Origin: a virus
Strand: one strand, 5' to 3'
Virus record (IMG/VR): IMGVR_UViG_3300029661_000108
DNA: 64,000 nucleotides
The notes under the pieces are model-generated. The model saw only the letters and a program-made list of their open reading frames with translations, searched no databases and had not been told where the DNA came from. The first letter of the stretch is position 1, and each line of letters begins with the position of its first letter. The position numbers and the translations under genes were made by a program. Positions 1 to 64,000 of this stretch are shown here, piece after piece.

Positions 1-74
1 AACACCATATTTCTTTTTTAATGGTTTCATTGCCTCTTCAAAATCCTCTAAAAATCTAAAAACGTCTTTCTTGC

Positions 75-692
75 TCATTTCCATTTATTGTTTTCCTCCA
101 TATTTTGTATTTTCTGAATCACTTCATTAGTGTAAGGAACTCCATCGGAAATATTAATAACTAGGCCATCAACAGAAGGAACCCCACTTGGAACCAATTC
201 TTCAACAAAATCTCTGTCCTTTTCCATTCTTTCCATTCCATTTTCGTCTTCATATCCCCAATCACTCCTATCATCAAATGAATAATCTTTTGTGAGGTTC
301 AATAATTCTTTCAAATTATCTACTGCCCAACTACTTCCAAATATCTGAACAAAATAACCTTCTATATCATGATGATATAATACAATATCTACTAAAAAAT
401 CATTTAGATAGCATACAAACCATGAATCAATTCTATATCCAACTTCCTTTTGTCTCGCAACATCTTTTCGGAGTATATGAAAACAATAATTACACCATTG
501 CTGGTATGTTTGTGGCTTCTTTCTATCTGCAAATTCTTCATACTTCATGAAAAACTTCAATTTGTTCTTAATGACTTCTGGAATTCTATCTTCAAGTCTT
601 TTTTGATATTCATTTTTAGCAGTAAGCAAACTTCTAAACAACTCTTCAGAATTCTTATCTAATTTGAATAAATTTGGTACAACTGTTGACAT
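75..692 (-). CDS. hypothetical protein (205 aa)
   Basis: Long ORF in a co-directional minus-strand gene string; no recognisable motif. Confidence 0.4.
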   Translation of the reverse strand: MSTVVPNLFKLDKNSEELFRSLLTAKNEYQKRLEDRIPEVIKNKLKFFMKYEEFADRKKPQTYQQWCNYCFHILRKDVARQKEVGYRIDSWFVCYLNDFLVDIVLYHHDIEGYFVQIFGSSWAVDNLKELLNLTKDYSFDDRSDWGYEDENGMERMEKDRDFVEELVPSGVPSVDGLVINISDGVPYTNEVIQKIQNMEENNKWK

Positions 693-696
693 TCTA

Positions 697-1257
697 TCAC
701 TCTCCTTGTGTCAATCTTGATATATATTCTATTTTCAAATAGTCTAAATCAATTATTTCTCCTGAAACTTGATAAGCCCAGCTATCAAAGATAACTGATT
801 TTAATAGTTCAGTATTGCTGATAATCACGAGTTTATTTATGGTCTGTTCAAGAATTAATCTTGTTATTTCATCCAATTCTTCATTTTTGTAATATGCCAA
901 AGCAAACGTATCATGACAATCAGGATGTACTAAGTATCTCCTGTAATAGGGAATACTGCAAAAAATGGACTCAGCCCAATACATATAATTAACTTCTAAA
1001 TAAGTTGATGGAATAGTATTACCACCATAACTCTTTAGAAAAGCTTTATCAACTTCTTCAATTCTAACTCCATACTTGCATTTTTTTATTTCATCTTTAA
1101 ATAATGGTTGGTGGTATATAACTAAGGAAAGCCCTTGAGCTACATAAAGCAGCTTGCTCATTTTTAAAGGCGAGAGATAGCATTCTAATTGTTTTTTATG
1201 AGTATACTCTACCATATAATATGCTAATTCTAATGCTGTATATTTTGCTTCTTTCAT
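697..1257 (-). CDS. hypothetical protein (186 aa)
   Basis: ORF tightly packed with neighbours on the minus strand; no motif recognised. Confidence 0.4.
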   Translation of the reverse strand: MKEAKYTALELAYYMVEYTHKKQLECYLSPLKMSKLLYVAQGLSLVIYHQPLFKDEIKKCKYGVRIEEVDKAFLKSYGGNTIPSTYLEVNYMYWAESIFCSIPYYRRYLVHPDCHDTFALAYYKNEELDEITRLILEQTINKLVIISNTELLKSVIFDSWAYQVSGEIIDLDYLKIEYISRLTQGE

Positions 1258-1266
1258 ATTTCCCTC

Positions 1267-1572
1267 CTATTCCAAATAGCAATAACTTTCTACCAGTTTC
1301 TCATAGTCCTCATCTTCATTTGCTTCAATGACAACATATTCTCTTATTTCATCATCAGTAATAATGCTTCTATAGATTGTTCTCTCAAAGATATCATTTG
1401 ACGCATCTTCCTCTTCTCTGATGTTAATACTCTTCACATCTCTTAATACTCTCTCATGCAACTTATCATAAGATGTGTATATACCTAAGAAAGTGATATT
1501 TCCTGATATCCCGTAATCTCCGTACTCTAAAAGATTTTTGGTATTTTTCAATAATATTAATAGTTTTTTCAT
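1267..1572 (-). CDS. hypothetical acidic small protein (101 aa)
   Basis: ORF with a very acidic C-terminus, packed in the operon. Confidence 0.35.
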   Translation of the reverse strand: MKKLLILLKNTKNLLEYGDYGISGNITFLGIYTSYDKLHERVLRDVKSINIREEEDASNDIFERTIYRSIITDDEIREYVVIEANEDEDYEKLVESYCYLE

Positions 1573-1594
1573 GGCTTTCCTCCTTTCTTTGTAA

Positions 1595-1623
1595 CAAAAA
1601 AGGATGTACGTTTATGCACATCC
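1595..1623 (-). terminator. putative intrinsic terminator (minus strand)
   Basis: Hairpin GGATGT..ACATCC preceded on the plus strand by AAAAAA (a T-run on the minus strand), just downstream of the 1680..2027 minus-strand ORF. Confidence 0.4.
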
Positions 1624-1679
1624 AGTCGTTTAACTTTACTCTTCTATTGTATCATAAATATCACTAATTATAAGCATAT

Positions 1680-2027
1680 TTAGTATCCGATAGTATACTC
1701 TATACTTTCTTTTACCTCTCTATAGTCTTTTGCTGGAATCATTTTCTTTAGCAATGTTACAGCTTTAAAATGTGATTCTTGATGATTTCCTTTCATTGTC
1801 ATTCTTCCCTCTGAAGAAACATTTTCAATAATGAAAAAATCAATATAATCAGTTAATTTCAGTGGAAATCCATTTGAATCAAACCTATATATGATGATAT
1901 TGTTCTTATTATAGACTTGTTTCAGATTTCTCAAACAGATAGATTTGCTTTCCTTAAATAATAAGTTCTTCAATTTTTCATCATGATTTGAATCAATAAC
2001 CAATGTGTTTTCAGTAATCAGGCTCAT
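1680..2027 (-). CDS. hypothetical protein (115 aa)
   Basis: ORF only. Confidence 0.35.
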   Translation of the reverse strand: MSLITENTLVIDSNHDEKLKNLLFKESKSICLRNLKQVYNKNNIIIYRFDSNGFPLKLTDYIDFFIIENVSSEGRMTMKGNHQESHFKAVTLLKKMIPAKDYREVKESIEYTIGY

Positions 2028-2048
2028 ACTCTTTCCTCCTCTGATAAA

Positions 2049-2297
2049 CTACAAAATAAAAACGCAGCAAATATGGTTTGCGAGTTGATTTTCTATAGTT
2101 TGAATATCATCTTCTAAGCCATTCTCATAAACAATTTGAGTAGCAACCTTTACACCAATATATGAGCTTGGTCCTCCATGCTTATTTTGAGGGTATGTGA
2201 CAACAATCTTCGTTCCAAATGGCAACCCCCTTATATCCTCTGCTCTTATTTTTTTCATGTAATCCCTCCTACCTAATTTATTATGAATGAACACCAA
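2049..2297 (-). CDS. hypothetical protein (82 aa)
   Basis: ORF overlapping the next ORF by a few codons, consistent with operon packing. Confidence 0.3.
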   Translation of the reverse strand: MVFIHNKLGRRDYMKKIRAEDIRGLPFGTKIVVTYPQNKHGGPSSYIGVKVATQIVYENGLEDDIQTIENQLANHICCVFIL

Positions 2298-2496
2298 GCA
2301 TTAAAGAATACAATTCTTTTTCTCTGCACCCTTTATGAAACATCTTTAATGCATCTTCTAAAATAATCTCTCTTGTCATCAGAGTTAAGGTCTGCCCATA
2401 TAAGACTTCTAAATTCTTTAAACACGCCAGTTCCTCTTTTGCCATTTTTGCTACTAAGTCCCAATCATATTCAATTGTTAATTCCATTTCTATCAT
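2281..2496 (-). CDS. hypothetical protein (71 aa)
   Basis: ORF only. Confidence 0.3.
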   Translation of the reverse strand: MIEMELTIEYDWDLVAKMAKEELACLKNLEVLYGQTLTLMTREIILEDALKMFHKGCREKELYSLMLGVHS

Positions 2497-2576
2497 CCTT
2501 TCTCTTCTACTTGAAAATAAAAAGAGATATATCTCTATAATGATATACCTCTTATTTCTCGTTTATTGTTACATCT

Positions 2577-2849
2577 TTATTTTATCATAAAATCTAAAAT
2601 CTTTCTTTTATCACTACTTATTTTCTTATTGCATATTAGTGTATCCAACTGAACACAGAGAAGATACAACTGGTCTCCATTCATATCCTCAATATCTAGA
2701 TTTTTGATATGGGCATTCTTTTTTAGCTGTTGATAATTTTCGCCTCTCTTGTAAGAAACTTTTAAACTATCTAGTTTCTCCATATTTTTTTTGGCTTCCT
2801 TAAGAAGTTCTTTTTTTGTGAATGAAGATATTTTCTTATAATAACTCAT
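2577..2849 (-). CDS. hypothetical protein (90 aa)
   Basis: ORF only; lysine-rich. Confidence 0.3.
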   Translation of the reverse strand: MSYYKKISSFTKKELLKEAKKNMEKLDSLKVSYKRGENYQQLKKNAHIKNLDIEDMNGDQLYLLCVQLDTLICNKKISSDKRKILDFMIK

Positions 2850-3795
2850 TTCTCAACCTCTTTTTCCTAAAAATGATATTTATATAATCTGAAACAACAT
2901 CAGTTGTTAAGGGAAACCCAGCAGCTTTCTGATGACCTCCACCATTAAATCTCTTTGCAAGAACACTGACATCAATATCTTCTTTAACAGTTCTTAATGA
3001 AACAGCCCTACTTCCAATAATCGCAATTGCATCATATTCTGGATAGTTAAGTGCTATCTGATTTCCTAGTTCAGATACATACTGCTCAGCAAAGATGACT
3101 CCCAAATGATATTCATATAGTTGTAATTCAAATATATCCTTTTCCTTTGCTTTTATGTAGTTACTTATTCTATGACGCTCCGATGTCAGTAAAACACAAT
3201 CAGTTTCGCGCAATAATAAGTTATCGCTTGTATCAAGAAGTATCTCAATCATATCTTCAGCAAAATTCTTAATACCTTTTATATATAACAAATCGTTAAT
3301 ATCTTTTGCTAAGAGATTATTATATTTGCTCCAGTCCCATGTATCATAAGAACGAACTGCTTCAACAAAACGCTCTAGCTTATTAAAGATATCAAGCTGT
3401 AATTTAAATTCATAGGTTTTCTTAAGATATTGATAAAATAAATATGTCCCTGACATGAGTTTATCATCTCTCTGTATACAAATGTGTGCAAAATCATATT
3501 TGTTTAAGTCTAATGCACTTTTATGATGGTCAATGATTGTTGTTTTTTCTACAACCTCAGGTGTGAAAAACTGCTGAATATAATCATCATAGACAACAAT
3601 ATCAGTCATGTAGATATGCTCATAATCATCTCCTTTTAATATAGTCTCTGACATCATTTCCTGAATATTGGAATGTGTACAATATGTTACCTCAACACTA
3701 TAATGATGCTGATGAGCAAGTAATATTTTTGCTACAATATAACATCCAACCCCATCTAAATCGTTGTGTGTCAGTAATTTAATTTTCTTTTTCAT
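2836..3795 (-). CDS. DHH/DHHA1 phosphoesterase, NrnA-like (nanoRNase/pAp phosphatase family)
   Basis: DHH-family motifs read directly: THNDLDGVG (motif I), IIDHHKS (DHH motif III), and C-terminal NGGGHQKAAGF (DHHA1 GGGH motif). Confidence 0.65.
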   Translation of the reverse strand: MKKKIKLLTHNDLDGVGCYIVAKILLAHQHHYSVEVTYCTHSNIQEMMSETILKGDDYEHIYMTDIVVYDDYIQQFFTPEVVEKTTIIDHHKSALDLNKYDFAHICIQRDDKLMSGTYLFYQYLKKTYEFKLQLDIFNKLERFVEAVRSYDTWDWSKYNNLLAKDINDLLYIKGIKNFAEDMIEILLDTSDNLLLRETDCVLLTSERHRISNYIKAKEKDIFELQLYEYHLGVIFAEQYVSELGNQIALNYPEYDAIAIIGSRAVSLRTVKEDIDVSVLAKRFNGGGHQKAAGFPLTTDVVSDYINIIFRKKRLRNELL

Positions 3796-3805
3796 ATTCT
3801 CTCCT

Positions 3806-4114
3806 TTATCCCAATAAGGCTATTTCTTCATTTGGTACATTATCAAAGCAGTAACTATCCATTCTTAGTGCCTCTAGCTCATCGGGATTGCTGTCAATCA
3901 TGTAAAACAATCCATGATAACCATTACCTTCATCGTCATTTGTAATAAATAATTTCTTTGCACCATTGCCTTGTATAACTTCTTCTAAAGCATTTTTTGC
4001 TAAACAGTGAATTTTATAAGGTCTTTCACTATCTAATTCGTCTTTTCCCAAATGATTTAACACCAAAGTGGCAGCCTTTAAAACTTCCAGTTCTTCTCTT
4101 GTTGCTTCAAACAT
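3806..4114 (-). CDS. hypothetical protein (102 aa)
   Basis: ORF only. Confidence 0.35.
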   Translation of the reverse strand: MFEATREELEVLKAATLVLNHLGKDELDSERPYKIHCLAKNALEEVIQGNGAKKLFITNDDEGNGYHGLFYMIDSNPDELEALRMDSYCFDNVPNEEIALLG

Positions 4115-4451
4115 ATTTCATTTCCTCCTTTTCATCTAAATAGTCATAAATATTTGTTTGTCCTGTTATGGGATAATGATTTTGAGAATCCGTTTTGATG
4201 ACTCGCACCTCAATAGCCTCAATCATATTCTCATGAAATGAAGAATCTTTTGCAGCCCTTTTTATTGCATCAGATAATGACTCTGATTCATAGATACCAA
4301 TAAAATGATTAGGAATAAAATCATTCCAATTGTCATCTTCCCGATTATCATTGGAATCCATACTTCCACAATAAATCTGTGTATCTCTTAAATAATCTGA
4401 CGTTAATAACGCAATATACTTTTTCATAATGTATTCCTCCTCTCTAAACAA
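4107..4451 (-). CDS. hypothetical protein (114 aa)
   Basis: ORF only. Confidence 0.35.
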   Translation of the reverse strand: MFREEEYIMKKYIALLTSDYLRDTQIYCGSMDSNDNREDDNWNDFIPNHFIGIYESESLSDAIKRAAKDSSFHENMIEAIEVRVIKTDSQNHYPITGQTNIYDYLDEKEEMKYV

Positions 4452-4524
4452 AAAAAGAATCGCTTCATCTGAAACGACTCCATTCGTATATATTACATAT
4501 ATATTTTATCATATAATGAGGTAA

Positions 4525-4887
4525 TTATTGAATTGGTATTATATGAATTGTTAGTCCATGCTGCATTGCCTGCTTAATTATATCAGATATTCCTCTGCTT
4601 CCATTATAGAAGGCAATTAATACATCAGCATACTTTGCCATTTCTTGGTTGCGTATTGGTTCAGCAGATTTTCCATATTTATTCCAGTCAGATGGAAATT
4701 CTCTCAATGGATAGAAAAATTCATTTGCATATTGTTTAACAATAGTATCCATGCCTTTGGCACCACCTACAATAATCTCTTCCCAATCTTTACCATCATG
4801 ATATAAAATTTCTAATTCCAAAAGTTTTAAAAAGATAAATTCTTTATCTGTATAATCTCTTGGAACTGCTATAATTACTTTTGCCAT
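4525..4887 (-). CDS. SLOG/LOG-DprA-like Rossmann-fold protein (120 aa)
   Basis: GGAKGMDT glycine-rich motif typical of LOG/DprA/SLOG families; small phage-associated SLOG proteins are known. Confidence 0.4.
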   Translation of the reverse strand: MAKVIIAVPRDYTDKEFIFLKLLELEILYHDGKDWEEIIVGGAKGMDTIVKQYANEFFYPLREFPSDWNKYGKSAEPIRNQEMAKYADVLIAFYNGSRGISDIIKQAMQHGLTIHIIPIQ

Positions 4888-4900
4888 TTTTCTTTTCCTC

Positions 4901-5140
4901 CTAAAATCCCAATAATAAACTCTTATCAGTCATGTCCTCTTTATGAATAACAACTTCCTTCTTTTCTCCATTTAACATCACTACATACTCTTCATCAAGA
5001 GAAATGATTCCTTGTGGAAGCTCACCTCCTTCAATATCAAAAACCTCTTGCTTATCCAAATCTACCTTACAAATAGATTCTATATTGATTTTTCCACGAT
5101 TATAAATGGAATGATAATATGCATATACAATTTTATTCAA
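4901..5140 (-). CDS. hypothetical protein (79 aa)
   Basis: ORF only. Confidence 0.3.
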   Translation of the reverse strand: MNKIVYAYYHSIYNRGKINIESICKVDLDKQEVFDIEGGELPQGIISLDEEYVVMLNGEKKEVVIHKEDMTDKSLLLGF

Positions 5141-5281
5141 TTTATCTGTCTCCTTTTTATATCCTTTCTTCTCTTTCGCCTAATAGCAAAAAAACTGTAA
5201 CTTTATTCTGTTACAGTTCTTGCTTATCGGAATATCTATACATCTATTTTACCATATATCTAAAAATTTTATATTTCATGC

Positions 5282-5878
5282 CTAGAAATCTTTCACATCG
5301 TCCTCAAAATCCTTTATCATTTGAACAACAAGTGTTAAATCGCTATTAGGAAGTTCTTTTTTTAACAATTCTATCAACTTTCTGATAATCTCAAAGTATT
5401 CTTCTGCACTTAAAGAGTTATCTGATGAATAATCACGAGCTGATATATCTCTACTTTTATTCCTTATAGATTCCTTGAGCATAAATTCTCGATAATCTCC
5501 ATTTTCATTATCCAATAATTCCTTACTAATATCTTCTCTATGCTCTTCGATAAACGTCAATACATTTTCAATATCATCAAAACAATTTTTCAGATGTTCA
5601 TCATCGTTTAACCTGTTTTTTAAAAGATTATGAACATCTATAATACCTAGCATTATTCCTAAAGAATTCTCGTATTCACACTCGCAAGTGCATTCTCCAT
5701 TCATAAAAGTAAACTTCCCATTAAATATATAATTATCCATTATCAACCTCCGCAAAATCTTTACAATTCTTATTTTATCATGGAAATAGTCATTTAAGGA
5801 ATATCTTTCCCGCCTATTATTGACTAATATTCTATTATATGTTATAATTCGTTGGTAGAATGAGGTGTTTTTTAACAA
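5282..5878 (-). CDS. hypothetical protein with a CTCECE Cys cluster (198 aa)
   Basis: ORF divergent from the topoisomerase gene; no recognised motif. Confidence 0.35.
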   Translation of the reverse strand: MLKNTSFYQRIITYNRILVNNRRERYSLNDYFHDKIRIVKILRRLIMDNYIFNGKFTFMNGECTCECEYENSLGIMLGIIDVHNLLKNRLNDDEHLKNCFDDIENVLTFIEEHREDISKELLDNENGDYREFMLKESIRNKSRDISARDYSSDNSLSAEEYFEIIRKLIELLKKELPNSDLTLVVQMIKDFEDDVKDF

Positions 5879-8046
5879 TCTTCCTCTTCTTGGAGGTTAT
5901 TCCTATAAAGAAACTTATTATTGCTGAAAAGCCTAATGTTATGAGAGAATTTGTTCACGCTTTGGATTCTCATGCCAAGAGTATTTGCTATGCCAAACCA
6001 TATGTATATTACTATGAAGGAAAGGATTATATATTTGCAGCTGCTAATGGACATTTGTTTCAGGCAAAAAATCCTGAAGAAATTAGTATGAACAATAAAA
6101 AATGGGACGCTAAAAAACTAGATATCCCTGAAATTATTCCTATTAAGATAAATAAGCAATATGCTCAGTCATTTTATTGTCTAAAAGAACTTGTTAAAAG
6201 AAAAGATATTGATGAAATCATTGTTGCAACAGACCCAGATAGAGAAGGACAGTTAATATGGGAGCTGATTGCAAGAAATCTAAAAATAACTGTTCCTGTT
6301 ACACGTATTTGGATTAATGAATGGACAGAAGCATCACTTATAAAAGCTTTTCATGGCAGAAAAGACAATAAGGTTTATCAGAACCTTGCCGATGCAGGCT
6401 TAGCAAGATTACAATCTGATTATCTTATTGGTATGACAGGTACTAGAGTGCATACTGTCTGCTTTGGTGGTTATAAAAATGTGATTAATGAGGGGCGTGT
6501 TCAGTCTCCTACTCGCTATTTAGTAGGAACTCTGGAAAAAACTATCATGAACTTCAAACCTGAAAATTATCATATCATCCAACTCCAAACCGGGTCTGAT
6601 GAAGCAGAAGCAATGACTCTCTTGAGTCATAAGTTAGACACAAAAGAATCATCAGGATTATTAGAGGTCTTGCCTTCCTATCAATATGAGATTTTAAAAG
6701 ATGTTCATAAGGTTTCAAAAAAGGGGCCTAAACTATACAAGACAAATGATATTCTTATGGATGCAAATAATAAATTAGGCTTATCTGCTGAAAAAACAAC
6801 AGAAATTCTTCAAAAACTTTATCAGGACTATGCCCTAACAACATATCCGCGTACAGAAATCCAACAGATTTCTATATCTGCATCCAAAGAGGTTATGAAA
6901 ATAGTCAACAGCCTTGAGGGGGTAGGTCTTGTTGATGAGATTATTGATGAGATTAAGTCAAAACATATGACATTCCAAAAGCATCTTATTAATTTTAGTG
7001 AGGGAGAAATGCCCCATGAAGCTATCACGCCTACATATGAAGGGAATCCAAAAGCAACCTTATCAAAATTATCTAATGATGAAAGAAATGTTTATGAGCT
7101 GATTGTAAGAAGATTTTTACAGGGATTTTATCCTGAAGCTATTATAGAAGAAACAAAAGTAGCAACTGTTATTTCCTATAGTGAAAAAGACTATACTTTC
7201 TCAAACTCTGGAAAAATCATTGTTGAACCATCATGGATGAAAGTGCTAGGCATACCTCGTGACACTTATCTACCAGCCATTACTGACAGAAAAACCTATC
7301 CTTATGTCAATTCATTACTTGAAAGGAAAACAACAAAACCACCTTCAAGGTTTACTGAAGCAACTCTCTTAAATGCTATGGAGAATGCAGCAAGATATGT
7401 TGAGGATTCCTCATCAAAGACTATACTAAAAAAATCCAAAGGAATTGGTACAGGTGCTACTAGAAATGAAATCATTAAAAACCTTTATAAAAGTGGCTTT
7501 ATTATCAAAAAAGGAAAAACTATCTATCCAACTGATAAGCTTATGCAATGGATGGAAATTCTTCCAGAATCCCCTCTAAAATCTCCTCAAATGACTGCTG
7601 ATTTAGAAAGTCAATTATCTGAAGTTGAAAAAGGAACATTATCCTTTCATAACTTTATGAATTCAGTTAATAATCAATTAGATGAACTTATCAAAGTTGC
7701 TGTATCCTCGCCTAAAACAAGTATTGTCTCATCGTCTGTCAAAACTCCTTCAAAAGACACTCATTCATTAGATTCTTTGGGGAATTGTCCAATCTGTGGA
7801 AAACCAATGAGAGAAAACAGCAAAAGCTTTTACTGCACAGGATACAAGGAGGGATGTAAATTCTCTATTTGGAAAGAAATTAAAGGCAAGAAAATTAGTA
7901 AAAGAACAGCCGAAACATTAATTCATAAAGGCTATACTGGAAAATTAAAAGGCTTTTATAGTGACAAAACTGGAAAGGATTTTGAAGCAAAACTTAAAAT
8001 CAATAAATCAACACAAAAAGTAGAATTTGATTTTGATAAGAGGTAG
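5860..8046 (+). CDS. topB: DNA topoisomerase III (type IA) with C-terminal zinc ribbons
   Basis: TOPRIM start LIIAEKP, DPDREGQ, active-site motif LTTYPRTE, and C-terminal CPICG...C..C zinc fingers. The true start may lie a few codons inside the ORF. Confidence 0.9.
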   Translation: MRCFLTIFLFLEVIPIKKLIIAEKPNVMREFVHALDSHAKSICYAKPYVYYYEGKDYIFAAANGHLFQAKNPEEISMNNKKWDAKKLDIPEIIPIKINKQYAQSFYCLKELVKRKDIDEIIVATDPDREGQLIWELIARNLKITVPVTRIWINEWTEASLIKAFHGRKDNKVYQNLADAGLARLQSDYLIGMTGTRVHTVCFGGYKNVINEGRVQSPTRYLVGTLEKTIMNFKPENYHIIQLQTGSDEAEAMTLLSHKLDTKESSGLLEVLPSYQYEILKDVHKVSKKGPKLYKTNDILMDANNKLGLSAEKTTEILQKLYQDYALTTYPRTEIQQISISASKEVMKIVNSLEGVGLVDEIIDEIKSKHMTFQKHLINFSEGEMPHEAITPTYEGNPKATLSKLSNDERNVYELIVRRFLQGFYPEAIIEETKVATVISYSEKDYTFSNSGKIIVEPSWMKVLGIPRDTYLPAITDRKTYPYVNSLLERKTTKPPSRFTEATLLNAMENAARYVEDSSSKTILKKSKGIGTGATRNEIIKNLYKSGFIIKKGKTIYPTDKLMQWMEILPESPLKSPQMTADLESQLSEVEKGTLSFHNFMNSVNNQLDELIKVAVSSPKTSIVSSSVKTPSKDTHSLDSLGNCPICGKPMRENSKSFYCTGYKEGCKFSIWKEIKGKKISKRTAETLIHKGYTGKLKGFYSDKTGKDFEAKLKINKSTQKVEFDFDKR

Positions 8047-8051
8047 AAAAA

Positions 8052-8513
8052 ATGCATCATAAAAAAATAAATCTTATTATCTTCTCTTTTCTTGTTATTT
8101 GTTTTTTTTGTACTGGATGTACAAGTCGGCAACTAAAAGGAATAGAAGGAAAATGGTTGTTAAATAATCAGTCTCTTATGCTTATTGAGGAAAATACATT
8201 TGTTTGGTATCAAAACGTTAATAAAACAGATACAGATTACTTAAAAGGAAAAGATGTAACCATTCTCTCTGGAGAAGAAGCACTTAATGCAATTAAGGTC
8301 CCTGATGCGAACAAAGATAAATTATTAAACACACACATTTATTATTTAAGTGTCACTTATACAACAGTGGACATAAACGGTGTAGATGCTAGCCAACAAG
8401 CTGATGGAAAACTGAGTGAATTTGCCTTCCAGTTAAGTGGAAAAGACCAATTATCTATTGTCAATTTAAATACAAATGAACAATATACTGCAAAAAGAGA
8501 GGTAAAAAAATGA
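8052..8513 (+). CDS. putative lipoprotein (153 aa)
   Basis: N-terminal signal peptide with a lipobox-like FFCTGC. Confidence 0.5.
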   Translation: MHHKKINLIIFSFLVICFFCTGCTSRQLKGIEGKWLLNNQSLMLIEENTFVWYQNVNKTDTDYLKGKDVTILSGEEALNAIKVPDANKDKLLNTHIYYLSVTYTTVDINGVDASQQADGKLSEFAFQLSGKDQLSIVNLNTNEQYTAKREVKK

Positions 8514-9295
8514 GAATTTTTATAACTGGTGATACCCATGGTGATTTTTCTTCTATACATACATTTTGTGAAAAGATGAACACAACAGTAAAAGATATTT
8601 TAATCATTGTTGGAGATTCAGGAATTAATTATAATGTCAATTCCTTTCATAATTCTCAATACAGTTATGAAGATACACAAGAGAACTTATGTTTTAAAAA
8701 TTATCTGTCATATTTACCAATAACTCTATTCTGTATTCAAGGAAATCACGAGGCTCCGGCTGAACTTGTAAAAGGATATCATCTAATACAGAATGTTCAT
8801 CCACTTTTTAAAGAGCAATCTGTATTTTTACAAGATAATTATCCAAATATTCTTTTTGCAAACGAAGGTGAAGTCTATAATTTTTTAGGAAAAAGTGTTG
8901 CAATACTTGGTGGAGCGTATAGTGTTGATAAAAATTATAGAATTGAAATGAATAGAAACTGGTTCCCTGAAGAACAACCAGTAATAACTGGTAAAGATAA
9001 ATTGTTTTTAAAAAATCTAGAAACTTATAACTGGAAAGTTGATATTGTTCTTTCACACACTTGTCCATTTCACTATATGCCAACTGAAATGTTTTTAAGT
9101 GGAATTCAACAGGACCTCGTAGATAATACAACAGAGGAATTCCTTGAACATGTAGAAAAGAAATTAAATTATAAACAGTGGTATTGTGGACATTTTCACA
9201 CAGATAAAACTGTAGATAAAATAAAGTTTCTCTTCCACAATATTATTACTTTTATAGAAGATAACGAGGTACCCAATGACAAGACACAATACTAA
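8510..9295 (+). CDS. calcineurin-like metallophosphoesterase
   Basis: GDTHGD and GNHE metallophosphatase motifs. Confidence 0.7.
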   Translation: MRIFITGDTHGDFSSIHTFCEKMNTTVKDILIIVGDSGINYNVNSFHNSQYSYEDTQENLCFKNYLSYLPITLFCIQGNHEAPAELVKGYHLIQNVHPLFKEQSVFLQDNYPNILFANEGEVYNFLGKSVAILGGAYSVDKNYRIEMNRNWFPEEQPVITGKDKLFLKNLETYNWKVDIVLSHTCPFHYMPTEMFLSGIQQDLVDNTTEEFLEHVEKKLNYKQWYCGHFHTDKTVDKIKFLFHNIITFIEDNEVPNDKTQY

Positions 9296-9773
9296 AAAAA
9301 GACGAATACTTGATATTATTCCTATTATTATTTCGATTCTTCTGGTTATTGGAATTAATTTCTGTTTTCAACTGGTTTTAGTGAATGGTGATTCAATGAA
9401 TCCAACATATCAGAACAATGACTTTTTAATCTCTTCAAAAATCGCCTATAAAAACCATTCTCCTCAAAAAGGAGATATCGTGATTGTAGATGGCAAGTCT
9501 CAAGATTTAGATATAGACATCATTAAACGAGTTGTAGCAACCGCAGGTGATACTGTAGAAATTAAAAAAGGCCAACTCATTATTAATGATAAAAAAGTAG
9601 AGGAAGACTACATAGATGAAACAATGAATAAGGATATGCATAAAATAACTGTAAAGAAGAATACAGTGTTTATTATGGGAGACAACCGAAATCATAGTAT
9701 AGATTCTCGGGTTTTTGGAAGTATTCCTGTTCAGGATATCATGGGGAAAGTTATCTTTGATTTGAAATTTTAA
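9276..9773 (+). CDS. signal peptidase I (S26 family)
   Basis: N-terminal TM segment, catalytic GDSMNPT (Ser), KRVVATAGD (Lys) and GDNRNHSIDSR boxes. Confidence 0.8.
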   Translation: MTRHNTKKRRILDIIPIIISILLVIGINFCFQLVLVNGDSMNPTYQNNDFLISSKIAYKNHSPQKGDIVIVDGKSQDLDIDIIKRVVATAGDTVEIKKGQLIINDKKVEEDYIDETMNKDMHKITVKKNTVFIMGDNRNHSIDSRVFGSIPVQDIMGKVIFDLKF

Positions 9774-9774
9774 G

Positions 9775-9802
9775 AGGTATCAGAAGATACCTTTTATTTT
9801 AT
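9775..9802 (+). terminator. intrinsic terminator
   Basis: AGGTATC-agaa-GATACCT hairpin followed by TTTTATTTT, directly after the signal peptidase stop. Confidence 0.6.
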
Positions 9803-9896
9803 ATCCACTGTTAACTTAAAGTTAATTTTTATTGACTAATACCTCTTCATATGATATAATATCACTGTAAAATTTACAAAAGTGGAGTGATATTTT

Positions 9897-11537
9897 ATGA
9901 AAAAGAAAAAAGAATCGATGAAAAAAAACTCAATTATCCCATTTCTCTATGGGCTCGTTTTCATTGCTATTTATATATATTTAAGATATACAGCAGTTAC
10001 TGATGGCGTTCTTATTGCTTTTCTTCTTGTAGGCTTAATTAGCTTAGCTATCATCACATATAATCAGCTCAGAACAAATGAAATGGCTCATAGAAATGAA
10101 ATTCTTACAAATGAAGCTGTTCAGTTAACCCAAACAGCTATGCATTCTCACCCCAGCAATAGGAATGCATCTATGAAGTCAGATACTGAAAATTCTACAC
10201 CTACTCTATTTAAAGTCTACTCACCAGACAATATGAAAACAAGGATGAGTGATGTGGCTGGATGTAGTGAGGTCAAAGAAGACCTTATGGAAGTTATTGA
10301 TTTCCTTAAAAATCCTCAAAAATATAATGAAATGGGTGCACACATACCTCATGGAATTCTATTTATGGGGCCTCCTGGCACAGGAAAAACAATGCTTGCA
10401 AGAGCTGTTGCTGGTGAAGCTAATGTCAAGTATATTTATTGTTCTGGCTCAGAATTTGTAGAAAAGTTTTCTGGGGTTGGGGCTGCTCGTGTCCGCGAAT
10501 TATTTGAAGAAGCTAAAAAAGCACAGGGTCCTTGTATTATCTTTATTGATGAAATTGATGCTATTGGTGGAGCTCGTAATCTTTCTGGAAATGACGCAGA
10601 AAAAGACAAAACCTTAAATCAGTTACTAGTTGAAATGGATGGATTTGAGAAATCAAATGATATCATTGTGATTGCTGCAACAAATCGTAAGGATATGCTA
10701 GATGAAGCCCTACTGCGTCCTGGGCGTTTTGATAGACAGATTCTTGTCGGATTGCCCACAAAAGAGGAACGATTAGAAATCCTAAAAGTACATTCCAAAA
10801 ACAAGAAGGTCTCTTTGGATTTGGACTTGGAAAGTATTTCAAGAAAGACTCCAGGATTTTCGGGAGCTCAGCTTGCTGCAGTCCTTAACGAGAGTGCTCT
10901 GTTCGCTGTAAGAGAAAATAAACCATTCATTACAAATGATTTCGTGGATGAAGCAATTGATAGGGTTCTTATGGGTCCATCAAAAAAGAACAGAAAATAT
11001 ATTGATATAGAAAGAAACATCGTTGCTTATCATGAAGCTGGTCATGCTGTTGTAGGATTGACTTTGGAAAATGCTATGCAGGTTGAAAAAATCACAATCA
11101 TCCCTCGAGGTGATGCTGGTGGGTATAACTTGTTTTCTGAAAAAGAAGAGCGTTTTCTTAATACAAAAAACAGTATTCTTGCTGAAATTACTGGACTTCT
11201 TGCAGGACGTGCTGCTGAAGATTTAATGTTTAATGACATTACAAATGGAGCAACAAGTGATTTGAAACAAGCAACAAACCTAGCTAGGCGATATATCTGC
11301 CAATATGGGATGAGTCAATTGGGTCTTGTGCAAATGGACGATGTTCGAAATCTTTCTCCTCGAACATCTGAAAAGGTTGATATTGAAATCAAATCAATTC
11401 TTGATGAATGCTATTTAAAGAGTAAAGATTTATTAACTATGCATAAAAACCTTTTAGATGCCATTGCCTTGGAACTTTTGGATAAAGAAACAATTGATTC
11501 AACTCAAATTCAGAAATTGGCATGTCAGTATTGCTAG
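9897..11537 (+). CDS. FtsH-like AAA+ zinc metalloprotease (shorter than canonical FtsH)
   Basis: N-terminal TM helices, Walker [11 protein letters not shown], Walker B IIFIDEID, and M41 peptidase HEAGHAV (HExxH). SD GTGGAG precedes the ATG. Confidence 0.85.
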
Positions 11538-11908
11538 AAACTAATGTGACTTAGTGAAGCCTCTACAAACTATGTTTTGGCTTCTTTTTCATAAATATTT
11601 GCATTCTTCAACAAACTTTAGATTATAGAATAGAAATATAGAAAAATTTCCTAGTGATTTTATGTTTGAGTTATCACTTGAAGAAATAGATTAAATAAAA
11701 ATTATCAAGGTCACAAATTGTGACTTCACCAAATCACTTTCCGCAACACAAAATTCCTTTTTTATCAATAGCATAATATAATTTCTACTCTATGATATAA
11801 TATATATAGATTTTCTAATGGAGGTATATTTCTATAAATATAGAATAAAAACATAAACAAGGTTATAGTGATTTGCTATAGCCTCTTATTATAATTGGAG
11901 GTGGTTCA

Positions 11909-12376
11909 ATGCCCTATTTAGATATCGCTTTTACATTTGTTCTCTTAAGTATCTGTGCCTACACTGATACAAAGTTCAGAAAAATATATAACTGGATGAC
12001 TCTTCCCTTCATAGCTATTGGTATTCTTAATACACTCCTGCTCTATGGACCTAAAGAGGGATTCATGAATTGTCTTTGGCTAATTCCTGCCCTTATTCTT
12101 TGTATTATCGTATTTAAACTGCATCAGATTGGTGGAGGTGATGCAAAGCTTATTTTAAGTGTTGGGGCTCTTATGGGTCTGGAATACACTCTTATTATCC
12201 TTCTTATTTCCTTTATATTAGGCTGGTTCTATTCAATATATCAGCTTCTTAAAAAAAGAAATAATAAAAAAGGAGTCTTAAAGGGACATCAGAAGATTAT
12301 GATTCCTCTTGGAAGTATTATGCTGGTGGCTTTTGGGATTGTTGGGGGATTACAGGTATATTTGTTGTATTTATAA
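11909..12376 (+). CDS. A24-family prepilin peptidase-like membrane protein (CpaA/TadV-like)
   Basis: Polytopic membrane protein with an N-terminal Asp region (YTDTKFRKIYN) and the second catalytic motif GGGDAKL. Confidence 0.6.
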   Translation: MPYLDIAFTFVLLSICAYTDTKFRKIYNWMTLPFIAIGILNTLLLYGPKEGFMNCLWLIPALILCIIVFKLHQIGGGDAKLILSVGALMGLEYTLIILLISFILGWFYSIYQLLKKRNNKKGVLKGHQKIMIPLGSIMLVAFGIVGGLQVYLLYL

Positions 12377-12536
12377 AACCTAAAGAAGAAGTTTTTTACT
12401 TCTTCCTTTGTATACTTTTCTTATTTCAAATAACACAAACACAAAAGTATCGCCTCCTGGAATGGCATGTTTTTCGTTGCTAAAGATGAAACTAGGGTTG
12501 CAACAGTTATTTCAATGCGTAGAGGTGAAATTGCCT

Positions 12537-12650
12537 TTGGCTTGCAGGATAAAACCTGCCTTAAAAAAATGCTTGCCAAGTATCCTATTCATCGTTTTTG
12601 TAGATGTGACTATTAACGTTGTCTCAGAATTTTGGAGACATGAGCCATAA
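12537..12650 (+). CDS. small hydrophobic peptide (37 aa, TTG start), copy A of the duplicated cassette
   Basis: SD AGAGGTG nine nt upstream of TTG. Peptide ACRIKPALKKCLPSILFIVFVDVTINVVSEFWRHEP. Against copy B the differences are mostly synonymous third-position changes (agt/agc, atc/att, ttc/ttt, tta/ttg). Confidence 0.45.
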   Translation: MACRIKPALKKCLPSILFIVFVDVTINVVSEFWRHEP

Positions 12651-12654
12651 AAAG

Positions 12655-12680
12655 CAAGGGAGCAAAGGCTCCCTTTTTCC
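12655..12680 (+). terminator. intrinsic terminator of cassette A (possibly bidirectional)
   Basis: GGGAGC-aaag-GCTCCC followed by TTTTT. Confidence 0.6.
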
Positions 12681-12803
12681 TTGGCTTAATTATATTATAT
12701 AATGTTTTTGTTTTTTATTTATTTTTGATTGTGATTTGAAATTATCTATCTTGTAGCTTAAACTCAAGATAATAAAAAAGAGAACCCTCTCAGATTCCCT
12801 CAA

Positions 12804-13646
12804 TTAACATTTTACAAACTCGTTAAATACTCTTGTCCCCTCTTCATTTCCTAGATGATTTTTCAAACAGTCAAGCAGGTCCATTTTACTTTGATAAGCT
12901 TCAACTACATAATCACTAATAGATAATTTTTCCGCCTTTTCTTTTAACTTCCGACTTGGATACAGTCTTTTATTATTTGAATAATTTTCGAAACATTTTA
13001 GTGCCTTTTTATATTCCTTCAACTTATTTATTTGTTTTCCGTTTATTAAAAATTGAAATTCTCTATTAAATATATCCCATTTCAAATTCAATATATCATT
13101 ACGAATCTCTTCATGTCTAAGTAATATTAACTTATCATAGTTAAGCTGACCTAGTAATTGGCATAGCTCATTCTCATTTCTTATATACACTAGCATGTCC
13201 AAATCTATAAATTTTTCCAATCTCTTTATTAAGAGTGGTTCTTTTTGATAATCAGTAAGTATTTGACTAATAGATACATTAGGTATGCAGTCAATGTTGA
13301 TGCTATAATCACCTTTTAATATGTTTATGGCATCAACATATCCTTTATCTTTCGATACAATATAATACTCTTTGTTTTCTTTATATTTTAAAACCATCTT
13401 TGTTAGCTCAACAACAATACAAAAATCTAGTGAGTTCTTCTTTTGTTTACTGGCTGTATGTGTATAAAGCCCTATATTTCTATGATTCATCAATGTATTC
13501 ACACTATTAAAATCTATTTTTGCATTATTATTGCAAAAATAATAATAGTACGCATTTTTATCAATTGGAAAAGGCAATTCAAAACCTACATTTTCACAAT
13601 CAATAAAATAAACTTTCTTATATTTCTTGAATTTATTATTAAACAT
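12804..13646 (-). CDS. NYN-domain (LabA-like/PIN-like) putative nuclease with a C-terminal helical extension
   Basis: N-terminal KVYFIDCENV, then ...DFCIVVELTKM... and YYIVSKDKGYVDAINIL, matching the NYN pattern (vfiDgeNv / ivlvSgDsD). Confidence 0.55.
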   Translation of the reverse strand: MFNNKFKKYKKVYFIDCENVGFELPFPIDKNAYYYYFCNNNAKIDFNSVNTLMNHRNIGLYTHTASKQKKNSLDFCIVVELTKMVLKYKENKEYYIVSKDKGYVDAINILKGDYSINIDCIPNVSISQILTDYQKEPLLIKRLEKFIDLDMLVYIRNENELCQLLGQLNYDKLILLRHEEIRNDILNLKWDIFNREFQFLINGKQINKLKEYKKALKCFENYSNNKRLYPSRKLKEKAEKLSISDYVVEAYQSKMDLLDCLKNHLGNEEGTRVFNEFVKC

Positions 13647-13717
13647 TTACACCCTTCTTTCCATTTAAATTGCCAATTTTGGGGGCATTTCACTGCTCGT
13701 CCACACCTTGACAATGA

Positions 13718-14290
13718 TTACTTTTTATGCTCTATCCCATTTAAATTCTCTAGCTTTTTTTTCATTAGCAAAGCTGTATTATATGCATCATAAGAAGCAT
13801 GATGTTCAGTCCCCTTAAACTCTCCAAATTCCTTTTCAACAATCTGCATAAGTGATGGCAACTGCTGAAAGTTTTCCTGTTCCATGATATAGGATTGAAG
13901 GTCAATAAATGTCATCTCATTAAATTCCTTCTCGAATCCATTATCCTTACAGTTCACTCTTAAAACTGCTGAATCTCTAGGCCCCCATGATACATATAAA
14001 GTCTCTAAATTATCCTTATGAATCCATTTCAGGAATTCTTTAAAAACTTCACTAAAATTTATTGATGATAGTATTTCATCTCTTGAAACTCCTGTTAAGG
14101 ACAAGATAGAATTGGAAGGAATGTTATGAGGTTTAATGATTCTTCTGAATTTATCTCCTTCAATAATTCTTTCTCCATATCTTGTTGTATATATTTTCTT
14201 AGCTGCTAATTCAAATATTTCTGTCTTATTCCTTTCTTTTGAAAATTCTAAATCAATAACGATATATTGCCCAGCATAATCATAATTCAT
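13718..14290 (-). CDS. DEDD-family 3'-5' exonuclease (DnaQ/KapD-like)
   Basis: Exo I VIDLEF (DxE) and Exo III HHASYDAYNTALL (H-x4-D). Confidence 0.65.
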   Translation of the reverse strand: MNYDYAGQYIVIDLEFSKERNKTEIFELAAKKIYTTRYGERIIEGDKFRRIIKPHNIPSNSILSLTGVSRDEILSSINFSEVFKEFLKWIHKDNLETLYVSWGPRDSAVLRVNCKDNGFEKEFNEMTFIDLQSYIMEQENFQQLPSLMQIVEKEFGEFKGTEHHASYDAYNTALLMKKKLENLNGIEHKK

Positions 14291-14430
14291 TAATGGTTTT
14301 CTCTCCTTTCATTCTCCAAATAAAAAGAATCTACAATTGCTATGTAGATTCTTTTGTTTCGTATATATTACCCTTATATTTTACCACATATCAAAGGATA
14401 TGTACTATGTTCTTTTGAATCTCAATCAAT

Positions 14431-16620
14431 TTATAATCTTAGCATTTTTTTAAACACCTTAAACATTTCATTTGGCAAATTCTGCGGATTCTTAACACAT
14501 ACAGAGTTTTCATAAATTTGTCTAATTGAATCAAAATCAAAATTACCTAAACCAATGCCAACTGAATGGACTCGATAATGTTTTTTGAAAGTATTCATGA
14601 TTTTCTGCATATCTTCAATAGCAGATTTTCCACCATAATCATATGCGCATGGTTCGCCATCTGAAAGTATAAAGAAATAAAGGTCTTCATCAGGTTGAGA
14701 TGATTTTACCAACTCCCTTAAAGAATGAAATATAGCCAACCCATCTCGGTTATTGTCATGAGCTTTAATATGAAAGAGATTATCGAGGGTCTGAAGTTTT
14801 CGACAGTTTTGGAAAGATATATATTTCCTTATTCTAAATACTTCTGAAGAAAAATCTTCATCATGTCCATATACAGCAAATGGGATTTTCAGCTTTTGAG
14901 CAGCCTTTGCTACCATCCAGCAGCCAACGATTGCATTTTCCATTTTAGAACCTCTCATACTTCCTGATTCATCTACTAAAATGATGAATCGGACTTTTTT
15001 CTTCTCTCCAGACGTTTCCTTCTTAAAAACCTGCAAATCAGTTTTTATTCTATAAAGTCCACTCATATCTATGCTTCCTTCAAATCTGCCCTTTGATATA
15101 TCATCCTGACTTCTGTGCATAAGTATCTTTTTCATTTTTTTAGATAATTCATTCACAGACGATGATAATTCATCTTTCTTTATCATTTTTAATGCTTCTT
15201 TTCCCTCTGATGTATATTCTTCTTTCATAGAAAGAGAATCCTCCAAATCAATCATAGATACAGAAACGCTATGATGACACGCTGTCTCGCCTGCTCTTTC
15301 ATCTTCATCAGATGTAATAGAGGCTTTCTCTGCTCTATCTTTAGTCTTCTCGAAAGTTTTTGATGCTCCATCTAAAGCTTCACTCATCGAATTGATGGCT
15401 TCATCTTCTAATTCCTTTGCTGTTGGTTTTGTTCTTTCTGGAGCAGCTGATTCATCTGACTTTGAATCAGCTTCATCTTTCAGACTCTCTTTACCAAGTT
15501 CTTTTGCAGATTCTTCCATTTCCTTTTTTAAATCTTCAGGTAATCCTAAATCATATTTACTTGGAGCTGAAGATTTCATTTTAGCACCACCTCTCGCAGT
15601 GCCTCCTCCGCCCATGCTTTTGACTACTTCTGAATCAACTGAACCTGTACTTTTACTATGACTTTCTGCCTCTTTTGCCATTTTTTCCATCATCTCTTTG
15701 GCATGGTCAATATTATAAAGGTATTCATTTGTAAGATTATCTGCTATTTTATCAAGTAGTGGCTGACAAAGATTCAGTAATGCTTTGGCAGTTGCTGCTC
15801 TTTCATAGGTTGTTGGTGCTTCAAATCTTGCATATAAAGCAAGATTCTTAATCTTTTCAATATCATCATCTTCAAACAATGCATTCAATACCTGTATATC
15901 AAAATGTTTTCGATATCCAACATGTCCAAAAGCCTGTGCTTCAAAAAGCACAGCTCTTAGAGTATTGTCATCCCAATTATCCATGTCAAGGCATACATAA
16001 CCTGATTCAATGGCCTGTCTGAAAAGTTCTTTCTGCTTATCATGTCCTATATCCCTTAAAAATGTTAGGCATCCATTTTCTTCCCTTCCTTTTTCACACA
16101 TACATCTATCTACAGATAAGTCTTCATATATGTTATTGACCTCTGGCATATTAACTTTAAAAACAAAGTCTCCTACCTTTTCTCTGACAAAAGGAATTAA
16201 ATCTGCCTTATCTTCTTCCTTGGCAGAATGATAATCATTTGCTGCTTTTTCTACTTCTTTTTTAGCATCACAAAAGTCTTGGTGAAGCTGACCAATTATA
16301 TTAAAGTCTGAATAAAGCAAATGCCCAGACTCATGGTAGATGAGGGCTTTTGCAATGATATGATAATGAGATGTATCAAAGGCTTTATCTTCATAAGTCC
16401 ACAAATCTATATTCATAATAGGATTGCCATCTTTATCAAAACTTGTAAAACTGCTCCCAACCTTATCCATATAAAAGTTTAAGTTCATTCTTTTGGAAAC
16501 TATCTGAGCCAAACTCTTGAAAGAATCTTTGTACCCCTTGCTGGAAAGTAATTCTATCCCTGTTAAAATTCTTTTTTTACTTTTCTTTCCCAATAGTGAT
16601 TTCTTTGTTGGTTTCTTCAT
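14431..16620 (-). CDS. von Willebrand factor A domain protein (CobT-like), with an N-terminal HExxH motif and an acidic linker
   Basis: C-terminal vWA MIDAS ILVDESGSMRG. HESGH in the N-terminal region. Long E/K/S-rich low-complexity middle. Confidence 0.75.
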   Translation of the reverse strand: MKKPTKKSLLGKKSKKRILTGIELLSSKGYKDSFKSLAQIVSKRMNLNFYMDKVGSSFTSFDKDGNPIMNIDLWTYEDKAFDTSHYHIIAKALIYHESGHLLYSDFNIIGQLHQDFCDAKKEVEKAANDYHSAKEEDKADLIPFVREKVGDFVFKVNMPEVNNIYEDLSVDRCMCEKGREENGCLTFLRDIGHDKQKELFRQAIESGYVCLDMDNWDDNTLRAVLFEAQAFGHVGYRKHFDIQVLNALFEDDDIEKIKNLALYARFEAPTTYERAATAKALLNLCQPLLDKIADNLTNEYLYNIDHAKEMMEKMAKEAESHSKSTGSVDSEVVKSMGGGGTARGGAKMKSSAPSKYDLGLPEDLKKEMEESAKELGKESLKDEADSKSDESAAPERTKPTAKELEDEAINSMSEALDGASKTFEKTKDRAEKASITSDEDERAGETACHHSVSVSMIDLEDSLSMKEEYTSEGKEALKMIKKDELSSSVNELSKKMKKILMHRSQDDISKGRFEGSIDMSGLYRIKTDLQVFKKETSGEKKKVRFIILVDESGSMRGSKMENAIVGCWMVAKAAQKLKIPFAVYGHDEDFSSEVFRIRKYISFQNCRKLQTLDNLFHIKAHDNNRDGLAIFHSLRELVKSSQPDEDLYFFILSDGEPCAYDYGGKSAIEDMQKIMNTFKKHYRVHSVGIGLGNFDFDSIRQIYENSVCVKNPQNLPNEMFKVFKKMLRL

Positions 16621-16659
16621 AATTTCTCCTTTATATTGAAAGGGATGAAAAAATCATCC

Positions 16660-18456
16660 CTAAACTAATTCTATTGTTTCAAATTCATATTCTTTTCTGG
16701 GCATTTTAGGTTTAACGCCTGCAAATGTATTCATAATCTCATTATAAGCATAATCAATCACAGGGTCTCCTGTTGCAGTAAAGTCTTCTGGTTTATTTGA
16801 CCCCTTTACTCTATCAACTTCTTTTGATAGAGGGGCAAGTACTGTTGTAAAAGCGGCCCTTACTGGATTGTCAATATCCTTAATCTTTTTAGCCCAAGAT
16901 AGACAATTACGTAAGTCAATATTTTGTGTTGTTTCATCTCCATCATCTCTAATTTGTGTCTTGATATTATTCTTGCATTTAATAATCTTAGAAGCTAAAT
17001 CTCTATCAATACCCGTAGAGTTAACTATGATATTTGTTTCTGTCATCTCATCATACCCTGATAAATTATGCCACTCATCAACACGTGAAATATGAGACAA
17101 ATTATCTTCTTTTGTTCCTTCATACCCTATATTCATAGCTTCACAATATCTAAAATTATCATGAGCGATGATTGTTTCTCCAGTTTGAGGAATTGTATAC
17201 ATTCTTGTATCATCAAGCACATTATTTGTTGCTGAAACAACGCCTGCATTCACCATGTTTCTTTCATCAAAGAAAAAGATTCCACCATATCTCATAATTC
17301 TTGTCAATGGACCTTCACAAAATTCTGTTGTACCATCCTTAATTGTCATATATCCATATAAGTGAGATGTTTCTGTATCACTATTTCCTGTCAGAATCAT
17401 GAAAGGCAATTTTAACGCCCCTGCCATCATTTTAACGAATGTTGTTTTCCCTGATGCAGATGGACCATAGAATCCCATTTTCCAGATATTTCCGTTTTTA
17501 AAGCTTTGAATTGATTCCCATAACTCATCTGTTATTGACTCCTTATTTTTTTCAAATAAGTCCATAGCAATTTGACGAGTTCTTTGTAAATCAAGTGGTA
17601 ATTTCTTTGCTTCTGCATCAGACATTAATGAATAGTCTCTTTCAGAATATGGTACAAATACAGTTGCTGCTTTAGCCTCTTTTCCTTTTTTACTCTTTCT
17701 TTTAATAGTTGGAGCATGAATTTCCTTAACTACTTCATCCCCAATATCAAGAGATAAATCATATACATTATTGTGCATTGCAACTAAAGGAAGAATATTA
17801 TATTGGATATAAGGGGCATATTCTTCATCAATGAGTTCATCATTGTCAATCTCCTTGAAATTAAATCCATCAAATGTTTTAGCAGTAAAATATAGCGAAT
17901 CACATAAAGGCAAAAATTTCTCTGCTTCTGATGATTCGACTAAAGTTCCTGCAGTTATAGAATCATATTTTTCCTTAGGAAGATTTTTAAATTCACACAA
18001 ATATGAGAAAACTTCTCTTGCTTCATCACTTGCTTTATTTCCCTTTTTCACAAACTCTAATAAATCATATCCCAAAATCAATCTATAAAAGAGATGTGAA
18101 TAGATATTTGTAGCATAAATCATTTTATCTGCTGGAATGACTACGAATGTTTCAATAGGATTTTTCGTACCCCCAGTGAATTTACATAAAAGAAATTCCT
18201 TTTTATCCTTTTTTCCCCACGCCATAATTGTGTTTTCATCAACAATTTGCGAATCAATTACTGCTTTAGCAATTTTACTTGATAGCCTTGATACGATTTT
18301 TCCACTTGATGGTGAAGGTGTTGTATTTTTAATTGAATAAAAATGCTCATCCTCCTTGTTTGCTGTAAATTGAGTGTTTGGAATTAAACTTCCTGCATCC
18401 GTTGAAGAAAATGCCATCCTAGATGCTTGATAAATCGTTTTTTTAATTGCTGCCAT
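16660..18456 (-). CDS. AAA_5-type ATPase (MoxR/CobS-like)
   Basis: Walker A GPSASGKTT, Walker B IFFFDERN; dynein-related AAA core in the C-terminal half. Confidence 0.75.
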   Translation of the reverse strand: MAAIKKTIYQASRMAFSSTDAGSLIPNTQFTANKEDEHFYSIKNTTPSPSSGKIVSRLSSKIAKAVIDSQIVDENTIMAWGKKDKKEFLLCKFTGGTKNPIETFVVIPADKMIYATNIYSHLFYRLILGYDLLEFVKKGNKASDEAREVFSYLCEFKNLPKEKYDSITAGTLVESSEAEKFLPLCDSLYFTAKTFDGFNFKEIDNDELIDEEYAPYIQYNILPLVAMHNNVYDLSLDIGDEVVKEIHAPTIKRKSKKGKEAKAATVFVPYSERDYSLMSDAEAKKLPLDLQRTRQIAMDLFEKNKESITDELWESIQSFKNGNIWKMGFYGPSASGKTTFVKMMAGALKLPFMILTGNSDTETSHLYGYMTIKDGTTEFCEGPLTRIMRYGGIFFFDERNMVNAGVVSATNNVLDDTRMYTIPQTGETIIAHDNFRYCEAMNIGYEGTKEDNLSHISRVDEWHNLSGYDEMTETNIIVNSTGIDRDLASKIIKCKNNIKTQIRDDGDETTQNIDLRNCLSWAKKIKDIDNPVRAAFTTVLAPLSKEVDRVKGSNKPEDFTATGDPVIDYAYNEIMNTFAGVKPKMPRKEYEFETIELV

Positions 18457-18632
18457 AAATTTTCTCCTTTCTTTTCTGCTCTTTTTATCTGATATCTTTT
18501 TTCTCTCATACGTATTGTCTCCATGACTTTTGTCAAAAGAAAAAAGACTTTCTCTCTGTAGACACAGATAAAAAGTCGTTTAATAATACATATATATTTT
18601 ATCATAAATCATTTGATTTGTGATAAGTCTTT

Positions 18633-18989
18633 TTATTCTATAGAGGATTTTGAATGCTTTTGAAACATCTTTTCAAACTCCTCTCTCTTCCGATGAAGAT
18701 TTTCCTCGTCTAGCTGTTTCCATAACTCTTTTTCCTTTGAAATGCGTTCATATGCATCATTTAAAAAAAGTGCATCTGGAGACATTCCAAAATAGCGTGA
18801 GATAAGATAAGCATCATTATATGAGAGTTCATTTAACCCTCTTTCTAACGCACTCACATATTGAGGTGTTTTTCCTATAACTTTTGCAACATCAGCCTGT
18901 GTAATATTTAACCTTTTTCGCGTTTTTCTATAATGATTTAATCTTCTGCATTCCTGTAAATTCATAACTTCCCCTCCACTATCTAACAA
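18633..18989 (-). CDS. XRE-family helix-turn-helix transcriptional regulator
   Basis: HTH LNITQADVAKVIGKTPQYVSALERG. Confidence 0.7.
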   Translation of the reverse strand: MLDSGGEVMNLQECRRLNHYRKTRKRLNITQADVAKVIGKTPQYVSALERGLNELSYNDAYLISRYFGMSPDALFLNDAYERISKEKELWKQLDEENLHRKREEFEKMFQKHSKSSIE

Positions 18990-19279
18990 AATTCTATATT
19001 TGTCATTTTATGATATAATAAATATGTACCTTTAGTACGAATTGTTTTTTTGTGATTCATATGGACTTTCCCTCCCTTTTATTGAGGATAGAAATAACAT
19101 ATCAGCTTATTTTATCCTACTAGAGTTTATATCCAATCACAAGACCTATACAAATGAGTTATCTCCCTAACAAGTTTGTATATCATGTCATTGATTTGAC
19201 TTTGAAAGTAATTGATTTTAAGAGACAGCATATAATATGTCTCGTCCGAAGCCCCTCATCTAGGGGCCCTTTTTTATAT

Positions 19280-19975
19280 CTATATATTGACATTCGTATC
19301 TACATTCTCATTAAAATCAATCATATTTCCACTCACTGCATTATAAAATTCCTCATTTTCATCAAAAGGTATAAACCATTGCTGTTTCTTATCATCATAA
19401 TAAAACTCAACAATAAATGTTTTCTGATAATTTCTTTTTATTGTATGGACTGCGGATTTAATCTTTTCAATATTACGAGTTAAAAATTCCTCATGATTAT
19501 AATTTATATCTATCTGTGTATCATCGTTCACAAGCTGCTCGATAATCTTATCTAATATCTCTAAATTATTATATGTCGTTACAGTTATCTTTGCTTTGGA
19601 ATAAGGAATATGACTTGACCAGTTATCAACTGTCATTGTCTGTATTTGATAAGAAACATTCCCGTATATATGTTCTTCTATTATATTGTGAATATCCTGA
19701 TTATTTTCAAATCCTGTCTCAATAATAAACCTTTCTGGAGTGGTTTGAGAAATCTCTGCAATTTCTTCAATGTTTTTACTGTTCCATGCTATAAATAGCG
19801 ATTCTACTTTAGCCTGAATTTGAATCCGCTGCCTATAATTATCTTTTAGCACTCCTATAACCAATAGCAAAGCGAAGCACATGAAAACAGACATTAGCAT
19901 TTTTGCTATTTTTCTATAATTAAATAATCCCCATAAAATGAATGATTTTATCTTTAGTCTTAATCTTCTTATCAT
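19280..19975 (-). CDS. membrane-anchored hypothetical protein (231 aa)
   Basis: Single N-terminal TM segment (CFALLLVIGVL). Confidence 0.4.
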   Translation of the reverse strand: MIRRLRLKIKSFILWGLFNYRKIAKMLMSVFMCFALLLVIGVLKDNYRQRIQIQAKVESLFIAWNSKNIEEIAEISQTTPERFIIETGFENNQDIHNIIEEHIYGNVSYQIQTMTVDNWSSHIPYSKAKITVTTYNNLEILDKIIEQLVNDDTQIDINYNHEEFLTRNIEKIKSAVHTIKRNYQKTFIVEFYYDDKKQQWFIPFDENEEFYNAVSGNMIDFNENVDTNVNI

Positions 19976-20177
19976 TTGTCACCTCTCTTATTTCCTTTTT
20001 ATTATATCACTATAATCGTTTTTCTATATTATACAAATTATAATTATCATTTTTTAGCATTTATACAAATTGTGATATAATATAAGTGTCTTTTTAATAC
20101 GAATTTAATTATTATAATTACTTTCAAAACGTAAGTCCTAGTTATCCATAAATCTAGGCAGAAGGGAGAAAAATTTT

Positions 20178-20702
20178 ATGGAACAATTTATTTTATTATC
20201 AGTTTATTCAGAGTATGAAAAAACATCAGAAATGATAGCTAATACTCAAAGATTTATACCTTTTATTGCGCTTGCATTTATATTCTTTATAATTGTACTA
20301 GTTATTGTTGGAATTTGTACTGCCTTTTTTAGCTATAAGGAGCTAACTGTTAAAAGAAAAACAGAGCAAGCAAAAATTAGTGCAGAATTATTGAAAGCGA
20401 AATCAACTTTATTAGCTGCTCAAGCACAGTTTGCTCATGCTCAGCAAAAAGATGTTGATAGTGTAACTGCAACTGCTTTAAGAACTGCTTTTGCTAAGAT
20501 TAAAAGTCCTGAGGATGTTTTATCTGTTGTCGATTCAGCTGAACATCAGGCTCATTCTCAACTTTTAAAATCACCTCTTTTTGATGATGATTTCACTATT
20601 GAGTCTGAAGCAGACCTTAATCATTTTCTTGACCGCATGGCAGAAGATTTAACTTCTGGTTTACAATCTCAAGATGTAACTGATACTATTCCCGTAGAGT
20701 AG
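20178..20702 (+). CDS. membrane hypothetical protein (174 aa)
   Basis: N-terminal TM (FIALAFIFFIIVLVIVGI) followed by an Ala/Gln-rich helical region. Confidence 0.4.
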   Translation: MEQFILLSVYSEYEKTSEMIANTQRFIPFIALAFIFFIIVLVIVGICTAFFSYKELTVKRKTEQAKISAELLKAKSTLLAAQAQFAHAQQKDVDSVTATALRTAFAKIKSPEDVLSVVDSAEHQAHSQLLKSPLFDDDFTIESEADLNHFLDRMAEDLTSGLQSQDVTDTIPVE

Positions 20703-20756
20703 GAATTCAAAATTCTGTAGCATTTGCTACAGTTTTTTTGTGCATTATTTTATAAA

Positions 20757-21248
20757 TTATATCTTCCTATATTCTACCTTCAAATCTTTATCAAGCTTAT
20801 AGGAGATTATGGAAGGAGTGTCTTTTTTATATGCATGGACATTCATAATATACCCTTCATCTATCTGATGAAATTCTATTGCAATTGGAATAATAGATGT
20901 TGTCTTTAACATATCGGATACTCTCCTATGTTCTATTTTAACACTTTCACAAATCCATAAAATGTTTGAAATATTTGTAAGTTGAGAATAGATAAGAACT
21001 TGTCCAAGGTGCTTAGAGTCACTGTTTTCATACTGATTCTCTACAATCAGCCCTCCTTCTCCCTCTTTCTCTTTGTATATCATATCTATTCTATACTCAC
21101 CTATTGTGGCTTCTGTTTTAAAAAGAGAAATGGGATTATCAAAGATGTTGAGGGTTTTAGCTATATCTGGAATAAGATTATTTTTAGCCAGCCATGGTGT
21201 AAAATCTGTAGTCTCATTTGGGAAGATATCTCGTAAATCAATTTTCAC
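20757..21248 (-). CDS. hypothetical protein, possibly a PD-(D/E)xK-like nuclease (163 aa)
   Basis: Weak pattern D...E-N-Q...K (IVENQYENSDSKHLGQ); speculative. Confidence 0.3.
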   Translation of the reverse strand: MKIDLRDIFPNETTDFTPWLAKNNLIPDIAKTLNIFDNPISLFKTEATIGEYRIDMIYKEKEGEGGLIVENQYENSDSKHLGQVLIYSQLTNISNILWICESVKIEHRRVSDMLKTTSIIPIAIEFHQIDEGYIMNVHAYKKDTPSIISYKLDKDLKVEYRKI

Positions 21249-21280
21249 TCCTTTCTCACTCCTGGACGTTTGCCCAAATT

Positions 21281-21847
21281 TTACTTCATCGAAAAATCTA
21301 ATATCTTTATCTGATTATCTCTTTCTTTTGTCTTTATATATAAATCAAAATGATAAAACATTTCATATAATGAATCTTCCTCATAACAAAATAGGAATTT
21401 CTTCTCCTGCAAATCAAGTATGGAATATACCCCTGTACTATTCCCTAAGAAACATTTTAATTCTATTTTTCCCATAGTTCCAAATAAAGGATTATAGTTA
21501 GCCAAATAACTTAGATAGGGAGTGAAAACAGCAAATTCACAAAAGCCATACTCATCTATCAGAATATCTAAACAAAAAGATTCACCTTGATTCTTGTTTC
21601 TTAAAAGAGAAAAGTTATCACTATAATATAAAGAAGCCTTTGCCTTTTCTTTCTCCATTGGTAAAACATTCATTTTCTTTAGGCTTTTCAAAATCTTTTT
21701 AAAATCATCACCCACTACAAATAGATGCCGAATACTTCCATAATTCAATTGATGGTTTCTTATAAGAATTTCTTCTTCAATACTTTTCAGGTATGTTTCT
21801 AGTTTCAAATCAAATAACCTCCATAAAAAAAGTGTCAGGCTTAGCAC
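21281..21847 (-). CDS. hypothetical protein (188 aa) in the operon with the nucleotidyltransferase and Y-family polymerase
   Basis: ORF only; operon position. Confidence 0.35.
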   Translation of the reverse strand: MLSLTLFLWRLFDLKLETYLKSIEEEILIRNHQLNYGSIRHLFVVGDDFKKILKSLKKMNVLPMEKEKAKASLYYSDNFSLLRNKNQGESFCLDILIDEYGFCEFAVFTPYLSYLANYNPLFGTMGKIELKCFLGNSTGVYSILDLQEKKFLFCYEEDSLYEMFYHFDLYIKTKERDNQIKILDFSMK

Positions 21848-21867
21848 GACACTTAAAAGTATAATAT

Positions 21868-22770
21868 CTATCTAGAATCTGCTTTGGCTCCTTTCTTTTC
21901 TTGATTTGTTTTTTGAATGCTCTTGATAACATCTATTTTTACACAATCTGAAACATAATCCTCAATAAGAGAATTAAGTTTATCCAACGTTATATCATTA
22001 ACTGTGAGAGAATTATTCTCCAGTAACTTGTTTATTTCACATTCGGCTTTTTTCACATATGTATCAGCCAAATAAATTGCTTCTGAATACTCTATTGGTG
22101 CTGTTTTATATTTCTTAATCTTATTTTTCTCTTTTATTGATAGAAAATCAAGATTCATAAGTGATTCAAAGTTTACTTTTCCATCTAATCTAGCAACTTC
22201 TGAGACCATTTCAGATAAACGTGCAAGATGATGCAACTGCTTTGGGTTATATTTATAAATATCAAAAATTTCTTGTCCAGAATCTGTTCTCTTTTCAAGC
22301 CCCTTTCTTTTTTCATAAATAAATCCCTGCATTGACTTAACAAATCTTTTTACATCCCGATTTGAGATATCGTCTCTCATTTCCTTCAAAGATTTTAAAA
22401 ATAATAAAGTTCTAACACGTTGGTATTCCTTATTTACATAGAAATATGGGGTATATAATAACTCCAGATATGTTGGATTCATCTTATAAAGAAGATTTCC
22501 TAATAATCTAATATCTTTCACTTCAATATGACTCTTATCATTCATGACAAGTTCTTTAGAAATCATATTTGGTCTTTCAAGTAAGTCTTTAAGCGTTGGG
22601 ATAATAAAGCACTTAACATCAAAATCACTGCTATAGTCGTCAGTATATTCGTCAAAACCATAATTCTGGGAACCTTGTAAACACATAAATGCAACATGAT
22701 AATCAGTATTTTCTTTAAGCCAGTTCATTTTCTTTTTCATTTCATTTAATACCATTTGTTTTTTTGCCAT
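21868..22770 (-). CDS. predicted nucleotidyltransferase (Pol-beta-like NTase)
   Basis: GSQNYGFDEYTDDYSSDFDV, matching the G[SG]-x(9-13)-DxD minimal NTase motif. Confidence 0.5.
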   Translation of the reverse strand: MAKKQMVLNEMKKKMNWLKENTDYHVAFMCLQGSQNYGFDEYTDDYSSDFDVKCFIIPTLKDLLERPNMISKELVMNDKSHIEVKDIRLLGNLLYKMNPTYLELLYTPYFYVNKEYQRVRTLLFLKSLKEMRDDISNRDVKRFVKSMQGFIYEKRKGLEKRTDSGQEIFDIYKYNPKQLHHLARLSEMVSEVARLDGKVNFESLMNLDFLSIKEKNKIKKYKTAPIEYSEAIYLADTYVKKAECEINKLLENNSLTVNDITLDKLNSLIEDYVSDCVKIDVIKSIQKTNQEKKGAKADSR

Positions 22771-22876
22771 ATTTCTATCAATCCCCCTATCTCAAGTATT
22801 TCTTTACAACCACAATTATAACATATTATTAGATTTTAGTCAATAATATGGATTTTATTTACTTAGATAAATTATT

Positions 22877-24127
22877 TCATCTTAAAAAACCTGGTGGATG
22901 AATATCCATTCCTAACTGTGTTGAAAAATCAGAAAGTTCCTCATCTAGTAGACTATGACCATATTTTATGCTTTTTTCTCCCCACCTCTCTTTAATTTCC
23001 TGAATAATCTCCTCTAAATGCAACTGTTCATAACGGTCCTCTTCATTAGCAGTATTAAATAGACTCATCTGATACGCATAAGTTTCCTTCTCAACAAGGC
23101 TGCTGACAGATATTGAAAGACTTCTTAAAGGAATAGCCATATTCCAATTATCCCTAAGAAGAATCATTACCATATCCAAGATTTCCTGTGCTATGTTTGT
23201 AGGAGTATCTACTCGCTTTTGCCTGCTTAATCCCTGTAAATCCTTATACCTCATACCAATAGATATAACAGACCCTAGCTTATTTGATTGTCGCAATCGT
23301 TTAGCAACACTTTCTGCAAGCATTGACAGGACTATCTTTGCTTCCTCAATAGTATGTATATCATGTTTTGCTGTTATGCCATTCCCTACACTCTTTATCA
23401 CTTGCTGACTTGAATTGACTGAGAGAGTGTCATAGCCATTTGCAAACAGCCATACCATTTCACCATTCTTCCCCAGAAAACTCTTGATATATTCTTTAGA
23501 TGATAATGCTAAATCTCCTAATGTATAGATATTTCTTTCATTCAATTGTGATGATGTTGCTTTTCCTATATAAAGAATATCTGCAACGGGTAATGGAAAA
23601 ACCATATCTTTAAAATTATCTCGTGTTATCACTGCAAGCCCTTGTTTCTTATCTAAGTCACTTCCTAATTTTGCAAAAACCTTATTAAAACTTAACCCCA
23701 TCGATACTGTCAACCCAAGTTCTTTAAACACTCTTCTTTGAATCTCCTCGGCTAATTCCATAGCAGTCTTATGAAAAAGTTTTTCGGTTCCTGTAATATC
23801 AATCCAGGCTTCATCCAAGCCAAAACTTTCAACCTTATCACTATATTCTCGATAAATTCTTTTGACTTCCTCTGTATAGAATAAATAGTCATCATAATGC
23901 GGAGGAACAATTAACAGTTCTGGGCATTTCTGAAAAGCGTCTCTCAGTGATTCACCAGTTTTAATATGATACTTTTTAGCCAAATCATTTTTTGCAAGAA
24001 TAATTCCATGCCTGTCCTCTTCATGACCTCCAATAGCCATTGGAACATTTCTTAATTCTGGATACATCATTTCTTCAATCTGAGCATAGCAATGATTAAT
24101 ATCACTATGGATTATCCATCTTTCCAT
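22877..24127 (-). CDS. Y-family translesion DNA polymerase (UmuC/DinB-like)
   Basis: N-terminal IIHSDINHCYAQIE (cf. UmuC LCDVNSFYASCE) and the catalytic GLDEAWIDITG motif. Confidence 0.85.
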   Translation of the reverse strand: MERWIIHSDINHCYAQIEEMMYPELRNVPMAIGGHEEDRHGIILAKNDLAKKYHIKTGESLRDAFQKCPELLIVPPHYDDYLFYTEEVKRIYREYSDKVESFGLDEAWIDITGTEKLFHKTAMELAEEIQRRVFKELGLTVSMGLSFNKVFAKLGSDLDKKQGLAVITRDNFKDMVFPLPVADILYIGKATSSQLNERNIYTLGDLALSSKEYIKSFLGKNGEMVWLFANGYDTLSVNSSQQVIKSVGNGITAKHDIHTIEEAKIVLSMLAESVAKRLRQSNKLGSVISIGMRYKDLQGLSRQKRVDTPTNIAQEILDMVMILLRDNWNMAIPLRSLSISVSSLVEKETYAYQMSLFNTANEEDRYEQLHLEEIIQEIKERWGEKSIKYGHSLLDEELSDFSTQLGMDIHPPGFLR

Positions 24128-24240
24128 ATGTCACCCTCCTTACAATTCCATTATATATTCTTTACAGATAATGTGATTTATTATCTGTAATAATAAAACC
24201 ATTTTTTCGGTGTTAAAACAAAAAAGAGCAGCAATGCTAC

Positions 24241-24786
24241 TCACTCGTATCTATGTTTTTTCTTAGTACAATCTTTCCAGCTTCTGCTATATTGTCTTGA
24301 TATGTCGTCCCATGATGTTGGCAGGTTTTTTATTCTACCGTTTTTTAAAGATAATTTTGTATTTGGATAATTCTCCTTATATTCTCTTCTCTCCTCTTTT
24401 GAAACTATGTTCTTTAAACTATGTGTAGTGTGAGGTTTTCTATAGTGTTTATAATGATTATGTCCAATCTGAGGACAACTTTTGTATTTGCGTTTGTAAA
24501 ATTCAAGTCTTTCATTGCGGTAATTATCATAGAGTTTTTGAAGATTAATATAAGTTTTTGTATTATATTCAGCAAAAAGGAAAACTGTTCCCTTTGTACA
24601 CATGAAATAATCATCTTGAATTATAAAAAAATTATTTTTCCAAACATCTTCCCAATTTTGAAAATTTAATGTATCTGAAAATTCCCATTTACTGTCTATG
24701 ATTAATTTTCCATCTTCTGAAAATTTGTAAGTGGCAGAATAAATATCGTAAGTTTTAGCTTTATAATTTGAATGTATAGCTTTCAT
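24241..24786 (-). CDS. hypothetical protein (181 aa) with a very basic C-terminus
   Basis: ORF only. Confidence 0.35.
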   Translation of the reverse strand: MKAIHSNYKAKTYDIYSATYKFSEDGKLIIDSKWEFSDTLNFQNWEDVWKNNFFIIQDDYFMCTKGTVFLFAEYNTKTYINLQKLYDNYRNERLEFYKRKYKSCPQIGHNHYKHYRKPHTTHSLKNIVSKEERREYKENYPNTKLSLKNGRIKNLPTSWDDISRQYSRSWKDCTKKKHRYE

Positions 24787-25016
24787 ATCTTCCTCCTAAA
24801 AAAGACTATCTTTCCTTGAAAAATAGCCACTTCGTTATATATTACTATAAATAGTATATCATGATTAAAAACATATTTAATTTTATCAATATTTAATTTT
24901 ATCAACAGGTTTATTCTTATTTTTATAATTCAAGTTATACTTGAATCTATTTTATATTTATGACAAAATAAAACTACGCAGAAAAGTCATTACTCTGCGT
25001 AGAGGTGAATTAGCCT

Positions 25017-25205
25017 TTGGCTTGCAGGAGAATTATACCTGCCTTGAAAAAAAGCTTGCCAAGCATTCTATTTATCATTTTTGTAGATGTCATAGAATGT
25101 CTAACAACAAAAAACATGTCACTTATTGACACAATCGTCCTAACCTGTATTGTGGATGTGACAATTAAAGTTGTCTCAGAATTTTGGAGACATGAGCCAA
25201 AATAG
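25017..25205 (+). CDS. small hydrophobic peptide (62 aa, TTG start), copy B of the duplicated cassette
   Basis: Same SD, start and frame as copy A. Carries a 72-nt in-frame insertion that looks like a partial duplication (FVDV...IVDVTIK). Same C-terminus VVSEFWRHEPK. Confidence 0.45.
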   Translation: MACRRIIPALKKSLPSILFIIFVDVIECLTTKNMSLIDTIVLTCIVDVTIKVVSEFWRHEPK

Positions 25206-25207
25206 GC

Positions 25208-25232
25208 ATGGGAGCGAAAGCTCCCTTTTATT
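25208..25232 (+). terminator. intrinsic terminator of cassette B
   Basis: GGGAGC-gaaa-GCTCCC followed by TTTTATT. Confidence 0.6.
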
Positions 25233-25342
25233 ATATCACATTTAGAAATTTGTAATGTTTTTTTAACCTCTAAGAAATGCATATTGTATTTTTAGTGCTC
25301 ATGGAAAATTATATATATCTTCTTTTTACATTTATCAGCAAA

Positions 25343-25909
25343 TTATTTATTCTGAATGAATTGATTATCCAGGTACTTTCTTACATTTGTTGCAGACTGC
25401 TCTTGAATCTCAATAATTTGGGCACCATTTATATAGGCTATTTCTTTTAGTTCCCTACTGATTCCCGTATAATCTGATGCTCCTACTACCAATAATGTAT
25501 CTCCTTTACCTAGTTGTGAAACCATTTGTATCGCCTTGTTGTAGTTTGGTGCAATATCCCCATAAAGAATAGGTTTATCTACAAGTAATGATGCATTATC
25601 TAATTCTTCTTCATCTGGAAGTGTTCCATGTAATTCTAGGGCATCACTTCTAGCATCCTTATGTAAGCCATCAATATTCATTGTTATAATAGGAATTTTA
25701 TACTCAGCCAGAGCTATATGAGCATCATTGGGCTTTGCTTCATTCACATTCGCCTTTAATTGTTGGATAACTTCATTATATTCATCAGGAAAACTATTGG
25801 CATATTCTCTTGTCAGTTTATTTCTCAACTCTTTCTGGTTTTCAAAGGTTGGTATACCAGATTCTTGAGAAATACCTGCGCCAGTAAATGCTATTATCAC
25901 CTTTATCAC
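25343..25909 (-). CDS. SIR2-like protein lacking the Zn-ribbon module (188 aa)
   Basis: Sirtuin motifs GAGISQESGIPTF, NIDGLH and catalytic LELHGT. No CxxC...CxxC zinc module, so it is a minimal sirtuin core. Confidence 0.65.
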   Translation of the reverse strand: MIKVIIAFTGAGISQESGIPTFENQKELRNKLTREYANSFPDEYNEVIQQLKANVNEAKPNDAHIALAEYKIPIITMNIDGLHKDARSDALELHGTLPDEEELDNASLLVDKPILYGDIAPNYNKAIQMVSQLGKGDTLLVVGASDYTGISRELKEIAYINGAQIIEIQEQSATNVRKYLDNQFIQNK

Positions 25910-25979
25910 CCCAGTATATTTATGACTTTCTATACCATTAATTATATCATATTCATCTTTTCTTTATGCTATAATTTAT

Positions 25980-26699
25980 GTGAAAGGATGTTTGACTATG
26001 GAAAGCGATGAACTAGATATTTTAATGGAAGAATGGCAGGAATATGAAAGAAACCGCCTTGGGAATGAGTTCAAATATTTTATTAATGATGGATTTATTG
26101 ATAAGAAGGCTTGGATGAATCAAACAGGAGTCAAGATTTGCTATTTTCTAAAAGAAGCCTATCATGATGAAAATAATGATACTCCGGAACATGTTCTTAA
26201 TTGGATTAGAGATTGTATTAAAGATAAAGGTCCAAAGGGTATGTGGAAAAAAGTATCTACATGGACTCAAGCCATTAAATCAGCTGAACTTTTAGAGATA
26301 CCTGTGTATAATTACAAAGAGATTGACACAAATTGTAAAAAGAGAACTCGTGAAATCGCCTTTGTGAATATTAAGAAAAGCAATGGTTTATCTCATTCGG
26401 ATTCAGAGGAACTGATGAAATTGGTAGAAGATAAGCAAACTGCTGAATATCTCAAAAAGGAATTAGAAATTATTAATCCTGATGTTATTGTCTGTGGAAA
26501 CACATTCAAATATCTTCAAAAAATCCTTGGTAATGAACTAACTGGGGAAAAGCCTAATGAAAAATACTTTGCATTTTGGAAAGATAGAATCATTATTAAT
26601 TATTATCACCCAGCATCACGAACTTCACAAATTGTTAATTTCTATGCCTTAAGTGCAATTTATAAGGCAGCCATAAACGAAAGCAATCACAGCTTATAA
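25980..26699 (+). CDS. hypothetical protein (239 aa), divergent from the SIR2-like gene
   Basis: ORF only. YHPASRTS near the C-terminus weakly resembles UDG-superfamily motif B; speculative. Confidence 0.4.
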   Translation: MKGCLTMESDELDILMEEWQEYERNRLGNEFKYFINDGFIDKKAWMNQTGVKICYFLKEAYHDENNDTPEHVLNWIRDCIKDKGPKGMWKKVSTWTQAIKSAELLEIPVYNYKEIDTNCKKRTREIAFVNIKKSNGLSHSDSEELMKLVEDKQTAEYLKKELEIINPDVIVCGNTFKYLQKILGNELTGEKPNEKYFAFWKDRIIINYYHPASRTSQIVNFYALSAIYKAAINESNHSL

Positions 26700-26820
26700 A
26701 TATTGCTTAATGCAAATTATAAAAAGAAATATAGGGAGTCAGTATGAAACGAGCCTCAAAATTTGGATAACCAAATAATTGAGTTCACTTCTAAATAGGC
26801 TCCCTTTTATTATTCTATAA

Positions 26821-28797
26821 TTATGCTTCCATAAAGAAGTTATTATCCAGTAATGATACCTCTTTAGCCTCTTTAGCCTTTTCTAAAGTTAGAATGACTT
26901 CTGCCTCTTCTTTATTATTGACCAAAATGCACCCTTGTCCTGTAAGCAGAGCTTCTAAATAAGTCTGAAGAGTAAATTGAGATACTTTTTTCTTCCCAGT
27001 TCCTTCATCTTGTGACCCATTAAAGATAAGAATCCTTCTCTTAACATCTATATAGCCATAATTCATAGCACGTCCAACTCCCTTTAAATGATGAGAAAAG
27101 AAACAATTCTTTTTATTATACAGTTTAACATCTTCTCCCAACTGGTTAACAGCTAGCATACCAACAAAACACTCATCAATATCTTTGAAATTATCATATC
27201 CACTAAAGATATTAATAGAAGCATTTACAAAATCAAGTGACTGATTTTCTAAATCAACATCAATATACTCTGCAGCATTGCTATGCGTAATGTCTCCTGA
27301 CATAACAATTCCTTCTTTTTTATAGTGACTGTTCCACCCAATATGAATATCTTCCCCTTCAAGATTTCGTGCAAATGCATGTAAATCTATATCAACTCGT
27401 CTTTTATCATTCCAGTAGACAAAGAATCTCAATCTCTTCACAGCATCTGGAATCTTCAATGCTAATCCACTTCGAATATAGCCTCCCTCCTGAGATTTTG
27501 AGTTCGTTTCTATCAGGGAGTTTTCAAGACTAATATTATTCATTTCAAGATATACAGAACGTCCAGTCAAAGCTGTTTTCAATGTTGTGGCTTTAGCTTC
27601 AAAGACTGCAAGGCAGATATGATAAACATCACGTGCTTCCTCCTCTTTTTCACCTTCAAACTCCTGACCAAAATGAGTGAGAATGCTTACCAATGTCTGC
27701 ATACTTAAGCTTTCAACATGCTGAATCAATTCCATCTGAATCTTTTCAGGAGAATATCCTAATCTCACTAACCATGAAACCATTCTCAGTAGAGTTCCTG
27801 GATGCTGTCCAATAAAAGATACAGCATTTTCATCTTTTATAGAAAGCAAGTCATGAACTTTAGAATACCAGGAATGAAGCTCCTTTTGTCTTAAAGACTT
27901 AACAGCCTGATTATGTTTTCGACTTCTTGAATACTCCTGATAATCAAGAGCCTGTAGTGCAAATAAAGTCTCTTCTCTTTTCTTATTCGAAATCATAATA
28001 TTGACTTTGAAATCTGAAATAGGGAAACTTTCTAAAACCCTTACAAACATCTTTTTATTTGACTTTGTAAAATGATAATGGTTTCTTTTGTATACATATG
28101 ATATGACTCTTAGAACATCCCCTGTATGCTGACAAATAGATGACATTGCCTTTATAAACTGTTCTTTTTTCATTGTCTCGAAAAATACCCAAGATAATTC
28201 CAATAAATTCTCCTTAAACTGAATAGAAGTATCTTTTAGGATATGTTCTGGGATATGAATACATGCCATTGAAATAATTTCTTTTTCAGGGATTGTCATT
28301 CTCTCTCTCTTAGAAAGAATACGGATAAAAGGAGTTTGATATTGGTTTGTTTGGGGAATTAATTCTAATACCTTAGCCTCCAATAATTTATCATCTTCTC
28401 TTGTTTTGATGCTTTCTTTAACATTAGGAAGCCAACCTTTAGCAACTTCTACAGGAAACAATGATTCAACTCCATAAGTGGAGAAATAATGAACAAGCTG
28501 ATGCATACGATATGTTGCTTCATCTATTTCCATAACCTGAGTTGGAAAATCAGGATACATAGGCTTTGCTGGTATTTCGTCCATTAGGAAAAGTAAAGAG
28601 TGATAAAAGGTATCTAGAGATAACGACTGAGCTAATAAAATAATATCTTTAGCATTTAATGTATAACCTAAAGAGAGCAGATTTTCATTTAATGTCACTG
28701 CTTTTGCCAAACGTTCATGAGTTAAAGAAAACTCCTCTGTGTTGTCATATAAAGCAATTCTTAATTCAGATAATAATAATTTTTCATATTTTTGCAT
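26821..28797 (-). CDS. large protein with a C-terminal TerD-like domain (658 aa)
   Basis: The C-terminal ~170 aa (VDIDLHAF...SGDITHS...IDVDL...RRILIF) matches the TerD beta-sandwich pattern; the N-terminal 450 aa are unrecognised. Confidence 0.5.
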   Translation of the reverse strand: MQKYEKLLLSELRIALYDNTEEFSLTHERLAKAVTLNENLLSLGYTLNAKDIILLAQSLSLDTFYHSLLFLMDEIPAKPMYPDFPTQVMEIDEATYRMHQLVHYFSTYGVESLFPVEVAKGWLPNVKESIKTREDDKLLEAKVLELIPQTNQYQTPFIRILSKRERMTIPEKEIISMACIHIPEHILKDTSIQFKENLLELSWVFFETMKKEQFIKAMSSICQHTGDVLRVISYVYKRNHYHFTKSNKKMFVRVLESFPISDFKVNIMISNKKREETLFALQALDYQEYSRSRKHNQAVKSLRQKELHSWYSKVHDLLSIKDENAVSFIGQHPGTLLRMVSWLVRLGYSPEKIQMELIQHVESLSMQTLVSILTHFGQEFEGEKEEEARDVYHICLAVFEAKATTLKTALTGRSVYLEMNNISLENSLIETNSKSQEGGYIRSGLALKIPDAVKRLRFFVYWNDKRRVDIDLHAFARNLEGEDIHIGWNSHYKKEGIVMSGDITHSNAAEYIDVDLENQSLDFVNASINIFSGYDNFKDIDECFVGMLAVNQLGEDVKLYNKKNCFFSHHLKGVGRAMNYGYIDVKRRILIFNGSQDEGTGKKKVSQFTLQTYLEALLTGQGCILVNNKEEAEVILTLEKAKEAKEVSLLDNNFFMEA

Positions 28798-29181
28798 ATC
28801 TGCACCTCCATTAATTTAAAAAAAGAGGAGTCAAAGACTCCATGTGAGCAATCTTGTAGCAGTTCTTCTTTTCCCTTCATATTTGATTTTGAATCAAAAG
28901 GATGCTACAACATAATAGAAAAGAAGTTCGCCCACAGCTGAACAATCCGATAGCAATAAAGTTCTTTTTCTGCAAAATGTCTTCTTTACAAAATAAAAGG
29001 AAGCTATCATATATATTTATTGAAATAACAATAAATTTGAAAAAAGAACCACGTCCAGCAATTAATATCTTTTCATTGCATAATTATTATAACATATAAT
29101 TTGTTTTTAGTCAATTTTATTTAAGATTATATGTCTTATTCTTAATTTCTTAAATGGTTATAAGTCGGTGTATTTCATTAC

Positions 29182-30441
29182 TTATTTTTTAACCCTTTCA
29201 TTTTCTTTCACATCTATTTTACATTTTTCAGTCTTAATTGGTACTTTGTTATAATCAGTTAGGTAAGCAAATTCGCCTTTCTCTACAAAATATGTTTTGA
29301 TTTCGCTCTCTTCGTCATCACTCTTTATCATTTTTGTGTCAATTATTTTCATAATGATTTTTTCATTGTTTTTATTTTCTAATAGCAAATATTTGTTTTC
29401 TTGATTTTCTTCAATAATATGATGTATTTCTTCATCAAGAAGGATATCTATTCCTTTATTATAGAAATTATCTAGCAAAGATGACATACTGTAGATAAAA
29501 TAACATGTCATTGCAAAAATAATAAGTATAGAAGATACAAGATAAAGAAATGTTTTTATTTGCATTTTATTATCTACATCTTCCTTTTTTTCTTCTTCAT
29601 CTTGATTATCTTGATTAACTTCTTTTTTTTGAGTGACTTTTTTACCTTTATTTAAGTAACCTAGCCTATCTAATCCATCAACAAAGTAAGGTATATAAAT
29701 AATATATGAAATTATAAAACTAATACTTAACCATCCTTGAGCTTCAATTTGTTTTAAACTATATATAAACCACACAGTCATACCAATAATAATGGCTATT
29801 GTACAACAACTTCTTATTACAATATTTTTTTGTGCTATAAAAACAATATAACCAAAATAACATAATATCATAATAAGAAATATAACAATTGGTTTTATTA
29901 TGAATTGAATTATTTCAATAATTCCTGTATTCCCATAAAATATCAAAATACAAATAATAAGAAGTAATGTTATTTCCATGAATACACAAGGAAAAAATAT
30001 TGCCTTATGTGTTAATTTGTTTTTAAATTTATACATAATAATTGCTTCTATAAAAATTATAAAACAAACCGACAGGCCAACAATCAAATTACTCCAGTAC
30101 GAAGAAACTTCAACATTTAAAGGAATATTATTTAGTCCCAAATATTCACAGTATCCCTCTGTCATAATTTGATTAAAATACCCCATTAACCATGGAAAGA
30201 TACCAACAGTAATTGCAAATATAGCCCCAAAACTCGTTGCATTCTTTAAAAAGAAAAACAAAAAAGGATATTTCTTCTGTAACTTATCCTCAGCGGGGGT
30301 GTTTGTCTCACCCTTTTCTGGATTTTCAGGCAATTTTACTTTTTTGTCTTCTTCCATTTCTTGAGAAGTGGGTTCACCTTTTTGTTTCAGATTTATCTGT
30401 TCATTTTTTAATTGTTTCTTTGGATTCTTTCTTTTGCTCAT
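29182..30441 (-). CDS. polytopic membrane protein with a Lys/Glu-rich N-terminus (419 aa)
   Basis: Multiple hydrophobic helices. Confidence 0.45.
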   Translation of the reverse strand: MSKRKNPKKQLKNEQINLKQKGEPTSQEMEEDKKVKLPENPEKGETNTPAEDKLQKKYPFLFFFLKNATSFGAIFAITVGIFPWLMGYFNQIMTEGYCEYLGLNNIPLNVEVSSYWSNLIVGLSVCFIIFIEAIIMYKFKNKLTHKAIFFPCVFMEITLLLIICILIFYGNTGIIEIIQFIIKPIVIFLIMILCYFGYIVFIAQKNIVIRSCCTIAIIIGMTVWFIYSLKQIEAQGWLSISFIISYIIYIPYFVDGLDRLGYLNKGKKVTQKKEVNQDNQDEEEKKEDVDNKMQIKTFLYLVSSILIIFAMTCYFIYSMSSLLDNFYNKGIDILLDEEIHHIIEENQENKYLLLENKNNEKIIMKIIDTKMIKSDDEESEIKTYFVEKGEFAYLTDYNKVPIKTEKCKIDVKENERVKK

Positions 30442-30570
30442 TGTATCATTCCTTTCTATAACTTCTCACAAATCTCTGTCATCATTATACAAAATTCAAC
30501 AATTGAAAATCAAACAAACAAAGCAAAATAACAAGAAACTCAACCTTTTAGCAGCAAAAAAAGAGGATTC

Positions 30571-30852
30571 TCATAAAATCCTCCTAAAAAACACAAAACT
30601 TCCTACAATTACGCTGATATAGTATATATAATATGGCATACTCAATATATATATCACTTCTTTATTCACACCACAATCTATCCACCCGCTTTTATAATCT
30701 TTCCATATATAGGCTATAAAACATCCATGAACAATCCCCATTGGGCCTATAAAAATAAGAAATATATTGTATCTCATCAAAAATAAAATAAGTAATAATA
30801 AGCCAAATACAAACCAAAATTGCAGCCATTTCCTAACATATTTATTTTTCAT
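30571..30852 (-). CDS. small membrane protein (93 aa)
   Basis: Two or three TM helices. Confidence 0.3.
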   Translation of the reverse strand: MKNKYVRKWLQFWFVFGLLLLILFLMRYNIFLIFIGPMGIVHGCFIAYIWKDYKSGWIDCGVNKEVIYILSMPYYIYYISVIVGSFVFFRRIL

Positions 30853-30913
30853 TGATATTTTCTATAGAAATATTAGCATCTCCTACCATCATTCATATCC
30901 TATTTCCTCTTAT

Positions 30914-31234
30914 TTATTTTTTTGTATCCATTTTCACTATGTAAAGAATATGAGAAGATAAATAAAGATTGTAACAAGCATCTTGAAGATATTTTTCATC
31001 TGTTATGAGATAATTTTCTTTTGCCTTAATATCTTGTTTTATCTTCCATAATGCAACCTTGCCTGCACCCTTCAAATTGCAAAGGAGTTTTGCTGTCCTA
31101 AGACCAGTGACTTCTAAATCTGTATAAGTTACAATCTTTAAGGTAAGACTTTTGAAGAATTTGAAGGGTATTGAAACGAAACCATTTTGGTAGCAATACT
31201 CCAATACATAACTTTCTTTTTTCTCTTTCCACAT
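30914..31234 (-). CDS. hypothetical protein (106 aa), possibly an NfeD-like partner of flotillin
   Basis: Lies immediately downstream of the flotillin gene; speculative. Confidence 0.3.
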   Translation of the reverse strand: MWKEKKESYVLEYCYQNGFVSIPFKFFKSLTLKIVTYTDLEVTGLRTAKLLCNLKGAGKVALWKIKQDIKAKENYLITDEKYLQDACYNLYLSSHILYIVKMDTKK

Positions 31235-31268
31235 TTTTGAACCTCATATTTTATTAAAAAGAGAGGTA

Positions 31269-32726
31269 TTAATCCTCTCTCCTATCATTACTCATTTTTT
31301 CCAATGCTTTCACTCCAACTAATGACCCAAGAATCTGATTAAGATTTAAGCCCAACCCTTGTTCCATTCCTGTATTTACTTGATGAGTTGTCTTCATGAC
31401 ATCCTCAATCAGTTTTGCACTATTCCCTTCACCATACATTGTAATGTTGCCAATCTTTTCAAGTGGTTTGGCTGCCGCTTCAACTGCTTTTGGCCATGCA
31501 TTGAAGTACATTTCTGCAATTGCTGCTTCGCCATATTTTTTCATCGCTTCAGCTTTTTTATCTAATGCTTCAGCTTCAGCAATACCTTTGGCTTCAATAG
31601 CCTTGGCTTCTGCTTCCCCTTTTGTACGGATACCTGATGCTTCCTGCTCCATTTGATATTTTAAGGCTTCAGCTTGTGCTTTCTTGGCTTGAGCTTCTTT
31701 TTCCTGCTCAAATTTCCACGCTTCTGCATTTTGCTGACGTGCATATAAATCAGCGTCTGCTCTTTGCTGTGCAGCAAATTTTTCTGCTTCAGCTTGCTTC
31801 TTGATTTTTGCATCAAGTTCCTGTTCTGTAACTTCAACGTCTTTACGTCTCAATTCAATTTCTTTTTCCTGTCTCATAATATTTGCGTCAGCTGTTGCAA
31901 TTTCAATTGCTTTACGAGACTGTTCCTGCTGAATTGTATATGCTGCATCTGCTTCAGCTTGTTTTGCATCTGCAGTCTTCTTTAATTCAGCTTTTTTGAT
32001 AGCTAATTCATTATTCTTTTCTGCAATAATTGTTTCAGCAGCAATTTTTGCATCATTTGCTTCCTGGAATGCTTTTGACTGAGCCTGAGCAATATCTCTT
32101 TCACTCACAGCACGAGAAATTGCCGCATTTTTTTGAATCTTTACAATATTGTCAACCCCAAGATTTTCAATAACACCATTGCCATCAACAAAATTCTGAA
32201 CATTAAACGAAACAATATCCAAACCCATCTTTGCCAAATCAGGTTCAGCATTCTCCTTTACCAATTCAGCAAACTTCTGTCTATCGGAAACCATTTCCTC
32301 AAGATTCATACGTCCTACGATTTCACGCATATTCCCTTCCAAAACTTCTCTTGCAACATTGGCAATATAATCAACTCTCTTATTCAAGAAGTTCTGTGCA
32401 GCTAATCCTAAACGTTCACTGTTATCACTAATCTTGACATTGACTGCTGCATCTACATTAATGTTGATATAGTCAGCGGTTGGTACAGCACTAGACGTTT
32501 TGACATCAATGGGAATTAACTGTAAATTCAATTCATCTTTCTTCTCTAGAAATGGAATTTTAATTCCTGCTTTCCCAATTAAAACCTTTGGTTGTTTTCT
32601 CAGTCCTGAAATAATATACGCAGTGTCTGGTGATGCCTTGACATATCCTGTCAATACAATCACTAAAATAAGAGCTCCTACTAAAACACCTGTAATCACT
32701 CCAGGATTCATTAAAAAATCTAACAT
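31269..32726 (-). CDS. floT: flotillin-family protein (SPFH domain, FloT/YuaG-like)
   Basis: N-terminal TM, SPFH domain, then a long Ala/Glu/Lys/Gln-rich coiled-coil typical of flotillins. Confidence 0.8.
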   Translation of the reverse strand: MLDFLMNPGVITGVLVGALILVIVLTGYVKASPDTAYIISGLRKQPKVLIGKAGIKIPFLEKKDELNLQLIPIDVKTSSAVPTADYININVDAAVNVKISDNSERLGLAAQNFLNKRVDYIANVAREVLEGNMREIVGRMNLEEMVSDRQKFAELVKENAEPDLAKMGLDIVSFNVQNFVDGNGVIENLGVDNIVKIQKNAAISRAVSERDIAQAQSKAFQEANDAKIAAETIIAEKNNELAIKKAELKKTADAKQAEADAAYTIQQEQSRKAIEIATADANIMRQEKEIELRRKDVEVTEQELDAKIKKQAEAEKFAAQQRADADLYARQQNAEAWKFEQEKEAQAKKAQAEALKYQMEQEASGIRTKGEAEAKAIEAKGIAEAEALDKKAEAMKKYGEAAIAEMYFNAWPKAVEAAAKPLEKIGNITMYGEGNSAKLIEDVMKTTHQVNTGMEQGLGLNLNQILGSLVGVKALEKMSNDRRED

Positions 32727-32800
32727 AATCTACCTCCTTTCTTTTTATTCAATTGTTTCATTCTTATTTGTTAAACTTTCTTATTTCATGTCTTCACCTC

Positions 32801-32835
32801 AAAAAAAGAATGCAGACAGGTGCATTCTTTTTTTA
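32801..32835. terminator. bidirectional intrinsic terminator
   Basis: A-run, AGAATGCA-gacagg-TGCATTCT, then T-run. Confidence 0.5.
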
Positions 32836-33045
32836 TATGCTTTGTCATTTATTTGCACCTGTCCTTTCTTTATGAGTCTATTATATCATTTATTTGTTAT
32901 TTTTACAATAATTTTTTCTATATATTTATGAAAATAACAAATGTTTAACTGTTTTGCCTTTGCTGTCATTATATAAAGAAAAAGACATACCTCATTTGAT
33001 ACGTCTTTTCCTTATCATAATATAATATTTATAAACTATGGAACT

Positions 33046-33306
33046 TTATTCTACATAATTGCATCTTTCAATCTTTACTTTATCAGAATGTTTCCATCCA
33101 ATTGCTCTTGTCTTTGCCTGACACATTGGACAGCTGCAATGTATTTTACTTTTAGCAAGTCTGTGTGTTTGCCCATTTGTGAATTCCTCTAAAACTCCCT
33201 CACCATAACTATTCAAAATCTTTTTCTTTCTTTCAATAATCCTGAATTCATTCTTTCTAGAAACTGCTCTATTATGTCTTTTTTCAGTATATGACATTGT
33301 CTTCAC
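33046..33306 (-). CDS. hypothetical Cys-containing small protein (86 aa)
   Basis: ORF with CSCPMC and C-terminal C; function unknown. Confidence 0.3.
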   Translation of the reverse strand: MKTMSYTEKRHNRAVSRKNEFRIIERKKKILNSYGEGVLEEFTNGQTHRLAKSKIHCSCPMCQAKTRAIGWKHSDKVKIERCNYVE

Positions 33307-33461
33307 CTCACTGAATACTTATAAAAATCGTGAAAAGAAAGCCATTCACCTCTCCAAGTGAACAGCCAATATTATACAGGTCCTCTCACGATTTCCATAA
33401 TTCTATTTTACCATAGATTATTAGGATAAAGAAAAATAGAACTGTTGTATTCTATCATGAT

Positions 33462-33671
33462 TTATATAATATAGATTTCACCTTTAACGATTTCATCATT
33501 ATATAGCCCATTATAATAAATAATCTTTTTATCAGTTACATAATAGATTTCCAAATCATTAATCTTGTTAAGAATTATTTTTTTATGTTTTAAGGAATCC
33601 TTAACTTCCTTAATGATTCTGCTTTCTTCAATATTGAATCCATTACTCTGTATTTCTAGTTTATATTTCAT
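33462..33671 (-). CDS. hypothetical protein (69 aa)
   Basis: ORF only. Confidence 0.25.
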   Translation of the reverse strand: MKYKLEIQSNGFNIEESRIIKEVKDSLKHKKIILNKINDLEIYYVTDKKIIYYNGLYNDEIVKGEIYII

Positions 33672-33698
33672 TATCTCACCTCCGTTCTTTTATTCTTT

Positions 33699-34301
33699 TT
33701 ACTCTTTTAAACTCCTTATAAATACTTTCAGCAATCTTTCATCATATTGAGAAGATTCTTCCAATAATCTCTGAATAGCCTCTTGCTTCGTTAGTGTTTG
33801 CTTGTAGCATCTTTGATATGTTAAAGCATCATAACTATCTACAATTGCAACTATTTTTGCTTCTAAAGGGATAGTATCTCCCTTTAAATTCTGCAAATAT
33901 CCACTCCCATTATTTCTTTCATGATGATATAAGACAATATTTTGGCAAACGCTTGCAAAATCAAAATCTTCATCTGTTTTACAGTATTTAAAAAGATTAC
34001 AGAGATAATATGTTCCATATTGAGTATGATTTTGAATAATCTGATATTCCCTATTTGTTAATGTTTTCTTTTTTGAAAGAATTTCCAAAGGAATAGCAAG
34101 TTTCCCTATATCATGAACAAGAGCCGCCAATTCAACATGAAACTTAAATAAATCAGTTAAGTTTAACGAAGGGATATCCTTGTCCAATCTCTCAACAAAT
34201 CTTTTTATATACATTGACACATTTTCTGAATGGTCGTTGAAAAAGTTTTTTTGAGAAGTGACAAGATGATTAAATTCATCTTCAACAGCTTTTGATATCA
34301 T
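33699..34301 (-). CDS. HD-domain / HD-GYP-like phosphohydrolase (200 aa)
   Basis: HDIGKL (HD motif) and HHERNNGSGYLQ, resembling HHExxDGSGYP of HD-GYP domains. Confidence 0.6.
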   Translation of the reverse strand: MISKAVEDEFNHLVTSQKNFFNDHSENVSMYIKRFVERLDKDIPSLNLTDLFKFHVELAALVHDIGKLAIPLEILSKKKTLTNREYQIIQNHTQYGTYYLCNLFKYCKTDEDFDFASVCQNIVLYHHERNNGSGYLQNLKGDTIPLEAKIVAIVDSYDALTYQRCYKQTLTKQEAIQRLLEESSQYDERLLKVFIRSLKE

Positions 34302-34495
34302 TTAAAAATCACCTCATTAAGATACTTTAGTACCTTTTATTTATTTAAATTTATAATACTTAACTTATTACTTTCTTTTGCAAAGTATAAAATCATATAA
34401 AAACCTGTTACATATTTACAATTTCTTTAAATCATGCTACATTTATATTATAAATCAACTCTTATTTCAAGAGTTTCAAAAGGGAGGAATGTATT

Positions 34496-35299
34496 ATGAA
34501 GCTCAGTTTTAAGAAATTTTTTGTTGGGGTATCAATTTTAGCATTAACTTTTGCTGCTATAAATGTAACCCCAGTATTCGCAGCAGATTTAGATGATATT
34601 TATGAAAAAGAAATATCTGAATCTATTATTGCTGGTGACGGAAGTGCTGAAAACCCTTATATTTTAAATGAAGAAACCTCGCCGATGTTTACACAGTATT
34701 TAGAAGAAAAGGGTAAAGAAGCTATAGTGTCTTTACAAGTTCCAACAGTATCAACATTTGGTTTATTTGATGGCATTTTAAGTGGTACATCTCACGGAAC
34801 TGCACCAAATGGTGCCTATTGGAAATATACGAGTGGAGCACCAAATGTTAATAGTAATGGTAATGTATGGATGAAAAGTGTTGAATATATGACTTACAAT
34901 GAAGTAAAAAATATGGTGGCAGGGTTTAATTCAAGTTCATATGTTTCAGTGTTTAAAGGTAGTATTACAGAAATTGCTGGATGGAGCTTAACTAAAGCTG
35001 TTAATCATCTTATAAACAAAGGAATACAAAAGAGTATAGCAACAGCTTTTGCAACTTGGCTTGGTTGCGGAACAACTTTTATTGGTGCATATCTTATATT
35101 AGAAGAATACAGTACTTTTACGAAACAAAGACCATATATAAGAGCCCATGAAGCTGGTGTAGGACTTATTCATGCAGCATATAATACTTCTTATCAAGGA
35201 AAATGGTATGGTCATTCTGCATCTGATTTATGGCCAACTTATCCAATTGCTAAAGACCCTGGAATAATGTATGGAAAAGGAACTTATGTGAAAAAATGA
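34496..35299 (+). CDS. secreted hypothetical protein (267 aa)
   Basis: N-terminal signal peptide ending VFAAD. Confidence 0.45.
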   Translation: MKLSFKKFFVGVSILALTFAAINVTPVFAADLDDIYEKEISESIIAGDGSAENPYILNEETSPMFTQYLEEKGKEAIVSLQVPTVSTFGLFDGILSGTSHGTAPNGAYWKYTSGAPNVNSNGNVWMKSVEYMTYNEVKNMVAGFNSSSYVSVFKGSITEIAGWSLTKAVNHLINKGIQKSIATAFATWLGCGTTFIGAYLILEEYSTFTKQRPYIRAHEAGVGLIHAAYNTSYQGKWYGHSASDLWPTYPIAKDPGIMYGKGTYVKK

Positions 35300-35583
35300 T
35301 ATTTTACTTTTTAATTGAAACCATTACTTTATTATTAATCTTTATTAATATTCTAAAACTTATTAAAAAAAATGATTTAAAAAAATACATTATATTTATT
35401 GAGGGAGGATTAATAGTTTCTTTTATTTCAATATATTTGTTTGTATATTTCAATGGATATCTTCCTCATATCACAGAAGAATTAAATAAAAATGGATTTT
35501 TATATCCTTTTCATTTAATTTCTATTCTCGTGTGGGTAGTTTTAAATAGTATTATTCTTCATAAGCAAAAAAAAAATAAATAG
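35296..35583 (+). CDS. small membrane protein (95 aa)
   Basis: Three hydrophobic helices; overlaps the upstream stop by 4 nt. Confidence 0.35.
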   Translation: MIFYFLIETITLLLIFINILKLIKKNDLKKYIIFIEGGLIVSFISIYLFVYFNGYLPHITEELNKNGFLYPFHLISILVWVVLNSIILHKQKKNK

Positions 35584-35951
35584 AATCTTACTCTATAAAT
35601 GAATATCATTTATAGAGTCTTTTTTATTTCTAATTCACTTAAATCTAAGTATTGAAATATAAATATATTGCGAACGTTCCTATGAACCCTAACTCTTCAA
35701 GTGTCTAACATAGGCTTTTCCAAGTTTTTCTTCTGTTTCTCAATTGATATGAGTCATTGTCCCCTATTGCCTTTTACGTCGGTCTCATGTTACTGGCACA
35801 ACTTCGCAGATACATAAGTTCTTTTGTTATGACTGATTTAAAATTTACCTTCTTTGATTATATCTGATAAAGTTATTGTTCTCTTGTATTGTGAAATCAC
35901 TTATGGGCACAAAATGCCCAGATGTCTTTTCATTATAATAAATTTCTTCTT

Positions 35952-36025
35952 TGGTGTGAAAGACGGGAATCGAACCCGTATAGTTGGAGCCACAATCCAC
36001 CACACTACCATTGTGCTACAATCAC
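35952..36025 (-). tRNA. tRNA, probably His (GTG); two mismatches in the acceptor stem
   Basis: T-arm ACGGG-TTCGATT-CCCGT plus ACCA. Anticodon arm GTGGA-TTGTGGC-TCCAA read by hand. Confidence 0.45.
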
Positions 36026-36079
36026 CATCATTATTTTATAAAGCAACACGCAAAAAGTGAGTGTTCGTCATAAAATATT

Positions 36080-36154
36080 TGGTACCCAATATAGGAATCG
36101 AACCTATAATTGATGGTTCGTAGCCATCTGTTTTATCCATTAGACTAATTGGGT
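36080..36154 (-). tRNA. tRNA-Arg (ACG)
   Basis: Acceptor ACCCAAT/ATTGGGT, anticodon arm GATGG-CTACGAA-CCATC, T-arm ATAGG-TTCGATT-CCTAT, ACCA. Confidence 0.65.
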
Positions 36155-36162
36155 ATGTTTTT

Positions 36163-36236
36163 TGGAGGCCTCGACCAGACTTGAACTGGTATAAATAGGG
36201 TTGCAGCCTATTGCATAGCCATTCTGCCACGAGGTC
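36163..36236 (-). tRNA. tRNA-Cys (GCA)
   Basis: Anticodon arm ATAGG-CTGCAAC-CCTAT; T-arm ACCAG-TTCAAGT-CTGGT; TCCA end. Confidence 0.6.
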
Positions 36237-36279
36237 GCAAATATTTTCTTTTTGTTTTACAATATTTAACTTTATATTT

Positions 36280-37359
36280 TCATTTAATGACCCATTGAAG
36301 TTTTGAATCATCAGTAAAATATAATTCTCCTCCATAATCAGAGCACCAACTTTTGTCCAAATTGACTTTTTCTTCATTGTTTTTCAATTCTATTTCATAA
36401 TCTTGTTTCATCTGAGAAACTAAATTATCTTCTCGTGAAATTGAAATATTACTCTTCAAAGTTTTGTTTATAATAACATTTCCACTAATAAGACTATCTT
36501 TAAATTCATCTATAGTGGCTTTTTTAATGATTTTTTTATATATTTTTTTATTTGCACTTTCATAACAACAAATCTGTAATACTTTGCGTATTTGAAAATT
36601 AGGCTCATATCTTCCTGCTAAATAAATAATTATTGGGTTTACATAGTTACTAAATGTAAAAAGTCTTTTTTCTTTATCATCTAATTTTAGAGGAAATAAA
36701 ATGATATAATCATATTTTTTATTTTCATCTAATTCACATAAAGAAGAACAAGTGTCCTCAACTCCATTATAGTTATAGATAATTTCATAATTCAAAAAAT
36801 AATTATTTATAAGTTTTTTAATATCCTCATACTCTTTTATTTCTTTCAAAGGCTTTGCTTTCATTTTCTTTTGATTAAGAACATCAATAATAATATTTAT
36901 ATATTCTTCTGTGACATTTTTATTATTAATAAATATAGGCTCAGATGTAAAATCGGTTGTACGATATAACTGAATTGTTTTTTCTCTATATATTTCATTT
37001 AAAACGTTAGCTACTTTATCAATATGATTGACATAAATATCCTTTTTCAAGAAAATATTTTCAATATAAAACTTTAAAACATCTTGCCAATTATTATTAA
37101 CAAATAAATTTTCCATATCTTCTGGTGATGTAACATAAAAAAGTGTTTTTAACTTATCCATCAAAATCTCTGATTTTATAAATGAGTCTTTTGTAAACAT
37201 ACTACTTAATTTATTATAATTGTCTATAGTTTCCTCTACATTTTCTCGAAGATGTTTTCCATGAAAAGCTTCTTCAAGGTTATTATAATATTTTTCCTTA
37301 TACAAAAAACCATCTGAATATGTCGGTGACAGATTTAACTCTTTAATATTTGTTATCAT
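36280..37359 (-). CDS. hypothetical protein (359 aa) embedded between two tRNA blocks
   Basis: Long ORF with no recognised motif. Confidence 0.45.
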   Translation of the reverse strand: MITNIKELNLSPTYSDGFLYKEKYYNNLEEAFHGKHLRENVEETIDNYNKLSSMFTKDSFIKSEILMDKLKTLFYVTSPEDMENLFVNNNWQDVLKFYIENIFLKKDIYVNHIDKVANVLNEIYREKTIQLYRTTDFTSEPIFINNKNVTEEYINIIIDVLNQKKMKAKPLKEIKEYEDIKKLINNYFLNYEIIYNYNGVEDTCSSLCELDENKKYDYIILFPLKLDDKEKRLFTFSNYVNPIIIYLAGRYEPNFQIRKVLQICCYESANKKIYKKIIKKATIDEFKDSLISGNVIINKTLKSNISISREDNLVSQMKQDYEIELKNNEEKVNLDKSWCSDYGGELYFTDDSKLQWVIK

Positions 37360-37635
37360 ATAACACCTCTCTCGTCCATCTAAAGGCTTTATAGTAGCTT
37401 TTTAAAAACTAGTTAAAATAAATCAATACTCCTAAAAAACCCCTGCTGGCATCTGCCATATATATTCTGGAGTGCTTTTCAGTATTCTGACTTACCATGC
37501 CTATATCAGAAGTTTGGTGAACTGAAAAGAATTTTTCGGATAAGGTTTTACATGGATATTTATATACCTTATACCTGTAGAGGAAAATTTTAGAATATGT
37601 TATCAGCAAAAACAATTTATATCCTAAATAATATT

Positions 37636-37671
37636 TGGTGCTCATAGTAGGATTTGAACCTACATATGGGC
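37636..37671 (-). other. tRNA 3'-half-like minihelix (acceptor + T-arm only)
   Basis: Reverse complement gives GCCCATA-GTAGG-TTCAAAT-CCTAC-TATGAGC-ACCA. No D-arm or anticodon arm. Confidence 0.4.
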
Positions 37672-37676
37672 ATTTT

Positions 37677-37751
37677 GGTAGGAATAATAGGAATCGAACC
37701 TATATTGCACGATTATCGGTCGTGAGTACTCACCAGTTGTACGATACTCCT
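37677..37751 (-). tRNA. tRNA-Ile (GAT) with C33 in the anticodon loop
   Basis: Acceptor AGGAGTA/TATTCCT, anticodon arm CACGA-CCGATAA-TCGTG, T-arm ATAGG-TTCGATT-CCTAT. Confidence 0.55.
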
Positions 37752-37754
37752 ATA

Positions 37755-37828
37755 TGGTATCCGTTGGTGGTAATGCTCCACCGTCTTCAAGTTGTAAGGA
37801 TGATGTTCTCCTTTTAAACTAAACGGAT
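37755..37828 (-). tRNA. tRNA-like element, possibly Val (TAC), with a non-canonical T-loop and weak anticodon stem
   Basis: Perfect acceptor ATCCGTT/AACGGAT plus ACCA. D-arm GTT-TAAAAGGAG-AAC. Loop CTTACAA. T-arm GGTGG-AGCATTA-CCACC. Confidence 0.35.
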
Positions 37829-37829
37829 A

Positions 37830-37906
37830 TGGTCTCGATAAAAGGATTTGAACCTTTACAAACTCGGTCCCAGGCCGAGTGCACTACCAAATTATGCTAT
37901 ATCGAG
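37830..37906 (-). tRNA. tRNA-Pro (TGG) with C33
   Basis: Acceptor CTCGATA/TATCGAG, anticodon arm CTCGG-CCTGGGA-CCGAG, T-arm AAAGG-TTCAAAT-CCTTT. Confidence 0.6.
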
Positions 37907-38032
37907 AGGAAAGAGAATATCTCTTCCGTAATTATGCTGGACCAGACATAATATGTTTATCTATCACTACAATAGACTGGACTCCGAGATACTTCCCAAT
38001 ATCTTATCTTTACCTTATTTCATGAAGGAAAT

Positions 38033-38107
38033 TGGCACCTCTTGAAGGAATTGAACCCTCATCGTGGAGGTAGAAACTCCATGCTCTATCCATTAAGCTA
38101 AAGAGGT
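38033..38107 (-). tRNA. tRNA-Arg (TCT)
   Basis: Anticodon arm TGGAG-TTTCTAC-CTCCA; T-arm GAGGG-TTCAATT-CCTTC. Confidence 0.6.
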
Positions 38108-38310
38108 AATAATGATAACTATTTATCGCAATAGCCTTAGCATCTGACTCCTTATACAGAATATACTTTCATTTTCTATTCTTTCATGCACTTTCAAATA
38201 TACTAAGAAAATATATATTTTCGTCAAAGCCAACCTCCTAGCTCGTGACTATCTGCATCCATTGCTTATGCAGTTTCCACATGGTTTTATTTAATAAATT
38301 ATATAATCAT

Positions 38311-38387
38311 TGGTGGACGATATAGGATTCGAACCTATGACCAGTCGGTTATGAGCCGACAGCTCTAACCATCTGAGCTAAACGTCC
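38311..38387 (-). tRNA. tRNA-Met or Ile2 (CAT)
   Basis: D-arm GCTC-AGATGGTTA-GAGC; anticodon arm GTCGG-CTCATAA-CCGAC; T-arm ATAGG-TTCGAAT-CCTAT. Confidence 0.65.
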
Positions 38388-38399
38388 ATATTTTTAAAA

Positions 38400-38478
38400 T
38401 GGTGGAAACTTTGGAATTCGAATCCAACTGATTTCCTGTGTGCAAAACAGGTGACCACACCTAGCAGTCCCAGTTCCC
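38400..38478 (-). tRNA. tRNA-Ala (TGC) with a G3:U70 pair
   Basis: Acceptor GGGAACT/AGTTTCC (G3-T70), anticodon arm CCTGT-TTTGCAC-ACAGG, T-arm TTGGA-TTCGAAT-TCCAA. Confidence 0.55.
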
Positions 38479-38490
38479 AATAATACATTA

Positions 38491-38578
38491 TGGCGCTGAC
38501 TATAGGACTCGAACCTATGCTAGATTTACATCTAGTACAGTTTAGCAAACCGCTGCTTTACCACTCAGCCAAGTCAGC
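38491..38578 (-). tRNA. class II tRNA, probably Ser (GCT); anticodon arm irregular
   Basis: Acceptor GCTGACT/AGTCAGC, long variable hairpin CTAGAT-gtaa-ATCTAG, T-arm ATAGG-TTCGAGT-CCTAT. The anticodon assignment is uncertain. Confidence 0.45.
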
Positions 38579-38586
38579 AAAAATAT

Positions 38587-38673
38587 TGGTACTCCTAATG
38601 GGAGTCGAACCCATACGAGCTTTTGCCCACAGAAGTTTAAGTTCTGTATGTCTACCGATTTCATCATAGGAGT
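38587..38673 (-). tRNA. tRNA-Leu (TAA)
   Basis: Anticodon arm CAGAA-CTTAAAC-TTCTG, long variable arm, T-arm ATGGG-TTCGACT-CCCAT. Confidence 0.65.
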
Positions 38674-38676
38674 ATT

Positions 38677-38761
38677 TGGTCTTCTCGAAGAGATTTGAAC
38701 TCTTACGCTATAAAGCACTAGTTTCTAAAACTAGCATGTCTACCTATTCCATCACGAGAAG
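38677..38761 (-). tRNA. tRNA-Leu (TAG)
   Basis: Anticodon arm CTAGT-TTTAGAA-ACTAG; T-arm AAGAG-TTCAAAT-CTCTT. Confidence 0.65.
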
Positions 38762-38766
38762 ATGAT

Positions 38767-38843
38767 TGGTGGTTTCAGATGGACTTGAACCAACGCTACG
38801 AGAAGTTTCAGTTATCTGCTCTACCAGATTGAACTATGAAACC
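38767..38843 (-). tRNA. tRNA-Phe (GAA)
   Basis: Acceptor GGTTTCA/TGAAACC, loop CTGAAAC, T-arm GTTGG-TTCAAGT-CCATC. Confidence 0.55.
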
Positions 38844-38857
38844 AGATGAAAAAATAT

Positions 38858-38932
38858 TGGCACCTCTGTAAGGAGTCGAACCTTAAGTTTTGGTTTTGGA
38901 GACCAATGTGTTCCCTTTTACACTACAGAGAT
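38858..38932 (-). tRNA. tRNA-Trp (CCA)
   Basis: Anticodon arm TTGGT-CTCCAAA-ACCAA; T-arm TAAGG-TTCGACT-CCTTA. Confidence 0.6.
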
Positions 38933-38934
38933 AT

Positions 38935-39011
38935 TGGCATCAGGGAGAGGGCTCGAACCTCTAAATGTGGGAGTCAAGGTCCCATGTGCTTACCAGTTTC
39001 ACCACCCTGAT
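38935..39011 (-). tRNA. tRNA-Gln (TTG) with C33
   Basis: Anticodon arm TGGGA-CCTTGAC-TCCCA; T-arm AGAGG-TTCGAGC-CCTCT. Confidence 0.55.
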
Positions 39012-39033
39012 ATCTAAATAGATTTAGTATACT

Positions 39034-39100
39034 TGGAAGTGGTTGAACCCTCATACCCTCTATTAGAAGTCGAGTGCATTACCAACTTTGCTACAAGTAC
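39034..39100 (-). other. degenerate tRNA-like element
   Basis: The reverse complement has a tRNA-like 5' half (GTACTTG-TA-GCAA-AGTTGGTAA-TGC) but lacks a canonical T-arm or acceptor closure. Confidence 0.3.
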
Positions 39101-39142
39101 AATATATAATTTTCATAGTTGAATATATATGAAATTTTTTAA

Positions 39143-39229
39143 TGGTGGGCCCCACTGGATTTGAACCAGCAGCGTTTCTAATGTCACAGATTTACAGTCT
39201 GCTTCCTTCACCAATTTGGATAGAGACCC
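39143..39229 (-). tRNA. tRNA-Tyr (GTA), class II
   Basis: Anticodon arm GCAGA-CTGTAAA-TCTGT; T-arm GCTGG-TTCAAAT-CCAGT; acceptor GGGTCTC/GGGGCCC. Confidence 0.6.
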
Positions 39230-39236
39230 ATATGTT

Positions 39237-39323
39237 TGGCGCTCAGTGAGGGACTCGAACCCCCAAGTCCTTTCAGACCAACTGTTTTCAAGACAGCACG
39301 ACTACCAATTATCACAACTGAGC
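39237..39323 (-). tRNA. tRNA-Ser (TGA), class II
   Basis: Anticodon arm GCTGT-CTTGAAA-ACAGT; T-arm GGGGG-TTCGAGT-CCCTC; acceptor GCTCAGT/ACTGAGC. Confidence 0.6.
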
Positions 39324-39593
39324 GTTTCTAAACTATCATAAATATCAATTGACCTAACAGCACGACTATGGAATTACCCAATGGTTGTTGACAAGAAAGG
39401 TCTCCTAAGATGATATAGTCTTAAACTTTATATAAATAAGCGCACCATACAGGTGTATCATCTCAGGTTTTTCAAGCCTCAAGGTTTCTGGTCTGCCAAT
39501 TATCTACTATAAACCTTTTTTCGATTTAATAAATAATCATAAGATATAATGTTATTCTATAAAATAACTATCCAACAATGAATACAATATATT

Positions 39594-39670
39594 TGGTATC
39601 CGAGGTGGGATTCGAACCCACGATTACCTGATAGAAAGTCAGGGGGCTTAAACCACTTGCCTACTCGGAC
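39594..39670 (-). tRNA. tRNA-Glu (TTC)
   Basis: Anticodon arm CCTGA-CTTTCTA-TCAGG; T-arm GTGGG-TTCGAAT-CCCAC. Confidence 0.55.
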
Positions 39671-39675
39671 ATATT

Positions 39676-39752
39676 TGGCGGACCCTGCAGGACTTGAACC
39701 TGCGACCCTTCGCTTAACAGGCGAACGCTCTAACCAACTGAGCTAAAGGTCC
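39676..39752 (-). tRNA. tRNA-Asn (GTT)
   Basis: D-arm GCTC-AGTTGGTTA-GAGC; anticodon arm TTCGC-CTGTTAA-GCGAA; T-arm GCAGG-TTCAAGT-CCTGC. Confidence 0.7.
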
Positions 39753-39761
39753 ATATAATTT

Positions 39762-39836
39762 TGGAGTGAGTAAAGGGTATCGAACCCTCATCCTCTGCTT
39801 GGAAGGCAGATATACGAACCATTATACTATACCCAC
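39762..39836 (-). tRNA. tRNA-Gly (TCC)
   Basis: Anticodon arm TCTGC-CTTCCAA-GCAGA; T-arm GAGGG-TTCGATA-CCCTT. Confidence 0.6.
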
Positions 39837-39840
39837 AATA

Positions 39841-39916
39841 TGGTGCCATCTGAGAGATTCGAACTCCCAACCAACTGATTACAGGTCAGCTGCACTTCCA
39901 GTTGTGCTAAGGTGGC
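39841..39916 (-). tRNA. tRNA-Thr (TGT) with C33
   Basis: Anticodon arm GCTGA-CCTGTAA-TCAGT; T-arm GGGAG-TTCGAAT-CTCTC. Confidence 0.55.
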
Positions 39917-39920
39917 AAAT

Positions 39921-39995
39921 TGGCGGAACATAGGAGAATTGAACTCCTATCTCTTGATAGACAGTCAAGTATATTTTCCATTATACGAATGCTCC
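39921..39995 (-). tRNA. tRNA-Asp (GTC)
   Basis: Anticodon arm CTTGA-CTGTCTA-TCAAG; T-arm AGGAG-TTCAATT-CTCCT. Confidence 0.6.
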
Positions 39996-39996
39996 A

Positions 39997-40073
39997 TGGT
40001 TGCAGAGGCAGGATTTGAACCTGCGACCTCAGGATAATGAGTCCTGCGAGCTACCAAACTGCTCTACTCTACG
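39997..40073 (-). tRNA. tRNA-Met (CAT), initiator-like with a C1:A72 mismatch
   Basis: Acceptor CGTAGAG/CTCTGCA leaves C1 opposite A72. D-arm GAGC-AGTTTGGTA-GCTC (A11:T24). Loop CTCATTA. T-arm GCAGG-TTCAAAT-CCTGC. Confidence 0.55.
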
Positions 40074-40179
40074 ATATTTCACAAAAGAAAAAGTTCCTCA
40101 TACGAGAAACAATAAAAAAGAAAATTTAAAATATCTCGTTTATTGTTTGTTTTTCACTTCCTTTCGTGATTTCATAGTT

Positions 40180-40208
40180 ATTATAACATATAATATAAAA
40201 TTAGTCAA
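40180..40208 (-). promoter_or_regulatory. putative sigma70-like promoter driving the minus-strand tRNA array
   Basis: On the minus strand, TTGACT (40208-40203), a 17-nt spacer, then TATAAT (40185-40180), about 110 nt upstream of the first tRNA (40073). Confidence 0.35.
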
Positions 40209-40270
40209 TATATAAATAAAAAGTGCATATAAATGCACTCTTCATTTCTATAAACAACATTTAATACAAA

Positions 40271-40594
40271 TTAATACTCATAATCAATTAAAAAATCCTT
40301 GACTGTGTATTCATTTGATTTTAATCTTTCATCTTCAGCTTTTTCCATTGCTTTTTGAATTGCTTCCTCAAATGGAATTTCATCATCTGCAATTGCTATC
40401 AGGATTTGGTTGATTTTATTATTGTCCTCTAAAATATGTTCAGCACATGATTGTAATATATAATCATCACTATATCCAAAACTTTCTAATCTTTCTTTGA
40501 CTTTATTTCTCATACTTACTTTCATTTTTTTTCCTTCTTTCTTTTTAAATATTTTCTGCATAAGTTTTATATAATTTTTTAAATATAATTCCAT
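40271..40594 (-). CDS. hypothetical protein (107 aa)
   Basis: ORF only. Confidence 0.3.
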   Translation of the reverse strand: MELYLKNYIKLMQKIFKKKEGKKMKVSMRNKVKERLESFGYSDDYILQSCAEHILEDNNKINQILIAIADDEIPFEEAIQKAMEKAEDERLKSNEYTVKDFLIDYEY

Positions 40595-40929
40595 CCATGA
40601 ACTTCATTGTTCATAGCATAAACAAGCAACTCAAAAGGAGGAAGCTGTTCTGTAGCTTCATAATAACGAGAAATTTGTTTTGCCCTTGCTAATAGGACAG
40701 TACAAACTTTTGAGCTTCTCGCATTTAAAATTAAAATAATTGCTCTTGATAATAAAACATGAATCTCGGGACCATTGGGATGCCCTTTATCAACCCAAAA
40801 AATATCCACAATATTCTGTTTGTGAATGTTCTCTATTAACATTCTGTTTTGTCTTTGTTTCATATGCTTAGATTCTATAAGATTATCTAAGCATATATGA
40901 AAGTTTTGATTTTCCTTTATAATCATCAT
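40579..40929 (-). CDS. hypothetical protein (116 aa)
   Basis: ORF only. Confidence 0.35.
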   Translation of the reverse strand: MMIIKENQNFHICLDNLIESKHMKQRQNRMLIENIHKQNIVDIFWVDKGHPNGPEIHVLLSRAIILILNARSSKVCTVLLARAKQISRYYEATEQLPPFELLVYAMNNEVHGWNYI

Positions 40930-40987
40930 AATTCTGTCCCTCCTTTTTGAATTGATGAAAATAACTGCAATCTTTCTTGCTAAAAAA

Positions 40988-41191
40988 TCAATTGTATTTT
41001 AGATGTAGATACATCAGAGCAAATACTAGCTCTGCAACTAAAAAAAGACATCCATCTAATGCTGTCTTATCAACTACTCCTAAAAATACTAAAATCATAA
41101 TTTTTAAATAATTTAAATTTAATAGTGCGAGAACTGGGACAATCATGGTTAATATGACATGATTCCACTTAACTCTTTGTAGAAGCTTCAT
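40988..41191 (-). CDS. small membrane protein (67 aa)
   Basis: Two hydrophobic helices. Confidence 0.25.
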   Translation of the reverse strand: MKLLQRVKWNHVILTMIVPVLALLNLNYLKIMILVFLGVVDKTALDGCLFLVAELVFALMYLHLKYN

Positions 41192-41399
41192 AATTTCTCC
41201 TTTCCAACTTCTAATAATTTACGAATTTTCCCTCCAAAACTCATATCAGAATAAATTTATGGAACTCGTATAGATTACACTTATATTATATCATAATCCT
41301 AAATATTATTAATTTTATATATGATAAGTCTAAATTTTATTAAATAAAAAAACTATAACCTATGAAAATATTTCTAAGGTTATAGTTCGTTTAGTTTCT

Positions 41400-43112
41400 T
41401 TATTCATCCCACCAGTTATAATTTTTAATGTCATCTTCAATCTGATGAGAGCTTGAGGATGATTGCTTTTTTATTTGCCTGATTGCTTCACTTTCTTGAA
41501 TTCCTGGTGAAAACCACGCTGGTTTATCTGAGTTGTTCTTTAAATCATTAAACAGAAATGTTAGAAAGCAGTTTATTTGATTATCTGGAGTCTTGAAAGA
41601 ATATCCAGAGGTTTTTATTCTATCAAGAATATTAAGCATAATTGAATCAAAGGACGCCTGATGAATAATAAGTTTTTCAAGATTCATTATTAACAAATCC
41701 CCTTCTATCATTTTCGCTTCTTTACTCATATAGAATTTCTTAAAGAGCTTCAGTTTATTGAAGCAGGCATTGAGAAAGTCTTTATCAGTGTTTTCTATAA
41801 AGATTGAATTATAAATAGAAGAATTGATTTCATTAATTAAATTAATTAATAAAGAATCGTTTTTATTATTTTCAGTATAAGTATTTAAAGTTTTATTAAT
41901 GTTGATATCTTTTTCGCTATTTTGTTTCTTTCTTTTTGAAGAAATTGTTTCTTTCATATCTGATGAAATGATGGCTCTTGATGGAGTCTTGATATCTGTC
42001 AAATTCTCTGAATTATGGCTCTTTTTAATTTCTTCTTCATCATTATAAGTCAAATTCACGGAATTGTGGCTCTCATCTAATATGTCATAATCATCAAATT
42101 GTGGCTCACTGAATTCTTTCATGTCTATATCTTCAAGGTATTGCTTTACAAATTGATATATTTTATCTGGGAAGTTTCTTGTTCCATTTTCCCATTTGGA
42201 ATATGTCTGTTTATAAAGGCTTAATGAATATTTTTTATTTATAGCCTCTACTATCTGTTTTTGGGTTAAGTTATGCTTTAAACGAAGCTGTTTAACATAT
42301 GTATAATTTCTTTTATTTTTATTGATAATTAAATCTTCTTTGAGTTGGTCCATGTGACTCTTTAGATATAGTTTTTTGTTTTTGCTGTCTAAGCTTTCAA
42401 ATTCTTCAACATTATCCTCAAAGTTGAAAAGTTTTAATAGATAGAAACGTGTATCCTGTGAAAATGCTCTATATTCAAATAATAAACCACAGGCTTTTAA
42501 AAGATATCTTCCTCTTTTTAATGCTGACTGTCCAAGCCCTAATTTCTTTTCCTGAGTTTCAAGAGATTCTTGGAAGTATATTCTTTCTTTGTCATCCACA
42601 AAATAATTCATTTGAGATAAACACATTGTATCAAAGTATATAGAATATTGAAGTTTTGTAGCTAGAGGTAGATTGTTATAGATATCATCAAATAATTCAT
42701 TTGGAAACCTAAAGAAATTGTAACTATCTAAATCTGTTTCATAATAAAACTCATCTGTTTCATCTTTTTTATTATAGTTATATAGATATATCTTATTATT
42801 TCCAACGCTTCGCTTATAGTTGATGAGTCCAACCCTCTTTAAATCTGCTCTTGCTCGGCAACATGTTGATTCACTAATTTTTAATTTATTCATTATATCA
42901 GAATCTGAGTAGATAATATAAGGACCACTGTTATCTTTATAAGTGGTAATGATATATCTGTTTAAATAGAGAGAATACATAAACTTTGCTGGAACAGAAA
43001 GTTTTTTGAATCTATTATCTGAAAATAAGACTTTTGGTATAGATAAGAAAGCATCTATTTTTGTTGTATCATTAATATTATAGTATTTAGATTCTTTATC
43101 CATAGAAAACAC
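41400..43112 (-). CDS. putative replication initiator / replisome-organiser-like protein with an embedded XRE HTH (570 aa)
   Basis: Central HTH NLTQKQIVEAINKKYSLSLYKQTYSKWENG; N- and C-terminal regions resemble phage/plasmid initiator (DnaD-like) architecture; lies near parAB. Confidence 0.45.
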   Translation of the reverse strand: MFSMDKESKYYNINDTTKIDAFLSIPKVLFSDNRFKKLSVPAKFMYSLYLNRYIITTYKDNSGPYIIYSDSDIMNKLKISESTCCRARADLKRVGLINYKRSVGNNKIYLYNYNKKDETDEFYYETDLDSYNFFRFPNELFDDIYNNLPLATKLQYSIYFDTMCLSQMNYFVDDKERIYFQESLETQEKKLGLGQSALKRGRYLLKACGLLFEYRAFSQDTRFYLLKLFNFEDNVEEFESLDSKNKKLYLKSHMDQLKEDLIINKNKRNYTYVKQLRLKHNLTQKQIVEAINKKYSLSLYKQTYSKWENGTRNFPDKIYQFVKQYLEDIDMKEFSEPQFDDYDILDESHNSVNLTYNDEEEIKKSHNSENLTDIKTPSRAIISSDMKETISSKRKKQNSEKDININKTLNTYTENNKNDSLLINLINEINSSIYNSIFIENTDKDFLNACFNKLKLFKKFYMSKEAKMIEGDLLIMNLEKLIIHQASFDSIMLNILDRIKTSGYSFKTPDNQINCFLTFLFNDLKNNSDKPAWFSPGIQESEAIRQIKKQSSSSSHQIEDDIKNYNWWDE

Positions 43113-43636
43113 CTCCTCCCTTTTTTATTATATCTTAATATTTTATTATATCTTAATATATGAATATAAGATTTGTATAATCTTATTTTAAAACCTATTT
43201 ATTGGAGTTGTTTTACTTAATTTTCTTGACTTTTCTTATAAAAATGTTAAGATAAAAGTGCAAAAAATCTCTTATGCCAAAAAGAGTATTATAAAAACAA
43301 CTGTCCGCAATGCCAATTTGGACTAAACTGATGACCGTCTGCCAGGACGGTTTTTCTTTTATAGAAGTGCCACCTTCTAAAGAAAAAACAGCTTACTTGA
43401 ACACACAACCTATGTCGTCGAAAATAATACTGAGATAGGTGATACACATCACCAAAAAGTGGTTATGTGCTCAAATAAACTGTTTTATAAAAAAATATAT
43501 TCAAATGTTAAAAAACTCAAGATAAAAAATGTTATTATTTTCGACACTAAGATTATAACAAAAATGGGAAAATAAAGCAAATGAAAAAAAGACAGACATG
43601 CAAAGATGAAAATCTTTATGATGTATGTCTTTTTGC

Positions 43637-44038
43637 TTAAATGTGTGTGAGCTTAAAGCGCGGATGAGTTGTTAAGTTTGCAGCTTCAATAATAATAATC
43701 TCTTTTTTTGAATATTCTGTTTCATGGGTTATTGTCTTGATATATTTTAATCTAATTCGTTCTCCCTTTCTTGTAATGTAGTGCGAGAATCCATCAAATT
43801 GATTATGAGTTTTGTAGTATTTCTTTAAAAGTTCAAAAAGCTTTATTTTAACGTCATAGTCAAAAGAATTCTGACAATCTGCACATACAAAATTAATCTG
43901 TCGAGGCTTGCTCTCATCCATTTTAAATCCTTTGCCATTCAAATCCTTAATATTGGAGATATTCTGTCCAACATGACATGCACATATCAATGCAATTGAG
44001 CCCCAATCATTTAAGGGGAAGCTATCTAACTGAGACAT
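43637..44038 (-). CDS. hypothetical Cys-rich protein (133 aa)
   Basis: ORF with CACH and CADC pairs, possibly a zinc ribbon. Confidence 0.3.
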   Translation of the reverse strand: MSQLDSFPLNDWGSIALICACHVGQNISNIKDLNGKGFKMDESKPRQINFVCADCQNSFDYDVKIKLFELLKKYYKTHNQFDGFSHYITRKGERIRLKYIKTITHETEYSKKEIIIIEAANLTTHPRFKLTHI

Positions 44039-44339
44039 TGATATTAAAAACAGCTAATTCAGAGTCTGTATCTGCTATTTTTTCTAAAATAAACACAGGT
44101 GTAGAAATTTCTAGAATTTTGTTTTCAGTTTCTAAAAGCTTCCCTGCTCTGGCAATTGTTTTCATTGTGTTGGCAATGGCTCTGTTACCCATAGCCTTAA
44201 TAGTTACTGTACTTCCTTCTTCAAGGAAATGCATTAAAGAACTTGAACATTTTGTAACATATGCAGGGATATCTTGAATCCCTTCTTCAGTTCTGATAAC
44301 TCCTTTCGTGATTTTCATAACCTTATTTCCGTTTTTCAT
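44022..44339 (-). CDS. SpoVS-like protein (105 aa)
   Basis: IKAMGNRAIANTMKTIARAG...NKILEISTPVF...AVFNI resembles the B. subtilis SpoVS family. Confidence 0.5.
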   Translation of the reverse strand: MKNGNKVMKITKGVIRTEEGIQDIPAYVTKCSSSLMHFLEEGSTVTIKAMGNRAIANTMKTIARAGKLLETENKILEISTPVFILEKIADTDSELAVFNINVSVR

Positions 44340-44435
44340 TTTCTACCTCCGTAGCTTTGCTACAGGAAATATTATATCATGTATTTATGAAATCAGTAAA
44401 TTCGTTTGTGAATATAACAAATATACATATTTATC

Positions 44436-45188
44436 TTAAATATTAAATAAATGCCCAACTATGAGAGTTGCATTATCTTCTCCGCCTGCCTCATTAACTT
44501 TCTTTAAAAACATATCGACTCCTTCATTTATTGTTTGAGCTGTTGCTAGGATTGATATGACTTCATCAGGTGTTATATATCTATAGATACCATCACTTGT
44601 CATTAATACAACATCATCCTCTTTTAGATTTCCTGTTAAAAGGATATCTGCAGAAACTTCTGGAAATACTCCCAATGCAGATGTTAGACGACATCTTCCA
44701 GGATGTATATAGAAATCTTTTTCTTCAATTTTACCTGCCATCAACTCTTCATATGTTTCAGAATAGACTCTATTCACTCTTTTAAACTGTCCATTTCGAA
44801 TAAGCTGTATTTCCGTATTTCCAGTTGATGCTGTTAAGAAGTTAAATGATGTTTTACTGATTACTGATATTGATAGTGATGAATAAATATTTCTGTATTT
44901 TTCACTCATTGCGTTGATTGATAGGAATGCCTGTGAGACTACATAAAACCCGAAATCTAGAGAGTCTCTGATATCTATAATGGTTGTTTTATCATTAATG
45001 ATTTTATGTAAATACTGGCTCATAATATGAATAGCGAGCTGACCTATATTAATATCTCCAGCCTGCCCACCATTACCATCAGCCACCATAAGTATATAAT
45101 AATCCCCTATTTCCTCCATTAAAATTCCATCTTCCAGCTTATCAAGCTGACATTTTGCTGTATTCCCATAAAAATAAAGCTGCTTCAA
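44436..45188 (-). CDS. PP2C-family Ser/Thr protein phosphatase
   Basis: ILMVADGNGGQAG (metal-binding DG-GG) and C-terminal GGEDNATLIV. Confidence 0.7.
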   Translation of the reverse strand: MKQLYFYGNTAKCQLDKLEDGILMEEIGDYYILMVADGNGGQAGDINIGQLAIHIMSQYLHKIINDKTTIIDIRDSLDFGFYVVSQAFLSINAMSEKYRNIYSSLSISVISKTSFNFLTASTGNTEIQLIRNGQFKRVNRVYSETYEELMAGKIEEKDFYIHPGRCRLTSALGVFPEVSADILLTGNLKEDDVVLMTSDGIYRYITPDEVISILATAQTINEGVDMFLKKVNEAGGEDNATLIVGHLFNI

Positions 45189-45318
45189 TTTTAATCACCT
45201 CTTTTTTCATCGTACTCTCCTATTATATATCAATATTTGTTAAAAGAACAAATATAAAAGCATAGAGTTATGAATAAAACAAACCATGTTATAATAATGA
45301 GGTAATGGAGGTGATTAC

Positions 45319-46308
45319 ATGAAGTTTAAAAAGATTGTTATGAGTATCATGGGTATTGGACTCTCATTAAATCTTGTAGGAGTCTCGCCTGCATATGCAA
45401 CAGATAATCCTTTGAAAGATTCCCAAGAGAAGGAGCAGGAAAATTTGAAGAAAAAAGCTCAGAAAGAAGATATTTCTAATAAGGCTGACGAAAATCAACC
45501 CTTTAGCATAAAGGATGAGGCTTATTCAATCTATGCATCATCTAAAGAGTCTTTTAATAATTTACAGATGCAATATGGGCATTTAGATGGAGACTCTCAA
45601 GCTGGTCAAGGATTTAAATCATATCTTAAGATAATAAGTGAGGATAAGGAAAATCAGCAGTTACAAGCAAGATTAAATCAAATGGCACAAGGAGATTATA
45701 GTGTGAACGTTTCTGCTGATAAATATGATTCATTGAAGGACGCTGTTGGAGGAGTGACTGATGAACAAAAGGAATCTAATATGAATACTCAGGAGAATGA
45801 GGAGTCTAAAAGTAAGGATTCCCAGATTATAAATTCAGATGATTACAATAGTGATATAGCTTTTGGTTCGGGTTATCAGTCATATGTTCAGCAATATACC
45901 AATAAATATGAACAGAATAAAAAAGATACTCAAGATAGCTCAGAGGAGGTAACTTCGCAACAAACCAAGGAATTTGGCAAAAGCAAGGAGAATAGTCAAA
46001 GTCAAAGTGAGAAAGATAAACAGGAAGTTGCTCAAAAAGAAAAAGAGAATAGGGAGGCTATTCAAAGAAATTACAATAAGCAATTTGATTCTCAAAAGAA
46101 TGAGAATAGCCAAAGTCTTTCCAAAAACGAAAAGGCTAATGAGAAGTTTTTAGAGTCTGGAAAGAATAAAAGTATTCTTAAAAGCTATAATCAATTGAAA
46201 AATGCGATTGTTGCTTCTCAAAAGGCTGTTTCTAATGCTGGAAAATCAGCAAGTGCATCAAAGAGTTATGAAAATAAAGTAAAAAACATAATTGCAAAAT
46301 CTAATTAG
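45319..46308 (+). CDS. secreted low-complexity (Gln/Lys/Glu/Ser-rich) protein (329 aa)
   Basis: Signal peptide ending PAYA, followed by a highly polar repetitive sequence. Confidence 0.45.
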   Translation: MKFKKIVMSIMGIGLSLNLVGVSPAYATDNPLKDSQEKEQENLKKKAQKEDISNKADENQPFSIKDEAYSIYASSKESFNNLQMQYGHLDGDSQAGQGFKSYLKIISEDKENQQLQARLNQMAQGDYSVNVSADKYDSLKDAVGGVTDEQKESNMNTQENEESKSKDSQIINSDDYNSDIAFGSGYQSYVQQYTNKYEQNKKDTQDSSEEVTSQQTKEFGKSKENSQSQSEKDKQEVAQKEKENREAIQRNYNKQFDSQKNENSQSLSKNEKANEKFLESGKNKSILKSYNQLKNAIVASQKAVSNAGKSASASKSYENKVKNIIAKSN

Positions 46309-46317
46309 GAGGGAAAA

Positions 46318-46788
46318 ATGAGAAAATTAATAAGAATCTTATTGGTTTTCTCTTTCTTTTTGAATATTTATGGCTGCCAGAATGTTGACAGGAAAGAAAT
46401 GTTAGATTACAAAGAGATAGAGATTGCCAATCGTCATAATGATGAGGATTTAATTGATAAAGCAAAAGATATTTATACTTCGAATCTATCCAAGGCACAG
46501 GAAGCTGAGGAAAGGCAGGTCGCTACAGTCAAATATTTGGATGATATTTATCAGATAGCTTCTACACGAGTAAATCTGGATTTAGATATATTATATGTTT
46601 TTTCTGAAGATTATGAAACATATATTGCTACAATGCAGGCATATTCGGAAGTATATCTTAAGGAACGTGGAGAATTAGTTAAAAATCAGTCTTTATCAAA
46701 AAAAGAAAATATTGATAAAACAAGTACAGGAAAAATGCTAAAACTTTTATATCAGGCAATTGATGAGCAAGAAAAAGAGACCCAGTAG
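46318..46788 (+). CDS. putative lipoprotein (156 aa)
   Basis: Signal peptide with a lipobox-like NIYGC. Confidence 0.4.
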   Translation: MRKLIRILLVFSFFLNIYGCQNVDRKEMLDYKEIEIANRHNDEDLIDKAKDIYTSNLSKAQEAEERQVATVKYLDDIYQIASTRVNLDLDILYVFSEDYETYIATMQAYSEVYLKERGELVKNQSLSKKENIDKTSTGKMLKLLYQAIDEQEKETQ

Positions 46789-46814
46789 GGTCTCTTTCGT
46801 TTATATAATAGCAT

Positions 46815-47822
46815 TTAAAGTATCAATACAGTATCATTCATTTTGAAATATTCAGAACTGAGATATAACTCATCAGCATTCATGAGAACTGCATTCATGA
46901 GAAGTTTTGTGAATTTGTAAGATTCAATAGGCTTTTTGACTGTTACTTTTTTTGATATCTCAAATATTTTTTCCCCTTGCAAATAGAATATACCATCAAT
47001 CACCTCAATAATGACCTTGAATGGGGCATTTGTTTTTTTATTAATAGAACTATTCTTCTTTTTTAAATTCAATTCCTTGAGCTGTTTCAGTTCTTCCAAT
47101 GAAAGAACATATTCTCTTGCTTTGGAATATTCACATAAGTATGCTTCATCTGTGTCTATTAAAGGAGCTACATAAATATCATTTTTCCCCTTAAATATTA
47201 AAGTTGAGGAATGATTGCGAGTTTGGATGGATAATTCTATATTTTCATATAATCCATCAGCAAAGCTACTTATTGCCTTGCAGATACTCTTTGAGAGATG
47301 ATATGCAAGATTTTTGTTGGTGCTTGTGACACCTTCAAGTCTTAGCTGATGAATGCAATCTGTTCCCCAAAAATAAAGTTCCTTATTTTGAAGAATGAAA
47401 GTGGGATGTTGCAGGAATTTTAGATAGCTGAGACCTGTTGTCATTTCCTCTAGAATATTAAAATTTCTTAGCGTTCTGGAATGAATATTCCCTATAGCCT
47501 CACCAGTAATATCCAATATACTTAAATCTGCCTCTTTATAGGGTATTGTTATTTCTTCTACTAAGCTTCCATTCTTTTTCATATAAATAACTATTCTATG
47601 GTTTTGAATGCCAAAGACATGTTTTGCACCATGAATTTTCTTATATCCCTGATAAAAATCCTTTATTGTAAACATGATAGGTGCTTCAATCTTTTCTGGT
47701 AATATATGAATTTCTTTCGTTTTTGCTATGCTATCAGTTATACAGCATTTGTTATCAATAAAAATAATATCCCCTTCCCTATTCTCATAATTCTCTATAA
47801 ACTTAATATTTCTCTTAATCAT
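46815..47822 (-). CDS. hypothetical protein (335 aa); sliding-clamp-like size but no motif support
   Basis: ORF only, at the start of a DNA-metabolism gene string. Confidence 0.3.
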   Translation of the reverse strand: MIKRNIKFIENYENREGDIIFIDNKCCITDSIAKTKEIHILPEKIEAPIMFTIKDFYQGYKKIHGAKHVFGIQNHRIVIYMKKNGSLVEEITIPYKEADLSILDITGEAIGNIHSRTLRNFNILEEMTTGLSYLKFLQHPTFILQNKELYFWGTDCIHQLRLEGVTSTNKNLAYHLSKSICKAISSFADGLYENIELSIQTRNHSSTLIFKGKNDIYVAPLIDTDEAYLCEYSKAREYVLSLEELKQLKELNLKKKNSSINKKTNAPFKVIIEVIDGIFYLQGEKIFEISKKVTVKKPIESYKFTKLLMNAVLMNADELYLSSEYFKMNDTVLIL

Positions 47823-48160
47823 CTGACTACCTCTTTGTTTCTATATGGTCCTTTTCTTTTTGGATGAATATCCATAGAGATTGTAAAGATTGATGTCTTA
47901 TCCTTGTATCGGGAAATATATTCATAGGTTTTGGAAAGAATGTTGAGAGAATCGGTGTTTATATAAAGGCTGATATTATTGGGAATATAGATTTCATTGA
48001 ATAGGTAATTTGTAAGTTCCTCATTTGTAAGAAATTCATCAAATCGGGGGTTTTGAAGATATAGCCAAGCAAGATATGACTGTAGGAATTCCTTATAGAT
48101 ATCCCCCATTTTCTCTAAAGCTTTTGATTTTTTTTTCTTAGCTTGTTCTTTTAGGCTCAT
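47819..48160 (-). CDS. hypothetical protein (113 aa)
   Basis: ORF only; overlapping stops and starts suggest an operon. Confidence 0.3.
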   Translation of the reverse strand: MSLKEQAKKKKSKALEKMGDIYKEFLQSYLAWLYLQNPRFDEFLTNEELTNYLFNEIYIPNNISLYINTDSLNILSKTYEYISRYKDKTSIFTISMDIHPKRKGPYRNKEVVR

Positions 48161-48741
48161 TTGCTTTCACTCCTGATAGATACATCAAGTTCTTTATTTT
48201 TTGAGATTCCTTTTCTACTATATATATCCTTGTCACGGAAAGCTTTTTTGGAAATAGATATGTAGTCTCTCAATTTATCATCTTCAGCTAGAGACGTTAT
48301 GAAGTCCTTTGCATTTTCTATATTTGGCACAGTAATATATTTACATGTGACAGTTCCATATCCCTTAAAATGTATTGATTTCTCTGTTAACCCTTCTTTT
48401 TTTGCATCAGTCATAATCAGTTCACCAATCTCAGACTTAATACTGTCAGACGCCCCTTTTATTCCTTTAAGTGTTTTTCTTGCTTCATTGACATATGTTG
48501 AGGATTCCTTAATTAGCGTTTTGGCTAGATTGTGTATTTCTTTATCTGTAAAGCCTCTGTCTTTTAGTGTGCTGATTGTCTCATGAAGCTCTTCAGGAAA
48601 GTCTTCACTATTCTCATAGAATGACTGAATCATTTTGTTTGCACTATCAGAATACTCATCAAAGCGTGAGATATCTTGATTTATATTTTGTAAGTCTTCT
48701 AGCCTATCTAGAATTTTTTCCTCTGTTTTATAATCTTTCAT
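48157..48741 (-). CDS. hypothetical protein (194 aa)
   Basis: ORF only. Confidence 0.35.
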   Translation of the reverse strand: MKDYKTEEKILDRLEDLQNINQDISRFDEYSDSANKMIQSFYENSEDFPEELHETISTLKDRGFTDKEIHNLAKTLIKESSTYVNEARKTLKGIKGASDSIKSEIGELIMTDAKKEGLTEKSIHFKGYGTVTCKYITVPNIENAKDFITSLAEDDKLRDYISISKKAFRDKDIYSRKGISKNKELDVSIRSESK

Positions 48742-49297
48742 TGTCTTCCTCCTTTACTGTAATTTTGTTTTTATCAATATCTTCATGATAACTTGCAAAG
48801 AGTGCAAAGGCATCACTGATATCTTCGTTTGGAAAAATATATCCATATTTTAATCCTAGAATTTCTCGGACTGTTTCCTTTTTTGCGTGACCATCACCTG
48901 TTATGTTTTTTTTAATAACTGATGGTGATAAAAAGTACTGCGGAGTATCTATAAAATAGGACATTAAGAAACCATGGAGTTTCAAGAGTGTTTGTGATGA
49001 TTTCAATCTCTTAGGATAAATAAAAATTCCTTCCATATACACACCTGTAATAAAATATTGGTTTTTAAGAGTATCTAGATAGTTTTTTATGCAGCCAAAC
49101 TTGAGCTTTTCAAAATCCTCAGGTTTCATTTGGAGAGGTTTTTTGATTTTTGAGAGATTTATATCATCTAGTAATATTCTCTTACTTTTTTCTTCATAGA
49201 TGACAACGCCAGTATTTGATGTTGAAGCATCTAAAAAGAGTTGAATAGATGGCTTCTTTTTTAAGAATTTCGTTTCACGTGAAACATTTTTTGTCAT
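48728..49297 (-). CDS. RuvC-like / YqgF-like Holliday-junction resolvase fold protein (189 aa)
   Basis: N-terminal IQLFLDASTSNTGVVIY resembles the RuvC motif I (ilGiDpG..tG.av). Confidence 0.4.
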   Translation of the reverse strand: MTKNVSRETKFLKKKPSIQLFLDASTSNTGVVIYEEKSKRILLDDINLSKIKKPLQMKPEDFEKLKFGCIKNYLDTLKNQYFITGVYMEGIFIYPKRLKSSQTLLKLHGFLMSYFIDTPQYFLSPSVIKKNITGDGHAKKETVREILGLKYGYIFPNEDISDAFALFASYHEDIDKNKITVKEEDNERL

Positions 49298-49349
49298 ATT
49301 CCTAAATCTCTTCTTTAGCAGAAAAAGAGGCTTTATAGCCCCTTTTCAC

Positions 49350-50024
49350 TTAATCGATTAAACCTTCAGCTTTAAATGCTTCAACTGCTGCTTCTGTAAT
49401 GGCTTTGGCTGCTTCGGTATTGAATGTTCCACAGTGTGGAGCAGCTTTCCATTCCTTATTTGCATCTTGATAGCGTCTTGATGGGAATCTTAAATGATAC
49501 TTTCCATTTTCATGATGCAATTCGACATCATGCATTGCCATTTTTTCAGTTGTTACAAATGATGCATTTCCAACGAGTGCCTCAAAAGTAGGAACATCGC
49601 GCAATGTAGGGAAACGGATAATTGTTGGGTTTTCTTCTAATGCATTTGCCATTTCATCTTTCTCTGTTTCCACAAACTTTTCTTCCACTGTATCTTCAAA
49701 AGCTTTAACTACAGCAGCTTGAACTCTATCACGAACTTCCTTAGAAATAGGATGAATATAGCTTTGAGTCTGAGTTTCTCCATTTTTATCCTGATACTTT
49801 TTATATGGGAAGAAGATTGAGAATTTGTCATCTTCTTTTTCTGTCAATGAGACATTGCCAAATAGAGGTAAGCCCTCTGTTGTTACAGAGAAGAATCCGA
49901 CTAATGTTGGATTATTTTCGAATGAAACTTTTCTAGGAAAAGTCACCTCCACTGATGGATTTTCTTTATCAGCTGTTGATTTTGAAGCTGTAGCTGCAGC
50001 TTTTTTTGCTTTAATGCTTGCCAT
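49350..50024 (-). CDS. tandem-repeat hypothetical protein (224 aa)
   Basis: Two internal repeats F(F/R)P...(Y)QD(K/A)N(G/K)E...; Ala/Lys-rich N-terminus. Confidence 0.4.
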   Translation of the reverse strand: MASIKAKKAAATASKSTADKENPSVEVTFPRKVSFENNPTLVGFFSVTTEGLPLFGNVSLTEKEDDKFSIFFPYKKYQDKNGETQTQSYIHPISKEVRDRVQAAVVKAFEDTVEEKFVETEKDEMANALEENPTIIRFPTLRDVPTFEALVGNASFVTTEKMAMHDVELHHENGKYHLRFPSRRYQDANKEWKAAPHCGTFNTEAAKAITEAAVEAFKAEGLID

Positions 50025-50138
50025 GTTTATTTCCTCCTTATGTTTCGCATAGATTTACGTATATATTTTATCATAAATTTCATGAGTTGCGTTTTTCTGT
50101 TTGGATGTTATAAGTGTCAAAGGGGTTAGATAGCCCAC

Positions 50139-50876
50139 TTACCCTTTGTCATGAATTATCCAATGCATAATAGCTAATTCTTTTAGCACTTCCTTTCTGA
50201 CAACAATGTTAATTGGCTGCTCATATAATCCACATGATAAGACTGGATAGATATTCATTCGATTCCTATTTTTGACTAACTCTCCTTTTTCATTGAACCT
50301 TGCAGCACTTTTTTGGTGTATTTCATATGCTCTTATCTTATCAACAAGTACCTCTAAATCTCCTAAATGTCTTTCAATCTCTTTTTTAAGAGTTTCTTTA
50401 TTGATAAGCATTGCTTCTGTTTCAGCTACATTATCTTGTGTCATAAGAGCCTTACCTTGCCTGTAGGATGAAGCTCCAATAATCTCATGATAGACGATAA
50501 GATAGTATTCTGTTTCTACATCTGGGTTAATTAGCCAACCTTTTTGCGAAGTGTTTATATTTCCTGAAATTTCAAAGCAGAATGTTGGAAGCTGTGAAGC
50601 AATAGACTTTATATCTACTTTGATATCCTGACCATAAAGTTGAGCAATGACGTCAATTCCTCGTAGCTGTCTATCCCTGTCCTTCACAATTTCCTGAATA
50701 TTCATATCCTTGAATATATTCGTGTTTTGAAGATATTGGATAGAAGTTTCTTCAAATGCTTTATCCCCTACCCAGTTTGTTCTTTTATTTGATTGTGATG
50801 AATGGATAGACCGAGACGTCCTGTTTCCTAGATTTAGTTTGTATGCGTGGTTATTTTCTCTTTTATTAAAATCCAT
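50139..50876 (-). CDS. hypothetical protein, possibly a PD-(D/E)xK-like nuclease (245 aa)
   Basis: GIDVIAQLYGQDIKVDIK looks like a D...(D/E)xK core; speculative. Confidence 0.35.
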   Translation of the reverse strand: MDFNKRENNHAYKLNLGNRTSRSIHSSQSNKRTNWVGDKAFEETSIQYLQNTNIFKDMNIQEIVKDRDRQLRGIDVIAQLYGQDIKVDIKSIASQLPTFCFEISGNINTSQKGWLINPDVETEYYLIVYHEIIGASSYRQGKALMTQDNVAETEAMLINKETLKKEIERHLGDLEVLVDKIRAYEIHQKSAARFNEKGELVKNRNRMNIYPVLSCGLYEQPINIVVRKEVLKELAIMHWIIHDKG

Positions 50877-50897
50877 AAAGTTTCATTCCTCCTTCCT

Positions 50898-51563
50898 TTA
50901 TTTTTTATCAATATTTAAGATAGGCAAATCACCATTATAGTCTTTTTTTAGATGTTCAAAGATTTGATAAAGTGCTTCAACATCGTTAATAGCTCTATGT
51001 GCGACATATTCAATACCATATAATTTTCCTAAGTCAGACTGCTGATTTGATGCAACAAGTCCTTTTTCTTTTAGCTTCATGTTTATTGCCATCTTTAGTG
51101 TGTCTAGACTCCTTTCAAATGGAAAGTTAAGTTTGAATCTCTTTGTAGCTACTTTTAACATTCTGTTATCAAAACTATTAATATTTTGTCCAACTGCTAG
51201 ACTTGTTTCTTTGCTGTTGCACCATTCAACAAACTGTTTAACTACATCATATTCTGGTGGCTTATCACTTAACATCTTATTTGTAATACCAGTAATCTCA
51301 ACAATTCTTTGAGTGATAAAAATCCCTGGATTGCATAGTGCTGAAAATGAGTCAACAATAGTATTATCTTCAACATAAATAGCTCCAATTTCAATGATAT
51401 GGTCCTTATTAGTTAAACCTGTTGTCTCTAGGTCATACATGATATAATTACCAAGCGTTTTATCTGTGACTTGCTGATAGATGCAAATCGGAAATCGCAG
51501 GCATCTTAAATCATTTGATTCATCCAATAGGCAACCACATATTGGACACTTGTTCTGTTTCAT
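50898..51563 (-). CDS. DnaQ/epsilon-like 3'-5' exonuclease with an N-terminal zinc ribbon
   Basis: CPICG..C..C, then Exo I YDLETTG, Exo II NSFDNRML and Exo III HRAINDVEAL. Confidence 0.75.
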   Translation of the reverse strand: MKQNKCPICGCLLDESNDLRCLRFPICIYQQVTDKTLGNYIMYDLETTGLTNKDHIIEIGAIYVEDNTIVDSFSALCNPGIFITQRIVEITGITNKMLSDKPPEYDVVKQFVEWCNSKETSLAVGQNINSFDNRMLKVATKRFKLNFPFERSLDTLKMAINMKLKEKGLVASNQQSDLGKLYGIEYVAHRAINDVEALYQIFEHLKKDYNGDLPILNIDKK

Positions 51564-51815
51564 CTTTATCCTCCTTTAAATAATAAGATAATTGAAATTG
51601 TATAATAGACTGTTCTTTGATGTTCCTCCTCCTTGAATTGTTTAGACAGAGTCAATATGCTGACCTTGTCTTCAACAAAAAAAGATATACCTCTGCTGAG
51701 ATATACCTCTTCTTCGTTCTAATATACATTCATATTGTATCATATTTTTTAGCATTGAGTATTTATATTAATCATGAAATTATTGTTTTAAGAGAAGTGA
51801 CTCGTGAAATAAAAA

Positions 51816-51857
51816 GGGTTAGTTAACCCATTGTAAAGGTCAAGGGCTATTTAACCC
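51816..51857. repeat. left arm of an imperfect inverted repeat containing GGGTTAGTTAACCC and GGGCTATTTAACCC
   Basis: Its reverse complement matches 52576-52617 (23/23 identical, then similar). Confidence 0.6.
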
Positions 51858-51897
51858 TTTTTTATAAAAATGCTCTAATTAATTTGCAGGATTTTAT

Positions 51898-51950
51898 GTT
51901 GACTTTTAAAAGGGTTCTTCTTAAGTAAATATAACACTAACTTTATATTT
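51898..51950. repeat. left arm of a second inverted-repeat pair
   Basis: GTTGACTTTTAAAAGGGTTCTTCTTAAGTAAATATAACACTAACTTTATATTTA; its reverse complement recurs at 53708-53762. Confidence 0.55.
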
Positions 51951-52575
51951 ATAATTATTTTTAAGAGGATTTTGGTCGTTTATTTATGGTTTTTCTTATT
52001 TCTTATTCAGAATGCATTTTATTGGATATTTTTTCAGAAAAATGCATATTTTTTCAATTTTTTGAATTAGCATTATACTATCACTATTCAACCTTTGTTA
52101 AGTATAAAGCGAGGTGGGAGGGATTTATCAGGTATCTTGAAAAACTCTTTGGATATACTACCTCCTTAACATTCTTTAAAAACTCCTCCTATACCCCTTT
52201 TATTTCATTTGAGCTTATATGCTATAGCAAGTTTTTATATGATTGCTTATATAATCTCTAAATTTCAATTCTAAGAGACTTTTATGTGCTTGGTGGATAG
52301 TTGGAGGGTGTTTCCGAATAGGAGGCGGAGAGAGGGATTTAAGAGCGTTTTTATATGCTTATGCTTAAAAATATATAAATGTTGATAAAGTAATAATTGA
52401 GTAACATCTCTTAACATCCCTCAATCTCTTTTAAACTCCTTTTTTTAAATTATGTTGGACCGTGATTCGTTTCATCATCTATTGAGAATCACCTTATGAA
52501 AGGTAGCAGAAAAGCATGTAGAAAGAATTTTATATAGAGCAAGTTTTTATATTGGATATAAAAGGATTGTAGGGA

Positions 52576-52617
52576 GGGGTTAAATAGCCCTTGACCTTTG
52601 ATAAAGGTTAATTAGCC
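52576..52617. repeat. right arm of the inverted repeat
   Basis: GGGTTAAATAGCCCTTGACCTTT... is the reverse complement of the left arm. Confidence 0.6.
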
Positions 52618-53510
52618 TTTGTATATAAAAGAAATGACTGGCATAGGTGATAATCCTATTTACATTCCAGTAAAAATCTAATGACATAAAAAACAGCTAG
52701 ATATGGAAGGAGTTAAAGAGATTTTTGTCATGCAGATATGTGTTAGCATATAAAAGTTTCCTTTTATAATTCCTTCTATCCTCTTTTCAATTCTAAATTT
52801 TAATAGATACAAAGAATGGTAGGAGGTTTTAATGAGAGTCTGCCTGTTAAGGGGAGTAGTTGGGGTATAAAGAGAATTTTGAGAGTAGACTAAGCTTATC
52901 TAAAAAAGTATGACTTGAGTTTGAGTGGAATAAAAAAAAGACTCTCGAGAGAATCTTTACAAACACTTTCTAAGCTGTTCAGAGAGACTTCTAAGAATTT
53001 CCTGAGGGTATCTTACAAGCATGTTCAATGAGTCAGTATAGCAAAACTGTTTAGACTGAAATCTAAATATTATCCATGATAATCCTACTAAAAATATAAA
53101 TAGTATGAGCAGCACCAGAGAAAATGCCTGAGCATTCCATTGATGAGAAATGAGGATATAGAGGAGTGTTAGGAATGTTGAAAGAGCAATACTCATCAAA
53201 TAATAAGTTGAAGTTTTAAATCTTGTATAAATATCAATCTTTGTTTTCTTTCCAGTCCCTAATAAAAACTCTATACATTCCTGCTTGATAAGAATAGTTT
53301 CTCTTAAGTTAAATTTCATATATGACACCTCTTTTTTGTGAGTTACGAATAGCGAACATCTTTTATAGTTAGGATTATAACATAAATACTTTTGGAAATC
53401 AATAAATATATGTTGCATCAGGTAAAGTATTGCTTTAGCATAAAAACTAGGAATGTGGTTGAATCAGAAGCAAACAAAGTATTTTGGGTAAGTGAATGGA
53501 ATGGGTTTTT

Positions 53511-53590
53511 AAGAGAAAGGAAATGAATGTTGAGAGGAGGATAGGGGAGTAGGGAGAAGGGAGAGAGGTAGTAGGGGATAGAAAATGCGA
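53511..53590. repeat. polypurine (GA-rich) tract
   Basis: About 80 nt consisting almost entirely of G and A (GAGGAGGATAGGGGAGTAGGGAGAAGGGAGAGAGG...) in an otherwise AT-rich region. Confidence 0.6.
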
Positions 53591-53707
53591 AATCAATAAA
53601 ATCGCTTTAAAATCTTCAAAATTAAAAAATTCACCATAAAAAAGTATGATGAAATAAAAGTCCAAAAAAACGCTCAAAAACCTCTAGAAACTCCTTAAAA
53701 ATAGTGG

Positions 53708-53762
53708 CAAATATAAAGTTAGTGTTATATTTGCTTAAGAAGAACTCCTTTAAAAGTCAAAC
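53708..53762. repeat. right arm of the second inverted-repeat pair
   Basis: CAAATATAAAGTTAGTGTTATATTTGCTTAAGAAGAACTCCTTTAAAAGTCAAACC. Confidence 0.55.
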
Positions 53763-53835
53763 CTTATTGACTCTCAATATATAATTCTCTAAAGATATTA
53801 AAAAAATCTAAAAACTTAAAGAATTATGCTTATGT

Positions 53836-53849
53836 GGGCTAACTAACCC
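53836..53849. promoter_or_regulatory. GGGCTAACTAACCC motif copy upstream of parA
   Basis: Matches the 14-bp family also seen at 51816, 51844, 52576 and 55967. Confidence 0.4.
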
Positions 53850-53962
53850 ATGAAAATAATTTCTATTGCGGAAAAAGTCAATTCAAGTTATAATTGACTT
53901 TGATTAGAGTATCTTGGATATAAAAATTTTATTAAAAAGCAAGGAATTCAATTGAGAAGGGA

Positions 53963-54916
53963 ATGGTAGCAATGGGCAAAAACACAAAAGTAATTACACT
54001 CTATAATCAAAAAGGAGGCGTTGGTAAAACAACAACAACAATTAATCTCGCTCAAGTTCTAGGGAGTACCTTTAATAAAAAAGTATTAATTATTGATAAT
54101 GATGCTCAAAACTCTCTTAGCTTTCTGGCAAATATACAAATAAGAAATAATGGAGCTGTAGAAGATGAAGATGGATTAAAGACATTAGGGTGGCTGGAAC
54201 AGATGTTTCAGTTATACGGAGATGTTCCAACAGTTCGAGATATTCAGGAAACAATTATAACTCCAACATATCAAAAATCGGAGAGAATTGAAGGAACCAT
54301 TGAGTGGGATATAGTCGAGAAAAAATTTGCGTTCGATATGATTCCTGGAACTGGAAAAGACTTATCTTTGGCTGAATTGATTTTTATCACGCCCAACGAT
54401 GAACCTTTTATTCTTAAGCCAGAAAATAGAAAATTGGCGCCATATGTCTTGAAAGTTATCATTGAGCAAATAAAGAAATACTTTGATTATGATTATATCT
54501 TAATTGACTGTCCTCCATCACTAGGTATCTTAAGTATGGGAGCTCTAGTTGCATCAGATTATTTAATTATACCAACAACAAGTGATATGCTTTCAACGAT
54601 AGGGATTCAAACAATTATAGACAATCTTAAGGAATTACACTTATATGTACCAGACTTTAATATATTAGGGGTTTTGTTTAATTGCTATTCAGATACAAAA
54701 TATGATAATGAGTTGATAGAAGATGTAAGAAATTTTGGAGACTCTCAAGGAATATCTGTATTTGAAGTGAAAATTCCTAAGAAAAATCAAATGAGAATGG
54801 TAAGTTCTGAAGAGATTATAGCAGTTCTCAAAAACGAGAAGGCTTTTAAGAGTTATACTGAGTCAATTATTGACCTTGCTCAAGAAATTATAAAGAAAAG
54901 TGAAGGGGGAGAATAG
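53963..54916 (+). CDS. parA: ParA-family partition ATPase
   Basis: Deviant Walker [15 protein letters not shown]. Confidence 0.85.
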
Positions 54917-54918
54917 TT

Positions 54919-55947
54919 ATGCCACCAAAAAAGAAATCGATGAGTGATACGGGAACACATAAGGCTTCTTCATCAAGTCTGTTCTCAGCTCTTGGAGATG
55001 GAATAGATGTTACTGGTTTTGACCCAGATTCAAAAACAGTGAGTGAAACATCCAGATTTAGAACCGAATATCTAGAACTATCAAAAATTATAGACAATAA
55101 AAGTAACAATTTTAGAGCCTTGGATACATTCTATTTGGAATTGTCAATTGCAAAGGTAGGGCAACTTCAACCAATTATTCTAGTTCCAGAAGTTGTAGAA
55201 GGAAAATCAACTGGGCTCTATGAAATAAAAGTGGGGTCTCGACGTTTTGCTGCATTAAATAGGCTACTAGAAAAAGCTTTTAAAAAGAGTAATCAAAAGG
55301 ACATTGAAAAGTACTCAAAAGCTTTTGCAATTATTCTGCCTTATGGTGCTACTCAAGATGAAATTGAAACAATTTATCGAGAAACGAATACTACAGCCAG
55401 ACCATTAACTGTAGAAGAAGTTTTCGCCCATTTTGATGGTATCTTTAAAATAAGTGACACAGGTGAATTTGTTCATATTCCAAAAGGTGTCAACAAGTAT
55501 GAATATGTATCCAAAGAGTTTAAGAGGATGGGATTTGATTTTTCGGCAACAAAAGTCAAAGAGTACTTAACAATTTATAGTGCATCTGATAAAAGAGTTA
55601 CAGACTGGTTTGAAGATAAGCTTTTAACACGTCAGCAGGCTGTAGAAGTGTCAAGAATGCCTTCGGCTATGCAAATATCTGTAATGGATAAGTTTGAGCA
55701 GATGACAACTAAGGAAATAAGTGATTATATTAAGACTTACATGCTGGAAAAGAAAACAGAGAAGCTTACAAAGAAAATGAGAGGAATCGATGCAATTAGC
55801 TTTGTAATAAAGAGCAATAAAAATCTGAAACATATTGCAGTAATGGAAAATATCAGATTTCAATCAGAAGATGAGAAACTTAGTTTCTTAAGTCAGATAC
55901 AGGAGCTTCAGGACCATTTGAATAAAATTGAAAAGTTATTAAAATAA
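54919..55947 (+). CDS. parB: ParB-like partition protein
   Basis: Immediately downstream of parA; ParB-box-like YEIKVGSRRFAALNRL (cf. GERRxRA). Confidence 0.65.
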   Translation: MPPKKKSMSDTGTHKASSSSLFSALGDGIDVTGFDPDSKTVSETSRFRTEYLELSKIIDNKSNNFRALDTFYLELSIAKVGQLQPIILVPEVVEGKSTGLYEIKVGSRRFAALNRLLEKAFKKSNQKDIEKYSKAFAIILPYGATQDEIETIYRETNTTARPLTVEEVFAHFDGIFKISDTGEFVHIPKGVNKYEYVSKEFKRMGFDFSATKVKEYLTIYSASDKRVTDWFEDKLLTRQQAVEVSRMPSAMQISVMDKFEQMTTKEISDYIKTYMLEKKTEKLTKKMRGIDAISFVIKSNKNLKHIAVMENIRFQSEDEKLSFLSQIQELQDHLNKIEKLLK

Positions 55948-55966
55948 TAAATGAGCATTATAAAAA

Positions 55967-55980
55967 GGGCTAATTAACCC
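55967..55980. promoter_or_regulatory. GGGCTAATTAACCC motif copy downstream of parB
   Basis: Flanked by A and T runs; it could also form a terminator-like hairpin. Confidence 0.4.
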
Positions 55981-56119
55981 TTTTTATTTTTTGTCCTATT
56001 GTAACAATAGGACAACACATATCTGTAGATATGTGATACAATATATATGTAAATTTAAACGAGGCATCAGGACTATATTTTCATAATATAGTCTTTTTTG
56101 TGCTCAAAAGGAGGAAATT

Positions 56120-56777
56120 TATGAGTTTAAAAAGTAGATTGAAAGAAAATCAAACAGAAGGAGATGTAAAAGAAGATGTTAAGAAATCTTTGAGTGAGGA
56201 AGAAACAGAAAAAATGAGCGATACATATGAAACACCAGAACGAATTGCGTTCAGCAAAGGAGAAAAAGATTACCCAAAAAAAATAGACAAAGTTTATGCT
56301 CAAATGAAAACAGGAGATGTTTTTTTAGAAGTTCTTGAAGATGGTTTTAATCTAACTAATGAAGATAAGGGATATAACACAAAAATTCATATCAATTTCT
56401 CTCAGCTGGATAAAAGTATGAAACAAAAAGCATTTAAAAGTCATTATCTTGACTTAACTAATTTTCTATATTTAAGAAACATTTTTCTCTCAGGCAAATA
56501 TTCCGTATTAGAAGAATTGGAAAGAGCGACGTTAAATGCTACAAAAAAATATTGTGAAAGTATTTTTTCTGAGTATAAACAGCCTGATAAAAGTATTTCA
56601 AATACTTTTTATGTAACTCCAGGAATGAAACAAGGCAATTGGATGATTGGCATTGTAGAAGTGAATTCAAAGACTAAGGAAAACCAAAGAATTCAGGTGC
56701 CAGTTACAACTGCCCGATTGATTGCCATGCTTGAGCTTATTTATTTAGCTTACCAGAGACATCTTTTTAGAAACTAA
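56120..56777 (+). CDS. hypothetical protein (about 219 aa)
   Basis: SD AAAGGAGGAAATTT then ATG at 56120, inside the longer ORF-track frame that begins at 56100. Confidence 0.4.
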
Positions 56778-56805
56778 TATTTCAATTGAACAGGAGGAGC
56801 TTTAA

Positions 56806-59109
56806 ATGGACTTAAGATTAAAGGATAGATACAAGCAAAGGCTGGCGAAGAATTCTATGCCAGCTTCTTCTCATAAAAAGGAAAATGAACTGGAAACAAT
56901 TAGAGGTGCTGTTCAATATCGAATTGTACCTAGAGGATTTTTAGAATCAGATAAGTTAATCTGGGTAGTCATGGATATTAAGGATGTTGCCACAAAAGAG
57001 CATATCAAAGTTGTTGGAGAAACCAATCACTACAATGTTGGAGACTATTTGGAATTTTATGGAACATGGGTAGAAAGAAATGGAAAAAAAGAATTTCATT
57101 TTAAATATGCATTAAGAGTAGATGATGATTATGTTGGTGCAACAGCTATGCTAGCTTTTCTATTTGGAGCAAAGACAGCAAAAAGAATTATTGAGCATTA
57201 TGATAACAAACCTCAAGAACCTATGAATATTTTTAAAAACAATGAAGAGAGATTTAGAGAAGATATGAAGTCAGTTAAGGGAATAGGTGATAAAAAAATT
57301 CAAAAGGCCTATGAGAAACATAAAAAATATATTGCAGTTGATGCTCTTTATTTTAAATTTGCAAGATTCAATCTTTCATTGTCAAAGGCTCTTAAACTTA
57401 TTAAAAAGTGGGGAAGTGCAGCAGCCGATATTATTGATGAGAATGTTTATCAGTTAATTCATATTGATGGTTTCTCATTTGAAACAATTGATAGAATTGG
57501 ATTAGGATATTATAAGTTTGATAAAAAGGATGGAAGGAGAATAGAAGCATATCTTATTCAAATTCTAAAAAATGCTGCATCAGGAAAAGGAGACTGTTTT
57601 TTGCCATTAGAAGGACAGGAAGGTCTTATTGCTCAGGCACAATTAGGCTTAAATATATCAGATAATCTTATTAGAGAAAAAGTCATTGACCTTATCTATA
57701 AACAAAAGTTGTACAAAAGATTATATGAAGGCAATATAGTTATATATCTTCCTCATATTTATAAAGCTGAAAAAACTGTTGTGCAAATAGTTTCATCTGC
57801 AATACATAAGAATAAAGTTATCAAAGAAGATAAAGTTGATATGATAATTGCTGATTATGAAAAGAGAAAAGGCTTTACTCTTGCAAACAAACAGAAGGAA
57901 AGTATTAAAACCTCATGTATTAATCAGTTTAGCATTATATCAGGTCCGCCTGGTTCTGGCAAAACAACAATTGTTGATGTTATATGTGAAGTTTTTAGAA
58001 GGCATAAAAAAACATGTAATATCAAATTGGCTGCCTTGGCTGGGAAAGCAGCAACACGAATGGCTGAAACAACAGGGATAGAAGCCAGTACAATTCATAG
58101 ATTGCTAGGATATAATCCAGACACTGGATGGACATATAATGAAAAAAATCAGTTGCCAAATGTTGACTTGCTAATTATTGATGAGTTTTCTATGGTTGAC
58201 ATTCTTCTGTTTGAGAAATTGATGAAAGCTGTCTCAAGAGATACCGTTGTGATTTGTGTAGGAGATAAAGACCAGTTACCATCAGTGGATTGTGGACAGG
58301 TTTTAGAAGACTTAATTGATGTTCCTTATATTCCTAAGACCATTCTGGAAGAAATCTATAGACAAAAAAAGGATAGCACCATTTTAAAAAGAGCTCTTGC
58401 ATTTAATAAAGAACAAATTCCCTCTTTAACTGAAGCGAAGGATTTTAAATTTATTTCCTGTGAGGTAAATGATATTAAAAAGACTTCAGAGACTGTCTTG
58501 GATTTATATGTAAATAAAATTAAGCAATGGGGAATAAAGAACGTCTGTCTCATGGTTCCACAAAATGTCAAAGAACTAGGAGGAGATATAATGAATCTTC
58601 AACTTCAAGGAATTATTAATCCGCCTGATAAAAGCAAAACTGAAATCAGTAGTGGGCATAAAAGAGTTTTTAGAGAGGGTGATAGAGTTATCCAGTTGAA
58701 GAATATTGAGAATGGGATTTCAAATGGAATGGTTGGAACTGTTATTGAATGTTTTCCTACGGATAGACATATAGCATCAGAAGATAAGTTTACAGTATTA
58801 TTTGATAATGGAAATGAAAAGACATATGCCAGAGAAGATTTTGATATGTTAAAGCTTGCATATGCATTAACTATTCACAAAAGCCAAGGTTCAGAATATA
58901 AATGCATCATTATGCTGATGGATGAGCATCAGAGATTTATGATAAGAAAGAAATTAGTCTATACAGGAATGACTCGATGTAAAGATGAACTTTTTATCGT
59001 TGGACAGGAAAAGATGTTTGAGCATGCCTTGAAAAATAAAGATAAGCGAAGAAATACTATGTTAACTCACTTATTTATGGAATATAAAGAAGGAGCCACA
59101 ATTTCGTGA
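56806..59109 (+). CDS. RecD-like SF1 DNA helicase
   Basis: HhH KSVKGIGDKKIQ, Walker A GPPGSGKTT, DEFSMV (Walker B), and a C-terminal SH3-like region typical of RecD2. Confidence 0.8.
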   Translation: MDLRLKDRYKQRLAKNSMPASSHKKENELETIRGAVQYRIVPRGFLESDKLIWVVMDIKDVATKEHIKVVGETNHYNVGDYLEFYGTWVERNGKKEFHFKYALRVDDDYVGATAMLAFLFGAKTAKRIIEHYDNKPQEPMNIFKNNEERFREDMKSVKGIGDKKIQKAYEKHKKYIAVDALYFKFARFNLSLSKALKLIKKWGSAAADIIDENVYQLIHIDGFSFETIDRIGLGYYKFDKKDGRRIEAYLIQILKNAASGKGDCFLPLEGQEGLIAQAQLGLNISDNLIREKVIDLIYKQKLYKRLYEGNIVIYLPHIYKAEKTVVQIVSSAIHKNKVIKEDKVDMIIADYEKRKGFTLANKQKESIKTSCINQFSIISGPPGSGKTTIVDVICEVFRRHKKTCNIKLAALAGKAATRMAETTGIEASTIHRLLGYNPDTGWTYNEKNQLPNVDLLIIDEFSMVDILLFEKLMKAVSRDTVVICVGDKDQLPSVDCGQVLEDLIDVPYIPKTILEEIYRQKKDSTILKRALAFNKEQIPSLTEAKDFKFISCEVNDIKKTSETVLDLYVNKIKQWGIKNVCLMVPQNVKELGGDIMNLQLQGIINPPDKSKTEISSGHKRVFREGDRVIQLKNIENGISNGMVGTVIECFPTDRHIASEDKFTVLFDNGNEKTYAREDFDMLKLAYALTIHKSQGSEYKCIIMLMDEHQRFMIRKKLVYTGMTRCKDELFIVGQEKMFEHALKNKDKRRNTMLTHLFMEYKEGATIS

Positions 59110-59184
59110 TTATGACAGATACAAAGTTTCTAATAACGAGGAGGAGCCATAAATTCATGAATTTGACATGTTGGAGGAATAAAA

Positions 59185-59712
59185 ATGAAAAAAAGACTTA
59201 TTTTGGATTTTGATGGAACTCTGGTTGAATTTAAACCAGTTGAGAGATTAGATGAACTATTGACTCCTGGATATTTTTCAAAACTATTTGTTTTTGAGAA
59301 TGTTGTTTTAGCTATTCAGGAATTATACAAAAGGCATCCAGAAATAGATATACTCATAGGAAGTAAAGTGCTAGATGCACCACATATTCCAAAAGACAAA
59401 GATGTAATTATAGATAAGCACTTGCCATTTATAAATAGAGAAAATAGAATCTATATCCCTTATGATGCTAAAAAAACCGATTATATACAAATTACGTCTT
59501 GTGATTATGTTTTGGATGATTTAACAACAAACCTTGTAGAGGTTGAAGAGAGTGGGGGACATGGTATCAAACTCTTGAATGGAATAAACGCTAATAAAAG
59601 AACATGGAAAGGACCAGCTGTACATAAGGATTATCCTTATACGCTTATTGTTGAGCAGCTAGAAATTTATATGAATTTGAAGGAGAAAGAAAATGAAATG
59701 GAAAAAGTATAA
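59185..59712 (+). CDS. HAD-superfamily hydrolase, 5'(3')-deoxyribonucleotidase-like (175 aa)
   Basis: N-terminal DFDGTL HAD motif I; size typical of the NT5C family. Confidence 0.5.
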   Translation: MKKRLILDFDGTLVEFKPVERLDELLTPGYFSKLFVFENVVLAIQELYKRHPEIDILIGSKVLDAPHIPKDKDVIIDKHLPFINRENRIYIPYDAKKTDYIQITSCDYVLDDLTTNLVEVEESGGHGIKLLNGINANKRTWKGPAVHKDYPYTLIVEQLEIYMNLKEKENEMEKV

Positions 59713-61531
59713 TAAGACAAGTGGATTGCATGTATGTCCTCAAATGGATATGTATCTTACATCTTGTGGATTTACCAAGGCATCCGCCTACTACTTAACT
59801 CACCCTTGTGAGATGCATGATAAATATCTTCTACACGATTTAAGAGAAGTTGTTCATGCTATTGGGGAGTTTATAAAAAACAATAAAAAGATAGTTATTA
59901 TAGGAGATTATGATGCAGATGGAGTGACATCAACAAGCTGCTTATATTTAACTCTAGATTATTGTGGGGCTTGTGTGGAGTATCTCATTCCACATAGAGT
60001 CAAGAATGGATATGGATTAAGTCATGCTTTGGTGGATGATGCTATTGCAATTAATGCTGATGTTATCTTAACATGTGATAATGGCATTTCCGCCTTAGAA
60101 GCAATCCGATATGCTAAAAGCAAAGGAATTACTGTTATTGTGACAGACCACCATACACCAGGAGAAACTTTGCCAATTGCAGATTATATTGTTCATCCTG
60201 CTTTAGGAGACTATCCATTTTCTAATATAAGTGGATGTCAGACAGCATATAAACTATGCTTAGGTATCATTGAAGAGTGCTCCCCATTAAAGGATAAGAA
60301 ATTAATAAAAAAAGCAATGAGGAGAAAGGAATTCCAATTGAAGGACTATCTGTTTCAGTTGTCAGCAATTTCTATTGTAACTGATGTTATGCCACTTGCT
60401 TCCATTGATGAAGATACAGCAAAAGTCAATGAAAATAGAAAATGGTTAATGGATGGAATTGAAATGATTAAAAAGAATCCAGATTGGAGAATTCAAATGA
60501 TGTTAAAAGAACTTGGGGTCAATCAAAAAACATTTGAAGAAACATCAATTGGGTTTTATGTTGGACCGTGTTTAAATGCAGTTGGAAGGTTAACTGATGC
60601 AGGTAAAGCAGTTCAATTTTTAACAGCACAAACTAAAGAGGAAGCAAAAAAAAGATTTTCATTTATGTACTATATCAATGAAGAGAGAAAAAAGGTAAAG
60701 TTGGAGTGCCTAGAAAAAATTCATATGAGTGATAAACATAAGATTAATTTAATTGTCCAAAAGGAACTGCATGAAGGGGTACTTGGGATTTTGGCATCTC
60801 ATTATACAAATCAGAATGGATATCCAACTTTTGTATTGACTGACTGCACAATCGAAAGTGGTCAAAAAGCTTGGAAAGGTTCAGGAAGAGGAGTAGAAGA
60901 ACTAAATTTGTATGATATTCTTTCTCAGGTTCAAGATGAAACAGGGACACTCTATACCTTTGGTGGACATGCGGGGGCAGTAGGGGTTACTGTTCTGGAT
61001 GAAAATATTGAACAATTTAAAAGTAGAATTACTGAAATTGTAGAGGACAGACTTGCTCATTCCTCATATGCAAAGAATTATATTCAGTTAACGACAATTG
61101 AACAAAGAAAGGAAATTGCTGAAGCGGTTAAAGAATTAAAGCCTTTTGGAAATGGACTTCGTTTGCCAATCGTGGAATTAAGCTATAATGTTAAGGAAAT
61201 TAATCTGTATTATAAGTCTAAACACGCTAAATTTCTTCATAAGGAACCTGATAAATCAGGAACAAAGACTATTTGGAATAATTTTGAATTATGGAACTAT
61301 GGAGGATTAGAAGAAGCTAAAATACTATGTAATAGAGATTTTGTTTTATCTTTTGACAATGTTCAAAAACTTATAGATAATGGAAAAACAGAATCTGAAG
61401 CTCAACAGCAAAAATATGAAAAATATATACGAAAAACGAAGGAATCAAGGGTGACATATAAAGTTGAAGTTGGTTATAGTGACTTTTGTGGAATGGGGCC
61501 AAGATTTAATGTTTTAGAGGTTACTTTTTAG
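59693..61531 (+). CDS. RecJ-like DHH-family single-strand exonuclease
   Basis: GDYDADGVTS (DHH motif I/II) and VTDHHTP (DHH motif III). Confidence 0.7.
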   Translation: MKWKKYNKTSGLHVCPQMDMYLTSCGFTKASAYYLTHPCEMHDKYLLHDLREVVHAIGEFIKNNKKIVIIGDYDADGVTSTSCLYLTLDYCGACVEYLIPHRVKNGYGLSHALVDDAIAINADVILTCDNGISALEAIRYAKSKGITVIVTDHHTPGETLPIADYIVHPALGDYPFSNISGCQTAYKLCLGIIEECSPLKDKKLIKKAMRRKEFQLKDYLFQLSAISIVTDVMPLASIDEDTAKVNENRKWLMDGIEMIKKNPDWRIQMMLKELGVNQKTFEETSIGFYVGPCLNAVGRLTDAGKAVQFLTAQTKEEAKKRFSFMYYINEERKKVKLECLEKIHMSDKHKINLIVQKELHEGVLGILASHYTNQNGYPTFVLTDCTIESGQKAWKGSGRGVEELNLYDILSQVQDETGTLYTFGGHAGAVGVTVLDENIEQFKSRITEIVEDRLAHSSYAKNYIQLTTIEQRKEIAEAVKELKPFGNGLRLPIVELSYNVKEINLYYKSKHAKFLHKEPDKSGTKTIWNNFELWNYGGLEEAKILCNRDFVLSFDNVQKLIDNGKTESEAQQQKYEKYIRKTKESRVTYKVEVGYSDFCGMGPRFNVLEVTF

Positions 61532-61716
61532 TAGCCTTTTTTATATATTAGTAAGGTAATGTACAACTGAGTAGCATCTGTTTAATAATATATATAGGTT
61601 ATATATTACACTTCTTAAGATATGTGATACAATAATAATGAAATATATAACGAGCAGAGGATATGTCATGAAGGCGTATCCTCTTTTGGTTAATAAACAA
61701 AAAAGGAGGAAATTTT

Positions 61717-62964
61717 ATGTTAACAGCGTTTGATGAGAAAGCGCAAAAAGCAATTGTCATTGCAGAGAGTATTGCTTTTGATTTAGGACATAGTAGTGTA
61801 GGAAGTGAACATCTTCTCTTATCTCTTTTGAAGATAAAAGATTGTCCTTTTTCTAAGATATTAAAGACGTATCATGTTGATGATGAAATGATATATGAGG
61901 ATGTTGTAAGGTTGTTTGGTGAAAAAGATATTCAACCTTTTTATATGGAGTACAGTGAAGTCGTAAAGAAGATTTTAGAAGATGCTATGAGTATGAGTGA
62001 AGCGAAAAAAGAAAGTAAAGTTTCTTTGAATACTTTATCAATTGCTATGTTACTACAAAAAGAAAGTGTAGCTGTGGTATTACTCAACAATTATCATGTC
62101 CCCTTTGATGAAATTAAAAAGGAACTAGAGGAAAAAGAAAACATGGACGATATTAAACTTGGTCCTTGTGAATCCTTTGCAACGATTCTTCAGCCATCTC
62201 GCAAAAAACTTATACTTGAAAGAAATCAAGAGGTTAAGGATATTATAATTAGTCTTAGCTGCAAAGAAAAAAGTAATGTTGCTTTAATAGGTAAAGCAGG
62301 TGTTGGAAAAAGTGCAGTTGTAGAGGAGTTGGCGAGAATTTTGAAGTATTATCCACCAAAAAATCTTGATGGATACCAAATTGTTTCTTTTAACTTAACT
62401 GCTGCAATGTCTGGAACTAGGTACAGAGGAGAATTGGAAGAAAAAATAAATAAACTGCTTAATATAACAAGAGATAAAAAGGCCATTATCTTTATCGATG
62501 AAGGGCATGATATTTTAAAAAGTGGAGCTACTGAAAGTCTATCCGTCTCTGATATGATTAAACCTGTTATGGCAAGGTCAGATTATAAGTTTATCGTAGC
62601 AACAACAGAAGCTGAGTATAATCAGTTTATTCAAAACGATGCAGCACTCAATAGACGTTTTAGACAGGTGACTATAAGAGAACCTGAAATAAATAAAGTG
62701 AAGAGGATGATAACTAAAAAAGTTGAGGATTATTCTAAATATCATCACGTATCTATAAAGGATTTAGACATTGATAATATTATTGATTTGTGTATAGATA
62801 TTCCAGATAGATACTTTCCAGACAAAGCCTTGGATGTTATAGATTATGTCATGGCTTATTGCAAATTTGAGAATAAAACCGGATTTGATATTCAAGTTGC
62901 TAAAAGATATATAAATTCTCTTAAGGGGTATCCTTCTGTAGAGAGTGAAGTGTTACTAGCATAA
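61717..62964 (+). CDS. Clp-type AAA+ ATPase fragment (Clp N-domain repeats plus one AAA module, 415 aa)
   Basis: Clp_N-like repeats (GHSSVGSEHLLLSLL), Walker A GKAGVGKSAVVEELA, Walker B IIFIDEGH; stops after the first nucleotide-binding domain. Confidence 0.6.
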   Translation: MLTAFDEKAQKAIVIAESIAFDLGHSSVGSEHLLLSLLKIKDCPFSKILKTYHVDDEMIYEDVVRLFGEKDIQPFYMEYSEVVKKILEDAMSMSEAKKESKVSLNTLSIAMLLQKESVAVVLLNNYHVPFDEIKKELEEKENMDDIKLGPCESFATILQPSRKKLILERNQEVKDIIISLSCKEKSNVALIGKAGVGKSAVVEELARILKYYPPKNLDGYQIVSFNLTAAMSGTRYRGELEEKINKLLNITRDKKAIIFIDEGHDILKSGATESLSVSDMIKPVMARSDYKFIVATTEAEYNQFIQNDAALNRRFRQVTIREPEINKVKRMITKKVEDYSKYHHVSIKDLDIDNIIDLCIDIPDRYFPDKALDVIDYVMAYCKFENKTGFDIQVAKRYINSLKGYPSVESEVLLA

Positions 62965-62993
62965 ATAAAAGTGAAGCGTGAGGAGGATAGAAT

Positions 62994-63185
62994 ATGAAGT
63001 ATGTATATTTGGAAGTCTCAAGCAAAAATGTGAAGTCTAAAGTTCATCTCACATTTAAAAATATTATTGAAATGATTACTTTTCTTAATGAACCCAAAAA
63101 CAATCTTGAGTTGGTCAAAGAAATAGTAGATAGCTGTGGAAACCTTAGAGGATTTTTAACAAAGGAGATAGTGACAAAAGATTGA
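62994..63185 (+). CDS. hypothetical small protein (63 aa)
   Basis: ORF with SD GAGGAGG upstream. Confidence 0.3.
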   Translation: MKYVYLEVSSKNVKSKVHLTFKNIIEMITFLNEPKNNLELVKEIVDSCGNLRGFLTKEIVTKD

Positions 63186-63227
63186 TTTTGAAATAAATTT
63201 AAGAAAACATGAAAAGGAGGAAAGATA

Positions 63228-63665
63228 TTGAAAGATACATATAAGTTTAAACTTAAGCTTGTTAAGGAACAGACATTTAGATGTATTCATATGAACAAAT
63301 TGGATAGAATTAAAGAGTTTTTAATTAACGATATTCATTTATCAAAAGAAGCAGAAGAGGTTGTTCTTTTGATAGGGTTGGATACTCAATTAAATATGAC
63401 TGGATTTTTTGAAGTGTCACGGGGAAGTATTGAGGAATCTCTGTGTGTTCCAAGAGATGTTTTTAAAAGGCTTTTATTAGCAAACGCTTCTGCATTTGTA
63501 ATAGCTCATAATCATCCCAGTGAAAATCTAGAACCTTCGCTTGAGGATATAAACAATGCTAGGGCATTAAGGGAAGCTTCAGAGATTATGGGAATAAAAA
63601 TGGTGGATTATCTTATAGCTGCTGGAGATAATATCATTTCCTTTAAAAAGGAAAATATTTTTTAA
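63228..63665 (+). CDS. RadC-like JAB/MPN domain protein
   Basis: HNHPSENLEPSLEDI (JAMM-like HxHPS...S..D) characteristic of RadC; TTG start after AGGAGG. Confidence 0.7.
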   Translation: MKDTYKFKLKLVKEQTFRCIHMNKLDRIKEFLINDIHLSKEAEEVVLLIGLDTQLNMTGFFEVSRGSIEESLCVPRDVFKRLLLANASAFVIAHNHPSENLEPSLEDINNARALREASEIMGIKMVDYLIAAGDNIISFKKENIF

Positions 63666-63714
63666 ATGAAGAATAATCAATACAGTCAGATTAAAGAAGA
63701 GCGAGGTATAAAAT

Positions 63715-63915
63715 ATGAAAACAAAAAATATAAAAGTATCAATTGAAATAGAGAAGCCTAGAAGGTGTGGAGAATGTCCATTTTTTTCATATCAGGAATA
63801 TAGATGTCATAATGAGTGGGGATATGAATCATGCTGCAGTTTAGGCTTCATGAATGATGATATGAGAGAACGAGACTATTCAAACAAACTATATGAGAAA
63901 TGTGGTTTAAAATAA
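63715..63915 (+). CDS. hypothetical Cys-rich small protein (66 aa)
   Basis: ORF with CGEC...C...CC pattern. Confidence 0.3.
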   Translation: MKTKNIKVSIEIEKPRRCGECPFFSYQEYRCHNEWGYESCCSLGFMNDDMRERDYSNKLYEKCGLK

Positions 63916-64000
63916 AAACTTTGTTTTCAAATATATGATAAAATATAAGAGTAATATAAACGAAGTAGGACTATTTCCATGAGGAAGTAGTCTTTTTTTA

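Follow-up and report, generated by a model that had tools for sequence, protein, structure and literature searches.

Chromosomal ParABS systems pair Spo0J/ParB with 16-bp palindromic parS sites clustered near the origin, while in parS of P1 the ParB boxes are arranged around an IHF-induced bend. In the RepA_N plasmids of Firmicutes, such as pAD1 and pSK41, the origin lies inside the rep gene and the adjacent partition genes are flanked by repeats. KorB of RK2, a ParB-family CTP clamp, combines partition with the silencing of distant promoters from palindromic operators, OB (PMC11790492), and the centromere of the prophage-plasmid N15 consists of four separate inverted-repeat sites bound by SopB (PMC7205306; Ravin & Lane 1999 cited there).

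The window, i.e. the 64-kb stretch of DNA analysed here, derives from an extrachromosomal element of ~195-206 kb and 31% GC that is frequent in human-gut metagenomes and that, because a RepA_N initiator is present, is most likely a megaplasmid. Judged from sequence, the region at 50.1-56.0 kb is likely to be a partition locus, in which a 14-bp palindrome would be the putative parS-type site of ParB and the gap upstream of parA would not be a vegetative origin (Table 1). Comparisons were made with the syntenic relatives L009, L010, L050, L051 and L052 and with the smaller plasmids L007, L011, L013, L014, L015 and L016.

Table 1. Features of the putative partition locus and the RepA_N gene (positions in the window)
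Feature	Position	Strand	Basis or context
RepA_N-family initiator gene	41400..43112	-	PF06970 1.2e-15; internal tandem repeats
parS-like palindrome GGGTTAGATAGCCC	50123..50136	.	between 245-aa gene and SpoVG-like gene; exact pattern match
Degenerate copy GGGTTAATTAGCCA, 12-bp core intact	50524..50537	.	within 245-aa gene
Putative parS doublet GGGTTAGTTAACCC + GGGCTATTTAACCC, 28 bp apart	51816..51857	.	left arm, 44-nt inverted repeat
Large inverted repeat, left arm	51899..52082	+	box, AT-rich dyad, phased T-tracts
Alternating G-rich/C-free and C-rich/G-free blocks, 30-70 nt	52094..52880	.	composition
G-rich blocks	52094-52125, 52274-52345, 52554-52580, 52814-52880
C-rich blocks	52150-52210, 52404-52445, 52760-52795
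Mid-gap putative parS doublet GGGTTAAATAGCCC + GGTTAATTAGCC, inverted orientation	52577..52618	.	right arm, 44-nt inverted repeat
Small gene, 120 aa, two predicted TM helices	52957..53319	-	ORF, ribosome-binding site, promoter-like site
G-rich C-free tract, 112 nt, 41% G	53476..53587	+	base composition, G4 search
Large inverted repeat, right arm	53577..53760	-	box 53737-53760 (-), then dyad, phased T-tracts
Putative parS/operator GGGCTAACTAACCC	53836..53849	.	17 bp upstream of parA -35 hexamer
Putative parA promoter	53866..53901	+	TTGCGG 53866-53871, 17-nt spacer, TATAAT 53889-53894; read from sequence
parA, Walker-type ParA/MinD-family ATPase, 317 aa	53963..54916	+	PF13614 1.3e-35; phrog_164 1e-41
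parB, divergent ParB/Srx-fold protein, 342 aa	54919..55947	+	weak ParB_N match; phrog_4715; AF2/Foldseek
Putative parS GGGCTAATTAACCC	55967..55980	.	20 bp past parB stop codon

The palindrome and its predicted partner

The five motif copies listed in an earlier note on this DNA were all recovered by exact pattern search (51816, 51844, 52577 rather than the 52576 given there, 53836 and 55967), and a sixth exact copy, absent from that list, was found at 50123. The motif GGGYTANNTARCCC thereby occurs six times in the 64 kb against 0.00 expected from 100 shuffles, and its 12-bp core GGYTANNTARCC eight times, a relaxed search adding 50525 and 52606. All eight core copies fall within 50.1-56.0 kb and none in the remaining 58 kb of the window, so that within the scanned 64 kb of the ~200-kb element the motif clusters at the par region rather than recurring at uniform density. 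The imperfect 42-bp inverted repeat of the earlier note is real but spans 44 nt (51814-51857 / 52577-52620, 82% complementary), each arm consisting of two motif copies 28 bp apart. The left doublet is located 42 bp outside box L and precedes the putative exonuclease-operon promoter by ~80-125 bp.

Each of the five syntenic relatives and six smaller plasmids, whose ParB proteins belong to the same small clade, carries its own 12-16-bp palindrome: GGCTATTTAACC in L009 (few good copies), GGTTATCTAACC and GGTAACGTTACC in L010, TAGACAACGTTGTCTA in L050 (seven copies), TGGTCACTAGTGACCA in L051 (eight copies) and AGGTCACCAGTGACCT in L052 (three to four copies). Among the window and its five syntenic relatives, all six elements have both a palindrome 87-270 bp upstream of parA and a mid-gap site (exact, or with no more mismatches than allowed). 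Five have a palindrome 5-75 bp after parB (the window and four of the relatives, as do L007 and L011; outside the window mostly without a T-run), and four have one immediately outside box L. The correspondence extends to a doublet of L050's own palindrome, also at 28-bp spacing, at the place of the window's 51816 doublet, and to a palindrome of L051 at the place equivalent to the 50123 copy. The smaller RepA_N or Rep_3 plasmids (L007, L011, L013-L016) have parAB alone in common with the window, and in these 14-16-bp palindromes flank parAB.

The ParB helix motif K-[DE]-Y-[LI]-[ST]-I-Y accompanies GGYTA half-sites in seven of seven elements, and other palindromes are found in four elements with G, Q or K at that helix position and in L015 (RDYWSIY). 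Co-variation of the palindrome with the predicted ParB recognition helix is thus supported by comparison, as a correlation across ~12 elements. ParB diverges faster than its neighbours, the L050 protein being 43% identical as against 74% for the exonuclease. More than one palindrome type is present in each of L010 and L016, and a strict picture of one ParB and one site is therefore too simple. Clustering at parAB, conserved placement and a change of sequence together with ParB support the proposal of the earlier note that the region is a centromere/operator with putative ParB sites, and the repeated palindrome most likely provides candidate docking sites, i.e. a putative centromere, for the neighbouring ParB.

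The ParA protein lacks an N-terminal HTH, its P-loop beginning near residue 13. In ParB, a GSRRF box (cf. GERRxR), an HTH and a C-terminal coiled coil are present, with the recognition helix predicted at ~residues 207-220. The ParB_N sequence match is weak (Pfam E 0.008, under the gathering score) and relatives are rare (22 clusters at E<=1e-30 among 1.84 billion representatives), while the AF2 model (pLDDT 75) matches Noc/ParB/KorB clamps in Foldseek at E 1e-7 to 1e-4 over ~230-245 aligned columns. As modelled, ParB is a member of a small divergent clade of the ParB/Noc/KorB CTP-clamp fold, for which CTP binding is predicted from the fold and one motif.

The structured gap and the probable position of the origin

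The gap of ~2.4 kb, previously described as non-coding, contains a small gene with a ribosome-binding site and a sigma-A-like promoter (TTGATT-17-TATAAT with TG, at 53402-53374). A small two-TM gene occupies the same place in all five syntenic relatives, its architecture conserved and its sequence not.

The second inverted-repeat pair of the earlier note is also real and longer than was claimed (136 nt ungapped at 74%, or 188 nt gapped at 72%), and the two pairs are interleaved (A B A' B') rather than nested. In the left arm, the 24-nt box TTGACTTTTAAAAGGGTTCTTCTT at 51899-51922 is accompanied by an AT-rich dyad (~51926-51950) and T-tracts phased at 10 bp; the right arm is oriented inward, facing the G-rich tract and the small gene. 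An inverted pair of such modules, of 185-340 nt each with arms 1.5-2.3 kb apart, is found in six of six related elements, and ~100 bp of T-tracts phased at 10.0 bp suggests intrinsic curvature. The modules mostly lie 40-80 bp from a putative parS, which mostly flanks the outer side, and the first ~50 nt of the two arms are closer to each other within an element than to their orthologues. Modules are confined to the large elements that encode replisome genes; the small plasmids with a ParB of this clade lack them.

What had been taken for an 80-nt GA-only tract (53511-53590) is 86% purine, with 33 A, 36 G, 10 T and 1 C. No C-free run in the window exceeds the one of 112 nt (the second longest has 62 nt, and shuffles reach at most 89), and the G4-type motif of four G-runs, GGGGAGTAGGGAGAAGGGAGAGAGGTAGTAGGGG at 53544-53577, is the only one in 64 kb. 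L009, L010 and L050 have a G-rich tract at the corresponding place and on the same strand, as do L051 and L052 by G4Hunter or as a G-free run. The gaps of L009 and L010 also share the alternating G/C block pattern, for which RNA-fold z-scores in the window are unremarkable. The polypurine tract and inverted repeats are indeed unusual, as had been remarked, the inverted pair recurring in 6/6 elements and the G-rich tract in most, and the modules, tract and alternating blocks are accounted for by none of the explanations tested.

It is unlikely that the gap (51.6-53.9 kb) is a vegetative or second origin, for instance for the element's replisome genes (PolIII alpha, exonuclease, RecD2, RecJ), in which the modules would bind an initiator or aid unwinding and the G-rich tract would form an R-loop or hold a primer site. 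In favour of an origin, the flanking genes point away from the gap, where the raw cumulative GC skew also reaches its minimum; the modules combine features common in origins (conserved box, dyad, phased T-tracts, AT-rich DNA), the first 50 nt of their arms resemble each other within an element as iterons do, and the restriction to elements with replisome genes would also fit. However, the raw skew flips at the gap because the coding strand switches there, and coding-strand GC3 skew is best fitted by a switch at 41-42 kb (residual SS 61.5, against 126.7 for 52.5 kb and a total of 131.5). Genes on the - strand have a skew of +0.27 left of 41 kb versus -0.03 at 41.4-51.6 kb (Mann-Whitney p=4e-5), where they look head-on, and + strand genes +0.37 right of 45 kb versus +0.09 left of 36 kb (p=0.002), those at 45.3-46.8 kb looking co-directional; GC3 skew is lower on the exonuclease side than on the par side in all five relatives. 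If skew is taken to record the direction of replication and not the history of the genes, the predicted switch in replication direction seems to lie at the RepA_N gene, ~10 kb from the palindrome region; a second, rarely used origin would be compatible with this pattern. DnaA boxes are neither clustered nor enriched in the gap, and no initiator gene lies in or beside it, whereas the RepA_N gene, 8.5 kb to its left, bears tandem repeats of its own (51 nt x1.9 at 41998-42094 and 33 nt x2 at 41803-41868). With the initiator gene elsewhere, the GC3 switch displaced and DnaA boxes not enriched, the earlier suggestion of an oriV, alone or with a centromere, is unsupported; replication forks would instead start at or beside the RepA_N gene (40.9-42.1 kb), crossing the gap rightward.

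Regulation and the remaining readings

Four sites lie ~60-125 bp upstream of putative promoters, namely those of parA, the exonuclease operon, the gene after parB and probably the SpoVG-like gene, and from this placement ParB may additionally regulate the operons next to its sites in a KorB-like manner. The putative parA promoter, which a simple promoter scan did not list, is overlapped by a 10-bp inverted repeat, AAAGTCAATT/AATTGACTTT (53874-53883, 53892-53901); L009 and L010 conserve its -10 context CAAGTTATAAT, and L050 and L051 have a similar one. The parA -10 is also overlapped by a second conserved half-site, AAAGTCA/TGACTTT, which recurs in the boxes and implies that other binders exist. 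This half-site and the four promoter-proximal sites could be taken to mean that the palindromes are operators only, serving a non-ParB regulator (a host factor, or the protein encoded by the conserved gene that follows parB), and that the true centromere lies at another place. Such an arrangement is quite unlikely, given that palindromes flank parAB even in small plasmids sharing nothing else with the window, that they co-vary with the ParB HTH helix, and that the 225-aa protein encoded downstream of parB has no DNA-binding domain match.

The inverted arms, 1.5-2.3 kb apart and homogenised over their proximal 50 nt, would also suit an invertible segment or convergent homologous ncRNA genes including the C-rich tract, and the - strand fold of 53480-53765 has z = -4.1. 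Both are very unlikely: a single orientation is seen in the window, six near-identical contigs from different samples and five relatives, and none of the adjacent genes scanned was recognised as a recombinase gene; the 'spacer' is conserved but the candidate -10 hexamers are not, the 10-bp T-tract phasing is a property of DNA rather than RNA, there is no Rfam match and the remaining fold z-scores are weak. That the motif copies are mere hairpins or intrinsic terminators, recurring by composition or duplication and bound by no sequence-specific protein, is barely credible, since although those at 55967 and 51844 (+ strand) and 51816 (- strand) fit a simple terminator pattern with A/T-run flanks, and the first, with its A5/T5 flanks, also resembles a weak bidirectional terminator, the stem has just 5-6 bp and is interrupted at its centre by a mismatch or wobble, a T-run is missing from three of six copies, chance predicts zero copies, the copies conserve sequence and not structure alone, and the relatives' palindromes at the same places differ in sequence, mostly without a T-run.

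In the partition locus favoured here, the palindromes (core GGYTA-NN-TARCC) would be recognised by ParB dimers via the HTH, and ParB would probably load as CTP-dependent clamps, spreading across the 6-kb region with its eight sites, after which the ParA ATPase would move the ParB-DNA complex. Recognition by the HTH, clamp loading, spreading and ParA-driven movement are the mechanism established for the ParB family, from which they are carried over to this element. The box/dyad/curved-DNA modules and the G-rich tract are conserved at the DNA level and may, as a best guess, shape or delimit the partition or regulatory complex.

Comparison with known systems

The locus resembles chromosomal ParABS in its Walker ParA without an N-terminal HTH, in a ParB that combines a ParB/Srx N-domain with an HTH and, as a model, can be superposed on Noc/ParB clamps, and in several scattered palindromes that lie a few kb or less from parAB and ~8-14 kb from the predicted origin. 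It differs in that ParB is a very distant relative by sequence (Pfam ParB_N E 0.008), the 14-bp site is built of GGYTA half-sites and varies between close relatives, the replicon is RepA_N plasmid-like rather than a chromosome and the CTPase activity of ParB is putative. The four promoter-proximal sites recall KorB-OB, and KorB chains are among the structural matches of the ParB model; unlike KorB-OB, a KorA-like partner was not identified for the window, the host is Gram-positive-like and AT-rich, and regulation by ParB is suggested by site positions. As in N15, the putative centromere consists of several single palindromes scattered over the replicon with no tandem array, and in both cases ParB specificity varies among related systems. 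However, the SopB of N15 and F is of type Ia, with a partner SopA that has an N-terminal HTH where the window's ParA has none, and the window's sites are confined to 6 kb at parAB within the 64 kb scanned.

As in the RepA_N plasmids, the initiator carries internal repeats, and L007, L011 and L015 have parAB and RepA_N in divergent orientation, the sites lying on either side of parAB. In contrast to those plasmids, the predicted centromere-binding protein has a ParB/Srx-HTH fold and the predicted sites are palindromes rather than short direct iterons, and in the large elements ~8 kb of genes and a structured gap of 2.4-3.5 kb separate RepA_N from parAB. As in P1 parS, the putative centromere sites would adjoin strongly bent DNA, as suggested by the T-tracts phased at 10.0 bp, although here the curvature would be intrinsic to the sequence and the modules, for which a role in partition is hypothetical, are two inverted copies of 185-340 nt lying 1.5-2.3 kb apart.

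Palindromic sites around parAB and their proposed relation to ParB

A scan of the whole window with the pattern GGGYTANNTARCCC returned six exact matches against 0.00 expected, and the eight matches to its 12-bp core, GGYTANNTARCC, were all confined to the surroundings of parAB (see table), bearing out the repeated 14-bp motif that the earlier note had reported there. The first of the two inverted repeats described with it is also present, and consists simply of two motif doublets, each with 28-bp spacing; the two repeat pairs, said to be nested, are in fact interleaved. The half-sites of a window copy are usually one GGGTTA and one GGGCTA, and never GGGCTA twice. At the site following parB, L001, a contig 98.7% identical to the window, carries GGGTTAATTAGCCC in place of the window's GGGCTAATTAACCC, its exact reverse complement, through a coupled pair of substitutions, as though the palindrome were turned round. 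A full-text literature search on the palindromes was without result.

Relatives were found by exact-protein look-ups of ParB homologues and exonuclease homologues, giving two sets. The syntenic set (n=5; L009, L010, L050, L051 and L052) shares the order RepA_N, exonuclease, gap, parA parB, RecD2 and RecJ, with a gap of 2.4-3.5 kb that holds one small gene encoding two transmembrane (TM) segments, the L009 and L010 contigs stopping short of any RepA_N gene. Identity to the window was 35-46% for ParB across these five elements and 55-74% for the exonuclease in L050-L052. ParB has diverged faster than the products of neighbouring genes, as would be expected if diversifying pressure acts on partition specificity. 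The second set comprises smaller plasmids with a ParB of the same clade, of which L007, L011 and L015 have a RepA_N gene divergent from parAB and L014 a Rep_3 gene, together with L013 and L016.

Placement was compared in coordinates relative to the parA start across the six large elements, i.e. the window and the five syntenic relatives. A palindrome was found upstream of the parA promoter, at -87 to -270, and in the middle of the gap in all six, 5-75 bp past the parB stop in five, immediately outside the left box (the 24-nt element of the modules described below) in four, and beyond the exonuclease gene in three. The palindrome sequence itself differs between elements, and a position that is kept while the sequence changes is what would be expected where a protein-recognition site co-evolves with its binder. 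ParB is the only DNA-binding protein encoded beside the sites in all these elements, and in its predicted second HTH helix the pattern K-[DE]-Y-[LI]-[ST]-I-Y accompanies GGYTA half-sites in seven of seven elements, the helices KGYLVIY, KQYYKIY, KKYSAIW, KQYLSIY and RDYWSIY going with other palindromes. The D/E position of the pattern, E in KEYLTIY, is at about residue 213. Given sites that are clustered, kept in position and co-varying with the ParB helix over about 12 elements, the motif is best read as the putative parS of this ParB, and the centromere/operator suggested earlier is well supported comparatively. Different palindromes at equal positions, with one helix position tracking the half-site, provide a compact natural series on the diversification of ParB-parS specificity.

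The sequence signal of ParB is weak (PF02195 at E 0.008, below cutoff; TIGR00180 at 5.8e-4; PDB profile match to Noc at 6e-4). A Foldseek search with its AF2 model (pLDDT 75) matched the CTP-clamp N-domain and DNA-binding domain of Noc, ParB and KorB (E 1e-7 to 1e-4, probability 1.00), the predicted fold resembling CTP-bound ParB structures, and the protein is predicted to combine an N-terminal ParB/Srx domain with a C-terminally adjoining HTH domain for DNA binding. The alignment contains an invariant GSRRF box (compare GERRxR) and an invariant E155/N157/R161 stretch. The clade is small: an exhaustive profile search of 1.84 billion representatives recovered only 22 clusters at E<=1e-30.

An alternative role for the palindromes would be as transcript hairpins or terminators; three of the six motif copies have T-runs and passed a simple intrinsic-terminator scan. 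Only the copy at 55967 lies on the correct strand 3' of a gene, the stems have just three G-C pairs and a central mismatch, and the relatives' palindromes mostly lack T-runs; conserved placement with changing sequence does not look like the pattern of a hairpin or terminator. The low RNA-fold z of the motif doublet (-3.5/-5.0) simply reflects its palindromes. In L016, 16-bp palindromes of three kinds, alike in design, lie 3' of parB, along with a four-copy CGATTCACTAAATCG repeat, and this variety may represent several specificities on one replicon.

Features of the partition locus and its surroundings, with the palindromes of the relatives
Element	Feature	Position	Strand	Details
Window	tRNA genes	35955-40073	-	23 genes
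Window	RepA_N-family initiator	41400-43112	-	570 aa; PF06970, 1.2e-15; internal tandem repeats of 33 nt (41803-41868) and 51 nt (41998-42094)
Window	Palindrome GGGYTANNTARCCC	50123, 51816, 51844, 52577, 53836, 55967		6-8 copies
Window	12-bp core	50124-55968		8 copies
Window	Candidate ParB site			GGGCTAACTAACCC
Window	Direct repeat, 5' leader of exonuclease operon	51684-51711		GATATACCTCT x2, then T7 on the - strand
Window	32-nt inverted repeat (I3)	51714-51745 / 56031-56062	- / +	81%; promoter/leader-like, extended -10 TGATACAAT
Window	First inverted repeat	51814-51857 / 52577-52620		44 nt, 82%
Window	Module arms, left / right	51899-52082 / 53577-53760	+ / -	
Window	Mini-ORF	52836-52874		12 codons; RBS and ATG TAGGAGGTTTTAATG
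Window	Small gene	52957-53319	-	120 aa, two TM segments
Window	C-free run	53476-53587		112 nt, 41% G
Window	G4-type motif	53544-53577		loops 4, 4, 12
Window	parA promoter-like site	53866-53894		TTGCGG-17-TATAAT; motif end 17 bp upstream of -35
Window	Inverted repeat at parA -10	53874-53901		perfect 10 bp, AAAGTCAATT ... AATTGACTTT, brackets -10
Window	parA	53963-54916	+	
Window	parB	54919-55947	+	
Window	Phased A-tracts in parB	55170-55370		statistic 3.26
Window	Post-parB site	55967-55980		GGGCTAATTAACCC
Window, L001	Conserved block 3' of parAB	56100-64000; L001 11222-20487		225-aa protein without assigned function, RecD2, NT5C-like nucleotidase, RecJ, ClpB-like AAA protein, RadC, PolIII alpha (PHP)
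L001	Post-parB site	11047-11060		GGGTTAATTAGCCC
L006	Variant ClpB-like region	16819-21029		
L009	Palindrome			GGCTATTTAACC, few copies
L010	Palindromes			GGTTATCTAACC, 4 copies; GGTAACGTTACC, 3 copies
L050	Palindrome			TAGACAACGTTGTCTA, 7 copies
L051	Palindrome			TGGTCACTAGTGACCA, 8 copies
L052	Palindrome			AGGTCACCAGTGACCT, 3-4 copies
L007, L011, L013, L016	Palindrome			GGYTAYCGRTARCC, 2-5 copies each
L014	Palindrome			TGGGCACTCGTGCCCA, 3 copies
L015	Palindrome			GTCAATCGATTGAC, 5 copies
L016	Palindromes 3' of parB	5337-6384		TGGTCATCGATGACCA x2, TGGGCGTCGACGCCCA, TGGCTATCGATAGCCA x2

Replication origin and nature of the element

An oriV had also been proposed for the gap between the exonuclease gene and parA, with GC skew and DnaA boxes as checks. 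The raw GC skew does flip sign at the gap; the coding strand switches there too, and third-codon (GC3) skew on the coding strand was therefore used to part the two effects. Among minus-strand genes, mean GC3 skew was +0.27 left of 41 kb and -0.03 at 41.4-51.6 kb (Mann-Whitney, p=4e-5), and among plus-strand genes it was +0.37 right of 45 kb and +0.09 left of 36 kb (p=0.002). A two-parameter fit to 60 genes was best with the switch placed at 41-42 kb, which left a residual SS of 61.5 out of 131.5, a switch at 52.5 kb being nearly useless (SS 126.7 of 131.5). The tRNA array, carried here on a plasmid-like element, points leftward, as does replication there according to GC3 skew, and this co-orientation, together with leading-like genes at 40.3-40.9 kb, narrows the switch to approximately 40.9-42.1 kb, corresponding to the 3' half of the RepA_N gene with its tandem repeats or the spacer immediately downstream. 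In all five relatives, GC3 skew was lower for genes on the exonuclease side (-0.08 to +0.12) than on the par side (+0.05 to +0.32).

The gap contains neither the initiator gene nor the strand-bias switch of a RepA_N-type oriV, nor does it contain the DnaA-box cluster beside an AT-rich unwinding element of an oriC-type origin; with at most one mismatch to TTATCCACA, 32 DnaA boxes were found in the window against 24 expected, only one of them in the gap. The origin is probably not in the gap, and the RepA_N gene region, to which the GC3-skew switch maps, is the candidate oriV of the element. The candidate centromere and predicted origin offer handles for vector building, element tracking and incompatibility tests.

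The window is AT-rich (approximately 31% GC) and carries genes for a topoisomerase, FtsH, a Y-family polymerase, the DnaQ-like exonuclease, RecD2 and RecJ, with a ClpB-like protein, RadC and PolIII alpha just beyond. Much of the machinery for its replication and repair thus seems to be supplied by the element itself. In L006, a JGI contig, a full-length ClpB-like gene (667 aa) precedes genes for an HTH regulator and an ABC transporter in place of RadC and PolIII alpha, reflecting either structural variation or a chimeric assembly. Identity as a phage was dropped, as no structural or packaging proteins were found among 30 ORFs searched against Pfam, 20 of these also against PHROGs. ParB with exactly this sequence occurs in 1448 indexed assembly blocks. 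The longest of the contigs, of 195,445 bp (ERZ28563579 scaffold_54), 195,605 bp and 206,066 bp (ERZ28637989 scaffold_39), come from human-gut studies, and six such contigs match the window at 98.6-98.9% identity over the gap. Locus searches by ParB in viral, genome and metagenome contigs returned no relatives, and in BLAST against phage and plasmid collections the region matched only trivially, at the parA P-loop. As there was no similar element in phage, plasmid, viral-contig or species-representative genome collections, the element is treated as uncultured and RepA_N megaplasmid-like, one of a widespread family of such gut elements carrying the module architecture described below.

Inward-facing modules and the G-rich tract

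The gap had been called non-coding, which does not hold for the small gene, a reading frame with a ribosome-binding site and a promoter-like site. No homology was detectable among the small two-TM proteins of the window and its relatives, and six-frame ORFs of the gap match between relatives only at the DNA level, in the module arms. At gathering thresholds Rfam identified nothing but the tRNA array in the window, with no credible match in the gap at E<=5. RNA-fold z for the G/C blocks and arms was mostly +0.7 to -3 on both strands, with one stronger value on the minus strand of 53480-53765 (z -4.1). The mini-ORF begins with a perfect RBS and ATG inside a G-rich block, and AGGAGG-like strings occur in several G blocks. 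TGACTTTT was dropped as a general enriched motif, its 15 copies being scattered across the window.

The second inverted repeat of the earlier note is real and larger than reported (188 nt, 72%), and an inverted module pair of this kind is present in all six large elements, with arms of 185-340 nt at 63-72% identity to each other, 1.5-2.3 kb apart. Reading inward, each arm comprises a 24-nt box, TTGACTTNNNNNNRRGKTCTTCTT, which the window contains exactly twice; an AT-rich dyad, the arms matching better within an element than between orthologues; and three or four TTTTT-N-RGG units that run on as 10.0-bp-phased T-tracts for approximately 100 bp. Most arms also contain a C-rich, G-free tract, and in most large elements a parS-like copy lies 40-80 bp outside the boxes. 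Mean spectral power of the T-tract phasing was 2.42 against a background of 0.12, with 11 of 12 arms above the background 99th percentile, and the arms rank among the top phased windows in the loci of each of the five relatives. Such 10-bp phasing points to a role at the DNA level, through curvature, and not at the RNA level. Separately, the strongest 10-bp-phased A-tract signal of the window lies within the parB coding sequence.

Of the 80 nt in the supposed GA-only tract, 10 are T and 1 is C. The C-free run is the longest in the window, exceeding all 200 shuffles. It includes a G4-type motif, by a criterion of four runs of at least three G with short loops between them, that is unique in the 64 kb and has the second-highest G4Hunter score in the window (1.68). 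Positioned between the small gene and the right arm, the G-rich tract belongs to the parA-sense strand. The L009, L010 and L050 loci have no other G4-type motif, and the top G4Hunter 25-nt window in L009, L010, L050 and L051 falls in this tract.

The best guess is that the modules organise or delimit a partition or regulatory complex, the main alternative role being that of a conditional second origin. It is tentatively proposed, with a rather low probability, that the inward-facing modules (each mostly parS-flanked), the G4-type tract with its fixed strand and the gene for the small membrane protein would together form an undescribed cis-acting architecture, either a structured 'centromere core' organising or confining ParB clamps or a second, conditional origin for the element's own replisome. 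As small plasmids with a ParB of this clade lack the modules, such a ParB does not generally require them; curved DNA was dropped as a common centromere feature of the clade, being absent beside parS in those plasmids. In the box, TTGACT is fixed and would suit a sigma-A promoter, a reading dropped since the hexamer 17 nt downstream varies at key positions and the spacer GGNTTCTTC is conserved. A terminus or fork trap was likewise dropped, because plus-strand genes right of the gap have leading-strand-like GC3 skew, indicating that forks pass through. An inverton was dropped given a single orientation in seven near-identical contigs and five relatives; the adjacent genes that were scanned contained no recombinase domain. 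Matches to a box pattern in viral contigs were single and scattered, consistent with chance. The conserved curved modules and G-rich tract constitute a concrete, testable puzzle of moderate interest.

Possible regulatory sites and comparison with known partition systems

The 32-nt promoter/leader-like repeat lies ahead of the exonuclease operon and also of the 225-aa gene that follows parB, with a motif copy approximately 80-125 bp upstream of each, and is kept upstream of the L050 exonuclease gene. The direct repeat in the exonuclease leader looks like a terminator or attenuator, and L050 has a clean hairpin and T7 at the equivalent place. The inverted repeat at the parA -10 has the half-site AAGTCA/TGACTT, which recurs in short palindromes next to the boxes of L009, L050 and L052 and, in L051, upstream of parA; this suggests a second conserved DNA-binding factor.

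ParA (317 aa), whose gene stops 2 nt before the parB start, is a deviant Walker-A ATPase of the ParA/MinD family (PF13614, 1.3e-35; PF01656, 1.5e-17; phrog_164, 1e-41). Its P-loop is at the start of the protein, without an N-terminal HTH, which places the system closer to chromosomal-type or KorB-type ParABS than to classical type Ia. Otherwise the partition system is of an ordinary and well-understood kind, to which it adds a new, divergent member. KorB operators act at a distance (PMC11790492), and the motif copies upstream of promoter-like sites in the window recall this distant-operator layout, a likeness drawn from their position.
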